From: Selaginella moellendorffii
Lineage: Eukaryota; Plantae; Lycopodiophyta
Length of the DNA stretch: 64,000 nt
Assembly (NCBI RefSeq): GCF_000143415.4
Contig: NW_003314391.1
Location: forward strand, 248,001-312,000
Direction of reading: 5' to 3'
Positions within the stretch are counted from its first letter, which is position 1; every line of letters starts with the position of its first letter. The notes beneath the pieces were generated by a model that worked only from the letters and a program-made list of their open reading frames with translations, searched no databases and was not told where the DNA came from. The translations under genes were made by a program, and so were the position numbers. Positions 1 through 64,000 of this stretch are shown one piece after another.

Positions 1-1712
1 GTGCTACTACCAATAGATTGAGCTCTTTAGGCTGGTGAAACACTAAAGCTTTTGAGCACATGTCCAAATCCCAATGGAGAGTTACTTGTGCTTTGATTCA
101 AAGGAGATTCTTTGTGAAGGGTTGTTAGCTGCTTGAGCTGGTGCATTGACAAACTATGCTCTACATGCTTGTACGTGGACAGGATCATTGGAATTAAGAC
201 CGCAGATGTGGTTTGCAAATTGGAGGTGGAGGGAAGACCAAAAGGGTTGCCCGTATCACCTAGAGCATTTATGTTCCATGGTTGAACACCTCCACTATTA
301 TGTATTCTTGCTGGGTTCTTGCTTCTTGCTTGTGGGAAATAAAAAACAAAGAGGAGAAACTTGCCATGGAGAAAAGAGGAAATAAGGAAAAGAGAAAAGA
401 GAAAGAGCAAAAGGCTTACCATGGTAAAATGTGAGAGATCAAAGCTCCACTTCCTCCATAAAAACGAAACAAACACATGATAGTTCAAACCTTAGAAAAA
501 CATGAAAGGAATGATATCCTAATAATTGCCGCAATCGATCACAATTTCAAGATGTATTAAATTGTTACTGGTGCAAATTCAATTTGATTGGTAAACCCAG
601 GACAAAGTCCACGTGGTAGACAAACACCCTAAAACAGGGGAGAAAAGAACTTTTATTAATAAAAAGAGTTAACCAACTGTTAAAACAACATTAGTTGCAA
701 TTTCTTGAGCACTCACCTCTTGACTGGTGTTTCAGAAGGAAGAGCAGTGTTAATATAAACTTAGAAGAGCCACACCTTCAACGTTAGCTATTGCACATTT
801 TATAGACAAATCCAAGTAAAGAAGATATTACTAATCAAGATTAAGGTTTTGCTGATACATTAGAAAAGACCAATTCCTCACAACAACAAGTTCCTAAAGC
901 ATCAAGCATGCTTTGGTTGATAGAAAAAAGGGAATTAATACTTGAGGGAGCATTGCACCTTCAACATTCATAAGCATTAAACTTAACATGTCTTTTATAT
1001 CCCTTGAAGACAGTGGCCAAACAATTCTAGAAGTGGTGTGAACATTTATGCATATCATCTCCAAAAGGAAAGCTTACCCAAGCTTGTGCTCCAAGGGCTA
1101 GAACAAGTTTGTTAGTACGTGAGATGGCCTAAAGAACTTACCACACCGATATGAATGCACCTTGTGTAAATTCCATGTAGCAGCCTAGTGAGATATGTCT
1201 TTGGCAAGATACAGCACAAAAACACATCACAAACTCTACTTGTGCCATGTATTGGAAACACCAATATACCAATATCCTCCATAGGTGTTTGTAGAACCAC
1301 ATCGTGCACTTGTATAATTCATGCCACAAGTGTTCAATGCATTGCAAGGCAGGGAGGTTAGTAGTGATGAACATGTGCAAGAAAATATTAGAGGCAAGCC
1401 TGGTTTCTTGTTGACGTCTCACTAATAAAACTCCTTTCCTAAGGACCCCAACAATGTTCCATATTGTCTTCTACCAAATTATGTTCAGGAGCACTGTCAC
1501 TCCTAATGCATTTAGGCCACCCAAATCTGTGTACAACCTATGCATATGTGTTGAAAATTGCATGTGTTTGTTTCATGGTTGACAGTTCACAAAGTGATTA
1601 TATAATGAGTTGCCCCACATATTAAAGTGTGAACGTAGAATCCATATGATACAATCTTGCAATATGCTGCCACGGAGAATTGGCTAAAACTGACAGCCCA
1701 AAAAAGTGGATG

Positions 1713-1736
1713 GATAGATAGATAGATAGATAGATA
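1713..1736. repeat. (GATA)6 microsatellite
   Basis: Six perfect GATA units read directly from the sequence. Confidence 0.95.
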
Positions 1737-1978
1737 GAGTTTTGGCCAAAGATAATGGGGTGTTTTGATATAAAGAGCTTCAAAAATTTGAGCAAGATAC
1801 ATATTAACGTTTAATATTATGAAAATCTCTAGAAAGTCAATTTTCTAGAAGTTCTTTCCATACTTTCACATATATGGACCATAGAAATACTTTTATGAAT
1901 GTGGATATTCAAAATCTATATTAAGCACCATCTTAAACAATATTTTTTTCAAAACACCACAATGGAATATGCACTTTA

Positions 1979-2270
1979 TTGAGCAAGAATGGTTTTTCAG
2001 AAAATGTGACAAGCTGGAACTCGGTGGTCCAAGGATTTAGTCACAGAGGATTTCTTGAAGATGGAAAGAGATTGGAGCAAACATCCAGAACCAAATGCTG
2101 TGACATGGTCGATGATGCTCGCATCTTACATCCAGATCAGCCAGCTGAAAGAGGCAACGTCAATCTTCCACTAGATTCCTCACCGGAGCATTCTCAATGG
2201 TTCAAGCTTTGGAAGTGTTTGACAAGATGGCGAGATATCATGGAACATCGTCATCTCAGCCGATGCCATA
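1979..2270 (+). pseudogene. PPR (PLS-class) gene fragment, frameshifted
   Basis: PPR motifs in shifting frames: VTSWNSVVQGFSHRGFLEDGKR, PEPNAVTWSMMLASYIQISQLKEA, SWNIVISA. Confidence 0.7.
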
Positions 2271-2299
2271 GCTTTCGTGGTTGTTCTCGGCCACGCATA

Positions 2300-2622
2300 G
2301 CGTGTTAACGTTCCAGGAGATCACGTCTTTGCAAGGCATCTTGTGGAACTCCACTTGACCAGCAAGAAAGTAAGCTTGGAGCGTGGAGTTCCACGAGATT
2401 GTGTTCTCCACAGGAACAGCGTAAAACATTCGTTTCGCGTCCTCCACGCGACCATTCTCCGCATAGGCCGTGAGCATGGTATTCCACAAGAGGTTCCACT
2501 GCGGCATCTTCCGAAACAGGGAGAGTTCTAGCTCGCCAATCTCGCCATAAGCCTGCATCATCCGCGAGTAGATCCGTTAAGAGTGGCGCATCCACGTAGC
2601 AAACGAGCCAAATCTTTTCCAA
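2300..2622 (-). pseudogene. PPR (PLS-class) gene fragment with internal deletions
   Basis: MMQAYGEIGELE...LWNTMLTAYAENGRVEDAKRMF...ISWNSTLQAY...KMPCKDVISWN; the motifs are shortened by deletions and the ORF is truncated. Confidence 0.75.
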
Positions 2623-2687
2623 TCCTGTCTGGGCTAATGGGCATGTAGATCTCTAGCACTCCATGCTAGAAACTGGATTTCACTGCT

Positions 2688-4295
2688 TTAGCTCAAAGCT
2701 TTGAGATCTTCCAAGAATGCTTGGAGGCCACGAAACGATTTCCCATGCTCTTTGTCCATAGCTTTTCTTGCAAGGATCTTCAAGTTCTCCACTCTCTCCT
2801 TCATCTTCTTCCCCTCGTCGCTATCCATCACCTTTTTTATGCCATCTTCGATCTCTGCTCGCCCGATCAATCCCTGCACCACTGTCTTGGAGAATCTAAC
2901 CCCGATCTTCCAGTCCTCCACGACGAACTTCGAGTTGGTGATTTGATCGCCCCCGTAAGGCCACCCCAGCATTGGAATGCCATTCGCTATGCTCTCCTGG
3001 ACAGAATTCCATCCGCAGTGAGTGAGAAACGCTCCCATGGAGGGATGGGCGAGAACTCTCAGCTGTGGCGCCCAGGAAACGATGAATCCCTGGTTCTTGG
3101 TCCTCTCGTAAAATCCATTGTAAGATTCGGTTGAGAGTCCGCCGACCACGAGCTCGGATCGAATCACCCACAAGAATGGCTTCTTTGATGCCTCGAGAGC
3201 TCCCACGAGCTCCTCGAATTGCTCCACGCTCAGCACCGCGATGCTGCCAAACGAGATGTAGAGCACCGATCCATGCTCCTGCGCATCCATCCAGCGAAGG
3301 CAATCCTCATTCTCGGGGCGAAGCACCACATTCTTCCTGGAATCGTCGAGCAAGAACAGTGGCCCCGCGGGGATGAATCGAGGTCCCAGCTCACTGGTCA
3401 TGAAATCGAAGGTGTGCGCCTCGAGGTCGTAGAAGGAATTGACGAGGACCCATCGCGCGCGCTTCACGACTGGAGAGCGCTTGATGCAAATCTCCTTCCA
3501 CACCTCCTGGCCCTCCGAGGCCAGCAGGTAACCAGGCAGATCGGCCAGGCGGAGAGGCTTGACTCCTCGGACGTAATCGATGATCACGGAATTGGCCTCG
3601 TCCGCGGAAGCTCTCCCTGCATGCGAATTTCAGAAATTTGAACAGAGGAAAGGAAAGAACAGAGGAATGTTAATTCCAAAGGAAAGAACAGGGGAAATTT
3701 GAAGGTCCAAGGGAAGAACAGGGTAAATCCGAGGGAATAATAGAGGAAACGTTCAATGCCAAGGGAAGAACAGGGAAGAACGGAGATTCGTACCTCTGCT
3801 AGATAAAATGTGATCTTTCTCCAGAAGCTCTGGAATGTGATACTCCAAGCTCGTCCATGCCGCGTTGCCCGACCAAAGAATGATCCTGGGGATTCCAAAC
3901 ACATCCGCCACATCCTGGGTCCAAACGCAACCGTAATCCGAGACGATACAGCTGACCGGATCGCCCTCCTCGCCGAGCTTGCGGATCAAATTCTCGAGGC
4001 CTCCGGGGAGCTCTCGCGCAGCTGCCGTGGCGTAGTCGGCATAATTTCCCATAGTATGGGCATCGGCTCCTTGCGGGAGCTTCCACGAGAATGGGATGGA
4101 ATGGAGGCGCAGATCTTCCAGCCCCGCCGGCGCCACCCAGTGCTTGATGAATTCGTCGTGGAGGCTGTCGATATTGACCAAGGAGATTGTGAAGCTTGGA
4201 TCTTGAGCGATGAACTTGCAGAGATGGATCATTGGGGAGATATGGCCTTGCGCGGCCGCTGGAACCGCCAAGACATGGACCTTGCTGGAAGCCAT
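2688..4295 (-). CDS. UDP-glycosyltransferase (family 1), 2 exons (4295-3794, 3616-2688), 476 aa
   Basis: N-terminal HVLAVPAAAQGHISPM carries the catalytic His. PSPG box WAPQLRVLAHPSMGAFLTHCGWNSVQESIANGIPMLGWPYGGDQ. GT-AG intron 3793-3617 keeps the frame. Confidence 0.95.
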
Positions 4296-4537
4296 GGTTT
4301 TCTTGGCAGGGAGGGCACAAGAAGTTGTGGTCTGTATTCCACTTTGGTAAATGTAGTGTTTGGTCAATTTGTGGAGATTAAGATCTGTGGTGGTTGTCCA
4401 AGGATGACTATCCCCTAGGAAGATTAGGAGCACAAGTTGAATGCACCCTAAACCCTAAACAATGCTCTTGCCCATTCTGCTCTAGAACGATTTTGTACCG
4501 CAATGCTTGCTCGTCCAAGCTCAAATTCAGGGACTGT

Positions 4538-4880
4538 GAAGCTCGGTCTTTAGAAAAATCTGCCTGGATGATCTACAAGCATAGAAGAAAAATCACTCAT
4601 AAAATCGATTGACACACGATTTGCTTGGAAGTGCCTTGGACGCGCCTCTGGAGCTCCAGCACCATTCTGGGATCCAGCAATCGCCTTCTTGGCGACCTCA
4701 GAGCAACTTGACGGTGAGATTTCCAGTTCCCGGCCCAATCTCCAGGACAATGCTGCACGATCGACTGGACAATGAGAGGATTCCTGAGGATGTGCTGGCC
4801 CCGCAACTTGTAGAACTGGATTCCGCCCTGGAACTGGAAGCTGACATTCTCCCTCTTTTACGGCTCCGAATATTCCGCGA
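4538..4880 (-). pseudogene. DIM1: DIM1/KsgA 18S rRNA dimethyladenosine transferase pseudogene (5' part only)
   Basis: GGIQFYKLRGQHILRNPLIVQSIVQ / IVLEIGPGTGNLTVKLL / LDPRMVLELQRRVQGT / intron / IIQADF-LKTEL, spread over several frames with deletions. Not visible as one ORF in the track. Confidence 0.88.
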
Positions 4881-4970
4881 AAATTTGAATATATTATACT
4901 ATTTTCGGCTGACGTGGAGGGAAAAGGGCATGGATCCTTAAATATCCCTATCGAGGATTAGGGTGCAACC

Positions 4971-5391
4971 ATGGCGAAGAGTGAGAGTAGCCCAGCTCCA
5001 AAGAGGAAGTTTTTGCAAAGGGACTACAAGAAGGGACCTTTCTTCCAGTCGGACAATGAGCCGATCTACAAAAGGGATTTTTCAGAGCCGACTGGTGAGG
5101 ACAAGCTGGACAAGAAGTTACTGCCCAAGGTGATGCAAGTCAAGGGTTTTGGCCGGCGTGGCCGCGTCAAGTGGACGCATCTCGTCAACGAGGACACAAG
5201 CCGATGGGACACACCGTAAGTTTCTCCTTTTCTCCTTTTCGTTTCTTTTGTTTTCTTACCATTCTTCTTTCAGGTGGAGCTCGAATAACGAGTTTCGTTC
5301 CCAGTATGACAAGAAGATGGAAAAGCCGATCGAGAGGCCCCGGGGCAGCAAAAAAATGAAGACGAGCGTTCAAGACTTGTACGAAGTGTAA
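4971..5391 (+). CDS. MFAP1: MFAP1/Spp381 C-terminal-domain-only protein, 2 exons (4971-5215, 5274-5391), 120 aa
   Basis: [14 protein letters not shown]...[42 protein letters not shown] matches the conserved MFAP1 C-terminus. A 58-nt GT-AG intron keeps the frame to TAA. Confidence 0.75.
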
Positions 5392-5537
5392 CAAAGGGTG
5401 CTGACAGTTGTTTTCAGTGACAAGTTGGTCGGCCCATACAAAAACACTTTTTCCCACTTCAAGTGCCACTAGAGCAGTAAAAGAACGTTCCTGTCCGGAA
5501 AAAAAACAATAAATAAACTTCGCAGAAGAAGCAGTTC

Positions 5538-7228
5538 TTACCTTGGAGCAATATACAGCCACGGAAATTGCTTGTCAAGTGATCGAGCAGCTCTCAACCA
5601 AGCTAACATGATAACCAACAGCACCATGCAAACGTAGGGAGTTGAAAGTGGTCCTAACATCAAGACCAGGGCAGCTCCCAATGGATTGCAAATAATGTCA
5701 GCGATAGCTTTGCTTTTCACCTGAAAATGGAAATAGAAACACAAATATTATCCAGACAATTAGTACCAAGCTACCTGTATCTTCGTCAAGAGGGATGTGA
5801 GTCATTTCTTTGCAAGGATCAAAGAGGTTGTAATTTGCACTTTTCTTGACTATATGTTGCACAATGCCAACGTAAACAGCTACTGTCACTCCAATACCTC
5901 TGACGAATGGAGTTTCTGAACCATTGGATAATGTCAGCGATAAAAAAAGTGATTCCAGGTATCACGATTGATATAATAGCAGCCAAAACACCCCATCCGA
6001 AATTGTTGAAGAGTAGCCTACTCAACAACGTCATACTTAAACTCATGATTCCAATCCAGGTCGAAAAATCTTCCAGGAATGTTGAGTTTGGAAGCTGTGG
6101 TAATAAAGCATAAGCGATATAACTATCATAACCACCTCACTATCCCACCTGAGATTTGCTGAGGTTGATACTAATTTCGTAGGCAATGACAACTGTTGCA
6201 AGATCCAGGATATATCTCAATTTGACCAACAGCTTTACACTCACTTGTTGTAGCCTTGATCTGCTAAAATGGTATATTAAAGCATGAATTTAACTTACCC
6301 TAGAGCTCACAATGGAATGGCAGTGTAATGAAGTAGTTCAGGAGTTAGTTGAGTGATGAAGAATGTCAAGAAGTAATGTAACATAGTTTAGGGAGATTAA
6401 ATCTTTAACTTTTTGTGCTAGATCATAACATTCCACCAGTATATGGTACATATGGTGAAGCACAATGATGCTCATGATTCCCTTGAGAGAGACCCCCCAA
6501 CCATCAATGTCGGGTCCAAAGGCATCCTCTTAACTCTAGCAAAGAACTTGACAGTTCGTTCTGCGAAAACAAACGCTACATTGACTGCCAACCCGAACAA
6601 GGGATAAAACCGCTTTGCTTCATCCAGAGAGGTGATCTGGGAGCGAAGAAAGAAAAGGAATCAGGACAGAAAAGCACGAACGTCCAGTTGCGAAAGAGAG
6701 CAATCGGCCCCGAGAGAAGATCGTCCGCGAGAGCAGTCGTGTGGAGAATGCCTCGTAAAGGATATAGGACGAAGGCAAAAACTCCCGAAAATCCCAACAA
6801 ATGAAAGAACGCAAGCGTAGAAGAGAGTTTCCCTGGACAAAACGTTGGAGAGCTTGGTGTAGACGACCGTGAAGCCGATAGCCATGGGGAGATTCACCCA
6901 GGTCCAAAGGGATGATCTCGGCGTTGCTTCCCATGGCCGCCACCACCAAAGCGTCCTTGGTGTCTCGCAAGACGCCATAGGCGAAGAGGATGCAGAAGAA
7001 CATCAGGCACAGAGCTATAATCTTCTTCCTCTCCCCCCGGGGCACCGATGCCTCCGCCTTCCGGACCCCAGATTTCTCGGATGAAGCATGCGATCCTGAG
7101 CTGTGGAGGATGGATTTGGCGCTCGACGACGTGACTGTAACCCTGGGAGAGCATCGGATCGAAGGAGAGGCCTCGTTCTTGCAAGAATACAGCGCGGCGC
7201 CGCGCGGTGGGGACGACGACGACAGCAT
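5538..7228 (-). pseudogene. NTT: Plastid ATP/ADP transporter (NTT/AATP, TLC family) pseudogene
   Basis: KKIIALCLMFFCILFAYGVLRDTKDALVV, WVNLPMAIGF, DEAKRFYPLFG, KSANYNLFDPCKEMTHIPLDED, KAIADIICNPLG and AARSLDKQF occur in different frames, with frameshifts and deletions. Ser-rich transit-peptide-like N-terminus. Confidence 0.88.
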
Positions 7229-7448
7229 CGCGAGTGATATTTCGACCTGGATCGAGCAAAGGAGCCATCAGCTCACGAATCCATAGCAAGATCGATCCAT
7301 CCGATCGCATTACCGTGAGAATGCGGGATCTACATCCGGCACGCCGGCAGCGACGATGCTCCTCGACCTAAAACTATCTCAGGGTTTTGGGGCCCTTTAA
7401 AATTTGGGGGGAAAGCTCAACCTTTGAATGGTTTTGTTTTAGGGCAAG

Positions 7449-8130
7449 ATGGCGATAGATTTGGAGGAGGTCCGGGAGTGGCAACGCAAGCTCAGTAGAG
7501 CGGAAGCCTTTGTCAAGGTAATGGTCTTGACTATCTTCTTACTGGGCTCTGACTGAAATTTTGGACAGGAGAGTAAAGAGTTGTTTCCCAGGACCAAATT
7601 GATCCCAGACTACTGCCTCGTAAACCTAATCGCGGACAAGATGGAGCAATCGAGGCAAAGGTTAATGGCTTATTGGGATCCAAAGGATCCAAACAAGAAA
7701 CTGGATGATGCCGAGTATGTGTTTCCTTTTTTTCTTTTGCTTTCTTCCTTGACAGTTTCTCTTGCAGACTGATTCGTAAACTTGGCTTTCTCTCGGGAAT
7801 GTAAGTACTTTCGTTTTTTGCTTTGCTGTCGTGCTTCATATCCGTCTGTAGGAAGGAGGAGGTTGACCTTGCGATATCTACAAACAACCAAGAGAGGCTT
7901 TTTGGCCTTATCTTGCGACTCTTAACTCGTCAATCTTCGCCCATTCTCGGCATCGATGTGAAGGAATTGGATACAGCTTCTGCCCTGTAAGACTCATCTC
8001 TTCTTTCATTTTTTAGATCTTTTTCTTAACATGGTGAGCCAGGGAAAGTGAGTTCCAAAGGGCCAGGGAAAATGGCTACGAAGGCGTGCTCATCCAGGCA
8101 CTCTGCACGGCGATGTCTTACCCCGGGTAA
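7449..8130 (+). CDS. Hypothetical protein, 5 exons, ~160 aa
   Basis: ATG at 7449. Four short GT-AG introns splice into one open frame (MAIDLEEVREWQRKLSRAEAFVK/ESKELFPRTKLIPDYCL.../...ALCTAMSYPG*). No family recognised. Confidence 0.6.
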
Positions 8131-8312
8131 ACATCGTACTGAAACCTGTTTATGGCAGACACTGGGATGGAGAGCAATCCTGCTTCATGGTATGTTTGTT
8201 CTTAAAAAATGATTAGCAGGTCGTGGTGGACAAACTTGTTCGAAGTAGATGAGATCTAGAAACAATGCAAAGATTATGAAATGTCTCCTTGAAATTTAAA
8301 CAGGACAAAGAA

Positions 8313-9030
8313 CTATTCCATTAACTCTCTCATCGGCCAACAGGATATACTCCGTCCGAATCCTATTCTCGCATTCTCTTGATACTTTATAGTTTTCTTC
8401 CCGATACCGAGACGCATTTTTAACTCAAATGCCTTGATTACTTCAAGTCCTTTGACTTGCTCGTGAGTGACGATGTGTTTCTCGAGCAAACTCTTATAAT
8501 GCATATCCCCTTTGATATCGAACAATATCCCTTATGAATATGACAAAGCAGGCTATTTATTTGGACCATCGATATTTATTTTTTTGCATAGCAACCAGGA
8601 TCTTTTAAGCTCAATTTCCCAAAAACACTCTTTATGAGAAAGCCTGTTCTCCTTGTGCTTGGATCTAATTTGGATGCCAATGTAAACGAGACCACTTTCT
8701 GGCCTAGCAAGCTTTTGTTATAGAAGTAGCAGCAGCATATTTTCTTTAGGACTGTATCATCTTGAAAAAGCAAAAATGTAAAAAGAAAAGTCAGGAGAGC
8801 TCTAGAAACTTTCCTTTTGGTACTAATCGTCAATTGGCAAATATCTTGAGGATCCAGCAATGAAGGATCATCCAAAATGCAACCATTATAAACTAGAGTC
8901 ATTTAGATCTTATAGACACTGTGAATTCTGACTTGGATCACAACACGCTACTGTGGTAAATCCTTCCATAGAGGCTTGGTCGATCCAGAGTGTCCCCATG
9001 CATGGGTCCAAAACCAAACGTTCGAAATGC
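8313..9030 (-). pseudogene. Possible degenerate gene of unknown family
   Basis: Consecutive minus-strand ORF pieces (8576-8902, 8313-8525) and one intron-like T-rich segment. No complete model could be built. Confidence 0.25.
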
Positions 9031-9183
9031 ATTCCCGCCAATCTGAGGCCATATGTTTTACCGTCATACAGATGACTCTAGTATGACTTTTAATTTATAA
9101 CTATAAGGATTATAAAAGAGGTTTGTCGTACACAGAAAAAGTGCATATTAAAGAGATTGATAACATTTCAGATATCTTTTGTA

Positions 9184-9612
9184 ATGAATTTTAAAACGAT
9201 TCTAGTTCTCTTCATGCTTATGCAAGGAGGAAATACTTATTCAGAAGGGTCATTCCAGCACTGTTTGGAAGATTTTAAAGTAAAAACGGAGGCAACCGAC
9301 TATTGCAACTGCGCAGCAGCAGCTTGGGGTAGATTTTCTCAAAATGGATACAAAACTGGCACTTACACAGCTAGGGTTGGGCCCCTGGTTGTGGTTCTAG
9401 CCATTAACACATTCCATGCACGCTCGCTTTCTGATTTTCTTGAAGCTATTCGAAGTATATGGGAGTTATGCTTCTCTGATAACTACAATGGAAGCGTGGT
9501 TCTCCTTAAAGATGGATCAATGGCGGTGAGGGTGGAACACTCTGGTCATGATGAACTGTTAGTTTTTACTCCATTAAATTGTCAGGATAGAATCCCGTTT
9601 TGCATTTGCTGA
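9184..9612 (+). CDS. Small secreted Cys-containing protein, intronless, 142 aa
   Basis: MNFKTILVLFMLMQGGNT looks like a signal peptide; 7 Cys; TATAAAAG at ~9111 upstream. Confidence 0.6.
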   Translation: MNFKTILVLFMLMQGGNTYSEGSFQHCLEDFKVKTEATDYCNCAAAAWGRFSQNGYKTGTYTARVGPLVVVLAINTFHARSLSDFLEAIRSIWELCFSDNYNGSVVLLKDGSMAVRVEHSGHDELLVFTPLNCQDRIPFCIC

Positions 9613-9644
9613 GGTATTAATATATGTGTTTTTAGTTTTTTTAA

Positions 9645-11632
9645 TCAAGAACCGCCACTTTCATATCTACACACCCTTGCAGCTGTGAAAACTCTCCCTG
9701 GCCGACAGTGGTAACTCTTCTCCGGTGCGCAATGCTCATCTCTCGAGCAAATGCACAGACCCTCCAATGCACACCCGGGATTTTTCTGCTCTTCCATAGC
9801 CTTGATCCCAAGAATGCGATCGCTCCAGCGGGTGGAGAAGAGCCCACTGGGATCCATCTTCCTCATCTCTTTCACAAATCTCTCGAGCCTTGGAGATCTG
9901 CCAGTCCCAGCATTCGAGAAGGTGACCGGTGTGTTTTTCCCCCAGTGAGGAACGCCTCCGTACTTAGAAATGGCCATTTGTTCCACCTCTTGCCACACGT
10001 CCATGTTGAGCCGCGGCATGCTCCCATTTCGTGACCGGTAGTACGTAAATCCCACATCCACTCCGTCGAATGGCTTGCCGAGCAACGCCCGGGATGCGGC
10101 CACGTAGCGCAAGAGGATGCCGGTGTAGAGGTCGATCCCACACAACGCCCCGGCATCTGGGTGGGAATCTCTCAGATGCTTCACGTCCGCGATGAAGGCC
10201 GCGATGCTCTGGGCTGGGATTGTGATGCCGGATTCGAGGTAGAAGAGCGCATGCTTGGCGGAATCCCAGCCACAGATAAGCAGCCGCGATTTGGATTCCT
10301 GGCAGCCACCGGCGGTTTGGATTTTGTGCTGGAATCCCACCACTGGGTAGCCCGTGAAGAGCCGTAGGCCATGTGTGTTCTTGAGGCCGTAGCCCAGGCT
10401 TTCGAGCAGCGACACCTGTGCCCGTGACGCGATGCACTTGCCATTGGACGATCGCTGCGCCTCCAGCGTCTCCTCTGTCCGGATCGATGGAGCATTAGCG
10501 TGGTTCTTGGCTAGGATTCTTACCGAGAGCTCTTTGGGCGACGATGGCAAGCGCCAATGTGGGCTGAAAGCCAACGAATTCGTTAATTCCATTGCCGGGC
10601 GTGTTGGCGGGAACGCGATCGTCGATCCGGTAGACGGCCTCTCGCTTGGATGGGTACCAGGTCACGTCGCCGAATTCGTGCTCGTTCCCAAACGCCACGA
10701 TCTTGTCTTCCAGCCCCGCGTCGGAGGTTCTCACGTTGGTGATCGATCGCTTAAACATGGGCTCCAGCTCCAGCGTCACCTATAATGGATAGAATTGATC
10801 GATCGCGAAGATGCCAGTGCCAGATCAAGAAGAAAACCGAGAGCTCGAGTGAGAAAAGACCTTCGAGATGACTCCCATCGTTCCAAGTGAGACGATCGCG
10901 GCATAAAAGAGATCGCCATCGCCGGGGGTGAGAGTGACGATCTTCGCAACCTCGTTGTGTGAGGAAGAGGAGGAGGAATTCTTCCCGGACGGTACCACCA
11001 TGCGAAGCTTGAGGACGTGATCATGGAGAGCTCCTCCTTTGCCACGCCAGGAGCTCCCATGGGATCCAGTGCTGAGGATCCCAGCCACGGAGAGGCCATT
11101 CCAATAGGGAGACGCGGCCAGTGCCAGGCCGTGCCGCGCGGCCTCGTCGAGCACCGCCTGGAGCTGCGCTCCACCATCCACTTCCACCGCCTTGGACGTC
11201 ACGTCCACGGCAATCCCGCGGCTGTAGTTGGCGGTGCTAATGGCGAGGAGGCCACCGGCGCCGCTATGACCGCCACCATCGCCACCATCGCCATCTCCTG
11301 GGCATGCCAGCGGAGGAATGCTGTGACTAAACTTGGTCACGGCTTTCATCTTGAGCTTGTTCTTGGCTCCATAGCTCACGGCTTCCAGGAGCTCCTCCTC
11401 GTTGGATGGATACACGATCTGGGAAACCTTGCAAACCTTTTGGATCGAATCGATCATGAGAAGAATGGTGGTTTTTTTGGAGAAGCGATGAATTTACCTG
11501 TCTGGTGTTCCATGTCCCATACGAATTGGTGATGAAACAATCTCCAGAGGCGTCGCAAAATACTGGATCCGGAGGAAACGCGTCCGCCAGCAGCAGCAGC
11601 GTAGCAAGAACAAGGGCGAGCAATATTCTCAT
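9645..11632 (-). CDS. L-gulonolactone oxidase-like FAD oxidoreductase (GULLO/ALO family), 4 exons (11632-11498, 11436-10861, 10779-10524, 10474-9645), 598 aa
   Basis: Signal peptide, PPDPVFC..C.ITNSYGTW, FAD-binding SHS motif, ASPYWNGLSVAGILSTGSHGSS, GGVPHWGKN, C-terminal CALEGLCICSRDEHCAP. All splice phases are consistent. Confidence 0.93.
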
Positions 11633-12042
11633 TCTCCGCGGAATCGATCCAAATGACTGAACGAGAGCGCAAAGAACATCTGTAGAACACGTGAAAGAAC
11701 TTTAGAACAGCGGGTCCTTTTGCAGTGTAGTCCAAGCGAGAAGAGAGAGAGGGAGTGGTCCACTCATCATCTTGAAAGCTCGTTGCAATCACTGGAACTT
11801 CATGCTTTCTCCTTGGATTTGAAGCTCACCACCTTTAAACGTCATGTCCAACTCAAATAGACAAATACAGTGGAGAATGGCTATGGCTTCCATCAATCTC
11901 AAACAGAGCCTCCATCCATACCTCCAAAAGATTGAAAATGGCTAGGAAATCCAAGAAGAACAGATGGATTCTCGGCTTAAAATAATGGTTTCATAGGTCA
12001 GCAATGGCAACTAAGTCCACTGCTAGAAGTAAAGGCAAGTGA

Positions 12043-14450
12043 ATGGCTGCTTTCTCGCCCCCGCCCAGACTCTTGCTGCTCAAGCCACTGTCGCTGTCCA
12101 ACGGCAGCACTCGTGTCGCGCCACCGCCGCCCTCTCTCGTGGCGTCTTGGAGATCATCCCTCCTCAAATCCAGAAACCAGGTAAAGTTTCGTCCCTTGTG
12201 CTGCTTGCTTGGTTTTCTAGCGAGAACCTTGTAGGTTACTCGCAATTCCATGGATATGGAGCAGCCGCTAGTCGATGGCGATGCTCCGCCAGATCGATTC
12301 AAGGAGACCAACTGGAGAGCTGTCATACTTCCGTAAGTCCACCTGTCTGTGGATTAAAATGTGAAGTCCATGTATCTTTTGGATGCTAGATTTTTGTTTC
12401 CAGCTCTGGGTGGGCTCTTGTTTGGCTATGATATTGGAGCAACCTCTGGAGCTTCCATATCTTTGACGGTAAGTTCGCTGTTGCCATTGCGGAGAAGGAA
12501 AAACGAGTCTAAAATATCTTCGGAATTGCTTGATTGCTTGCAGTCTCCAGAGCTGAGTGGCACAGATTGGTACCAGCTTACGTCGATTCAAACGGGGCTA
12601 GTGGTAAGTTTGTCAAGTTTTTTCTTTTTTCTTGGCAAGGAAACCTTTTTTCTTTTTCCAGGTGAGTGGGTCACTCTATGGAGCTTTGCTGGGATCCATT
12701 CTAGCATACAATGTCGCAGATAGGCTTGGTATGTTCATGCTTGTTTTTCTCTCAATTCCATTCAACTGTTTTCTTTTTTTCGTTTTGGTTTGTGAAGGAC
12801 GACGAAAGGAGCTTATCTCCGCTGCTGCTATATACTGCATTGGATCACTAGTCACAGGTCTAGCTCCAAACTTTCCTGTCATTCTCGCTGGAAGGCTGGC
12901 TTTTGGATTTGGCATTGGACTGGTGAGCAAACAAACACAAGTTTTCTCGAAATGTCCTGAGAAGTTTATTCATCTTTCTTTTCTCTCACCCAGGCAATGC
13001 ATGGAGCACCAATGTACATCTCCGAAACATCACCATCTAAAGTACGAGGGACACTTGTATCTCTGAAGGAAGCCTTCATAGTTCTTGGCATTTTGGTAAG
13101 CAAGCCACCACCTTCTTTCGTGTTTTAAGCCACTTTTTGCAGCTTGGATATCTAGCCGGCAGCGTAGAAATCTCCACTGTCGGAGGCTGGCGATGGATGT
13201 ACGCATTCGCGGCACCGATCGCGATCATCATGGGAATTGGGATGTGGTGGCTGCCACCATCGCCGCGATGGCTACTCTTGCGAGCGGTGCAAGGCAAAGG
13301 TGACATGAGCGAGCTCACGCGACAGGCGTGCGAGGCTTTCAAGAGGCTTGGAGGAGGATCAAGCAACATCACCCAAGAGGCTGTGGATTTGCAAGTGGAT
13401 GAAACTGTGAAGTCGCTGGAGAGCTTGAGCAGGGAATCTGAGAGCGCGCAGCAAAGCGTCTGGGAGTTGTTCCGAGGAGGCAACTTGAAAACTTTGACGA
13501 TTGGAACCGGCTTGGTCTTTTTCCAACAGGTTTGTTTTCTTTGTTCATGCTCAAGCAAAGTTTCATATTTTGTTCTGGTTTCTCTGGGATGTTTCTTTCA
13601 GGTGACTGGCCAGCCAAGCGTCCTATACTATGCAGCCACGATCCTCCAGGTGAGTGGCAGTATGTCCTTTAGTTTTCTTTATCGTTTTCTGAGTGAAACT
13701 TCGATCCAGAGTGCTGGATTTGCTGCTGCAACGGATGCAACACGAGTCTCGGTTCTACTGGGTGTTTTCAAGGTTTGTTTTTCTCTTATAACTTTCGCCG
13801 AAAAACTTCCAATTGTAACAGCTTGTAATGACTGGAGTTGCGGTTTTCAACGTTGATAAACTCGGACGAAGGCCTCTACTAATCGGTGGTGTCAGCGGCA
13901 TTGTAAAGTTTCTCGCTTTTCTCTACCTTTCCGTGAAGATCTAACACGAAAATCCCGCAGGTTGTGAGCTTGTTCATGCTGGCGGCTTTCTTTGTCTTCG
14001 GAAAGGGCCTCTCGTTTCTCGCAGTCATTGCGTTGCTTCTCTACGTTGGTTGCTACCAGGTAAATCCCCTGTGCATCTTGTGATCATGCGCTTCATCTAA
14101 CTTCTTGGAGCAAACAGATATCATTTGGCCCGATTTCATGGCTCATGATCTCGGAGATTTTCCCACTTAGAACACGGGGTCGAGCTCTCAGCATCTCGAC
14201 TCTTGTCAACTTCGCAGCCAATGCTTTAGTCGCACTGGCATACTCACCACTACAGGTAAAGAGCATTCTTTCTCGAAAGAAATAACCAATTAATCAAACC
14301 ACGCAGGAACTTTTGGGAGCGCCTCTGACTTTCGTGGGATTTGGAGTGATTGGAATCGTGGCGCTCGTCTTCATTGTTTCCACGGTCCCAGAGACGAAGG
14401 GACTAAGCCTGGAAGAGATAGAACAGCAGCTCTTCGCGAGTAAGCAGTGA
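12043..14450 (+). CDS. Plastid-targeted MFS sugar transporter (VGT/xylose-proton-symporter-like; pSuT/VGT3 type), multi-exon
   Basis: Transit-peptide-like exon 1; AVILPFLFPALGGLLFGYDIGATSGA, MHGAPMYISET, FFQQVTGQPSVLYYA, ISFGPISWLMISEIFPLRTRG, VPETKGLSLEEIE; many ~50-nt GT-AG introns. Confidence 0.93.
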
Positions 14451-14605
14451 GTGATATAATGTCATCTGAAAGTATACAATCTAACTTTTCCATCTTTTGT
14501 TTTGATGGAAAGCTTGTAAACAAGAAGCTCTGTGCAGTGATCCTTTGAGACAGATATTTACACTTCCATCGCTAGAACCTTCCTCCAAAAACTGATCCCA
14601 AAAAA

Positions 14606-16118
14606 CTAGAATAGAGATATTGGGCTGACCTTGAATTCTTCGCGTTTGTTTTCTTGGAGCTCGATCTTCATGCTCTTCGTTTTCACCGTGCTCCAAGTTT
14701 GGTGCCGCTGGATCAGCAACAATCTCTTCTCCCTGGCACACATCACACGCATCGATTCAATCCAAAAACTTGACTGCAAAGTTATCCCACCTTGTTCCTG
14801 TTGACATCCCACGTAAAGGCAAACTCGTCCTCTTTTTCAGCAGCAACAGCAATATCTTTCAGAACATCTTCCGAAAGGTTCTCGTACTCCTTCAAATCTG
14901 CAAACGAAAAACTCAGTCGAAGGATGCAACGAGCTAAAACAGATTCACCTCTGTCGCTGACTTGCGATAAACGCCGCGGATTTTGACGTCCTTCTCTGTT
15001 GTACTTGTTCCTGATCTGTCTGCGTGACTTGCCAGGTATTAGCCGCTGGATTCAGTCCCAAACCGCTCAACAGCCTGCAAGAAAAATAACTTGATAAGAA
15101 AGAAAAAACCTCGGAGGCTCCTTACCTTGTAGAAGAGTTCCGTCTCTTCACGCCTCCATCTCTCGTTGGCTGCGGTGCTGGTTCGGAAGTTCACCTTCCT
15201 GTGCGTTTCGTCTATGCGCCTGTAAGTTGCAGGGTCCTCCTCATTCAAGGCCCTGGCATCTATCGTCAAACTTTTGGGATCGATGGCAATGCTCCCGTTG
15301 ATGATCCTCACTTGTGGAACAACGTTTACTCTGTGCAATCCAAGAAAACAATCTTATCGATACACAAGAGCATCTTATGTCTCAGCTACTTACTCCTTCT
15401 GTATTCTCGTGACAGGAATACTCTCTTCCGGCTTTTGAACTTTTTCCTTTTTCTCCTGAACAGAACCAAGATCACAGTAAGAAAGTTTTCAGAAACTAGA
15501 GCCACGAAGTGTCCTACTTTCTTCATCCTCTTCCTTTGTTCCGCTTCCGTGATTTTAATGAAATCTCTCAAGGAAGTCTCTTTGATTAATGTCGGCAAGT
15601 CGATACTCACAGCTGGATGTACAATCAAAACCACGTCAAAAGGAAACGTAGGATTTTTCTACCTGGCTCTTGTTTCTTGCGTGAAACCGACCGCTTGTTT
15701 CTCTTTGCCTTTGAACACTCGGTGGTACAAGTTTCAGTGCGCTAAAACACAAGAGGAGAGGAAAAGTAAAACAAAGAAACACCGATGATGGTATAACCAG
15801 ATCTGGCACTGGAGCCGGCGGTGCCAAAGTTGGCACTGGTGCTTCTTGCAGAGATAGAGGTTCTTCGCACTGATGATCGACTATTGCATCCAATTCCACC
15901 TCGCTCAAAGTTTCGAGAGGGATTTCTGGATCTTTCTTCTCGGGCACTCTCTCCCGTTTTGATTTCGCATTCTCTACGAGGTCGGAGCTTCAGTTTTGGA
16001 TGAAAGGCGGAAGCGCGACTAGCTACAAAAAATAGTCATTCTCCCATGAAGACCTAGCGCAGCGCTACATACCATTGAGCGCCGCGCCCGCCTCGAGCGC
16101 TTGCAACGTCGCCAGCAT
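14606..16118 (-). pseudogene. BDP1: BDP1 (TFIIIB B'') SANT-domain gene, frameshifted near 15052
   Basis: FHPKLKLRPR N-terminal motif, VPQVRIINGSIAIDPKSL and ERWRREETELFYKAVERFGT. The frame then shifts into IQRLIPGKSRRQIRNKYNREGRQNP; the DFSM-type residues are deleted. Confidence 0.75.
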
Positions 16119-16386
16119 TGCGCCCAAGAACCCTAAACCCTTGAAGAGGCGGGAACTGAATCCTATGTGGCAACAAAACATGTCAAATAATAAATATATC
16201 CCACGTTATTGGACAACATGATCCGATGATCCACGCGGTGTGAACTCCATTTTCCAGATCTCCTCCGCTTTGATATCTTTGACTTTAACCATCAATCATG
16301 CTATTTCCTATTATTTTTCAACCTTTTCTCGCCAGCGGAGTTCTCCATAGATGTTCTTCGCGCTCATCAGATAGATTCCGCGACGA

Positions 16387-18343
16387 ATGAGAATGTTTCT
16401 CGCCCTTGCTCTTGCTACCCCGCTGCTGCTGCTGGCGGACGCGTTTCCTCCGGATCCAGCTTTTTGCGACGACTCTGGAGATTGTTTCATCACCAATGCC
16501 TATGGGACATGGAACACCAGACAGGTAAATTCATCACCTCTCCAGAGAAAACCATTCTTGTCATGATCGATTCAATCCAAAAGGTTTGCAAAGTTTCTCA
16601 GATCGTGTATCCATCCAACGAGGAGGAGCTCCTGGAAGCCGTGGGCTATGGAGCCAAGAACAAGCTCAAGATGAAAGCCGTGACCAAGTCTAGTCACAGC
16701 CTTCCTCCACTGGCATGCCCAGGAGATGGCGGCGCCGCTGGCCTCCTCGCCATTAGCACCGCCAACTACAGCCGCGGGATTGCCGTGGACGTGGCGTCCA
16801 AGGCAGTGGAAGTGGATGGCGGCGCACAGCTCCAGGCGGTGCTCGACGAGGCCGCGCGGCATGGCCTGGCACTGGCGACGTCTCCCTATTGGAATGGCCT
16901 CTCCGTCGCTGGAATCCTCAGCACTGGATCCCATGGGAGCTCCTGGCGTGGCAAAGGAGGAGCTCTCCATGATCACGTCCTCAAGCTTCGCATGGTGGTA
17001 CCGTCCGGGAAGAATTCCTCCTCTTCTTCCTCACACAACGAGTTTGCGAAGATCGTCACTCTCACCCCGGCGATGGCGATCTCTTCTACGCCGCGATCGT
17101 CTCACTTGGAACGATGGGAGTCATCTCGAAGGTCCTTTCTCACTCGAGCTCTCGATTTTCTTCTTGATCTGGCACTGGCATCTTCGCGATCGATCAATTC
17201 TATCCATTATAGGTGACGCTGGAGCTGGAGCCCATGTTTAAGCGATCGGTCACCAACGTGGGAACCTCCGACGTGGGCCTGGAAGACAAGATCGTGGCGT
17301 TTGGGAACGAGCACGAATTCGGCGACGTGATCTGGTACCCGTCCAAGCGAGAGGCCGTCTACCGGATCGACGATCGCGTCCCTGTCGACATACCCGGCGA
17401 TGGAGTCAATGATTTCATCGGCTTCCAGCCCACATTGGCGCCTGCCATCGTCGCCCAAAGAGCTCTCGGTAAGAACCTTAGCCAGGATTCCTAAAACTAA
17501 TGCTTATCGATCCCGACAGAGGAGACGCTGGAGGCGACGCGATCCTCCATTGGCAAGTGCAGCGCATCACAGACACAAGTATCGCTACTCCAAAGCCTGG
17601 GCTACGGCCTCAAGAACACACGTAGCCTAGGGCTCTTCACGGGCTACCCAGTGGTGGGATTCCAGCACAAAATCCAGACCGCCGGTGGCTGCCAAGATTC
17701 CGCGTCGAGGCTGCTCATCTGTGGCTGGGATTCCGCCAGGAATGCGCTCTTCTACCTCGAATCAGGCATCACAATCCCAGCCCAGAGCATCGCGGCCTTC
17801 ATCGCGGACGTGAAGCATCTGAGAGATTCCCACCCAGATGCCGGGGCGTTGTGTGGGATCGACCTCTACACCGGTGTCCTTTTGCGCTACGTGGCCGCAT
17901 CGCGGGCGTTGCTCGGCAAGCCATTCGACGGGGTGGATGTGGGGCTTACGTACTACCGGTCACGAAATGGGAGTGTCCCGCGGCTCAACATGGACGTGTG
18001 GCAAGAGGTGGAACAAATGGCCATTTCTAAGTACGGAGGCGTTCCTCACTGGGGGAAAAACACACCGGTCACCTTCTCGAATCTTGGGACTGGCAGCTCT
18101 CCAGTGCTGGAGAGATTTGTGGGAGCGATGAGGAGGATGGATCCAGATGGGCTCTTCTCCAGCACCTGGAGCGATCGACTTCTTGGCATCCAAGCTTTTG
18201 GAACTGTAATGGCAGCTGGGTGTGCATTAGAGGGTTTGTGCATTTGCGCAAGGGATGAGCATTGCGCACCAGAAAAAAGTTATTACTGTCGGCCAAGGAG
18301 AGTTTTCACAGCTGCTATGGTGTGCAGATATGAAAATGCTTGA
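16387..18343 (+). pseudogene. Second GULLO-like gene (inverted duplicate) with a single 1-bp frameshift at 17065-17068
   Basis: Same 4-exon structure and near-identical sequence to 9645-11632, including introns. Has C4 where the intact copy has C5 (ACC CCC GGC). Otherwise open. Confidence 0.8.
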
Positions 18344-18573
18344 TTACACCAAGGACTGATCAAACAAAAGTATAGCAATTTTGTTGTTGAGTAGTAATTA
18401 ATATCTTAAAAGTTATGGTTTACATAGCCCATTAACATATGGCAATGAATATGTGATTGTGCATGCCTATATTATATGCTATATATTTACATATGTGTGG
18501 ATTTAGTCTTTTTCATTTTGAGTTGCATGCAAAAATATTATGCACACAAACACTATATAACCAATTGAAATGT

Positions 18574-21500
18574 TGTGAGGGCCAAGTGTACGGCTACGAT
18601 GCCGTATACTAATATTAGCGTAGTGGGATTTTGGTAGCCGTCGGATTGGTTTCAATCCGGACCACTCTCTCCTGTATATAAGCTAGGGTTTTTGGACTAA
18701 TTTATATGCACATTTCTGTATTCCCTTTCCATATTCCAAACTCTCACATTGGTGGAGTTGAGGGGCACTTTTGATTGTCCCTGGGGAGTGCTTGGATTTG
18801 GGATTTCGGTTTAAATTTAGCTTTTGCATTGTCTAGATCTAGCTTTTTCCATTTCCTTTCTTTTGTTCTTTCCTTTCAGGATTTTGGTTTAGATCTAGCT
18901 TTTTATATTGTCTAAATCTACCATTTCTTTCCAGCTTTTTGTCATTTCTCTTCTTTTGCTCTTTCTTTTTCATTCATCTTCATGGCCGATCTGCAATCTC
19001 CTCCTTTGACTCTAGAGCAGTAGTTGGTTCAATTGCTTGATACTATGCGCTTGCAATTGAACAACCAAACTCAGTTGATGGCAGCGTTCACGGCACATGG
19101 TACAACTCCTCCTGCTCTTGGTGCCAATCCTTGCGTTCGGCCGGAGTTCTTTCGTGAGAATCCTGGGGATGATGTGTATCATTGGTTTGATCACTTCACG
19201 GTGATTGCCACATATCATTCTTGGGATGATGCTTGACGTTTGCGTGAGTTCCCCACATGTCTCCAAGGAACGGCACTGCAGTGGTACAATGGATTGAGCG
19301 CAGTCACTTGTGGCGATTGGAGTGTTCTTCCAGACGTCTTCAAACGCGCCTTCGGACACGCCGACGATTGTGATGATGCCTTCCAACAATTGCATCGTCT
19401 TCGCCAAGGGCCATCTGAGTTGGTGATGCAATTTAGCGTTCGTTTCCGAAGTCTTTTGCTTCGTGCGGAGCCAAATATGTCAGAGCGGATCAAGCTAGGA
19501 ATGTTGTGGCCAACACTTCGTCAAGATCTTGTCGGACTTATGCATGCACTTGCTCCTGCCACTCTTGACGATGCTCTTCGCTTGGCACAACATTATGAGA
19601 CGTCGCCTCTTCCACTTCTTGCTACACGTCCTTCAGCTCCACTTCCTATGAGTGATGGTCCTGTTCCCATGGAGGTTGATGCTACTGCTACTCGAGTCCA
19701 AGGACAAGGGCGAGGACGTGGTCGTGGCCGTGATGTTCGTTATTGGGCGTGTGATGAAGTTGGTCATACTTATCGGCGTTGTTGGCGCTTTCCGGATTGG
19801 CGACCTCCATTTCCTGGGTGGAGACCTTGGCGTCAGCAACGTCCCATTGGTGCTGCTGCGATGGAAGGTTTGGATACCGAGGTGCATTCAGGAAATGAGG
19901 AGTCGCGCGAGTAATGGAGGGACCTTGTGCGAATAAGTTAGTGACCCCTCCATCTTTCTTTCGGGAGTATCATCAAGGGGTTCACTCAGCACCGGTTCAT
20001 CTAGTGTTTACTTTCCAAGCTCGTTTCTATAACAAGAGGTCTCCTATTCTTCTCTCCGTGTTGGTTGATACAAGTTCGAGTTTATCTTCTATTGCTCAAC
20101 CTGTTGCCACACGTTGTCGTCTACACTTGCATCGTGCGGCGGATCCAGTTTTCATTCTTTATGGCAACGGCCGTACACATGCATGTGCACGAGATGAGGC
20201 AGACCTGGTTGTGCGTGTGGGCGATCTCGAGCTTGAGATGCAGTCGTTGCGGGTGGTGCCGAGTCAAGCTTTTGACCTCATTCTTGGTATGGATTGGTTG
20301 CAGCGCAATCATGCCAAGTGTGACTTTGAGGCTTCTCCCCCTTGTCTCATACTTCCTTATGTTTCACCCATTCCTCTCACTTCCATACCTCTTCGTCCCT
20401 CTATTTTTACCTCTGCTTCCATTACTTTTGTTCCCCCACTATTTCCTCTTGTGTTTCCATCTTGTTCTGCTCTTCCCTTTTCCGATCCCTCTGATGATCT
20501 TTGTGTTGCAGCTGTTGACTAGCTCATGAAGGAGTATTTTGATCTCTTTGAATTTGACCTATCATCTGGGGCCAAGATTGCCACACGTCATCCCATTCCA
20601 ACCAGGGATGCTTGTCCAATCAAGGTTCCTGTTCGTCGTCGGTCACCCAAGGAGATCAAGATTTTACATGCAAACGTCAAGGAGATGTTGGAGAAGGGTG
20701 TTATTCGGAAGTCGCGGAGTCCTTGGGCATGTGAACCTCATTTTGTGACGAAGCCTGATGGGAGTATTCGTTTCTGCATCGACTATCGTCCGTTAAATGA
20801 AGTGACGATCCCGGACGTGTACCCTCTTCCTCACACTGCTGATCTCTTGGATCGTCTGGGGCGAAGTCGTTGGTTCACCAAGCTAGATTTTGCTTCTGGG
20901 TATTGGCAAGTACCGATGGCCGAAGAAGATATTCCTAAGACTGCTATTCGTACACCATTTGGTTTGTACGAGTTCTTGGTGATGCCGTTTGGTTTGAACA
21001 ATGCTCCAGCAACTTTTCAGCGGATGATGGACGAGGTTCTTTGCGATATGCCGGAGGTGACAGTTGACTTCATTGATGATGTCTTGATCCACTCGGAGGG
21101 GACGTGGGAAGAGCACGTTCGTGATGTTTGTAAAGTGTTGGATCGGCTACGCGACGTTGGTTTAAAGCTGAAGTGGTCAAAGTGCGTGTTTGGGTCCAAG
21201 GACACAACTTATCTTGGGTACCGTATTTCTCGTGAGGGTTTGCAAGTTGATCCTGACAAACTTGTGGCTATTCTAAAGTTCCCTACTCCGAAGTGTGTGA
21301 ATGATGTGCAGCGTTTTTTGGGTAAGGTGCAGTATCTCGGTCATTTTTTGGATCATCTTTCCGATCGCACTACACCATTGCGAGCGTTGCTGAAGTCATC
21401 AACGTCATCTTTCATCTGGTCTCCGGATTGTGAGCGGGCGTTCGTGAATCTCAAAGAGCTATTGACGACTCCTCCGGTTTTGGCATATCCTGACTACACT

Positions 21501-23448
21501 CGACCTTTTATTTTGCGCGTGGATGCTTCTGACATTGGTCTTGGAGGTGTGTTGATGCAAGAGAGCTCAAGTGTGCCTGGTCAGCGCCATCCCATTGCAT
21601 ACATAAGCCGTACATTACAACCAGCGGAGATGAACTACTCTACGATGGAGAAGGAGTGTTTAGCAGCAGTCTAGGGTTTCGAGAAACTTCATGCATATCT
21701 ACATGGTTCTCGGACGTTACTTGAAGGTGACCATGCTGCTGTTACTTCATTATTGAAGCGGAAGAACCTGGTTGATCGTACGGCTCGATGGGCTTTGAAG
21801 CTTCAGATATATGATTTCGATGTTGTTCATCGCCCAGGGAGTTCTATGCCTGATGCTGATGCCCTTTCTCGAGCTCCTCTTCCTTCTCCACTCACTTCTC
21901 ATGTTTTTGACGAACCTGTTGTTCCAGCATCTGTGGATTTTCTAGATGAGGATTCTGTGCCGTCAGCGGTTGCTTTCCTTGACGTTCAGTGTCCACAGGG
22001 CGCAGAGCAAGATCTACCTTCTCTTGATGAGGTTCGCGAAGCTCAAAAGATTGAGCCGTGGATTCGAAGGCTTCGAGATGGGTTTGAGAATGCTGCATCA
22101 CTTGCTGATGACTTGCCTTTCCGGCATTTACATTCTCAATATCGCCTTGAAGATGGCCTTCTTTATTTTGTGGGGACGGATCCTGATGATCATTTACGGT
22201 TAGTGGTGCCTTCGGTGTTTATTCTGCGGTTTCTCCATGCCTACCATGATTCTCCTGTTCTAGGTGGGCATATGGGACACCGTCGTGTCACCGAGAAGCT
22301 GCGCAGGTCTTTCTATTGACCAGAGATGCGACGTGGTATTATCCGGTATGTGCATAGCTGCGTTTGGTGCCAAACTCGTAATACTCCCCCTTGTGCTACG
22401 GAAGGACGGTTGGAGTCAATTGCAATTTCCCGTCCGTTTGAGTTGGTGGCGTTTGATCTTATGGGACCTTTTCCACGATCGACTGCTGGCAATGAGTATG
22501 TTATTATTTCTTCTGACTACTTGACTCGTTGGGTGGAAGTTGGTGCTCTTGCTAGTGCCTTTGCAACTGCTGTTGGATACTTCCTCCTCAATCGAGTGGT
22601 GTTCCAGCATTCTTGTCCAGAGCGGATTCTTTCGGATAATGGTCCTGCATTTATGGCTGAGGTATTTCATGTTTTGACATCTTGGTTGGGGATACGCCAC
22701 ACTTTTACGAGTGCTTATCATCCACAATCAGACGGTCTGGTGGAACGGCTTGTTCGGACATTCAAAGGGATGATTGCGAAGTATGTGAACTTTCAACATT
22801 CGGATTGGGATGGTTATTTGCCTTCTCTTCGGTATGCATATGTCACAGGGGTGCAGAGTTCTGTTGGTGTTTCACCATATAAACTTCTATATGGTCATGA
22901 TCCAATATTACCAACAGAGCTGAGTTTACCTTTGTCCACATGCGGAGTACAAAGTGGATGATTTGGTGTTAGTCCGTTTTCCCCATCTTACGGTACGTGG
23001 TTTATCTAAGGGGCTCCTTGCGCAGTGGAAAGGACCGTATCGGGTGTTGTGGCAAGTTAGACCACAAGTTTATGAGGTTCGGCATGACGTTCAGCAGGCC
23101 GATCCTCCGAAGATTGTGCATGTGCAGCGGTTAAAACGCTTCATACAAAGGGATCAGGAGCAGTTAATACCGTCTACAGATCCGCCAATGCCTCCTCCTG
23201 ACATTCCTCCAGATCCCGGCCCATCTACAAGAGAACCCTGACGGCCTTCCATTATTCCGAGAGGAGGGGATGATGTGAGGGCCAAGTGTACGGCTACGAT
23301 GCTGTATACTAATATTAGCGTAGTGGGATTTTGGTAGCCGTCGGATTGGTTTTAATCCGGACCACTTGCTCTTGTATATAAGCTAGGGTTTTTGGGCTAA
23401 TTGATATTCACATTTTTGTATTCCCTTTCCATATTCCAAGCTCTCACA
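18574..23448 (+). mobile_element. Full-length small Ty3/Gypsy LTR retrotransposon without chromodomain (decayed)
   Basis: 175-bp LTRs at 18574-18748 and 23274-23448 (TGTGAG...CTCACA); TSD ATGT; PBS 18750-18765; PPT 23259-23270. gag 18982-19914; PR-RT (FIDDV)-RH-INT 19914-23241. Several in-frame stops and an internal deletion near 22940. Confidence 0.95.
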
Positions 23449-23701
23449 ATGTGATAATATTTTTTTCATAGGATATGCTATGTATGGATGGGGCATAACA
23501 TTTCAGATTGTCATGTAAAACTAATATCACATCATCTCATACAATATGACATCACCATGAATTTAGTGATGTTTTTTTTCCTTCTCAATTTTATATTATT
23601 GAGTGCAAATTTCTGATCTCTTAATTGTGACCATCTTTCTTGTAATTATATTTTTATTTCTTATGGCTTAGAAGTGTATCACCCTAATATAACCACCATG
23701 C

Positions 23702-24870
23702 TTTAATTGCTATTGCAAGTGCCTCACATTTCTTGTGGCTTATTTGTGGTTTAGCACATTAATTTAGGTTAGTACAGAGGTGAACACAATCAGTTGGAGA
23801 GCAAAGGTGAGAACAAAGCTTTTCTTTGGGTTCTTAGAGTGTTGAGTATGGTAGTGCTTTTAGCAAACAAGTGGATCATGCTATAGTTGCAATTTTATTG
23901 ATTTCTTGTGTTCTTAATCACATGCATAGCTTTTTGGAATTGTAGTGGTTTATTTCATTTAACACATGGCAAAGCTAATGTAAGCCTTTCTTTTCTTGGA
24001 TTTTTGCTTCTTCACTCATGATTTATGGTTGTTTCAGTGATTGTGTTGGGTGAGCGAGCAATATTATAATGTAACATTTGCATGTAAGTAAGTAATTAAT
24101 TTATGTTCATTCCTTTCCAATACACATGCTAATATGTGTGTTTTCCATTTTAGATTCTTTCAATGGCTAAAGCATATTTGGTACATAGTTGTAATATGGC
24201 AATCTACTAACTTATTGGGAGCAACAACAAGCTTAGCTAAAATCCAGCTTATGTGCTGAAAAATTGCAAACCCAAAGTTTAAACCCTACTGATATGTTAT
24301 AAAACCTGATGCTAGTCAAAATTTATGCAGCACAAAATATTATATATGTAGAGCTAAATTATATGGCAAACACCAATGTATAGTCATATGTTAAACAAGT
24401 TGTGTTCAAAATATTATTTTGTGAGTCACACATAAGTGTTACAATATACATTGGTTTTTATTTTATATATTTTATAGGCTTGTATAATTTTTTGCCAAAC
24501 TACCCACCTCAGGTATTTCCCTTTTTAGGAGGTGTACCTTTTCCTTAAAACTGCCATCACAAACTACTTACCATAGAAACTATTATAAAAAAATAAATAT
24601 TGTAATATATATAATGATTTTAAAACCTTATATAGATATAAAACTAGGGTAAATGTAAAAAATTTCATAAAAATAATTATAATTAAATAATAATAATATA
24701 TATTATGGAGAAAATATGTTTAGCTCTGGTCATGGAGGTGAGCAACAAATAACATGCCCATCATTATTTTTTACAAGTTTATTAAGTTTAAATTCCATCC
24801 TTGAGAATCATTACAAATTAAATTATTTTCTTTTCTTTCTGGATAAAAAGTACAATCTAAAATTTCATAA
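23702..24870. repeat. ~1.17-kb direct repeat, copy 1 (copy 2 at ~28405-29583)
   Basis: Colinear, high-identity AT-rich sequence in both places. Confidence 0.9.
24703..24870 (-). pseudogene. 3' fragment of a cyanovirin-N-like gene, cut by a retrotransposon LTR
   Basis: Reverse complement matches the 3' half of 30249-30608; similarity ends at the LTR beginning at 24871. Confidence 0.7.
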
Positions 24871-27800
24871 TATGAGTGCATGGAATATGGAAAGGGAATA
24901 CAGAAAATGTGCATATCAATTAACCCAAAAATCCTAGTTTATATACAAGAGCAAATGATCTAGATTAAAACCAATCTAACGATTACTAAAATCCCACTAC
25001 GTTAATATTAGTATACAGCATTATACATCCCCTCCTTTTGGAATAATGGAAGACTTTTGGTTCTCTTATAGATGGGCGAGGATCTAGAGGAATGTTAGGA
25101 GGAGGCATTGGCAAATCTATAAGTGGTATTAGTTGTTCATAATTGTAGCGCATGTGATCATGGGATGAAGTTTGGATATACTGTCACCGTGGATCCTTGG
25201 AATCTTGGGGGATAAATAGGGATAAAATGATAAAATAGCCACTAAGGGCTCTCTCATCAAGCAATTGCCCATTTTCCAGTTGGCTTAAGAGGAGAGAAAT
25301 AAGGTGCGCTACAGTTGGTATCGGAGCAAATGGCACGGGTTCGATTCCCATTGATTAGTGGCTACCTAAAAAGTATAATATACCCTTGAGTAAGATATAT
25401 TCCTACCCCTAAAATTTGAAATCGTACGTATTGGGCATCTATGCGTACGTCCTTCCTCTTGTGTGGAGTATCCACGGACGAAAGTATCCACCGTGGGACT
25501 GCGGTATGGGTGGATGACTAATTGCCTCACATGGAATAGCTAATTTACACAATAGAAGGATTGGTAGATTGAGTGCGGAAATGGAGGTGCTGGTTCCCCT
25601 TAGCTTAGTAGGGGTTGCTAATCAATAGTCAATGTCCTCCGGAAATAGAGGTGCTGGTTCCCCTTGGCTCAGTAGGGGTTGCTAGTCAATAGTCAATGAG
25701 GACATTGACATCTCCATGCGTACGTCCTTCCTCTTGTGTGGAGTATCCACGGACGAAAGTATCCACCGTGGGACTGCGGTATGGGTGGATGACTAGTTGC
25801 CTCACATGGAATAGCTAATTTACACAATGGAAGGATTGGTAGATTGAATCCGGAAATGGAGATGCTGGTTCCCCTTAGCTTAGTAGGGGTTGCTAGTCAA
25901 TAGTCAATGTCCTCCGGAAATGGAGGTGCTGGTTCCCCTTGGCTCAGTAGGGGTTGCTAATCAATAGTCAATGAGGACATTGACATCTCTGAAGGGGGGT
26001 GAGTGTAGTGCATGTGATCATGGGATGAAGTTTGGATATACTGTCATCGTGGATCCTTGAAACCTTGGGGGATAAATGGGGATAAAATAGCCACTAAGGG
26101 CTCTCTCATCAAGCAATTGCCCTTTTTCCAATTGGCTTAAGAGGAGAGAGATAAAGTGCGCTACAATAATCCCTTTGTATGAAATGTTTTAACTACTACA
26201 TATGCATAATTTCTAGAGGATTGACTTGCTAAATATCATGCTGAACTTTATAAACTTGTGGTCCAACTTGCCTCAACACCTAATACAGTCTTTTCCATTG
26301 AGAAAGGAGCCCCTTAGATAAACCACGTACTATAAAATTGGAAAAACGGACTAACACCAAGTCCACTTTGTACTCTGTAGGTGGATGATGATGGGAGTTG
26401 TAGCGCCGTTGTTGTTCAACTTATACACAACCTAAGTGTTTAGCAAACTCTGCTCAGATAAGTGAAAGAATGCTCGTCAAATATTGATCCCACGACCTAG
26501 CATTAGCAACTCATAGCAATTACAAAGGTAAATCTAACTCCGTTGGTAATATTGGATCATGACCATATAAAAGTTTATATAGTGAATCACCAACAAAACT
26601 TTGCACCTCTATGATATATGCATACCAAAGAGATGGCAAATAACCATCCCAATCCGAATGTTGAAAGTTTACGTATTTTGCGATCATTCCTTTAAATGTC
26701 CGAACAAGCCGTTCTACCAAACCATCTGACTATGATTGATAAGCAGTCGTGAAAGTGTTGCATATCCCCAACCAAAATGTCAAAACATGAAATACCTCAG
26801 CCATAAATGCAGGACCATTATCTGAAAGAATCCACTCCGGAAAAAAATGCTGGAACACCACTCAATTAAAGAGGAAGTATCCAACAGCAGTTGCAAAGGC
26901 ACTAGTAAGAGCACCAACTTCCACCCAACCAATCAAATATTCAGAAGCAATAATAACATATTCATTGCTAGCAGTTGATCATGGCAAAGGTCCCAAAAGA
27001 TCAAATAACTCAAATAGATGGGAAACTGCAATTGATTCCAACTATCCTTCTGTGCCACGAGGGGGAGTATTATGAGCTTGGCACCAAATGCAGCTATGCA
27101 TATACCGGATACATCACGTCACATCTCCAGCCAATAGAAAGACCTATGTAGATTTTTAATCATATGATGATGTCCTATATGCCTACCTAGAACAAAAGAA
27201 TCATGGTAGGCATGGAGAAATTGTGGAATAAAGAGGGAAGGCACCACCAGCCGTAAAAGATCATCAGGATTTGTCCTACAAAGTAAAGAAGGCCATCTTC
27301 AAGGTGATATTGAGAATATAAATGTTGGAATGATAAGAAATTAGCAAGTGATGTAGGATTCTTAAACCCATCTTGAAACCTTCGAATCCATGGCTTAATC
27401 TTTTGAGCCTCGCAAACTTCATCAAGAGAAGATAAATCTTGCTCTGCACCTTGTGGACATTAAACGTCAAGTATAGAATCTTGTCTAGAAAATCCATAGA
27501 TGCTGGAACAATAGACTCATCAGAAACATGAAAACAGAGTGGAGAAGGAAGAGGAGCTCGAGAAAGGGCATCAGCATCAGTTATAGAACTCCTAGGGTAA
27601 TGAACAACATCAAAATTATATATTTGAAGCTTCAAAGCCTACCGAGCAATATGACTAACCAAGTTATTTCACTTCAATAATGAAGTAACGGCAGTATGAT
27701 CACCTTCAAGTAACGTCCAAGAACCATGTAGATATGCATGAATTTCTCAAAACCCCAAATTGCTGCTAAACACTCCTTCTTTGTCATGGAGTAGTTCACC

Positions 27801-28378
27801 TCTGCTAGTTGTAATGTACGGCTTATATACGCAATGGGATGGCATTGACTAGGCACACTTACGTTTTCTTGCATCAACACACCTCCAAGACCAATATCAA
27901 AAGCATCCATACACAAAATAAAAGGTCGAGTGTAGTCAAGATATGCTAAAACCGAAGGAGTTGTCAATAGCACTTTGAGATCCACAAACGCCCATTCACA
28001 ATCTGGAGAACAAATAAAAGATGACATTGATGACTTCAACAACACTTGCAATGGTGCAGTGCGATAAAAAAAATGATCCACAAAATGATTGAGATACTAC
28101 ACCTTGCCTAAAAAGCACTGCACATCATTCACACATTTAGGAGTAAGAAACTTTAGAATAGCCACAAATTTGTCATGATCAACTTGCAAACCTTTGTAAG
28201 AAATATAATATCCAAAATAAATCATGTCCTTAGACCCAAACATGCACTTCAACCACTTCAGCTTTAAACTAATGTCCCGTAGTCAATTCAACACTTTACA
28301 AACATTATGAATGTGCTCATCCCATGTCCCCTCTGAGTGAATCAAGACATCGTTAATGAAATCAACAGTCATCTCTAG
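24871..28378 (-). mobile_element. Decayed, 5'-truncated second copy of the 18574-23448 element
   Basis: Reverse-complement LTR (~24871-25023) and PPT, plus INT/RH/RT peptides near-identical to copy 1 (e.g. VERLVRTFKGMIAKYVNFQHSDWDGYLPSL). Interrupted by a TRIM. Confidence 0.9.
25144..26165 (+). mobile_element. TRIM (terminal-repeat retrotransposon in miniature)
   Basis: LTRs 25144-25313 and 26004-26165 (TGTAG..CTACA); TSD ATAAT on both sides; Met-PBS TGGTATCGGAGC at 25316; PPT GAAGGGGGGTGAG; non-coding internal region with tandem repeats. Confidence 0.95.
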
Positions 28379-28404
28379 TACAAGTTTCGGTCATGGTATC
28401 GTGT

Positions 28405-29583
28405 TTTAATTGCTCTTGCAAGTGCCTCACATTTTTTGTGGCTTATTTGTGGTCTAGCACATTAATTTAGGTTAGTACAGAGGTGAACACAATCAGTTGG
28501 AGAGCAAAGGTGAGAACAAAGCTTTTCTTTGGGTTCTTAGAGTGTTGAGTATGGTAGTGCTTTTAGCAAACAAGTGGATCATGCTATAGTTGCAATTTTA
28601 TTGATTTCTTGTGTTCTTAATCACATGTATAGCTTTTTGGAATTGTAGTGGTTTATTTCATTTAACACATGGCAAAGCTAATGTAAGCCTTTTTTTCTTG
28701 GATTTTTGCTTCTTCACTCATGATTTATGGTTGTTTCAGTGATTGTGTTGGGTGAGCGAGGAATATTATAATGTAACATTTGCATGTAAGTAAGTGATTA
28801 ATTTATGTTCATTCCTTTCCAATACACATGCTAATATGTGTGTTTTCCATTCTAGATTCTTTCAATGGCCAAGGCATATTTGGTATATAGTTGCAATATG
28901 GCAATCTACTAACTTATTGGGAGTAACAACAAGTTTAGCCAAAGTGCTGAAAAATTGCAAGCCCTAACCAAAAGTTTAAACCCTACTGATGTGTTATAAA
29001 ACCTGACGCTAGTCAAAATTTATGCAGCACAAAATATTATATATGTAGACCTAAACTATATGGCAAACACCAATATATAGTCATATGTTAAAAAAGTTGT
29101 GTTCAAAATATTATTTTATGAGTCATATATAAGTCTTATAACACATTGGTTTATATTTTATATATTTTATAAGCTTGTATAATTTTTTACCAAACTACCC
29201 ACCTCAGGTATTTCCCTTTTTAGGAGGTGTACCTCTTCCTCAAAACTGCTATCACAAACTACTTACCATACTAGAAAATATTATAAACAAAAATAAATAT
29301 TTGTAATATATATAATTATTTGAAAACCTTATATAGATATAGAACTAGTGAACCTTAGTAAATGTAAAAATAATTTTCATAAAAATAAATATAAATAAAT
29401 AATAATAATAAATATTATGGAGAAAATAAGTTTATCTCTAGTCATGGAGGAAAGCAACAAATAACATGCCCATCATTATTTCCTACAATTTTATTAAATT
29501 CAAATTCCTGTCTTTGAGAATCATTACAAATTAAATTATTTTCTTTCCTTTCTGGATAAATAGTACAATCTAAAATTTCATAA
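28405..29583. repeat. ~1.17-kb direct repeat, copy 2
   Basis: Matches 23702-24870. Confidence 0.9.
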
Positions 29584-29775
29584 CTATAAGCACCAATTAT
29601 AAACGGGGATGTATGCTAAAATTTATCAATTTTTCTACAACTTACACTAACACTTAAGTCATAATGCTCAAATGCTAGAATGTTACAATTATTAATTTAC
29701 CCACCACAAGGCTTATCAGATAATATACCAATTGTAAAATTTAATATAGCTAAAACTAATAAATAATAGTGTCAT
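29415..29775 (-). pseudogene. Cyanovirin-N-like pseudogene (left arm of the inverted repeat)
   Basis: Full-length homologue of 30249-30608 with +1 nt just after the ATG and TAA replacing the Trp codon. Confidence 0.8.
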
Positions 29776-30248
29776 GATTATAGAAAAAGTATTATTATTT
29801 ATTATTTATTTTAAATAAAAGTTTTAAAATTAAAACCTTTACAGTTTTTATATTTATATTACTATGGCAGATCTAATAGTATTTAGAGAATAAAGTTAAA
29901 AATAATGTAGTACTAATAATACGTTATTGCACTTCAGCGCCACTTGGCTTGTTTAGAATTTTATTTTTATTATATTTTTATGATATATTTGATAGTAATA
30001 ATTGTATACACACACAAATAAATAAATAAATAAATTTATGTGTATGTGTATATCTATAATAAGCCAAGTGGTGCTGAAGTGCAATAAAGTATTATTAGTG
30101 CTTCATTTTTTCTAACTTTATTCTCTAGATATTATTATATCCACCATAGTAAAACAAATATAACAACTGTTAAGGTTTTAATTTTAAATTTTTTATTTAA
30201 AAATAATAATAATAAATAATACCTCATCATAAATTAATATCTATAATC

Positions 30249-30608
30249 ATGAATTATTATTTATTAGTTTTAGTTATATTAAATTTTACAATTGGTATAT
30301 TATCTGATGAGCCATGTGGTGGATGGATTAATACTTGTAAAATTCTAACATTTGAGCGTTATGACTTAAGTGTTAGTGTAAGTTGTAAAAAAATTGATAA
30401 ATCTTGGCATCCATCCACGTTTATAATTGGTGCTTGTAGTTATGAAATTTTAGATTGTACTTTTTATCCAGAAAGGAAAGAAAATAATTTAATTTGTAAT
30501 GATATTCAAGGACAGAAACTTAAACTTAATAAACTTGCAGGAAATAATGATGGGTATGTTATTTGTTGCTCACCTCCACAACAAGAGCCAACATTATTTT
30601 CTCCATAA
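30249..30608 (+). CDS. Secreted cyanovirin-N-homology (CVNH)-like protein, 119 aa
   Basis: Hydrophobic signal peptide. WINTC..L....L.VSC...D.SW..STF and LIC.D..G..L.LN..AGNNDG.V.C resemble the two CVNH half-repeats. Intronless and very AT-rich. Confidence 0.6.
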   Translation: MNYYLLVLVILNFTIGILSDEPCGGWINTCKILTFERYDLSVSVSCKKIDKSWHPSTFIIGACSYEILDCTFYPERKENNLICNDIQGQKLKLNKLAGNNDGYVICCSPPQQEPTLFSP

Positions 30609-31960
30609 TATTTAGTATTTTTATTTTTTTATAAATTTTTTATAAGCTTATTTTTACATTTACTAATTTTTAATAGTTTTATATATTTATAAGGTTTTTA
30701 AATATTTATTTATATTACAAATATTTATTTTTGTTATAATAATTTCTAGTATGGTAAGCAGTTTGTGATGATAGTTTTCAGGAAGAGGTACACCTCCCAA
30801 AGAGGGAAGTACTTGTAGTTTGGCCAAAAATTATACAAACCTATAAAATTTATTAAATATAAATGCATATGTGGTTGAATTGTTATAACACATATGTATA
30901 TATATAAAATATTTGTATTAATTCCCCAAGCAATAGTGTATCAGAGGCTAGAAGTTTTCTTTTAAAAGAAATCTTTCAAACTGAATTTTGTGATGGGAAG
31001 GAGGTAAGAAAAAAAAATTTCTATAATTTTTCAATTTTTCACTTTTAAATGTTATTTATGATGTCCACAATCATATCCTCTAAAATGCTCTAGCATGGGA
31101 CATATACAAACTTTTATTTTACATCATACTTTCTAAATGCCATAGCAGCTTTGCTTATGAAAAATAGAAGAAAGTTTAAAATCTTCCTCTAAATAAACTT
31201 CTTTCAAATACAAATCTTTTTATTGTAACTCTCTTAGAAATCATCTCATATTTATCTTCTGCACTCAATGCAAAACTACAAGCTAAGATATTGCATCATG
31301 CTAACAATTGCAATTCCTCTCACTAGACTGATCTTGTGTACTCTCTTCCAATGGTATGCATTTGATAATCTTGCCACCCAAGCTGTATCATCACTTTCTC
31401 ATTTTAATAAATGGTTTCCATTTTTTCCTTCCTTTGATCAATTTAGGCTTTATATACATTACTTGTTTCATGTGGGTTTCTTATGCTCTTGGAATGTTGA
31501 ATATATTGATGGATAGAGTGATCAATCAAATTTGTTATTATCAAGATGATATGAATGAGGTTGTTGGAGAGATGGGGGAGAAGTTGAGTATGCTATGGTG
31601 TGGATTCATGAGCACATCAAACCCCTAATAGGATTATTTAGATACATGATTATTCTAATTTTATATCAATTGTTACTAAAATATCCAAGCATATTTTAGA
31701 TATATCTATTACCATCAATTAATAAATTATAAAATAATAAATGTATTCCTCTTATCTATATAGAATAATATTTAAGCATGTTTAATGAGGTGAGAATATT
31801 ACTTAGAACTTCAAGGAACTAATCATTTGTAATTGCAACTTATTAGAGTGAGATGAAAAATAGTTAATAATCCCAGATCCCACTCTCCCAGCCACTACTT
31901 TCTAGGCTTCCCACTTGCCTAGCCTCTATATAACCATTAAAATGCTCATTTATATCCAAC

Positions 31961-32560
31961 TATAGCATATATGGTTTTCACCCTTTACCCTATGGTAATC
32001 TAATCATTGGACATGCTGAGCCACTAAATGAAAGGATAGAGATAAACTTTTAAGCATACAATCAAGGAGTGAAGGAATAAAAAGATGGAGAAATTCTTAA
32101 GTATACAACCAAGGGGCGAAGCAATTGGAGCACGGGAAACAATCCTAAACCACTCAGTATCCTAACGGGAACAAGAAGATGGAGTAGCTTTTGAGTATAT
32201 AGCCAATGAGTGAAGGAACTTGAATTTGGACTTCCCAAAAGGTCACTTAACTCAGTATTATTTAAACTTAATGACACTTCACTTTAAGTATCACAAGACC
32301 TTTAACAAATTAGAAAAAAAAGTACACTTTTATTCATTAACCTTTTCCTTTTATATATGAACCTTTTTGGACCATATCTCAAGTTGTTCTTTTTAGTTAC
32401 TTATAGTTGGATATAGAACAAAGATAAATATAATTAACAGGAAGGTAGATAATATCTAGGGTTAGTTAGTTATGCCTAACTTACCCACTATAGAAACACT
32501 TCTTATGGATATCCTTCCCATCAATAAAGTTGTATGTATCTCTAAGTTGGAAAAAACTAA
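31961..32560 (-). mobile_element. Highly decayed LTR fragment of the 55560-56631 family
   Basis: TATAGCATATATGGTTTTCACCCTTTACCCTATGG matches the terminus at 36580 and the reverse complement of 56580-56631. Confidence 0.55.
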
Positions 32561-32759
32561 ATCTAGCACCTCTAGTTGTGTGAAGAGTATAAAACTTCCT
32601 TTTATATCACTACACCAAGATCTATCTCAAGAAAGTTGTTGCCACAAAAACTATATTTTCCAAGTCAGAAAATTTTGGAATCTTGAGAATCTCACTTGGA
32701 TCTTTTGCCTTTTTGAGCTTGAGTGAATGTAGTGATGTATAATGGATAAAGAAAGAGTT

Positions 32760-33660
32760 GAGAATTTTGTCCTATTTGTGTGGAAAAAGCCCACCATATT
32801 ACATGGCAAAGGTTGAGAAATTATTGCTATGCCTATCCATGCATTAGGTCATTGCAAAGAGGAGTCTAGCCATGCTATTGTAACCTAAGCCACATCTTGA
32901 GAACCTAAAGTTTGGCCTTTGGCATTGAGGATTATCACTTGGCTAGCTTCTTGCACAATCTACAACTAGCTGTTCTTGAAGTTAAAGAGGCAAGAAGCTA
33001 CATCTAGCCATAACCTCCTTAAAATAATTGACTTCTCTTGTATTGAGGCTCATAAAGTAGCATAATCTATGATGAGGAAGTCTACTGTCAACTTGTATTT
33101 ACACTAGAGCTCAAATGTCTTGGCAAATCCCCATCAAGGTTTTGAGGAGAACCTTCGAATGCTCCTTGATTTCAAGGTCTACTTATTAAGTTAGTATCAA
33201 AGAGAGGATGTTCATGGCTAAGCAAGAGTCAACAAGTGCCTCCACATCAACACTTGCAATCATTGTCGAGATGATAAAGGCACCTAGATCAAAAACAACT
33301 TTGGCATTGATAATTGAAATGGGAGCTATGTTTAGGGTTGGAAGAGAAGCCACACCACTTAGAGCACACACTAAAGTTTCAAGTTGCAACCAAAATTCTA
33401 AGAATTAATGACAAAGTGCACTAATGGTCATTGTAACTAGTATTGCCAAGACTTGATCGATAATAGTGCTTAGGTAGCCATATGGCATCATAGAGGTCCC
33501 TTCTAATGGCATGCTTGTGAAGTTTGGAGCACATGCAAACACAATATCTCAAGATATAAACAAGGATACTTATATTTGCAAATAACTTCAGAAAAGGTAA
33601 CTTGCAAGCAATAACAGTTGGAAGGGAAAAACTCACTAGTCCAACTCCTCAATAACAATG
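32760..33660 (-). mobile_element. Degenerate gag/protease remnant
   Basis: VDVEALVDSC resembles a retroviral aspartic protease D(S/T)G motif; many stops. Confidence 0.35.
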
Positions 33661-33900
33661 TGCTGCTCTCTTTGAGTCTGTGTCGAGGCCTTGGTTATCA
33701 ACTTCCTTGCAACATAGATAGTGTTCACCGGAATTTACCATAATCATTCACCAATGGTTCCTTAATGGCTTGCTACTAGAGTGTCTTATAGTAATTTATG
33801 GAGGATGAAGCAAAAATTGAGTTGTCTACAAATGGGTATTGTGGGCCTTGATAATTTTGCAATGTGTGAAGGATTTTACTTACACTTTAGACTTGCCAAC

Positions 33901-34660
33901 TGTAAAGAACTAACTCTTTAAGGTGTCGTAAGCTAAAGGATCTTTGACATTATAACCAAAATGATAAAGAGTTCATTGGATGAGATTGAATCCAAGACTG
34001 AGTCCTAGATAAAGTTCAAGATTGAGTTCGAAACTGAGCTGAATACTAATACAAATCATGGGTGCTATGGGGGTTCCAAAAGTATAGTAAAGTTAATAAA
34101 GCTAAGGACTTAGTCTTGAAAAAAGTCTTTAGTGGTGTTTCCAAATTGAGTTGGGGTTGGAATTGAGGGTTAGTAGTTTTGGGAGCATAAGCTTGAAGAG
34201 TGTTAAAGAGGCTCCTCAAATAAGTGTTCACAATTAGCTCCCGCTCCCAAAAGGGAAATTAACTACAATTTTCCTGACTCATATAAAGTGGTGTCCTACT
34301 TGAGTACCATAAAGCTCATTGGTCCTTGCCCCTTCTTAGGGGCTTGGGCCTTCCCTTCGGGATGGAGGTGCGGTAATGTACTTATACCAAGTTGTTAGAC
34401 TATTATGTTTCCCCTAGTATCCTAGACTAAAAGATGCACCAAAGGCTTGGGATGTAGAGAGTCCTATGAACGAGCTTTGCATACCATGGGATATTAAAAA
34501 TCTTGAGGCTTGGTGTGTTTGGTTGCTTATGCATGGATGGAGTATAGCTAAACCTTAAGTCTAATTTAACTTGAAAATGGGGATTGGGAAAGAGTTTGGG
34601 AATTTTTGAAGAATTGGTTAATACTCTATTACTTGTGTAGTAAGTAGTTGAATCTAAGTA
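33901..34660 (+). mobile_element. Decayed LTR copy of the chromovirus family (homologue of 40963-41985)
   Basis: TGTAAAGAACTAACTC...AGGTGTCGTAAGCTAAAGGATC and GGGGCTTGGGCCTTCCCTTCGGGATGGA are colinear with the LTR starting at 40963. Confidence 0.8.
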
Positions 34661-34674
34661 GGTGTAGTGCACAA

Positions 34675-35800
34675 CCTCAACTCCAGACTCTATCCAACTC
34701 AATTGTCTTAGCCCCAAGAAGTCAGCATCCCTTTCAAGCCGCATCATACAAACTACTTATTAAAGTTTAAACGAACTAAAATCAACTCCAACCCTTAACT
34801 AGTTTGTATTGGCTTATGAAAATGGAATGGTTTTCAAGCAAAGTGATCAACAGATCAACCATTAGAAAAGCCTAAGAAAATTTGTGGAAATTGTTTTTTC
34901 CATCCTAGAGAAAGAATGACTCTCAGTCTAGAAATGCAAACTTTTAAAACTTAACCAACTTCTTCTTACCAACAACTTCACATAGATTCACCTCAACATT
35001 AATTTTCATAACCCAACAACATTCTTAAACATTGAACATTTTGCCCATATTTTCGACATCCAACACCGACATCCACAAAATGCAAAATGAACATCCAAGG
35101 CTTAATCACGAAGACTATATCTTTGGATATTCATATTGCATTAACACTCTTCTTCAATCATCTTCAAGATCCAATGTGAAGCCAAAACACTAACAAGAAA
35201 AATGACATGAAAATCAAGGTTTAAGGAAAATTCCTCATCACTTAAAATAACAATACCACTTCTACTAACATAAGTGATAGCAATGTCAATGCCTCAATTA
35301 TATACCTTCTCCATTTAACAATCTACTCTAAGTGCTAATGGATAAACCAATAAGCTATAACAAGTGAATGCTATAACCCTTTTCAACACTTTAATGGGCA
35401 AATCCTTAAAGAACCAAGGAACCAACTTAAACTTAACATTATAGATCATTATTAAAAAATTAGTCAAAGCTACTTCAATGTTACTACTTGCAAATAGACT
35501 AGCTTCACCATCAACCACTTTAGGGTTGATCATCATTTAACCAAGCAACTTCGTAAACATATTACTCACTATTACATAGATATGATATAAAATCACAATG
35601 ACTTAATCATTAATCAAGAAACACCACAAGCAATGCCCATGTTACTATTATAAAGGTTTATGTGAGTATCAAGTGTTAACTCGATTCGACAAAATGCAAC
35701 ATAAATGCCACACTCTACCGATAGAGATATACAACATCTAACACCATTGACTTTTGTTCACAATATCAGAAAAGAATTGAGTATTATAACCCAAGTTTTT
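34675..35800. repeat. Dispersed AT-rich repeat; its homologue is split between 43570-44066 and 52541-53020
   Basis: CAACTCCAGACTCTATCCAACTCAATTG and GGAACCAACTTAA...GACTAGCTTCACCATCAACCACTTT are shared. Confidence 0.8.
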
Positions 35801-36579
35801 GATAGCAAGCCTAAATAAAATGGTATAACACTTCACCTATCCATCCCTTGACTCACCACTTGTAAGACCATATGCATCAAGATAGGGATTCTTAATTGCA
35901 TAATGTGAATATGAATAAATGAGTTAACACTTCATTGCAAATCATCTCTCTAAGAAGAGAAGAAGAGAAGATGATTTATATATTTGATCCTTCATCCTTG
36001 ACAACTCTCATTTCGGTCTAATCTTTTGACCAAACCTCAAACTTGCTTTTGCACTGCTTTCAGTCCAAGCCAAGAAAAGTTTATGAAAGAGCACAACTCT
36101 GACTACTTGAACCAATAGACTAGTCCTTATAGTCTTGGTTAATCCACTTGTAATCATGTGTAGGAAGAATCCACTAGTGCCGTGCTAAATGGCTACGAAC
36201 CAGCATATTTGCCACTCTTAGCAAACCTAAAGAAGGTTTATTTTTACCCACAATACAAGGAACAACTCATGATAACCACCAATAGGCTAACATTAATTCT
36301 GCAAACTCAAAGTGTAACCTCAAGTTGCCAATATGCCTCACTCACTAGCCCAAGCGCAAACTCATGCAAATGGAACAACTCAATCCTTCTTATGAGCCTA
36401 AGAGCAAGCTCATATAATATGGGACAAAAATGTAACTAAATCCATACCTAAGGAACGAATATGAAGTCTTAGGACCCAAATGTGTACCCACTCGGATCAT
36501 CATTTTCATCTCTGTGTATACAATGAGACTAGTTGCCCAATCTCATTGGATAGTACTCCTTGAGACGTATTCTCTAAAA

Positions 36580-37575
36580 TGTAGCACACGTGGTTTTCAC
36601 CCTTTATCTTATGGTGATTTGCCATAAGATAACCACGAAGCGGAACCTAAACCCTCCATGTGTTATGTGTTATATGCCACGTGCCACATGCCACATGTCC
36701 AAAGGATAGTGGTGTAGAACTCGAGTTTCAGGGCTTTGAGTCACTGAACGAAGGAATGGAGCCAAACTCTCAAACATAAAGCCAAGGAGTGAAGGAACTA
36801 GAGCACGAAGCTACTTTTGAGTGTACAACTCAAGGAGCAAAGGGATAGGAGTAGTCTTAGAGCATTCAGCATCCCAATGCTAGGACCATTGGTCGCATGC
36901 AAATGGAGCCAAACGAAGTCTAGCACTATTTCGGTATACCAGTGGCCTAATGCGAGGATATGGGTACTCCACCAACTAGCATGGTATAAAACTTAGGTTT
37001 AGAATTTAGGCTTAGACTCAAGTCAGACGCAGAATAAAGACAAGCATGCAAGCAAGAGATAAACTATGTCTCAAGTTGGTTAACTATGCCCGAATTACCC
37101 ACTATCCCTACTATACATTTCAAACCTCCCATAACTTCCCCCCCTGAGGAACACATGGCCTTTGGATTTTCATTTGTGTCACAAGTCAAACTTCTAAACT
37201 CCTCCCTTCTCAAGAGCACCCTTCTAAGAGTTGTTCTTTGACAAGGCAATGCAAGGCACAGCTTCTTCTAGATTGTTCTTGGTCGTATCATTGGTCATGA
37301 GAATCCCACTTGATGGCTGTGCTTTGGGCTTTCACCCTTAACTACCCTTAGTACCAGGAGTTAGTTTCTAGGATAAGCTCGAAACTTATTAAATATGGAA
37401 TGTCTTTAGATTGCGAGTTTAGATATGAGATAAACATTGTTGTGTTCAAGACAATCTCTACATTCCATAGATATGCCAAATGAGTAAATCTAGACACTTT
37501 CCATAAATAGTATTTGGGACTAGAATGAGATTAACATAAAGGGCATGATAAAGAGGGTGTTTGATAAACACAACA
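36580..37575 (-). mobile_element. Partial LTR of the 55560-56631 family in reverse orientation
   Basis: TGTAGCACACGTGGTTTTCACCCTTTATC... is the reverse complement of the 56631 terminus; similarity runs to ~37575. Confidence 0.8.
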
Positions 37576-37599
37576 AGCTATCATTTTGTGAGTATTGAG

Positions 37600-40500
37600 G
37601 GACCAAGCTCAATATCGCAGGGGTTCTTAATACTAGTAAGTGCAAGTCAATAAATGAGTTATGTGGTGCTAGCAAATGCCTAAGGAAGAAGATCCAGGGT
37701 GGAAGCTCAAGATCTAAAGATAGGGCAATGCAAGGCCAAAGATTCCTGCCTAAACCTAGTGTCCACGAGAGGACAACTCACTAAAGGAACCAAGGCAGCA
37801 TTTTTGTGCTTACTCTCGGTGAAGAGTGACAAAAAGACGAGAAGGGAAGAAGTACCTTTAGTGATCCAACGGGTGTTGGACCAATTCCAGAATACCATGC
37901 CGGAGGAGCTACCGGCGGGGTTGCCCCCCGCACGACCAATAAAACATAAGATTGAGCTGGTCGAGGTGCTGAGGCGGTGGTTCGTCCCCCCTACCGTTTG
38001 AACGAAAAGGAACTTGAGGAGCTCAAGCACCAACTAGAGGAGTTAGTGGACAAAGGGTATGTTAGGTTGAGCAAGTCGCCATATGGGGCGCCGGTGTTAT
38101 TTGTGAAAAAGAAAGATGGATCTATGCGCATGTGCATAGACTACCGGTTGCTCAACAAGTATACAAAGAAGAACAAGTACCCTTTGCCAAGGATTGAGGA
38201 CCTGTTCAATAGGTTGGGAAAGGCAAAATACTTCTCGAGGATTGACCTAAGGTCAGGATACTACCAGATTAGGGTAGTAGAGGAAGATGTCAAGAAGACA
38301 ACCTATCGAACAAGGTATGGGAGTTTTGAGTTTCTGGTGATGCCTTTTGGGGTATGCAATGCGCCGGCAACGTTTTCGGCGTTGATGAACCACATCTTTG
38401 TACCATATCTAGATCACTTTGTGGTTGTCTATATTAACGACATCCTGAGCTAGAGGAGCACGCTAGAGGAGCATGCATGTTTGAGAAACTAAGGGAACAC
38501 TAGCTATATGCTAAAGAGAGCAAATGTGACTTTGCTCAACAAGAGGTAAAGTTTCTCATGCATGTGGTGGGCAAGGACGGGCTCAAAGTGGACCCTGAGA
38601 AGGTCTAAGTGATCCATGATTGGGAGCGACCATCGAATGTACACGAGTTAAGGGCATTCTTGGGGCTATGCAATTATTACCGAAAGTTTATCAGACACTA
38701 TTCGAGAGTAGCCCTACCCTTAATGAACCAAACGGGAAAAGGGAAGATGGTATGGACAGCGGAATGTGAGGCGGTATTTGTCCACCTCAAAGGGAAGTTG
38801 AGGAAGGCTCCCGTGTTGGCATTACCAGACTTTGGTAAGGACTTTGAGGTAGAAACGAATGCTTTAGACTTTGCGTTGGGCGCAGTTTTGAAGCAAGACA
38901 ACCATCCAGTAGCGTTCTTCTCGAAGAAGTTGGACAAGGCTCAACAGAAGTGGCCTGCCCATGAGAAGGAATTTTTTGCGGTGGTCAAGGCGCTCAAGGA
39001 GTGGCGACACTACCTTGGGAGACACTTCAAAGTTTACACGGACAATGTGGCAACAAAACACTTCTTGTCACAGCCTGACCTGAGGGGGAAACAAGGTCAG
39101 TGGGCCAATGCTTTGGCCGAGTTTGATTGCGAGATTCTGTACAATCTTGGGAAGAGCAACATCGTGGCGGATGCGCTAAGTCGAAAAGCGAGCTTGAAGT
39201 TGGCAATATCCAGCGCAACAGCAACCTTTTAGGATGATGTGCGGACAACATATGAGAACGATAGTCTAGCACAAGAAGTGTTGCTGCGGAATCTGGAGGC
39301 ACGGGAAGCTCACTAGAGAGGTGAGTTGCCAATAGAAGAGAAAACGGGCTATGCAGAATGCAATGGACTCATCTATTACAAGCAAACGAGGGTGTATGTT
39401 CTAGAAGGGGAACTAAGGAAGGTAGCCTTAGAGGAGTGTCATGACAGACCTCTTGCGGGACACGGCGGAGTGCCCAAGACGATGGGCTTACTCAAGAGGA
39501 AGTATCACTAGCCAGATAGGCTAAGGACGTTTAAGACTATGTAAAGACATATCCAACATGTCAGCAGGTCAAAGCCGTGACTAAGGCTAGTGGGGGCTTG
39601 TTGAAAAGCATCCCAATTCTAGATCGTCGGTAGAAATGTCTTACAATGGACTTCATCACGGGACTCCCCCCAAACAAGGGGTTCAATGTGATATTCGTGG
39701 TGGTGGACCGATTTTCGAAAATGGCACATTTCATACCCACCATAGCGGAAGTGGACGCGGAAGGTGTGGTGAAGCTGTTCTTCGAACAAGTGGTCCAAGT
39801 GCGGGACTTGCGGAAATGTGTTATAACAACTCACCACATTCGAGTATCGGGGTGAGTCCATGGGAAGTCATCAATGGGCGAGTTATTGAAGGTCTTGTGG
39901 AGCTCAGCGTGGTCGAGTATCATGGAGAGTTACCCACAGTGGAGGCATTCACGACAGAAAGACTCAACATTTGGAATCTAGTGAGGGATTCCTTGGAACG
40001 AGCTCAATAAAGGCGAACCAAGTACACGAACCAGAAGTGTCGGGATGTAGAGTTCCAAGCTGGGGAGAAGGTGTGGCTAAATACCAAGAACCTCAGGCTA
40101 CCAAGTGGGATCAGCCGGAAGTTGACCCAAAGGTAAAAATGCATGCATTCCGTAAATGAATCGATCTTGAGTTCCTTAAGCAGGTTCGCAGGGCCTTATG
40201 AGATTGAGGCATGAATCAGTAAAGTGGCTTACCGCCTCTGACTTTCTTGAGAGATGGGGAAGATGCACCCAATGTTCTACATGAACTTACTCAAGCCATA
40301 TTTTGAGGATCCGCTTCGCAAGGACCAAGTAAGGCTTTACCTGAAGTTATCCAAGGGGAAGAGGAATATGAAGTCGAGGTCATCCTCAATGCGCACAAGA
40401 GCAAGCGACAAGGACGCGAGGTGAAAGAGTTCCATGTGAAGTGGAAAGGATTTCCACACTGTGAAGCAATATGGGAACCGGAGGAGAACCTAGCGAACGC

Positions 40501-42109
40501 GGGAGATCTAGTGGAGGAATTTCTGCAAGGCAGAACTCTATGTACTTATGCAAAGTTCAATTAAAGTATCAATTTGTGAAGTTGAGCAATGGCATATGTT
40601 GGGACCCGAAGGCGCGCCAAAGGTAAGCTAATTAGCATGGGTTAGCTAGGTCGACCAGGCGTAGAAAACTATGCCCGACTCCCCACAGGGATGTCAAATC
40701 TGTAGACGTATTCTACAGAGGTTGGGTTCGAGTCCCAACCCCCTAGTAAAGCAAGGCTGGGTTCAAGTCCCAACCCCATACTAGGGCATGGTGGGGTGAA
40801 GAATAGGGACACCTATATTCTGTTGTCATGGCTCTTGGCTGGGGAGGCTAACTTAGGCACACCGCTAAGTGGGGGGATGCCCCCGAATACATGGTCAACA
40901 AGTCGTAGGATAAAAAGAGATGTTCGATGTGGGCATTGAACTTCTTCTATAGGTGGTGGAGTTGTAAGGAACCAACTCCCTGAGGTGTCGTAGGCTAAAG
41001 GATCCCCGAAAGCATGACCAAAATGGCAAAGAGTTCATCGGATGGGACCGAGTCTGAGATCGAGTCTAAGACCGACTTTGAGACCGAGTTCAAGATAGAG
41101 ACCGGAATCAAGTCCGAGGCCAACTCGGAGACCGAGTTCAAGACCGAGTTTGAGACCGAGTTTGAGACAGAGTCCGAGATCCAAGAATTGGGTCCGAGAC
41201 CGAGTCCGAAGTCGAGTCCGAAGTTAAGTCTGAGATCGGGTCCGAGATCGAGTCCGAGACCGAATTCGAAGTCGGGTCCGAGGTTGAGTCTGAGATCGAG
41301 CCCGAGACCGAGTCTGAGTACTAATACGGGTCAAGGGGTGAAAGCCCAAAGCGTGCGTCTCCCAGGAGAGGGGGGCTACAGGGGGTTCCAAAAGTATAGT
41401 AGGGATAGTGAGGTCCAAGAACTAGTCTTGAAAGAACTCTCCAATGGTACTTCCAAACTGACTTGAAGTTGAGACTGGGGCCGAGGGGCCTTGGGTGGGA
41501 GTGAGCATGAACTCAGTGGTGCTGGAGGGGCCACCCAAAGAAGTGCTCAAGAGCAGCTCCCACTCCCGAAAGGGAAACTGATTGCGGTGCTCCCGACTCA
41601 TGTGGAGTGGTGCCCCACTTGAGTACCTTGTGGCTCATTGGTCCTCACCCTTTCTAGGGGCTTGGGCCTTCCCTTCGGGATGGAAGTGGGGGGGTAAAAG
41701 TACCCATACCAGGCCGTTAGGCCACGGTGTTTCTCCCCGGCATCCCGAAGCAAGTATTGCACCCAAGACTTGGGATTTAGAGGGTCCCATGATCAAGTCT
41801 TGTAATACCAAAGGATGTTAAGAATCTAGAAGCTTGGTGTGCTTGGCTACTTGTGCTTGTGGGGAGTGTAGCCGAACTTTAAGTCCAGTCTAACCTAGGG
41901 AGGGGGATTGGGAGAGATTTGGGAATCCGTGGATGGATGGCGAATGCTCCGTTGCTCGTGCAGTGAGTAGTTGAAACCAAGTAGGACCAAGTAGGAGCTA
42001 GTACCATAGGCGAGAACCTTGGTGAGGGAACTTAGCAAAAGCCAAGGTAGTGTTGGATGGATAGACGAGGTAAACTGGCAAATTGGAAAGGAAAAATTTG
42101 TGGCTTATA
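37600..42109 (+). mobile_element. 5'-truncated chromovirus (Ty3/Gypsy): RT-RH-INT-chromodomain, structured 3' UTR, PPT, 3' LTR 40963-42109
   Basis: [50 protein letters not shown]; chromodomain EEEYEVEVIL...VKWKGFPHCEAIWEPEENL at ~40358-40527; PPT AGGTGGTGGAGT; LTR TGTAAGG...GGCTTATA; multiple frameshifts. Confidence 0.93.
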
Positions 42110-43162
42110 CTCAACACATCCAGAAGCTAAACTTCATAATGCGAAGATAATGAAGAACATATCTGCATCAATCCAAAAGCTAGGCATAATGAAACTATAC
42201 TCAATAAGTGATCACTAAACCGATCCTCCATGAATCCATCTATAACAAGATGTAACTCACTTCATAACAAGCACAAGAAAATCATCAATAATTGGTATAT
42301 CCCAACTTAAATCCAACAAGGATTCAATCGTTCAATATCAATCACTAACTCTTCTTCTTGTAAGGCTAGCATAGTCCACAACTAAATCACTTTTCAAGGA
42401 AAAGCTCAAAACTCAACCCCTATTAAATAATCTCGTTTAGAACACAACTAACTCAACTTGCCACTTAGTTCATTTAAATGTTAACATAGTTGCTAACTAG
42501 CAAATGCACGAATGCCAATAACACAAAGCTACAACTAAATCATCAACACTATCTTCATCAAGACTAATGAAACTCAATATTAATCCTACGGAGAGACATC
42601 TCATTTCACTCAAATCTCAACATCAATAATATTAACGACAAGGTATCACTTCAATGCCATCAACACCATAACAAAGCTAGAAGAAAGCACGAGTGAATCA
42701 CCACTCAAAACTCCCTAGCAACTAAGCTAACCAAGGTCAAAGATACTTTACTCAGTATCCGAGACTAATCCTCCAACAATACTCAGTTTCAGATAACACA
42801 TCATCAAGGAGTGATTCACCATATCCAAGACTCTATGAAATCTAACACCACGGACTAAACGTAACCAAATGATATCAATAGAGGTAGAATCAACATGTCA
42901 ACATGGAAAACTCATGTAAATTCAACAACACAATCCTCCGCAACACCATCCGGTAAAGCAAACTCAACATTGTTAAATCATCATCAAGCAAAGCAAGTGT
43001 CAAACAGTCTTCGACAAAGTCTTCAAGCAATCACTAGTTGCTTAGTAGCTAACAACCACTCTTTCAACTTGCCTTCACAAGACCCAAATACTAAACTCAT
43101 GTCATCGAGTTATATACTTGTCCAACATGAACGTAATACCCTAGATACGAGATAAAGGTTCA
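42110..43162. repeat. ~1.05-kb segment with an inverted homologue at ~53078-54122
   Basis: TATATACTTGTCCAACATGAACGTAATACC is mirrored by GGTATTACGTTTATGTTGGACAAGTATATA; the blocks checked are colinear. Confidence 0.8.
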
Positions 43163-44293
43163 TAGACAAACACAAAACTAAATGACCACTCGAATCCAAC
43201 TCAACCGCAATAAGCTCACTAACGCATTTAGCCAGTAGCTCCAAGTATCTCTTGAAGAGGCTAGCTATGCATGATCAACACTTAATTGGAAGCAAAGTGA
43301 AGACCATAAGATGGACTTATATTGGTACACAACCTCCTCATAGACAAAGCTATAGTACGGATACCAACATCTCAACTTTAAACAATTAAGTTGGACATCA
43401 CCATCATCAACCAAGGTGCAAGGCCACCAAGACTAAGTCAAGATTAGTGAGAGCTCACTACTCTCATAGAGTTTAACAAAATGCAAGATGCAACCTGCCA
43501 CCAAACACAATGCTATAAAAGAAAGGCATAAGGGTCACCCTTCTCAAAAAAGCGCAACCACTTTTTTACACCAACTCCAGACTCTATCCAACTCAATTGC
43601 CTTAGCCCCAAAAGCTAGCATCCCTTCCGGGCTACATCATACAAACTACTTACTAAAGTTTTAAGCTAACCAAAGTCAATTTTAACCCTTTTACTAGTTT
43701 GTACTAGCTTATGAAAATGGAATGGTTTTCGAGCAAAATGATTAATAAATCAGCCATTGGAAAAGTTTAAGAAAATTTGTGGAAAATTTTCCATCTTAGA
43801 GAAAGAATGACTCTCAGTTCAAGAATGCAAACTTTCAAGACTCAACCAACTTCCTCCTATCTACAACTTCATATAGGTTCACCTTAACACAAATTCTTGA
43901 GACCTATAGTATGCTTAAGCATCGAATATCTTGCCCATATTTCCGACATCCAACATCGACATCCCAAAAATGCAAAAATGAACATCCAAAGCTTGATCAC
44001 AAAGACCATATATTTGGACATCCACATTGCACTAACACTCTTCTTCAACCATGTTCAAGATCCAATTGTGAGACACAAAATCCCTAGGCCCCAAAGTAGA
44101 GCCGGAAAGGGTGCCACGTGGTAGTGGCCGAAGCGAGAGCCAAACGAGCGTAACACGTTTGGACCAAAAGCTCCGACTTGAAAAGACAAGAGCGGGAGTG
44201 GAACTCCCAACGAAGTGCTCGAGGAACGAGCACGAAGCGAGCAAAAGGCGAGGCTCCAAAAAGGGACCCAAAAGGACCAACACATGACACGTG

Positions 44294-44773
44294 GGAGTCC
44301 GAAGTGGAGTCCGAGATGGACCCGAGATGGAGTCCAAGATGGAGTCCGAAGTGGAGTCCGAGGTGGACCCGAGATGGACCCGAGTTGGAGTCCGAAGTGG
44401 AGTCCGAGATGGACCCGAGATGGAGTCCGAGATGGAGTCCGAGATGGAGTCCGAGGTGGACCCGAGATGGACCCGAGTTGGAGTCCGAAGTGGAGTCCGA
44501 GATGGACCCGAGATGGAGTCCGAGATGGAGTCCGAGATGGAGTCCGAGATGGAGTCCGAGATGGATCCCGAGGTGGACCCGAGATGGACCCGAAATGGAG
44601 TCCGAGATGGACCCGAGATGGACCCGAGATGGAGTCCGAGATGGACCCGAGATGGACCCGAGATGGACCCAAGATGGAGTCCGAGATGGAGTCCGAGATG
44701 GACCCGAGATGGAGTCCGAGATGGAGTCTGAGATGGAGTCCGAGATGGAGTCCGAAGTCGAGACCGAGACCGG

Positions 44774-44805
<32 letters not shown>

Positions 44806-44915
44806 TCGGGACCGAGACCGAGACCGAGGCCGAGGCCGAGACCGAGCCCGAGCCCGAGTCCGAGTCCGAATCCGAGTCCGAGTCCGAGTCCGAGTCCGAG
44901 TCCGAGTCCGGAGCC
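44294..44915. repeat. Minisatellite (12-bp GAGATGGAGTCC/GAGATGGACCC then 6-bp GAGACC/GAGTCC units) in the left LTR
   Basis: Directly visible tandem units. Confidence 0.95.
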
Positions 44916-46241
44916 TGAGAGGGTGAAAGCCCAAAGCATTCGTCTCCCAGACCCTGGGGGGTTTGGTGAGCTCCAAAAGTATAGTAGGGGGAGGACTGTA
45001 GTGGAGCCAGTTTGGCCAGGAAAGGCCAGTTTGGCCCAGGAAGGCCGGACCCAGTGTTGGGTGATGAGCTGCCCACTGGGAAGTCCAAGACTAGAGTGAA
45101 CACGGACCAACAAGTGGGGTAGCTTGGTGAAGTGTTCAAGAGCCGGCTCTAGTTCCCCCGGGAGATCGACTGGCCGATGCTCCCAGTCCAAGTGTGGGTG
45201 GCACTACCTACTTGGATACCTGGTGTGGCTCAACGGAACCCGCTCTAAGCCCATGGCTAGAGCACCCAAGGGCAGAAGGCGAGGAGAGTACCCAGGTGGC
45301 TCGCGTAAGGCCACGGTGTTCCGAAATGTTGTCCCAAAGGCCCAGACTGTGGAAAGGAAGAGGAGCAGTCCTCTGGGGTAGTGACCAAGGACACAGTCGT
45401 GTGGTGAGGAAGTCCCAGAGGACCGTGGGACTTAGTGGTCGGGCCTGTGGGTCTCGATCCAGTGGCAGTGTTGGCAAACATGGCCAGGGGCAGAAAGGGA
45501 CTTAGTGGGGACTGACAGAGGGATATTGGGGAAGGCTATTCCCCTTGTCGATGGGCATCCTAAGGATGCTAAGGAGTGGATCTGAGATGACCACTCACGG
45601 ATGGTTTGCCTAGTCTTGGAGAGCCAAGACGGTGATGCAAGTGGTATTGGACTACCAGTGTGGCAAAGGTGATTGGGCATGGCCTTAGCGTAACGGGCTG
45701 CTATGTCGGTGGTACCTTTGAGTGTCGGTCATGGGATCGGACACGTGGAGCACTTGGACCAAGTGCAAATGTTGAGTGGCATGGATGCCATTCTCGGGGC
45801 TAGCAAGTCCCAAGTCCTGGATTGGACTTATGGAGGTTGTGAATGAGACTCCTCCAAGTGGTCAGAGGTGTGGTTAAGTGACTAAAGTAGAATGGAAAAT
45901 TTAGTCGCTTACAATTTGGTATCGGAGCGGTCTCAGGTCCGACTCTGTTGGTTGGCTAAGGGAATCACACCACATGTTGATTGACATCTGACTGGTCCAG
46001 TTTGCTCCCGCTGGGCTCGACCCGAGGGGTAGGGTGTCAAGAGAGCAGGGCTCTCGGGAGAGCTATGGCTCTCAGCTTCCGTTCACGAGGGCGTGAACTT
46101 GCAGGGAAACGTGGTGGATTGTAAGCAACCAAAGGGAACGACTCGAGAGACGATCCATGGGGTTCAAATATAGAGGGAAAGGGCCCATGAATAAGAGTGC
46201 ACCCCCTTTTCCAATCGGTTAAGGGTCTTGGGATATTTGGG

Positions 46242-46296
46242 GTTAAGCGTCCTTGGGTTTGAATAGTACTGGGCTGGGTGACCTCCCGGGAAGTCC
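46242..46296 (+). promoter_or_regulatory. 5S rRNA-derived internal Pol III promoter (A box, IE, C box) within a 194-bp mini-LTR (46120-46313)
   Basis: GTTAAGCGTCCTTGGGTTTGAATAGTACTGGGCTGGGTGACCTCCCGGGAAGTCC aligns without gaps to the plant 5S core GTTAAGCGTGCTTGGGCGAGAGTAGTACTAGGATGGGTGACCTCC(C/T)GGGAAGTCC (recalled consensus; about 47-48 of 55 identical). Confidence 0.9.
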
Positions 46297-49200
46297 AAAC
46301 TAAGGAGCCTACATTTGGTATCAGAGCTGTTCCTTAGTCCAACTTTTATTGGTGCTCAAGTATATCACCACTAGTGTTGGCATCGGAAGGTCCGAGGAGT
46401 GGGCCTATCCTTGAGGAGTAGCAAGTCGGGAAGACATGGCTCTCCATTACAGTTCATGTATAAACTTGTAGACGAGGTGGTGGATAGAAAAGGGCCAATA
46501 ATGGAACGACTTTGGGATCTTGGGAACAGTGCAAGGTTTTCCTCATTGAGTTGAGGATGTGATCCGGATGAGCATTTGTCTCAGCAAATTGGCTAAGGTT
46601 GTTGTGGTAAACAACTAAAGTTGGGATCACGGGAAAGATAGAGACTCCAAAACAATAAAGGAGTCACAAAATTATCCTCATATAGTTGAGGTTGGTGCTC
46701 ATGAATGTGAGACCAGAGGTAATGACCGTGGGAGGTCAAATACGGAAGAGGACTCAAGTCCTTGAAATGGTAGCCAGGGCTACCTTTAATAAATGCTGGA
46801 ACAACTCAAGGAGTTGGGGGGTGTACTTAGGGATGAGTTGGTGTTCTCATCACATGGACAAGTAGTCCTAAGGGGCAAAGGTTGCCCCCAGAGAACAAAA
46901 TCAAGTGTCGGAGTAACACTTGTGAAAATAGTCCTTTTGAGTAGGACAGGAATGCAAGAAGTGTATTCCAGTGAGCTAGTGCCTCACAAGTAGGACCTTA
47001 CGGGTCTGTGGATTAACTAAGTCCAAAACTGTTGGATGACTCAAGTAGAGTCAACGGATGGTCCTAAAAGGACTGATGGAAGCATTTGGACTGAGGTGTG
47101 TTGTACCCCACAAAGGATGGGAGGGGATCATAGGATCCAAGGATGAGAACAGAGGGTATCTCATCGATGGCAAAATGTGCCATGCTAAAGTTATGGGAAA
47201 GGTGTTCCCAGAAGAAAACAACTTTGACATAAAGTTGTGTGTGACCTCTATGGTGCAGTGCTAACGGATGGTTGGCATGAGAAAGAGCGGTGTTGGTCTT
47301 GGCAAAGACTTAAACACGAAGGGGAAATGTCATAGAGGTAGGCTCGTGGAGCCGATGGTGTGGAGACACCAAATGTGCCAAGGTGTGATACCTTGAGGCT
47401 ATGTTGGTGGGTTCATGAGAACCCCTTGCCAAAGGAATCCCAATGGAAATGGGAATAGCATAGCCTAAGCTGCAGAGCATGCAGTTGGAGTGTGGTGACC
47501 CAGATAATGATGGAGGTGTGGAAGCACTAGCAATGAGTTGTAGGACTTGACAATTACAAGGCAACTAAGCAAGAGGTGCAAAATAACTGGTTAAACGGGT
47601 AGAAGGTAGCTACCCAAGACTTCTTAATAGCATAGGGAAGTTGGATATACCCTTACGAAGGATAACTTGCTTGTGTTGCGATATAGTAAGTCAATGTCAT
47701 AAAAGGAAATACTCATTGTCAAGAAAGCCATCATTGGGACACCCGAACACTCTAGAACACCAGAAGGTGGTGTTTGATGTCGCGAGGGCAATGGATAAAG
47801 CCCAAGGGACTAAGTCCCTAGCGAATGATGGATAGAAGGTGCTATCCAAATGTCCAAAGTTGCGGAGACAAGAGAGGACTGTTTACCCGAGTTGGACAAA
47901 GCCAAAAATGGAATTTTGGCAAGGCTAGTGATGGGCATGTAAAGGCCCATAAGCAACAACGTAATCCCGGTGTGTGGGATTATAGGGTGAGCATACCTGG
48001 ATTGAGGAACCACTCCCTAGGCTATTGGGTAGGTTCATCCCTAAGAATACTTGCTAAAGCATGATAGAAAGTGCAAAGCTATCCTCCTGGTCTGGAGGAG
48101 AATGACCAAAGGAAAAGTGTGAAGCCAAAAAGCAAGAAGTAAGGGGATAGAACCGAACCGTAGGAATCAAAGGGCATAACCAAGGTTGGTTATGCCAGCT
48201 GGGAGTGGAGAATCAAGTGGGGGCTCGAGGGTGTTGCCGCTAGCAACCGTGATGCCATGGAGAGTCTAAAATATGGAATTGTCCATGTTAGACTATGTGG
48301 CATTTGGAAGGCTTGCAAAAAGGGAGGCCTTAGCAAGCTGAGGGACAGAGTTCCTTCAAGGTTCCCAAAGACGATTCTAGGTAGCTTAGTACCTAGAAAG
48401 GCCAAGTGTAAATGGTTCATGGAACGCGCGAAATCAGAGTGGCGCAGCAGAAGCGTGGTCTTGAAACTTGCCATGAGGCAAGGCTATCAAGGTTAGGGAA
48501 GTAGTTCCTGAGTGTTCAAAGAGAGGGCTTTGAACGAAAGTCGATGGTCAAGGACTTTCACGCTTATGCAGGAACCATGTTACAGTGGTCGGAGGACTTG
48601 CCAAGCGAGATTGGCACGTCGGGGGAACAAATACCCTAGTTGAAGGTGATAACTTCAAAAAGGGTGGGCCATGGGGCCGAGCATGGAGGAGTCCATGCAT
48701 GATCACAGACATGTCAAGTGAGAGGACTTGGCAGTGTGGAGGAACTAGGTTCCTAAGCTGTGATCTGTAGCGCGCTTTAAAAATAAGTTGGTGCACCGGC
48801 GTGGGGAGTCACGCCAGGCATCTTGTGTGATGCCGTCCGTAGATGCATATACGGAGGTTGGGTTCGAGTCCCGACCCTCTAGTGCTTGGGTTCGAGTCCC
48901 AAATCACTAGGGTGTGGTGATGGTTTGGAATATGAGGACACTCATATTTCGGTGGTCATGGACTCTCAGTGGGGAGACTGGTTTGGGCACACCGCCAAGC
49001 GAGGGATGCCTCGGAGTCGTGATGCACGGTTAGATTGCTTAGTGTGAAAGCTCGGCATATCTAACTTGAACGCTTTGGTGCGAGTGGCACCAAGGACGTG
49101 GTGAGTGAGATGGGGACACCTAATCTCAGTTGCTATGGACCCTTGGCCGGAAGGGCTGGCTTGGGCGCACCGCCAAGTGTGGGGGATGCCCCCGGGGTCG

Positions 49201-50213
49201 TAGTTAACAAATTAAAGGTCTGGAAGACCTAGTACCTATTGGCCGAGGTGAGATCACTAGGTGATCTTGTGGCTAAATAAGGACAAGGTCCTTGTTTGGG
49301 TTAAGGAATAAGGTTCCTAGTTCAAAGTGTTGATTTGAACTATTGATGATGGTGTGGCTTGGTCAAGGTGACCAAGTGGGAAAAGCACCCTAGGGAAATG
49401 AGCTATGTCATTGCGATGGCATAGTGTGTCCAAGGAAAGTAGTCTCTAAAGAGACCCATGGGAGGGTCACAAAGTTGGGCCGTGGATAGAGCCCACAGCA
49501 GAAGATGCTAAAGAGACTTACTAGGGGCGAACACCCTAGTCTTGGCAAAGCAGAGCCTTTGCTAAGGAATCACAAGAATACCTCAAGGAGGGAGGTAGAG
49601 ATTCGATGTTGCTTGGTGCAACAATCAACGGATAGGAGCAAAAGATGAGTGGCCAAGATAGGGCCGTGGAATCCCTTGGAAGGAATCCAAGTGACAAAGT
49701 TAGGCGAGGAACACTAATGTGTTGGACGCTAACAAATTCCGGAAAAGGAAGTGTGTTTCCAAGGATGAATTCCGAATTGCTCTGATTTGGCGAAAGTGGA
49801 AGCTCCAAGGGAGGGAGCGGTAAGGTAGCCAAATGATAGGGCCATGGACAGCCCTAGCACAAAGTATGATAAATGGAACTTAGTGCCCAAGGTGGCACGA
49901 AATAGAAGAGAGGATGATGGTGCCCTCAAGTAATGAGCTTCCTAGGATGGGGAAGTGGAGTTGCACAATCTGTGCAATGCAAGGTGTTGGAGACACCTAG
50001 GAAATTGACTTCCAAAAGTCAAAAGAGTAAAAGTTCCAAGGTGCAAACGTTCAATAGATGGAAATTGAGACTACTTGAGAAGGAGTAGCGGGATTGACTT
50101 AGAGAAGGGTCTCTAAAAGGTTTAGCGAGAACTAAACCAATAAAAGGAGAGAACCACTACATGTGGTCCAATTAGTCTCTAAGTTGGAGAGACAACCCCT
50201 TTAAAGGATAGGT

Positions 50214-50345
50214 AAGGCATGGTGAGCCTTTGGTGTCAAACCATTGAGGAATATGCAAAAGGCATGGTGAGCCTTCAATGGCAAACCATTGACGAATATG
50301 GAGAAGGCATGGTGAGCCTTCAATGTCAAACCATTGACAAATATT
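50214..50345. repeat. Three tandem ~45-bp units upstream of the PPT
   Basis: AAGGCATGGTGAGCCTTCAATGGCAAACCATTGACGAATATGGAG-type unit, three copies. Confidence 0.9.
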
Positions 50346-50675
50346 GGCTAGGTGCCAAGGATGGAAATGGTAACACATGCGGGTGTTACTTTATAAAATG
50401 GTTTACCGTTCGATGAGGACATCGAACTTCGTCTATGGGTGGTGGAGTTGTGAGACACAAAATCCCTAGGCCCCAAAGTAGAGCCGGAAAGGGCGCCACG
50501 TGGTAGTGGCCGAAGCGAGAGCCAAACGAGCGTAACACGTTTGGACCAAAAGCTCCGACTTGAAAAGACAAGAGCGGGAGTGGAACTCCCAACGAAGTGC
50601 TCGAGGAACGAGCACGAAGCGAGCAAAAGGCGAGGCTCCAAAAAGGGACCCAAAAGGACCAACACATGACACGTG

Positions 50676-51133
50676 GGAGTCCGAAGTGGAGTCTGAGATG
50701 GACCCGAGATGGAGTCCGAGATGGAGTCCCAAGTGGAGTCCGAGGTGGACCCGAGATGGACCCGAGTTGGAGTCCGAAGTGGAGTCCGAGATGGACCCGA
50801 GATGGAGTCCGAGATGGAGTCCAAGATGGAGTCCGAGGTGGACCCGAGATGGACCCGAGTTGGAGTCCGAAGTGGAGTCCGAGATGGACTCGAGATGGAG
50901 TCCGAGATGGAGTCCGAGATGGAGTCCGAGGTGGACCCGAGATGGACCCGAAATGGAGTCCGAGATGGAGTCCGAGATGGACCCGAGATGGAGTCCGAGA
51001 TGGAGTCCGAGATGGACCCGAGATGGACCCAAGATGGAGTCCGAGATGGAGTCCGAGATGGACCCGAGATGGAGTCCGAGATGGAGTCTGAGATGGAGTC
51101 CGAGATGGAGTCCGAAGTCGAGACCGAGACCGG

Positions 51134-51165
<32 letters not shown>

Positions 51166-51275
51166 TCGGGACCGAGACCGAGACCGAGGCCAAGGCCGAG
51201 ACCGAGCCCGAGCCCGAGTCCGAGTCCGAATCCGAGTCCGAGTTCGAGTCCGAGTCCGAGTCCGAGTCCGGAGCC
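50676..51275. repeat. Minisatellite in the right LTR (22 bp shorter, with reshuffled units relative to the left)
   Basis: The offset between the two repeats changes from 6382 to 6360 across the array. Confidence 0.9.
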
Positions 51276-54200
51276 TGAGAGGGTGAAAGCCCAAAGCGTT
51301 CGTCTCCCAGACCCTGGGGGGTTTGGTGAGCTCCAAAAGTATAGTAGGGGGAGGACTGTAGTGGAGCCAGTTTGGCCAGGAAAGGCCAGTTTGGCCCAGG
51401 AAGGCCGGACCCAGTGTTGGGTGATGAGCTGCCCACTGGGAAGTCCAAGACTAGAGTGAACACGGACCGACAAGTGGGGTAGCTTGGTGAAGTGTTCAAG
51501 AGCCGGCTCTAGTTCCCCCGGGAGATCGACTGGCCGATGCTCCCAGTCCAAGTGTGGGTGGCACTACCTACTTGGATACCTGGTGTGGCTCAACGGAACC
51601 CGCTCTAAGCCCATGGCTAGAGCACCCAAGGGCAGAAGGCGAGGAGAGTACCCAGGTGGCTCGCGTAAGGCCACGGTGTTCCGAAATGTTGTCCCAAAGG
51701 CCCAGACTGTGGAAAGGAAGAGGAGCAGTCCTCTGGGGTAGTGACCAAGGACACAGTCGTGTGGTGAGGAAGTCCCAGAGGACCGTGGGACTTAGTGGTC
51801 GGGCCTGTGGGTCTCGATCCAGTGGCAGTGTTGGCAAACACGGCCAGGGGCAGAAAGGGACTTAGTGGGGACTGACAGAGGGATATTGGGGAAGGCTATT
51901 CCCCTTGTCGATGGGCATCCTAAGGATGCTAAGGAGTGGATCTGAGATGACCACTCACGGATGGTTTGCCTAGTCTTGGAGAGCCAAGACGGTGATGCAA
52001 GTGGTATTGGACTACCAGTGTGGCAAAGGTGATTGGGCATGGCCTTAGCGTAACGGGCTGCTATGTCGGTGGTACCTTTGAGTGTCGGTCATGGGATCGG
52101 ACACGTGGAGCACTTGGACCAAGTGCAAATGTTGAGTGGCATGGATGCCATTCTCGGGGCTAGCAAGTCCCAAGTCCTGGATTGGACTTATGGAGGTTGT
52201 GAATGAGACTCCTCCAAGTGGTCAGAGGTGTGGTTAAGTGACTAAAGTAGAATGGAAAATTTAGTCGCTTACAATTTGGTATCGGAGCGGTCTCAGGTCC
52301 GACTCTGTTGGTTGGCTAAGGGAACTACACCACATGTTGATTGACATCTGACTGGTCCAGTTTGCTCCCGCTGGGCTCGACCCGAGGGGTAGGGTGTCAA
52401 GAGAGCAGGGCTCTCGGGAGAGCTATGGCTCTCAGCTTCCGTTCACGAGGGCGTGAACTTGCAGGGAAACGTGGTGGATTGTAAGCAACCAAAGGGAACG
52501 ACTCGAGAGACGATCCATGGGGTTCAAATATAGAGGGAAAGGAACCAACTTAAGCTTAGCATAATGGATCACCATTGAGAATCCAGTCAAAGCTACTATA
52601 ATGTTATTACTTGCAAATAGACTAGCTTCACCATCAACCACTTTGGGGTTGATCATTGTTTGACCAAGCAACTTCGTAAACACATTGTTTATTATCACAT
52701 GGATATGATATAGAAATCACAATGACTTGATCATCAATTGAGCAACACCATGAGCAACTCCCACATCATTACTATAAAGGTTTACGTGACTATCAAGTGC
52801 CAACTCGATTCGACAAAATACACCATAAATGCCACACCCCACCAATAGAAATTTACAACATTTAACACCACAAATTTTTGTTCACAACACAGACAAGCTC
52901 ATGCCACTCTCTTTTTGACTAACCTCAAAACTAATCCAACATTAAGCTACTTAAGGAGCAATAGCAAGGTTTCCCGAAAAAAAAGTGAGTATTGCAACCC
53001 AAGTCTTCAAAAACAAGCCTCTCCTTTACGTTCAAAGATGTTAAAACTCAGACACCCTCCAGCCGTTGTGCTTGTCCATGAACCTTTATCTCATACCTGG
53101 GGTATTACGTTTATGTTGGACAAGTATATAACTTGATGGCAAGAGTATAATGTTTGAGTCTTGTGAAGGCAAGTTGAAATAGTGATTGCTAATTGCTTGG
53201 CAACTAATAATTACTTGTAGACTTTGTCAAGGACTGTTGACACTTGCTTCACTCAATGTTGATTTAGCAGTGATGCATTTGCTTTACCAGTTAGTGTTGC
53301 AAAGGATTGTGTCATAGGCTTGCTTTCCATATTGGGATATCAACTCTACCTTTGACGATATTATTTAGTTGTGTTTAATCCATAGTGTTAGATTTTATGG
53401 AGTCTTGGATGTGGTGAATCACTCTTTGATGATGTGTTATCTGTAAGTGAGTATTGTTGAAAAATTAGTCTTAAATACTGACTAAATTATCTTCAGTTTT
53501 GGTTAGCTTGGTTGCTAAAGAATTTTGAATGGTGATTCACTTTTGTTTTCTATTAGCTTTATTATGGTGTTGATAGCATTGAAGTGATGCCTTGTCGTTG
53601 ACAATATTGATATTGAGATTCAAGTGAAATGAAATGTCTCTCCTTAGAATTGATATTGAATTTCATTAGTCTTGATATAGATAGTGTTAATGATTTAGTT
53701 ATAGCTTTATGTTATTAACATTCATGCATTTGTTAATTAGCAACTTGACGTTGAAACGATCTGAGTGGCAAGTGGAGTTAGTTGTGTTCTAGATGAGATT
53801 GCTTAGTCAAGGTTGAGTTTTAGCTTTTCCTTGAAAAGTGATTTAGTCATGGACTATACTAACTTTACGAGAGGAAGAATTAGTGATTGATATTAAAATG
53901 TTTGAATCTTAGTTGGATTTAATTTGGGAATATATCGATTATTGATGATTCTTCTAGTACTTGTTATGAAGTGAGTTACGTTTTATTATAGATGGATTCA
54001 TGAAGGATCGATTAGTTGGTCACTTGTTGAGCATCGCTTCGTTATGCTTAACTTTTGGATTAATGCAGATATGTTCTTCATTAGCTTTAACATTATGTAG
54101 TTTAACTTGTGGATGTGTTGAAGAAGATATTATGGGTTGTACCATGATTTCTTCTTTAGCATTAATGTTAGTTCTTGCGAAACACGTGATCATTTATTAA

Positions 54201-55559
54201 TCAATATTTAACTATAGGCTTCTTTGAGCTTTTGGTTCCTTGAATTTTGTGCTCATTGTTTCATTTGTTAGAAGTTGTTAGGGAAGGCATTTTGGCTCAT
54301 TAGCTTCGATGTTAAAGTTAATATTTACATTTGGCAATCATTAATGATGATTAACTATCATCTGGGATAGTTGATTAGCATTGTCAAATATTTTACTAAA
54401 TCATTGTTGGTGTTGAATGATTTACCATTCTTATGGTGGTAAATTATTTCTTTGCCAATAATTATATATTTATCTATTGATAAGATAATTGATGATCTTT
54501 CATTCTAGTTAGTTGTTCTCTTTAATAACTTTTGGTATTTTGCATTACTATAAGTTCTTTGTGGTTTGCCCTATATTAGTCTCTTGGGTTTGAGACATCG
54601 GTAGGATGTTGTTGACGCTTACTTAAGCAACTCTAGTTCCTTAGTATTATTAACCAAAATTTATTCAAATTGACTAATGTGATAGTTGGTATAAACAAGT
54701 GTTTGTTAGTCTTACTGCATTCATTCTGTTCTGTTGATTGTTGTTACAGTTAATTCTGATAGATTAGATGATATTTCCTATAGGTGATATATTCGCAAGT
54801 ATTTGCTTGCCAGTCGATGATACTTTGTGTTCTTTGAGTTATCTTATGTAAATTGTTTAGCATGCTATCTAAAATATTTGATAGTTAAGTTTTATCATCA
54901 AGTATTATTCATGGTATACTTGCTATTGAATTTTGTTAGATAGTGAATCTTATTTTTTCCAATCATATCGATCTTGATGGTTTCTGTACTCTAATACTAG
55001 TTTATCAGATGATAACTTACATAGGATACTTTTATGTTCTAATATATTTAATCACTGATAATTAAGTCTCTAAAGTATCATTGTCTATGACTTTAATATT
55101 TTCCATCTATTGATCTTTGAGTTTAGGCCAATATAAGCAGACTGGCTTTGACACTTCTTTTTCGATGTTCCTTATTCGATTATAAAGGGTGTGACTTAAT
55201 AATCTATCTAAACCTTACTAACGAGTTTGGTTTTTTTGCTCAGGAGGGTTAGGGCCTCTAACTTCTCTCTCTATATCCCTACGAGTAGGGGCGTATCACA
55301 CTTTTGTAAGTTGGGTGACACCTAGAGTAGCAAGGGTGGTTGACTCTGTTGGTCATTTCCTTATCAATGACAGCCGGAAAGTGTCTGAGTTGGTAGCACA
55401 TCCATGTTAGACAAAGAGGTTACCCTAACTCATTTAAGTTTGTGCATTTATCACATAGTATGATCACTGTGAACTTTTTCTAAAGTTGTTTCCTTGCTGG
55501 TGGTCTAGACTGAAGTATGCATTGACAAGGACGTTGATCTTCCCTAAGGGGGGGGAGAG

Positions 55560-56631
55560 TGTTGCGAATATGACTTCGGGTATCAAAAGTTACTTGTCGG
55601 CTGTCCTTTCAGATATTCTTTCCTTACTGCCGCGATGGAAGGAGGTCGGTATTGCTGGGACCCTTTATCAATCCCTTTTGTTCAAGTGTTAGTAAACTGG
55701 ACTTTGCATATATACTTGGTTGGACAAGCATAAGGACGAATTCCTAAGTGTCTATTTAGCCAAGCATACTTGGCCCGGCTTATTAGTTTTCTTTTGCTCT
55801 GTCTTACACTAGCTTAACAAGAACCCTTGCGTATTGAAACTAATCCTTTAATATCACTGGATGATAGCTTACCGTGTTTGCCAAACACCCTTGCTATCAT
55901 GCCCTTTATGTTAGTCTCATTTTGGTCCCAAATGCTATTTATGGAAAGTGTCTAGATTTACTCATTTGGCATATTTGGTCCCATGTCCAAATTCGCAATC
56001 TAAAGACATTCCATATTTAGTAAGTTTTGAGCTTGTCCCAAAGACTAACTCCTGATACTAAAGGAGGTTTGGGGTCCAAAGCGTGTGTTCCTAATGGGGG
56101 GGAGGGGCAGCCATGGGGGGTTCCAAATGTATAGTAGGGCTAGTGGGTAGGTTGGGCATGACTGACCAATCTGAAACATAATCTAGCTCCTTTTTACATG
56201 TTTTATTCTGCGTTTGGCTTAGGTCTAAGCCCAAGTTCCATTCCATGCTAGCTGGTGGAGTACCCATATCCTTACAGTAAGCCGCCAATAGGCTGAAATA
56301 GTGCCAAACTCCATTTAACTCTGTTTTGTGTGTTAGTTTTGGCATTGGGATGTTAGATACTCTAAGATTGTTCCAAATTGCTTTGCACTCCTATTCCTTT
56401 GCTCCTTAGGCTATGCACTTAAGAATCATTCTATGCTCCAATGTTATTACTCCTTAGCTCCATGCTTGGGAGTTTAGTATTGTTCCTTTATTCAATGGCC
56501 CAAAGCCCTAAAACTTGGGTTCTACAGCACTGTCCTTTGGACACATGGCATATAGAGGGTTTAGGTTCCACTTCATAGTTATCCTATGGTAAATCACCAT
56601 AGGATAAAAGGTAAAAACCATGTGCACTACA
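55560..56631 (+). mobile_element. 3' LTR (TGTTG...CTACA) of a third LTR family, preceded by a PPT and a decayed internal region (~53080-55559)
   Basis: PPT AAGGGGGGGGAGAG immediately before TGTTG; homologous termini at 36580 and 31961. Confidence 0.75.
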
Positions 56632-57329
56632 TTTGACATGATATTCAATGGACTGATCCTCTAGAAATTATGCATATGTAGTACTTGAAATAGTTCGTAC
56701 AAAAGGATCATGAATAACTAATACCACCTACAGATCCACGAATATGCTATAATTTATAACACAGCAATTAAATATTAGTACTTCACTATTCATATCAATT
56801 AATAAGTATTAAGGTTTTAATTTCTATTCTATTAATATAAATTATTATTTATTAGCTTTAGTTATATTAAATTTACTTAAAGATCCTTAAGAAAGAATAA
56901 AATATAAACATGTTTATATTTATAAATACGAGATTAATCTGAATTATTTTCAACCATTAAATGGTAGTATACCAAGCATATTCTAGGTATATCCACTATC
57001 CCTCTACAAGTTTGCTTAAGCAACTAAAATGTTTTATACTTGTATTATAATTGATTAATGTCAATAGTTCTCCTATATAATAAACCTCATCAAACATGTT
57101 TAAATAGTATTTTATTTAGATGTAGTGCATTTTAAATTTGTTTTGATGTGGCAAACACGTGGCAAGAGCAAAACGAATGTTATTAGTACTTTTCTATTCA
57201 TATCAATTAACAACTGTTAAGGTTTTAATTGCTGTGTTATAAATTATAGCATATTTATATTTTATAAACTTTAACCTCTAACTTCTTTTAGAGTTTGCTC
57301 AAGCCAATGTCCACCACATCACAAGCACC

Positions 57330-57910
57330 ACTTAACCCTCCTTTAATTGTTCCTTGCAGAGGAGATACTTATAACCATCATGCTTCCCCTTGCCATGCCC
57401 ACAATAGTGGCATTTGCATTTGCTGCAAATATCATTGCATAACTAAGGAAGAACTTGTTTCAAAACTGGTTGGATGGGCCATTGTTCCACCAATAATGTT
57501 GCTGCACTGGTGTTCTATAATTCTTGAGCCATTGAAGGCATATGTTCAAGCAATAATTGGCAAAATATCCATCATACTTCTGATGTCACTAACAAACAAG
57601 TGTGTCTCCTTCGAAGGTGATGCATGGTTTCTACCTTTGACATTGAACATGCATAGATCAGAGAAAAAGTGCAAAAGGACAATGAATATTGTACATTGTG
57701 GCCTAGCCTAGTGCATACTTTGTGGCTCATTTTGCCTCATGAATGTATAATTCTTCACAATGTCAAATGCTGTGAGCATAGAACCAATAGATGAATTACT
57801 CTTCAATTGCTTAAATTGGTTGTCTTATCATCTCGCAATATGGCACATAACTGTAAGCTGTTTCCAGAAAGCATTGACCAATTTGGTCCTAGTAGTCTTT
57901 CTAGTTTCTA
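57330..57910 (-). mobile_element. Sola2-like DDD transposase relic
   Basis: HIAR**DNQFKQL...FDIVKNYTFMRQNEPQSMH*ARPQCTIF...THLFVSD...HYWWNNGPSNQF*NKF...GHGKGKHDG matches the DFxENY/QNExQSxHW/SDGxxxQFKN/HGKGxxDG motif series. Contains stops and frameshifts. Confidence 0.7.
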
Positions 57911-58229
57911 GAACCATACAAGATGGATTGTGCTATGTAGGTCTACTATGGACTGTCTATGAGCGACTGATCAATGGGACAGATGGAGAAAGGTTGGTGA
58001 AGACATGTTGCAAAACAATTTAAAAGTTGTTGGTTCAATAGATGGATATTCCATCATAGAAACTAAGGATAACATGAAAAGAGTGTTTCCAAATTTCAAT
58101 TATGACTTAAATGACATTCCTGAGGAAAAGGAAAATTGAGTTTTATAACTGTATTGGTATATAATGTCTTGCTTCACTTTTATAGAATAATGCTTTGTGT
58201 CTGGCTGTGGGGAATGTGGGCATTAGAAG

Positions 58230-58750
58230 GAAGCAGATAGTGGCCCTAATTTCCCTTCTTGCCTTCACCAATCCCACCTGCATTTCTTCAGGATGCCTCC
58301 ACTTGGAAAAACTATCTATACAGCTATGCCTCGTAGAAAAGATATATGCCGTCTTTTCATTTGTTGCATGTGTTTCAAACCAAGTTATGCACAAGGACTG
58401 GAGCAGAGCCCATTCTTGCACTCGATCAAAAGAGACCCAAGAGCAGAAGCTAGCGCTCCACTTGGTCCATGAGTTGGTTCCAGAATCATAGATCCAGGTG
58501 GCTAAGCCTTTCTGCTGCCACCTAAACAAGACAAGCTAGAAGCAGCCAGGGACGCATGGATCATGAGCCACTACATACTAGATGCGAGCTAAGTATTTAT
58601 TCTGGATGGGAGCATGGACTTGGGTGTAGTGCCCTGCAGGAGCTGTAGAAGCATAAGATCGGCCCATGGTGAGGGAGCACAGCACTCGAGGTTGTAGCTT
58701 GGCGGGATGCAGCCACAGCTAGAACTTGATGCTCGTAGCCGATGACTTTT
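58230..58750 (-). pseudogene. Possible F-box-associated/kelch-like gene fragment
   Basis: ATWIYDSGTNSW resembles plant F-box C-terminal repeats; frames are broken and no F-box is seen. Confidence 0.3.
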
Positions 58751-59061
58751 GCAGGATCGCCAACCTGTGAATCTTCTTCAAATATCCAGATTGATTCTAT
58801 ATTTGCTTTTTGAGAGCCAAACCGTTAAATCTAATACGTCCATTCATAATCTAACGGTTGGCGATGAGAGTAGAGGACTCAAGGTTTGTGTCGCAATGAA
58901 GAGAGGGAGGGGGTCCAAGGTTTACGTAGCGTCCTCGCTGGTGAATCTGGTCGCGGTGAGAAGCTCTGGGTTACTCAGGGCCCCCGACACCTTGCTTGCA
59001 AGGGTATGAGCAATAGCAATACATCAACACCCACAACTTGTTGAAAGTCAAAGAAAGTCAA

Positions 59062-60981
59062 ATGGAGTTCAGAACAAAAGGAGGAGAACCAGATTCTACT
59101 TTGATGGTAGCTTATGCAATGTCCATCACGGAATCTCCTCCAATTCCTTCGACTCTCCCGTTTCTCAAGAACAAATCTTTCTATGCCCAACAGATCCGGT
59201 CTTGTGCAGCATCCAAGGATCCAAGCCAGGCCAAGAGACTCCACGAGGAAATCCTTGGGACTCATCTCTGGGACAATCGCTACATCAGCAATCTCCTCAT
59301 CGAGATGTATGGAAAGTGTGGAAGCGTGGACAGAGCACTTGACGTGTTTCATAGGATCCCTCTGCCAAACTCCTTCTCGTGGAACATCATGATAGCCGCA
59401 TACATCCAGAACGGGCAGCTCCAAGAAGCTGAGAAGATGTTTGCAAGAATGCCGGTTAAGAACGTTGTCTCGTGGAATGCGATGGTAACGGCATATGCTC
59501 ATTTTGGGCAGATGGAGCAAGCGGTTGAAACTTTTGAAAGCATGCCCGAGAAGGACACAACGTCCTACAACGCAATGCTTACGGCATTAACAGAGAGAGG
59601 CGAAATGAGAAAAGTGGAAGAGTTCTTTGAGAAAATCCCAGACAAAGATCCGGTGTCTTGGAGTATAATTGTTACTGCTTATGCCCAAGCTGGGCATATG
59701 GAAAAAGCTCTGGAGTTCCTTGAGAGAATGCCGGGGGCGTGTGTCTTTGCCTGGAACGCTCTCCTGTCGGGCTACACAATCCATGGAAGGATTGACGATG
59801 CGAAAAAATTGTTTGAGAGAATGCCACAGCGCGACTCTGTGTCATGGAACACTCTCATGTCGGCGTACGCTCAGCTTGGTCGATTTGCCGAGGCCAAGTC
59901 TCTGTTTGATCGGACTCCACAGCGCAACCTCGTCTCCTGGAACATTATGATCAATGCATACGCAGTGAATCGCCAGCCTCACGAAGCACACCGCGTTCTT
60001 GATCGAATGCCGAGAAAAGACTCTACCTCGTGGAACGCAGTGATGGGAGCCTACGCACAGAACGGCCTCCCGGAAGAAGCCAAGCTCATATTTGATAGAA
60101 TGCCGTCCAAAAACTCCATCTCCTGGACGATCATGGTGGTGGCCTACGCGAAATCCGGCAACGTAGAGCTCGCGAGGAGCTTCTTCGACAAAATCTCTCA
60201 CCGAAACTTGGTGTGCTGGAACACGATGATCACGGCGTACTCCCAGCACGGTCAAGCCCGGCAAGCCTTCACTCTACTGGGCTCCATGGATTTGGATGGC
60301 ACCAAACCCGACAACATCACTCTTGTCGCAGTCTTGGACGCCTGTGCCAGTTCCAACGCCTTGTCGGACGGTCGGATGGTTCACGACATGGCGGCAAGCG
60401 ACAAGGCTCTGCTAGATCCTGTCGTGGAGAGCGCGCTCGTCAACATGTACTCCCGCTGTGGCTGCCTGGGAGAAGCCCGACAGGTGTTTGAGAGCTCGGT
60501 GGATCGAGACGTGGTGGTGTGGACAACAATGGTGACGGCCTATGCGCAGAGCGGCCATACCAAGGAGACGATCGAGCTCTTCCTGGCGATGGTGTGTGAC
60601 GGCCTTCCACCGGACCCCATAACATTCACCGCGGTCTTCTCGGCTTGTAGCCATGCCGGAAAACTCGATGTAGCATTGGAGTTCTTCGTGACAATGGTTG
60701 GAGATTTCGGTACCTCGGCTCAGAGGGATCACTACAGCATCATGGTCGATCTGCTGGGACGATCCGGGAGGACGGCAGAGGCGCGAGAGCTCATGGATTC
60801 TATGCCGTGCGAGCCTGATGATATTGCATGGACGACGCTTCTCGGGGCGTGTAAGACGCACGGAGACGCGAACCGAGGAGCCGGAGTGGTGGAGCGTCTG
60901 TATCGCAAGAGACCGGATGTGTCGTCAACTTACACTCTCGCGTCTGGATTGGTGAGAGGCGTAGCTCCGATCGATCGATGA
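59062..60981 (+). CDS. PLS-class PPR protein with (truncated) E domain, intronless (ATG 59062 or 59119)
   Basis: Tandem SWN..I.AYA..G motifs; FSACSHAG, HYSIMVDLLGRSG, AWTTLLGACKTHGD; no DYW domain. Confidence 0.92.
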   Translation: MEFRTKGGEPDSTLMVAYAMSITESPPIPSTLPFLKNKSFYAQQIRSCAASKDPSQAKRLHEEILGTHLWDNRYISNLLIEMYGKCGSVDRALDVFHRIPLPNSFSWNIMIAAYIQNGQLQEAEKMFARMPVKNVVSWNAMVTAYAHFGQMEQAVETFESMPEKDTTSYNAMLTALTERGEMRKVEEFFEKIPDKDPVSWSIIVTAYAQAGHMEKALEFLERMPGACVFAWNALLSGYTIHGRIDDAKKLFERMPQRDSVSWNTLMSAYAQLGRFAEAKSLFDRTPQRNLVSWNIMINAYAVNRQPHEAHRVLDRMPRKDSTSWNAVMGAYAQNGLPEEAKLIFDRMPSKNSISWTIMVVAYAKSGNVELARSFFDKISHRNLVCWNTMITAYSQHGQARQAFTLLGSMDLDGTKPDNITLVAVLDACASSNALSDGRMVHDMAASDKALLDPVVESALVNMYSRCGCLGEARQVFESSVDRDVVVWTTMVTAYAQSGHTKETIELFLAMVCDGLPPDPITFTAVFSACSHAGKLDVALEFFVTMVGDFGTSAQRDHYSIMVDLLGRSGRTAEARELMDSMPCEPDDIAWTTLLGACKTHGDANRGAGVVERLYRKRPDVSSTYTLASGLVRGVAPIDR

Positions 60982-63554
60982 TCGTGGTGTTTGAAGAGAT
61001 TCGCGAGCATCACGTATGGAGCTGAGTCTGTGGGACTCAATCCCGCCGCTCGCTGAGCAGCTCGCAAGCCGAGGTCGCGATTTTCGCTGCCACCGTCAAC
61101 CCGGCATGCGCTCAGCACGCTCGTCCAAGCGGCAGCGTCTGGCTCAAAAGGCATGGATCTTATGAGCTGTTCGACGTCGCGAAGTTTTCCAGCGCGAGCG
61201 AGGACGTCGATGATGCAGCTATACATCTCCAGCGTGGGGGTGATGGAGTAATTGTGCAGCATCGCTCCAAACAGTGCGAGGCCATCGTCAAGCATCCCAG
61301 CGTGAGCGCATGCCGAGACGGCGGCCTTGAAAGTCACCTGATCTGGAGAGTTTCCTTCGAGCTCCATGGCCTGGAGATACTCCATGGCGAGATCGAGCTG
61401 CCCGTTATCAGCGTGAGCCGCGACTACGGCAGTGTAGAGAACGGTGTCTCGGGCTTCCATCCCCTGGAAGATATTCATTGCTTCGTCCAGCCCTCCACAC
61501 TTCCCATAGAAGCTCACGAGCGAGCTTCCGAGTTCCGGGGAGCGGCTGATGCTGGTGAGCGAGATCTCACTGTGGATCGATCGCCCCTCGTCCAGAGCTC
61601 CCAAACCAGCGCAGGCATCGACGGCGGCAGCGTAAGTCAGCTCGTCGATCGCCACCGATTCCTCGTTCCTCATTCTCCGGAAGAGCTCCACGGCCAGTCT
61701 CATATGCCCGTTACGGGCATACGCTCCAACCATAGCGTTCCAGGTGAGAGTGTTTCGATCGGTCATGCTATCAAAGACTCTTCTCGCTTCTTCGACGCTG
61801 CCAACTTGTCCATAGCCGGTGATCATCGCATTGCACGCTGCTGGAGAGTGCCGTGGCATTCTCTCAAATACATCCCTTGCTTTGTCGAGATGACCATTCG
61901 CGGCATAGGCTCCAAGCATCGCATTCCAGGCCGCGAGATCTTTCTCAGGCATGGCATCAAAAGTCCCTCTAGCACTAGCAAGATCGCATAGCTCACCGTA
62001 CATGGTGATCATAGTTGTCCACGAAACCACGTCCCTGAGAGGCATTTTAGAAAAGAGACTTTCAGCTTGGAACAAATGCCCAAGCTGGGCATATGCAGAA
62101 ATGATAGAGTTCCACGATGCTGTATCCCGCATTGGCATTCTATCAAACAGTCCTCTCGCCTCGTCGATGAATCCAGCCTGAGAGAGCGCCGCTATAAGGC
62201 AATTCCACGAGATTGGATCGCGCTCCGGCATCTCCAGAAAGAGATCCATCGCCTCGTCCAGAAGCCCATTCCCGGCAAATCCCGCAACCATGGCATTCCA
62301 CGACACGAGATTCCTCTGCGGCATCTTCACGAACACCTCCCTCGCATCCTCCACGAAACCTCGCTCGCAAAACCCCACCAAGAGCGCCGTCCACGACACG
62401 GAGTCGTGCTCCGGCATCGCCTCTTCGACCGTGCGCCTCGCCACGTCTAAGCTTCCGTGCTGCGAATATCCCACAACCATTGAGTTGTACGACACGAGAT
62501 CCCTCTCTTGCATTGCGGAGGAGAAGAGCTTCTCGGCCTCGTCCAAGCTTTGGTTGTGTACGTACGCCGCAAGCATCGAGTTCCACGAGACGATGTCCGG
62601 CTCTGGGATGCCGTCGAAGATCCGCTTGGCATCCGCGAGATGCCCTGGCCTGTGGGTGTACGCTGCGATCATCGCGTTCCAGGTGACGTTGTTCGTCCCG
62701 GGCATCTTTTCCATGAGCGACAGTGCCTCGTCCACAAGGCCGTGGTGGGCGATTGTGCTGAGCAGCGTGTTAAACGAGATGAGATCCTTCTGGGGCATTT
62801 GTTCAAACACAGTTCTCGCCTGGGAGATCTGGTTGCTCTGCGAGAACGCACAAAGTAGAGTGTTCCACGAGACGAGATTGTGCTGTGGCATCCGATTGAA
62901 AGCCTCTGCGACGCTGGAGGTTTTTCCGGCTTGGCAGTAGGCACTCAAGAGAGTGTTCCACGACACAATGTCTCGCTCCTTCATCGCTTGAAACAACGTT
63001 TCCACTCCATGCAAATGCCCCAGCCGGGCATTTGTCGCAAGCATGATATTCCAAGTTACTGTGTCCTGCTGTGGCATTTTCTCAAACAAACTCATGGCCT
63101 CTTCCTCATGCCCAGCTTGTGTATAGGCTGATATCATTGAGTTCCATGAGACCACCACTCTTGGTTCCGGCATCAAATCAAAAAGTTGACGCGCTTCTTC
63201 AAGATGCCCTTTTTGGGCATATGCGGTGATCATGGTGTTCCACGAGACTGAGTTTCTTACGGGCATCTTGTCAAACATCTTCTTTGCCTGCTCGAGGCGA
63301 TTGTTAAGGACAAAAACAGATAACATGATGTTCCAGCTGAAAACATTCGGCTGGATTGTGTGCTCGAACACCTTTTGTGCATCCGCCACGCTCCCGCATT
63401 TGCCATACATGTCTATGAGGAGGTTTGAAAGGTAGAGCTTGCCGCTGTGCTCGCCACCAGCGATGGATTCGTGGATTTGCCTTCCCTCGAAGAGATTCCT
63501 CTTTTTCCCGCATTGCCGTAGCAAATCGGCATACTCGGACACTGAACAAGACAT
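60930..63554 (-). CDS. PLS-class PPR protein with E domain, 874 aa, intronless
   Basis: More than 20 short PPR motifs; SACAHAG, YSCIIDVLARAG, AWTSVLSAC, SAPYVMLANLF; no DYW domain. Confidence 0.95.
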   Translation of the reverse strand: MSCSVSEYADLLRQCGKKRNLFEGRQIHESIAGGEHSGKLYLSNLLIDMYGKCGSVADAQKVFEHTIQPNVFSWNIMLSVFVLNNRLEQAKKMFDKMPVRNSVSWNTMITAYAQKGHLEEARQLFDLMPEPRVVVSWNSMISAYTQAGHEEEAMSLFEKMPQQDTVTWNIMLATNARLGHLHGVETLFQAMKERDIVSWNTLLSAYCQAGKTSSVAEAFNRMPQHNLVSWNTLLCAFSQSNQISQARTVFEQMPQKDLISFNTLLSTIAHHGLVDEALSLMEKMPGTNNVTWNAMIAAYTHRPGHLADAKRIFDGIPEPDIVSWNSMLAAYVHNQSLDEAEKLFSSAMQERDLVSYNSMVVGYSQHGSLDVARRTVEEAMPEHDSVSWTALLVGFCERGFVEDAREVFVKMPQRNLVSWNAMVAGFAGNGLLDEAMDLFLEMPERDPISWNCLIAALSQAGFIDEARGLFDRMPMRDTASWNSIISAYAQLGHLFQAESLFSKMPLRDVVSWTTMITMYGELCDLASARGTFDAMPEKDLAAWNAMLGAYAANGHLDKARDVFERMPRHSPAACNAMITGYGQVGSVEEARRVFDSMTDRNTLTWNAMVGAYARNGHMRLAVELFRRMRNEESVAIDELTYAAAVDACAGLGALDEGRSIHSEISLTSISRSPELGSSLVSFYGKCGGLDEAMNIFQGMEARDTVLYTAVVAAHADNGQLDLAMEYLQAMELEGNSPDQVTFKAAVSACAHAGMLDDGLALFGAMLHNYSITPTLEMYSCIIDVLARAGKLRDVEQLIRSMPFEPDAAAWTSVLSACRVDGGSENRDLGLRAAQRAAGLSPTDSAPYVMLANLFKHHDHRSIGATPLTNPDARV

Positions 63555-63676
63555 CGGAAAAGTGTGATCTTGTCGACGCCAGGAATTCGTGAGATTCTTC
63601 TTATTACGTTACTGCTACTCCCTCTCTCTCGATCCGGCTATAAGACCTCCGGGAAATGCCACATCCTTGGTGGCAA

Positions 63677-64000
63677 ATGGCTCGTCAGGAAATGTCTCTC
63701 GTATCCTTCCTCCGCAGCAATGGAATCACTCACGTCCTCCGGAACGACGAATCACAGGTAAAAGCCTCCTATACTTTAGAAAGGGGACAAACGTATGATA
63801 CTGTATCTTCTTCTTTGTGATCTTCACTTGGAAAGGTGGAGACTAAGGTGCTCGAAGGAAAGATCGTTGGCTTGCTCTTCTCGGTGGAATCAAACAAGTC
63901 ATGCAGCACCTTCGTCAACAAGCTGCTGGGTATCTACGATGAAATCCAAAAGATTTCCACCGCTGGCGCTGGTGGTGTTGGATTCGAAGTGGTGTTTGTT
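63677..64000 (+). CDS. Nucleoredoxin-like (thioredoxin-fold) gene, 5' part (exon 63677-63757, exon 63836 to window end)
   Basis: Spliced MARQEMSLVSFLRSNGITHVLRNDESQ/VETKVLEGKIVGLLFSVESNKSCSTFVNKLLGIYDEIQ...FEVVFV matches the first NRX domain. Absent from the ORF track. An alternative in-frame ATG lies at 63656. Confidence 0.75.

Follow-up and report, generated by a model that had tools for sequence, protein, structure and literature searches.

The window, that is, the whole 64,000-nucleotide stretch of Selaginella moellendorffii DNA analysed here, contains a broken Ty3/gypsy chromovirus and an 8.5-kb LTR element of the LARD type (44067-52542), whose primer-binding site (PBS) lies at 46316 and whose PPT precedes 50449. 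The window also includes a host gene with 100% identity to an S. moellendorffii protein across 98% of the query. Both elements carry a block of about 230 nt, for which eight hairpins (H1-H8) are predicted on the sense RNA. The relevant features are:

37885..40564, + strand: broken pol of the Ty3/gypsy chromovirus (RT, RNase H, integrase region, chromodomain), 5' part missing
40611-40618, chromovirus: GGCGCGCC, with spacing unlike that of AGCGCGCT; a possible counterpart
40649-40656, chromovirus: GGTCGACC, counterpart of the palindrome GGTGCACC; central pair swapped, self-complementarity retained
40649..40884, + strand: chromovirus 3' UTR, block homologous to that of the LARD (palindrome and H1-H8)
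40963..42109, + strand: chromovirus 3' LTR, 1147 bp, with a PPT in front
44067..46313, + strand: LARD 5' LTR, composite, with a Cassandra-like 5S segment (46120-46313) at its end
46314..50448, + strand: LARD internal region, non-coding, hairpin-rich, PPT at its end
46316..46327, + strand: LARD primer-binding site TGGTATCAGAGC
48769..48776, + strand: second 8-nt palindrome of the LARD, AGCGCGCT
48790..48797, + strand: 8-nt palindrome GGTGCACC, abutting H1 on its 5' side
48798..48815, + strand: H1, predicted fold of 7 bp with loop GGAG
48817..48834, + strand: H2, predicted fold of 6 bp with a variable loop
48836..48855, + strand: H3, predicted fold of 6 bp with an 8-nt loop
48856..48876, + strand: H4, 7-bp stem with the tRNA-type T-loop UUCGAGU (a B-box at the DNA level)
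48877..48912, + strand: H5, 8-bp lower stem, internal loop and 5-bp T-stem with UUCGAGU; minihelix-like
48927..48950, + strand: H6, long stem with a GACA tetraloop
48981..49012, + strand: H7 (loop GCACACCG) and H8 (loop GAUG), whose stems covary
49107..49194, + strand: diverged second copy of H6-H8 in the LARD; 14 of 14 compared pairs kept, 2 of them changed on both sides
50449..52542, + strand: LARD 3' LTR, cut short, 98% identical to the 5' LTR

The label LARD is fair, since the element has 98% identical LTRs, a PBS, a PPT and a multi-kb interior without gag or pol. The 4.1 kb of its interior (46314-50448) contain no stop-to-stop open reading frame of 150 amino acids wholly inside, and none of 120 gypsy proteins matches it by tblastn at E≤1. 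The Cassandra-like segment of its LTR has an Rfam E-value of 0.012, which is under the gathering score. In the chromovirus, RVT_1 and RT_RNaseH are followed by a Chromo domain (E 3.7e-14) that lies off the pol frame, and continuous tblastn cover of pol runs from 37885 to 40516. The pol region carries a 51-nt GT..AG insert that is missing from the homologue P0004. The excerpted description of SM1-Galahad gives LTRs of 1076/1146 bp, a chromodomain in a separate short ORF and a Galadriel-clade RT (PMC3350952); the chromovirus fits in its 1147-bp LTR and its off-frame chromodomain and is likely SM1-Galahad-like. The LTRs of the LARD and the chromovirus are about 70% alike over part of their length, which indicates that the two elements are related. 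On 701 nt, 17,904 and 22,910 contig pieces were recovered, a depth that points to a repeated family and does not translate into a copy number. Three raw RNA runs, sampled at about 12%, yielded 1, 0 and 0 reads and are too thin to judge expression.

Hairpins H1-H5 of the LARD copy span 48798-48912 on the plus strand, and two of them carry the tRNA T-loop UUCGAGU. Their chromovirus counterpart (40658-40786) is located in the 3' UTR, with H1 beginning 94 nt 3' of the pol/chromodomain stop. The five stems and both TTCGAGT loops had been reported in an initial annotation of this DNA and are confirmed, positions included. Its statement that the flanks show no similarity does not hold: the similarity extends to 49010/40881 (73% over 188 nt), the 3' half of the block repeats within the LARD at 49110-49194 with 78% identity, and the PPT ends of the two elements match. 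The three extra 3' hairpins combine conserved loops (GACA, GCACACCG and GAUG) with stems that vary. These hairpins, their duplication in the LARD and the palindrome 5' of H1 had been missed in that annotation.

A five-hairpin fold is predicted for the plus strand of both copies, at -64.4 kcal/mol (z -4.7) in the LARD and -64.0 kcal/mol (z -5.6) in the chromovirus, and none of 200 shuffled sequences folds as well as the real H1-H5. The minus strand of the LARD copy reaches -55.8 kcal/mol, and this difference, together with G-U pairs on the plus strand, favours the sense RNA; the chromovirus copy shows no plus-strand advantage (minus strand -65.5 kcal/mol), which counts against the genomic-RNA signal proposed below. 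The tandem T-loop pattern has two matches in the 64-kb window, compared with a mean of 0.00 in 100 shuffles. As three other 120-nt segments of the LARD interior reach z-scores of -5.6 to -6.4, the folding z-score alone is not distinctive, and the block is singled out by its presence in both elements, not by its z-score. In the chromovirus, segments starting at 39900-40560 have z-scores of -1.7 to +1.1, and the value falls to -4.6 in the UTR.

Comparison of the 4.1-kb LARD interior with the 3.3 kb of chromovirus present (37601-40963) reveals three shared stretches at E≤1: the block, the repeat of its 3' half and the PPT end. As judged by this sequence comparison, no internal LARD stretch other than the block with its duplicate and the PPT end occurs in the part of the window's chromovirus from pol to the LTR. 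The distance between the end of H5 and the LTR is 1538 nt in the LARD and 178 nt in the chromovirus (counted to one base past the LTR start), so the block persisted as an island; an element that encodes no protein has need of cis functions only.

The pairing is largely kept between the two copies. The 56 hand-aligned pairs comprise 40 identical ones, 10 in which both partners differ, 5 in which a single partner differs and 1 that is broken. Random placement of the same 26 changes breaks 10-16 pairs (P≤0.0002, an optimistic value because the helices were picked by eye), and 10 broken pairs are expected even under a 25:1 transition bias. Within H1-H5 alone (38 pairs), 4 pairs are changed on both sides, 4 on one side and 1 is broken (P 0.01 or less). 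The comparison rests on two families of one species, and a two-row shuffle control is uninformative (139/500). The change from G-C to A-T in H5, pointed out in the initial annotation (CTAGTG/CACTAG in the LARD), is real and maps to 48884/48905 and 40748/40779, respectively. The covariation that it saw across the stems stands as far as pairing is largely kept, but not for H3, where the stem difference is confined to the chromovirus copy of the window and coincides with two CpG sites; at 40701 and 40717, 92-97% of the contig depth shows the LARD state. Most contig depth also carries the H1 loop of the LARD, unlike the chromovirus copy of the window, and contigs of the two families mix across H4-H5.

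Variants were drawn from contigs of DNA runs of one sample, as the best 40 variants per contig set, and are partly independent. Without a share cut-off, the 32 variants in H1-H5 among those listed comprise 16 at unpaired positions, 10 that keep a pair and 6 that break one, which is not significant (P 0.08 and 0.11). At a share of at least 12%, a cut-off chosen after looking at the variants, 14 of the 23 among those listed are unpaired, 8 keep their pair and 1 breaks it. The chromovirus set has five breaking variants, all of them G-to-A changes with a share of no more than 10%, which fits the expected decay of dead copies. When the chromovirus copy is compared with the contig majority, A replaces G at 5 of 10 unpaired but only 2 of 29 paired positions (Fisher p 0.007), and both paired sites keep their pair.

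These data also bear on the view that the block is a relic, i.e., a 3' UTR fragment inherited by the LARD, in which hairpins are simply part of a generally structure-rich sequence and chance or deamination accounts for the covariation. The entire LARD interior is hairpin-rich, the H3 covariation is confined to two CpG sites of one copy and most double changes are transitions. Nevertheless, 1 broken pair out of 56 instead of 10 at a 25:1 bias, the island-like retention, the 14 of 14 pairs kept in the H6-H8 duplicate and the G-to-A changes that avoid stems make a mere relic improbable. The structure is very probably real and selected, and the earlier suggestion of a selected cis-acting RNA structure, which the non-coding element kept from its chromovirus relative, is supported by the pairs, the retention and the variants.

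A known RNA family does not account for the block. ARAGORN detects no tRNA gene in the window, Rfam scans give no tRNA match, Rfam 15 has no match over 48798-48912 at E≤10, and around the chromovirus copy there are only chance matches (E 1.7-8.9); the Rfam or tRNA match by which the initial annotation would have seen its reading refuted was not found. Two of its functional suggestions are not supported. The block lacks a D arm, an anticodon arm and a CCA end, which is at odds with a whole-tRNA mimic. An elbow-binding double T-loop would consist of interdigitated T-loops, which are 5-nt motifs, whereas H4 and H5 have 7-nt tRNA-type loops.

A third suggestion places the function at the DNA level, where tandem B-boxes would bind TFIIIC as an insulator or serve as an internal Pol III promoter, the hairpins being secondary. 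The B-box motif GGTTCRAGTCC occurs twice in each copy, but the stems reach 4-5 bp past it, and covariation is also seen in six hairpins that have no B-box. LTR elements are known to have captured Pol III promoters, Helenus-1_SMo of the same species being one case in the excerpted account (PMC10886601), and the Cassandra-like 5S segment of the LARD LTR, with its E-value below the gathering score, may be a second local precedent. An A-box-like 11-mer is present at 48789; the chromovirus copy has no A-box, and chance A-box matches amount to 0.14 per 80 nt. The conserved A-box upstream of the B-box that marks tRNA-derived SINEs and Helenus is not shared, as an A-box-like match is present in one of the two copies, that of the LARD. 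Nor does the block resemble Helenus/TRIMp3 in having tRNA-like sequence in the LTR, as it is internal in both elements, and a transcript starting from these internal boxes would lack the PBS. T4 runs are absent from both elements over the stretch that begins with the block and ends with the 3' LTR, while 3.5+1.0 and 0.5+2.1 are expected (7.1 in all); the absence in the LARD stretch has a P of 0.015, and upstream counts are as expected (4 vs 4.6, 9 vs 9.1). This result is, however, post hoc and one of 32 tests, and runs of G and C are also scarcer than in shuffled sequence. A pure tandem B-box insulator would leave the 7-bp stems and six other covarying hairpins unexplained and is unlikely, though conceivable.

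The T-arms could also constitute a stability or modification module, in which tRNA enzymes (pseudouridine 55, m1A58) or RNase P/Z would act on them and the long 3' UTR would be protected or processed. In human mRNA, targets of TRUB1 and TRMT6/61A follow a GUUCNA-in-T-loop rule, and TRUB1 marks stabilised mRNA in one of two studies, as stated in the excerpted source (PMC11019747). Both loops fit this rule and GUUCNANNC, which is found in a T-loop hairpin in H4 of both copies (7 bp) and in H5 (5 bp in the LARD copy; in the chromovirus copy 4 bp, followed by a mismatch); these hairpins are candidate substrates, and the start of the block 94 nt past the pol stop would suit such a role. The motifs stem from human mRNA, though, and may not hold for plant enzymes. 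In addition, m1A58 stops reverse transcriptase, as the excerpted report has it (PMC13191261), cleavage would sever the genome ahead of the 3' LTR, and the LARD has no reading frame that needs protection. The best 40 variants per contig set include none at the four A58-like positions, and a module of this kind has little probability.

The reading favoured here, with a probability of roughly 0.45, is that the block acts in cis as a signal of the genomic RNA, its likely function being dimerisation and packaging. Located between pol and the 3' LTR, it would fold in vivo into a row of hairpins, in which the two T-arm copies provide a handle for Gag, Gag-Pol or a host tRNA-binding factor, while the 5' palindrome would pair two genomic RNAs. 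Retroviral signals for dimerisation and packaging are typically built from a palindrome and a row of hairpins, and the presence of both here, together with the ERV parallel described below, favours this reading. Short palindromes are the common feature of retroviral dimer-initiation sites in the excerpted survey (PMC5874298). Both copies have one of 8 nt that is self-complementary, and its conservation through a double transversion counts in favour of dimerisation. Self-duplexes of the 12-nt stretches around the palindromes are predicted at -18.3 and -17.1 kcal/mol. Packaging or dimerisation had already been considered in the initial annotation; the palindrome strengthens this proposal, and we infer the function itself.

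Several observations count against a dimerisation and packaging signal. Retroviral signals of this type sit near the 5' end, as far as the excerpted survey describes them (PMC5874298), whereas the block is located in the 3' UTR of the chromovirus and about 2.5 kb downstream of the LARD PBS. The 5' region of the chromovirus lies outside the window, and a 5' signal may be shared by both elements. Palindromes of 8 nt are common (16 in the LARD interior and 13 in the chromovirus part), and the palindrome in question lies outside the hairpin loops and is predicted to be partly base-paired; freeing it through an alternative fold costs 11.8 kcal/mol. The GACA loop of H6 also lacks the CG of GACG kissing loops. 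Some further candidate elements are disfavoured. A switch in which a 3' GGTGTGG replaces the 5' strand of H1 is 11.8 kcal/mol worse, a kissing loop in H3 (ATGCAT) is not in the second copy, and a role of the H1 loop GGAG as D-loop mimic is weakened by AAAA in the chromovirus copy of the window.

The block could instead be a nuclear-export element for unspliced genomic RNA, by analogy with the RTE of IAP or the MTE of MusD, in which the T-arms would recruit a tRNA-recognising export or transport factor. RTE, MTE and CTE are found downstream of the last gene, ahead of the 3' LTR. Exportin-t requires mature tRNA ends, however, and an internal hairpin does not have them. The 51-nt GT..AG insert in pol suggests that spliced and unspliced forms may exist, and the LARD RNA, too, must leave the nucleus. 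Excerpted accounts describe structured cis elements that drive splicing-independent export in mouse IAP and MusD and state that plants do not use the TAP/NXF1 receptor (PMC12786077, PMC5767303), and according to one of them there is so far no direct study of the export of plant LTR RNA (PMC12786077). On the other hand, the block has no sequence or Rfam likeness to known elements, and export leaves the palindrome unexplained. An export element, which was absent from the list in the initial annotation, is possible but doubtful and about as plausible as the B-box explanation.

Searches for relatives of the block were extended beyond the window. A two-sequence covariance model finds no third copy within it (the next score is 11.6 bits, compared with 147 and 179) and no homologue in 91 of 292 loci (best score 28.8 bits, with H1 unpaired). 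None of 63 metagenome loci obtained by pattern scan has blastn similarity to the window at E≤0.001, and none of 28 chromovirus-like IMG/VR loci carries the block, although five of these have less than 200 nt past the pol match and are too short to show it. One of the 28 contains a T-arm inside the LTR with tRNA-like A and B boxes, which is the Helenus pattern. At the level of sequence and predicted fold, no homologue outside S. moellendorffii is thus found in the loci searched. In viral contigs, a loose tandem T-loop pattern matches at least 121 loci, which are mostly phage tRNAs with a second T-arm among the matches listed, as judged by eye; a stricter pattern matches 13 loci.

Fourteen of the 63 metagenome loci, probably redundant assemblies, are gammaretroviral ERVs with Gag MA and p30, and the closest solved structures to the ERV protein are gammaretroviral capsids. 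Between two GACG packaging hairpins and gag, they contain 2-5 tandem 38-nt T-arm hairpins with the same T-stem and loop as the block, in a leader that we take to be VL30/MDEV-like. All 10 distinct units (56 copies) keep 6/6 lower-stem pairs, the T-stem being fixed by the search. The predicted minimum fold of the array, which counts against the parallel, pairs the repeats with each other and leaves one local T-arm. An ERV-unit pattern gave 65 matches, 56 of them on ARAGORN tRNAs and none with three hairpins, and a pattern of T-loop plus GACA gave two matches, both ARAGORN tRNAs. The ERV array is an analogy with the block, not a homologue. A speculative extension is that T-arm hairpins of the form GGG-UUCGAGU-CCC with an extended stem could be a convergent design of genomic-RNA signals, present in a lycophyte chromovirus 3' UTR, in its non-coding parasite and in a vertebrate gammaretroviral leader, by which the genome would hitch onto tRNA-recognising machinery, i.e., the packaging of its own primer tRNA or host tRNA export. 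If true, this design would give plant retrotransposons a path for export or packaging without NXF1.

For LTR retroelements, structured cis elements in the RNA are already known, as are promoter boxes of tRNA origin in the LTRs. No description of an internal, covarying block with two T-arms common to a plant chromovirus and a LARD was found in the literature searched, the scope of which excluded subscription journals, Repbase and older VL30/MDEV papers, nor was the block described in the excerpts of the papers on these families (PMC2864245, PMC3350952). The export, pairing and packaging choice of plant LTR retrotransposon RNAs and the use of a helper by LARDs are largely unstudied. In the present case, which comprises two families of one species and a function proposed from sequence, the non-coding LARD marks out 230 nt kept from a helper-type relative, with a clear predicted fold and two T-arms. 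This makes the question testable by a short transcript and a reporter.

Among known systems, SL-A to SL-D of MuLV share with the block a short palindrome by stable hairpins, one of them with a GAC-purine tetraloop, in the excerpted survey (PMC5874298). The block, known from sequence alone, differs from this signal in its location in the 3' UTR instead of the 5' leader, in having GACA instead of GACG, in a palindrome outside the loop and in the absence of sequence homology. The tRNA-like element of HIV-1 likewise mimics part of a tRNA in the genomic RNA of a retroelement, but as excerpted it corresponds to the anticodon arm, is located next to the PBS and is a ligand of LysRS (PMC4810235), while the block presents the T-arm twice and far from the PBS. 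RTE and MTE are also multi-hairpin cis RNAs outside the reading frame of an LTR retrotransposon; they act via NXF1/RBM15 in mammals, the excerpted accounts mention no T-arm mimicry (PMC12786077, PMC5767303), and the block matches neither them nor any Rfam family. Helenus/TRIMp3 provide a tRNA-like B-box in an LTR retroelement of the same species. In the excerpted account (PMC10886601), Helenus has one A+B unit in a 120-bp LTR and conserved promoter boxes, whereas the block has two internal T-arms, covarying stems and an unshared A-box, and the Helenus-1_SMo LTR, compared by eye, is unlike the block outside the T-arm. LARDs such as Sukkula are also large, non-coding elements with LTRs, a PBS, a PPT and a structured core in the excerpted description (PMC7215508); unlike in these, the structured island of the Selaginella LARD can be traced to the 3' UTR of a helper-type chromovirus.

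Both LTRs of the LARD, the non-coding LTR element of the window, are composite (44067-46313 and 50449-52542). The 5' LTR is arranged as an LTR unit, a PBS, about 200 nt, a PPT and a Cassandra-like LTR:

ending at 45913: first LTR unit
45917: PBS inside the 5' LTR
46120-46313: Cassandra-like LTR of 194 bp at the end of the 5' LTR (Rfam 5S, E 0.012, below the gathering score)

The Cassandra-like LTR contains 5S boxes A and C, each with one mismatch to the patterns published in PMC7215508. In this lycophyte, the LARD LTR incorporates a Cassandra-like unit. A 12-nt tandem repeat based on 6 nt fills the LTRs of both the LARD and the chromovirus:

41047-41332: chromovirus LTR
44291-44930: LARD 5' LTR
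50673-51290: LARD 3' LTR

Short predicted hairpins are dense across the whole LARD interior (46314-50448): when it is divided into 67 windows, each 120 nt long, 19 have z ≤ -3.

The chromovirus pol carries an insert in its integrase C-terminal region:

40133-40183: GT..AG insert of 51 nt with an in-frame stop

Opposite this insert, the homologous protein P0004 has a 17-residue gap, and the inserted sequence looks like an intron. PMC3350952 reports that the SM1-Galahad chromodomain lies off the main ORF, a position for which the intron-like insert may account. Between 40590 and 40900, the chromovirus copy differs from aligned sequencing-run contigs mostly by G-to-A changes on the + strand. Among the best 40 variants of run X1, 14 places read A>G and 4 T>C (window to contigs, p 0.03); this strand bias is absent from the LARD alignment, with 9 and 9 places among its best 40 variants.

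Further retroelements and two inverted gene pairs lie in the window:

9645-18343: inverted pair of L-gulonolactone oxidase-like copies, 90% alike
18570-23451: older gypsy element with 182-bp LTRs
25132-26165: TRIM-like element with LTRs of about 170 bp and a PBS
59017-63608: inverted pair of long PPR genes, each with a single ORF, oriented towards one another

The T-loop block, the hairpin row with two tRNA T-arms common to LARD and chromovirus, is absent from the older gypsy element; a decayed, inverted relative lies at about 24865-28375. The TRIM-like element has a weak T-loop hairpin directly after the PBS (25337-25349) and an internal tandem duplication of 275 nt.

Among metagenome loci, a gammaretroviral ERV leader carries two to five tandem T-arm hairpins of 38 nt each between a GACG hairpin pair and gag:

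L136, 2870-3170: ERV leader with the T-arm hairpin array

The array recurs in L141, L142, L146, L149, L154, L164, L165, L168, L171, L176, L181, L190 and L191; an Rfam scan of two such loci gave no match. The chromovirus LTR of the IMG/VR locus L200 (4830-5065) holds two tRNA-like segments, A-box- and B-box-like. Such segments are shared with Helenus, but the L200 element codes for pol.

Follow-up and report, generated by a model that had tools for sequence, protein, structure and literature searches.

Retrozymes are hammerhead-bearing non-autonomous LTR elements. Non-autonomous elements are described as depending on a packaging signal that acts at the level of structure, and packaging signals as conserved in structure alone and hard to identify (PMC4558846), while LARDs are reported to carry conserved RNA secondary structure (PMC7215508). 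The MTE of musD, ~400 nt long and adjacent to the 3' LTR, is described with kissing and pseudoknot contacts (PMC4588558), and export elements of this type are reported to use the NXF1 route (PMC4588558, PMC5767303). The chromoviruses SM1- and SM2-Galahad are characterized by a group I chromodomain, an LTR of ~1 kb, hundreds of copies and a Met PBS (PMC3350952), and for SM-Tcn1 an LTR of 440 bp is given (PMC3350952, PMC2864245).

A chromovirus, a LARD and their common internal sequence

The window analysed here, a 64,000-nt stretch of the Selaginella moellendorffii genome (NW_003314391.1, positions 248,001 to 312,000), contains a Ty3/gypsy chromovirus on its forward strand. One gene of the window matches a protein of this spikemoss at 100% identity over 98% of the query, which identifies the host. 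The pol of this element is decayed, with stops and frame breaks: RT (37956–38450, RVT_1) and RNase H (38609–39229, RT_RNaseH) lie in broken frames, and the 3' end encodes a chromodomain (40367–40525, Pfam PF00385, E 6e-14) whose frame ends at ~40564. An untranslated stretch of ~400 nt follows, then a hairpin and the polypurine tract (40922–40962) and a 3' LTR of ~1 kb (40963–42000, right end approximate), recognized by its TG start after the PPT, by homology to 33901–34662 and by motifs common with the LARD LTR. The features of the Galahad clade present are a Ty3/gypsy pol with a terminal chromodomain, the Selaginella host and an LTR near 1 kb; because host, chromodomain and LTR length fit the published descriptions, we prefer SM1- or SM2-Galahad over SM-Tcn1, Fogey, Diluvium and Cranky, and the chromovirus is probably of Galahad type.

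The element beside it is, judged by its sequence, a LARD, non-coding and with LTRs that share motifs with the chromovirus LTR. Its left LTR (44067–45913, TG...CA) is related to that of the chromovirus, enlarged by 12-nt tandem repeats and followed by a Met-type PBS; the right LTR (50449–52273) is 98% identical to it; and a PPT and a long interior without coding frames are present (between 46300 and 50450 the longest stop-free frame is at most 110 aa, non-coding being judged by frame length). The 12-nt repeats occur in the LTRs at 41040–41330, 44290–44910 and 50670–51270, are strongly expanded in the LARD, and give rise to long spurious open frames on both strands. The 5' part of the LARD (45914–46330) is chimeric, the order being chromovirus-type LTR, Met PBS, a 200-nt stuffer, a PPT, a Cassandra-like short LTR with 5S-derived sequence (46120–46313; Rfam 5S rRNA match at 46223–46310, 30 bits, E 3e-4) and a second Met-type PBS. 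The same chimeric unit recurs after the right LTR (52274–52542), where the start of a second Cassandra-like unit ends abruptly at 52542, and a decayed second copy of the Cassandra-like LTR lies at 32225–32403 on the minus strand (73% to 46122–46299). Elsewhere in the window, an inverted duplicate L-gulonolactone oxidase-like gene (9656–11649 and 16370–18338, 90%) flanks a sugar-transporter-like gene.

A sensitive BLAST comparison of the 4.5-kb LARD interior (45915–50447) with the chromovirus interior gave three matches at E<0.05: a structured element, a second copy of part of it, and the 40 nt before the PPT (88% between 40922–40961 and 50408–50447, hairpin included; hairpin and polypurine tract together span 50408–50448 in the LARD). 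That this element and the pre-PPT sequence are the sole shared internal sequence points to a cis-acting RNA signal rather than a translation element; as a non-coding LARD gains nothing from translation signals, we infer that the retained fold most plausibly serves the RNA on its way to being reverse-transcribed.

The whole element covers ~240 nt (40658–40899 in the chromovirus, where the PPT ends at 40962). Its upstream half (40658–40786, plus strand, z −3.9) is predicted to form five hairpins, three of them short and the last two T-loop-like (GGG-TTCRAGT-CCC), and aligns with 48798–48912 of the LARD, where the same hairpins recur with altered stems; in the family majority, by DNA-run depth, the first upstream hairpin of the chromovirus gains a GGAG loop, as in the LARD. 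The two tandem T-loop hairpins (40719–40786 and 48855–48912) match the familiar B-box consensus, the second standing on an extended stem of minihelix size. Downstream of these five hairpins lies a module, present once in the chromovirus (copy A) and twice in the LARD (copies B and C). The five precede copies A and B, and the LARD repeats just the last of them, in altered form, together with the module, so that the spacer between B and C (49029–49096) consists of a long LARD-specific hairpin and then a hairpin replacing the second T-loop hairpin. The fold z is −3.35 for the whole chromovirus element and −5.66 for the 421-nt LARD stretch. In the chromovirus the module is located within the 3' untranslated region, between the pol stop and the PPT; in the LARD it lies 2.5 kb behind the nearer PBS.

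The original prediction had reported three versions of this module, each with a GACA hairpin, a 17-nt element and a GATG hairpin, and all were found at the positions claimed, with the GACA loops at 40808–40811 (A), 48937–48940 (B) and 49115–49118 (C), and the GATG loops at 40876–40879, 49005–49008 and 49185–49188, respectively. The 17-nt motif TTRGGCRCACCGCYAAG occurs three times in the 64 kb, even when 2 mismatches are allowed, against 0.04 expected. In the predicted fold, a long GACA-capped stem is followed by a four-way junction with a closing helix and three arms: the first bears a purine loop, either GGGGA or GGAAG, the second a loop of 8 nt (GCRCACCG) and the third the GATG tetraloop. 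The 17-nt element forms a 6-bp hairpin of its own. Beyond what had been predicted, a fourth hairpin and the closing helix complete the junction, and the GACA stem extends further down. In copy A the long stem spans 40787–40829 (closing pair probability 0.94) and the junction 40831–40899, with arms at 40836–40850, 40851–40870 (loop GCACACCG) and 40871–40884 (GATG loop) and a damaged closing helix. In copy B the stem spans 48913–48960, and the junction (48961–49018; arms 48967–48980, 48981–49000 and 49001–49012) has helix probabilities of 0.7–1.0 and zero unpaired junction bases. In copy C, with its stem at 49097–49137 and junction at 49138–49199 (arms 49144–49158, 49159–49178 and 49179–49193), all pairs are possible and an alternative hairpin competes. 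A covariance model built from the three copies found no fourth copy in the window (next match 12 bits, E 0.12), and the other Ty3 element in the window carries no such module.

Covariation, variation and age of the module

In the three-copy alignment 94% of cells are paired and 10 of 37 pairs have changed on both sides, a covariation that none of 500 shuffles reached; slid controls gave 0–3 such pairs, and both controls are lenient, as the structure was derived from the same three sequences of one genome. Changed pairs were kept in 11 of 15 cases between A and B, 9 of 15 between A and C, and 15 of 17 between B and C, and 6 of the 15 kept between the two LARD copies are double changes. The claim that loops are fixed while stems covary holds as a tendency (17 of 21 columns invariant in hairpin loops, 37 of 74 in stems; Fisher p=0.013) and fails as strict fixity: the purine loop has two forms, and position 49166, in the CACC loop of copy C, reads either C or T, the difference being carried by about half (52%) of the LARD depth.

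Family variants point the same way for the chromovirus. One DNA run gave 30 difference rows, 10 of them in module A, of which seven were assessed (two at 40802 beside a low-depth indel, and one below 1% in the DNA run, were excluded). Four of these seven family-majority differences create or strengthen a predicted pair, one turns A-U into G-U and two are unpaired; none of the seven breaks a pair, and none falls in the GACA, CACC or GATG loop. The family letters at 40886 (97%) and 40888 (99.6%) restore closing-helix pairs that are damaged in copy A. For the LARD, 40 of 184 difference rows were covered, and seven of these 40 lie in B or C: one (49138 G>A, 8%) breaks a closing pair of copy C, one leads to G-U, and the model leaves the remaining five, 49166 among them, unpaired. 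The proposal of a selected cis-acting RNA structure is thus supported by covariation and by retention in a non-coding element, and under the predicted fold the module is a structurally selected RNA element of one lycophyte retrotransposon lineage.

Folding energies set limits on the predicted junction. It is the MFE structure for copy B alone and lies 1.5 (A) and 3.0 (C) kcal/mol above the MFE in the other copies; once flanks are included it hardly figures in the ensembles of A and C, its probability in C being near zero with 150-nt flanks, and copy A alone has a z of −0.39. The plus strand folds better than the minus strand in all three copies. Hairpins abound along the whole LARD interior (z≤−2 in 40 of 67 windows, against 0 of 12 chromovirus windows starting at 39900–40560), so folding alone cannot mark the module out. 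An alternative partner for the CACC loop is the invariant TGGTG at the foot of the GACA stem; this pairing shows no covariation, and through it the region may act as a switch.

As to the predicted duplication in the LARD, the copy number of two stands. B and C (75/111 identical, 68%) are as distant from each other as each is from A (A and B 80/109, 73%; A and C 78/110, 71%), so that an old duplication and a second capture are indistinguishable. Since the LARD LTRs are 98% alike and B and C 68%, the second module is either much older than the insertion or comes from another helper subfamily. B and C are covered at even depth, and each of the 15 best-supported deletion joints (of 75) comes from one or two contigs, so two modules seem to be the LARD rule. 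By the modelled pairs, both LARD modules are maintained, the second probably likewise under structural selection. One contig fuses the LARD LTR end straight to 48612, giving a shorter variant with the element ~190 nt behind the LTR, the usual position of a packaging signal; this is a single contig with its junction at a shared TGG, and may be a plain deletion.

Both families are highly repeated, and their summed depths (1.63 million for the LARD stretch, 0.92 million for the chromodomain) lie within a factor of about two, a crude ratio of 1.8 that is not a copy number. With helper and parasite families both this abundant, and B and C as far apart as each is from A, the suggestion that duplication gave the LARD a packaging advantage is unsupported. 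In two RNA runs the LARD stretch received 3 and 3 reads and the chromovirus stretch 4 and 0, numbers too small to judge expression, strand or cleavage; among these 0–4 reads per run and stretch, read ends form no pile-up.

Searches elsewhere returned no homologue outside the host among the viral, metagenome and Ty3-related loci covered. In 104 Ty3/gypsy-related loci (31–48% RNase H identity) covariance model R1 had no match under E 2 (104/104), and model R2 had none in the 90 loci searched; this absence is weak, since many of the loci stop short of a 3' UTR and models built on two or three sequences have low sensitivity. The 17-mer pattern had 0 matches in metagenome contigs. Its 28 viral matches were dismissed, as none of the 28 carries the flanking hairpin words in a pattern scan, as were 1 + 7 further viral loci from pattern scans, none of which fits model R1 (best E 0.48); the single viral locus with a double T-loop proved to be a phage tRNA cluster. 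Rfam has no family matching the module at its gathering score, with chance-level matches alone at E≤10, and a motif search of published supplements, in which formatting may split motifs, found no match. The fold is undescribed in Rfam and in the literature searched, a set outside which Repbase and most subscription papers lie, and the RNA element of the Selaginella chromovirus and LARD was apparently undescribed before.

Candidate functions of the element

Packaging is, we infer, the most likely single function for the module: at a rough probability of 0.45, it would be the cis signal by which the helper's Gag or nucleocapsid recognizes genomic RNA and loads it into particles. We favour a loading signal read by Gag because the fold is lineage-restricted, as expected if its partner evolves along with the element, because conserved purine-rich loops sit on variable stems, and because the parasite has retained it. 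In the mechanism we propose, the module would make up the 3' half of an RNA structure, predicted and conserved, that covers ~240 nt of the chromovirus 3' untranslated region, in which the GACA-capped stem beside the four-way junction would display three short loops; the stems would serve as scaffold and the purine-rich loops would contact Gag or each other. The LARD, encoding nothing, would retain the signal because it requires entry into its helper's particles, and its second module would add binding sites or widen the helper range. Two generalizations count against packaging here: retroviral packaging and dimer signals are described as sitting in the 5' leader (PMC5874298), and elements next to the 3' LTR as typically being export elements (PMC4588558).

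The 3' position favours instead an export or stability element read by host factors, a plant counterpart of the musD MTE and IAP RTE, which we consider a real, if minority, possibility. The LARD would then keep and double the element since its RNA, long and non-coding, has to exit the nucleus and persist, so that retention in a non-coding element fits equally well, and the position between the pol stop and the PPT, the size of ~240 nt and the multi-hairpin build all match the MTE description. However, searches against Rfam linked the element to no known export element, whether by sequence or by model, the LARD element lies 1.2 kb upstream of its PPT, and plants are reported to use TREX, not TAP/NXF1 (PMC12786077). 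By that account no study has directly addressed how plant LTR RNA is exported, and Ty1 Gag itself promotes export (PMC12786077), for which reason packaging and export are not mutually exclusive.

A role in reverse transcription, whether in dimerisation, primer placement or strand transfer, for example by loop–loop contacts (GACA with GAUG, or TGGTG with CACC), appears unlikely. The two invariant tetraloops end in base pairs' worth of complementary letters (CA and UG), and the invariant TGGTG is likewise complementary to the CACC(G) loop, but both contacts join invariant bases and are hence without covariation, and a 2-bp match is no better than chance. The tetraloop kiss of MLV reportedly consists of two base pairs between particular loop bases. 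Tetraloop kisses are described as stabilising MLV dimers (PMC5874298); here, however, the copies share no palindrome, and co-folding two of them gains merely 5–7.5 kcal/mol. We would hold it just as unlikely that packaging and dimerisation are combined in one 3' signal, with a heterotypic two-bp GACA/GAUG kiss (CA with UG) as an independently arisen counterpart of the retroviral GACG/GACG kiss and two diverged modules letting the LARD use more than one helper subfamily.

It is quite improbable that the element is a captured tRNA- or Pol III-derived remnant, whether DNA promoter boxes or a plain hairpin-rich interior with no specific RNA function. The upstream T-loop hairpins do contain B-box matches, the LARD holds a 5S-derived unit, and the tRNA-derived Helenus-1_SMo is reported from this genome (PMC10886601). 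However, the module itself has no B-box; all A-box-like matches are downstream of the B-boxes, in A and C, and copy B keeps the stem but loses the A-box-like motif; neither ARAGORN nor Rfam calls a tRNA; and the compensatory changes speak for selection acting on pairing in the RNA. Reading the junction itself as tRNA-like was dropped, as no T-arm follows the junction and the A-box-like word is lost in B. In a Tekay-like element filed as a viral contig, two degenerate tRNA-like stretches lie in the LTR (4830–4900 and 5000–5070); they have no ARAGORN call and are not homologous to the module.

That the module is a self-cleaving ribozyme of unknown class, processing the element's RNA as hammerheads do in retrozymes, seems very improbable: its four-way junction, its conserved loops and its recurrence within a non-autonomous element would suit such a class, but there is no Rfam ribozyme at E≤10, no core word of hammerhead, hairpin or HDV type on either strand (by the commonly known motifs) and no conservation of internal loops or junction bases, the usual site of catalytic cores, and cutting the genomic RNA internally at two sites would leave PBS and PPT on different pieces.

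Comparison with known systems

The chromovirus of the window resembles SM1- and SM2-Galahad in host, group I-type chromodomain, LTR of ~1 kb and Met PBS, a likeness by description; the available portion of those descriptions (PMC3350952) mentions neither a 3' UTR structure nor a LARD. In layout, the element departs from tRNA-derived Pol III units of the Helenus or SINE type, as no A-box lies upstream of the B-box and the module is internal, not in an LTR. The LARD is like retrozymes in being a non-autonomous plant LTR element in which a structured RNA motif recurs, but the module has no hammerhead and is internal, not in the LTRs, and common to the helper. Like the musD MTE and IAP RTE, the element described here is a multi-hairpin structure that lies between pol and the 3' LTR and measures a few hundred nt; it has no detectable similarity to them, and its plant host is without the NXF1 route, so that an export role would be read by analogy.

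The gammaretroviral GACG kissing hairpins, invoked in the original prediction, resemble the module in several respects: SL-C and SL-D are likewise two tetraloop hairpins beginning with GA, with conserved loops on variable stems, and occur in an LTR retroelement and its defective partner. The analogy fails on loops, position and palindromes: GACG tetraloops are found in none of the three copies and GACA and GAUG (GATG in the DNA) in all three, one of them in a four-way junction; the module lies 3' of pol; and there are no shared palindromic hairpins (no palindrome of at least 6 nt in A, and those in B and C not shared). The module is outside the gammaretroviral GACG psi family, and it is in its working that it would resemble a retroelement cis signal. 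If packaging is its function, the signal would lie at the end of the genome opposite to the retroviral norm.

In overall build there is a likeness to described LARDs, which share with the LARD of the window a non-coding interior, LTRs, PBS and PPT, and widespread predicted structure (PMC7215508); what sets the window LARD apart is one defined fold, traceable to its helper's 3' UTR and present twice. In this helper–parasite pair, a single small covarying fold makes up nearly all of the internal sequence that the two have in common, so that the question of packaging becomes testable with an RNA of 120–240 nt.
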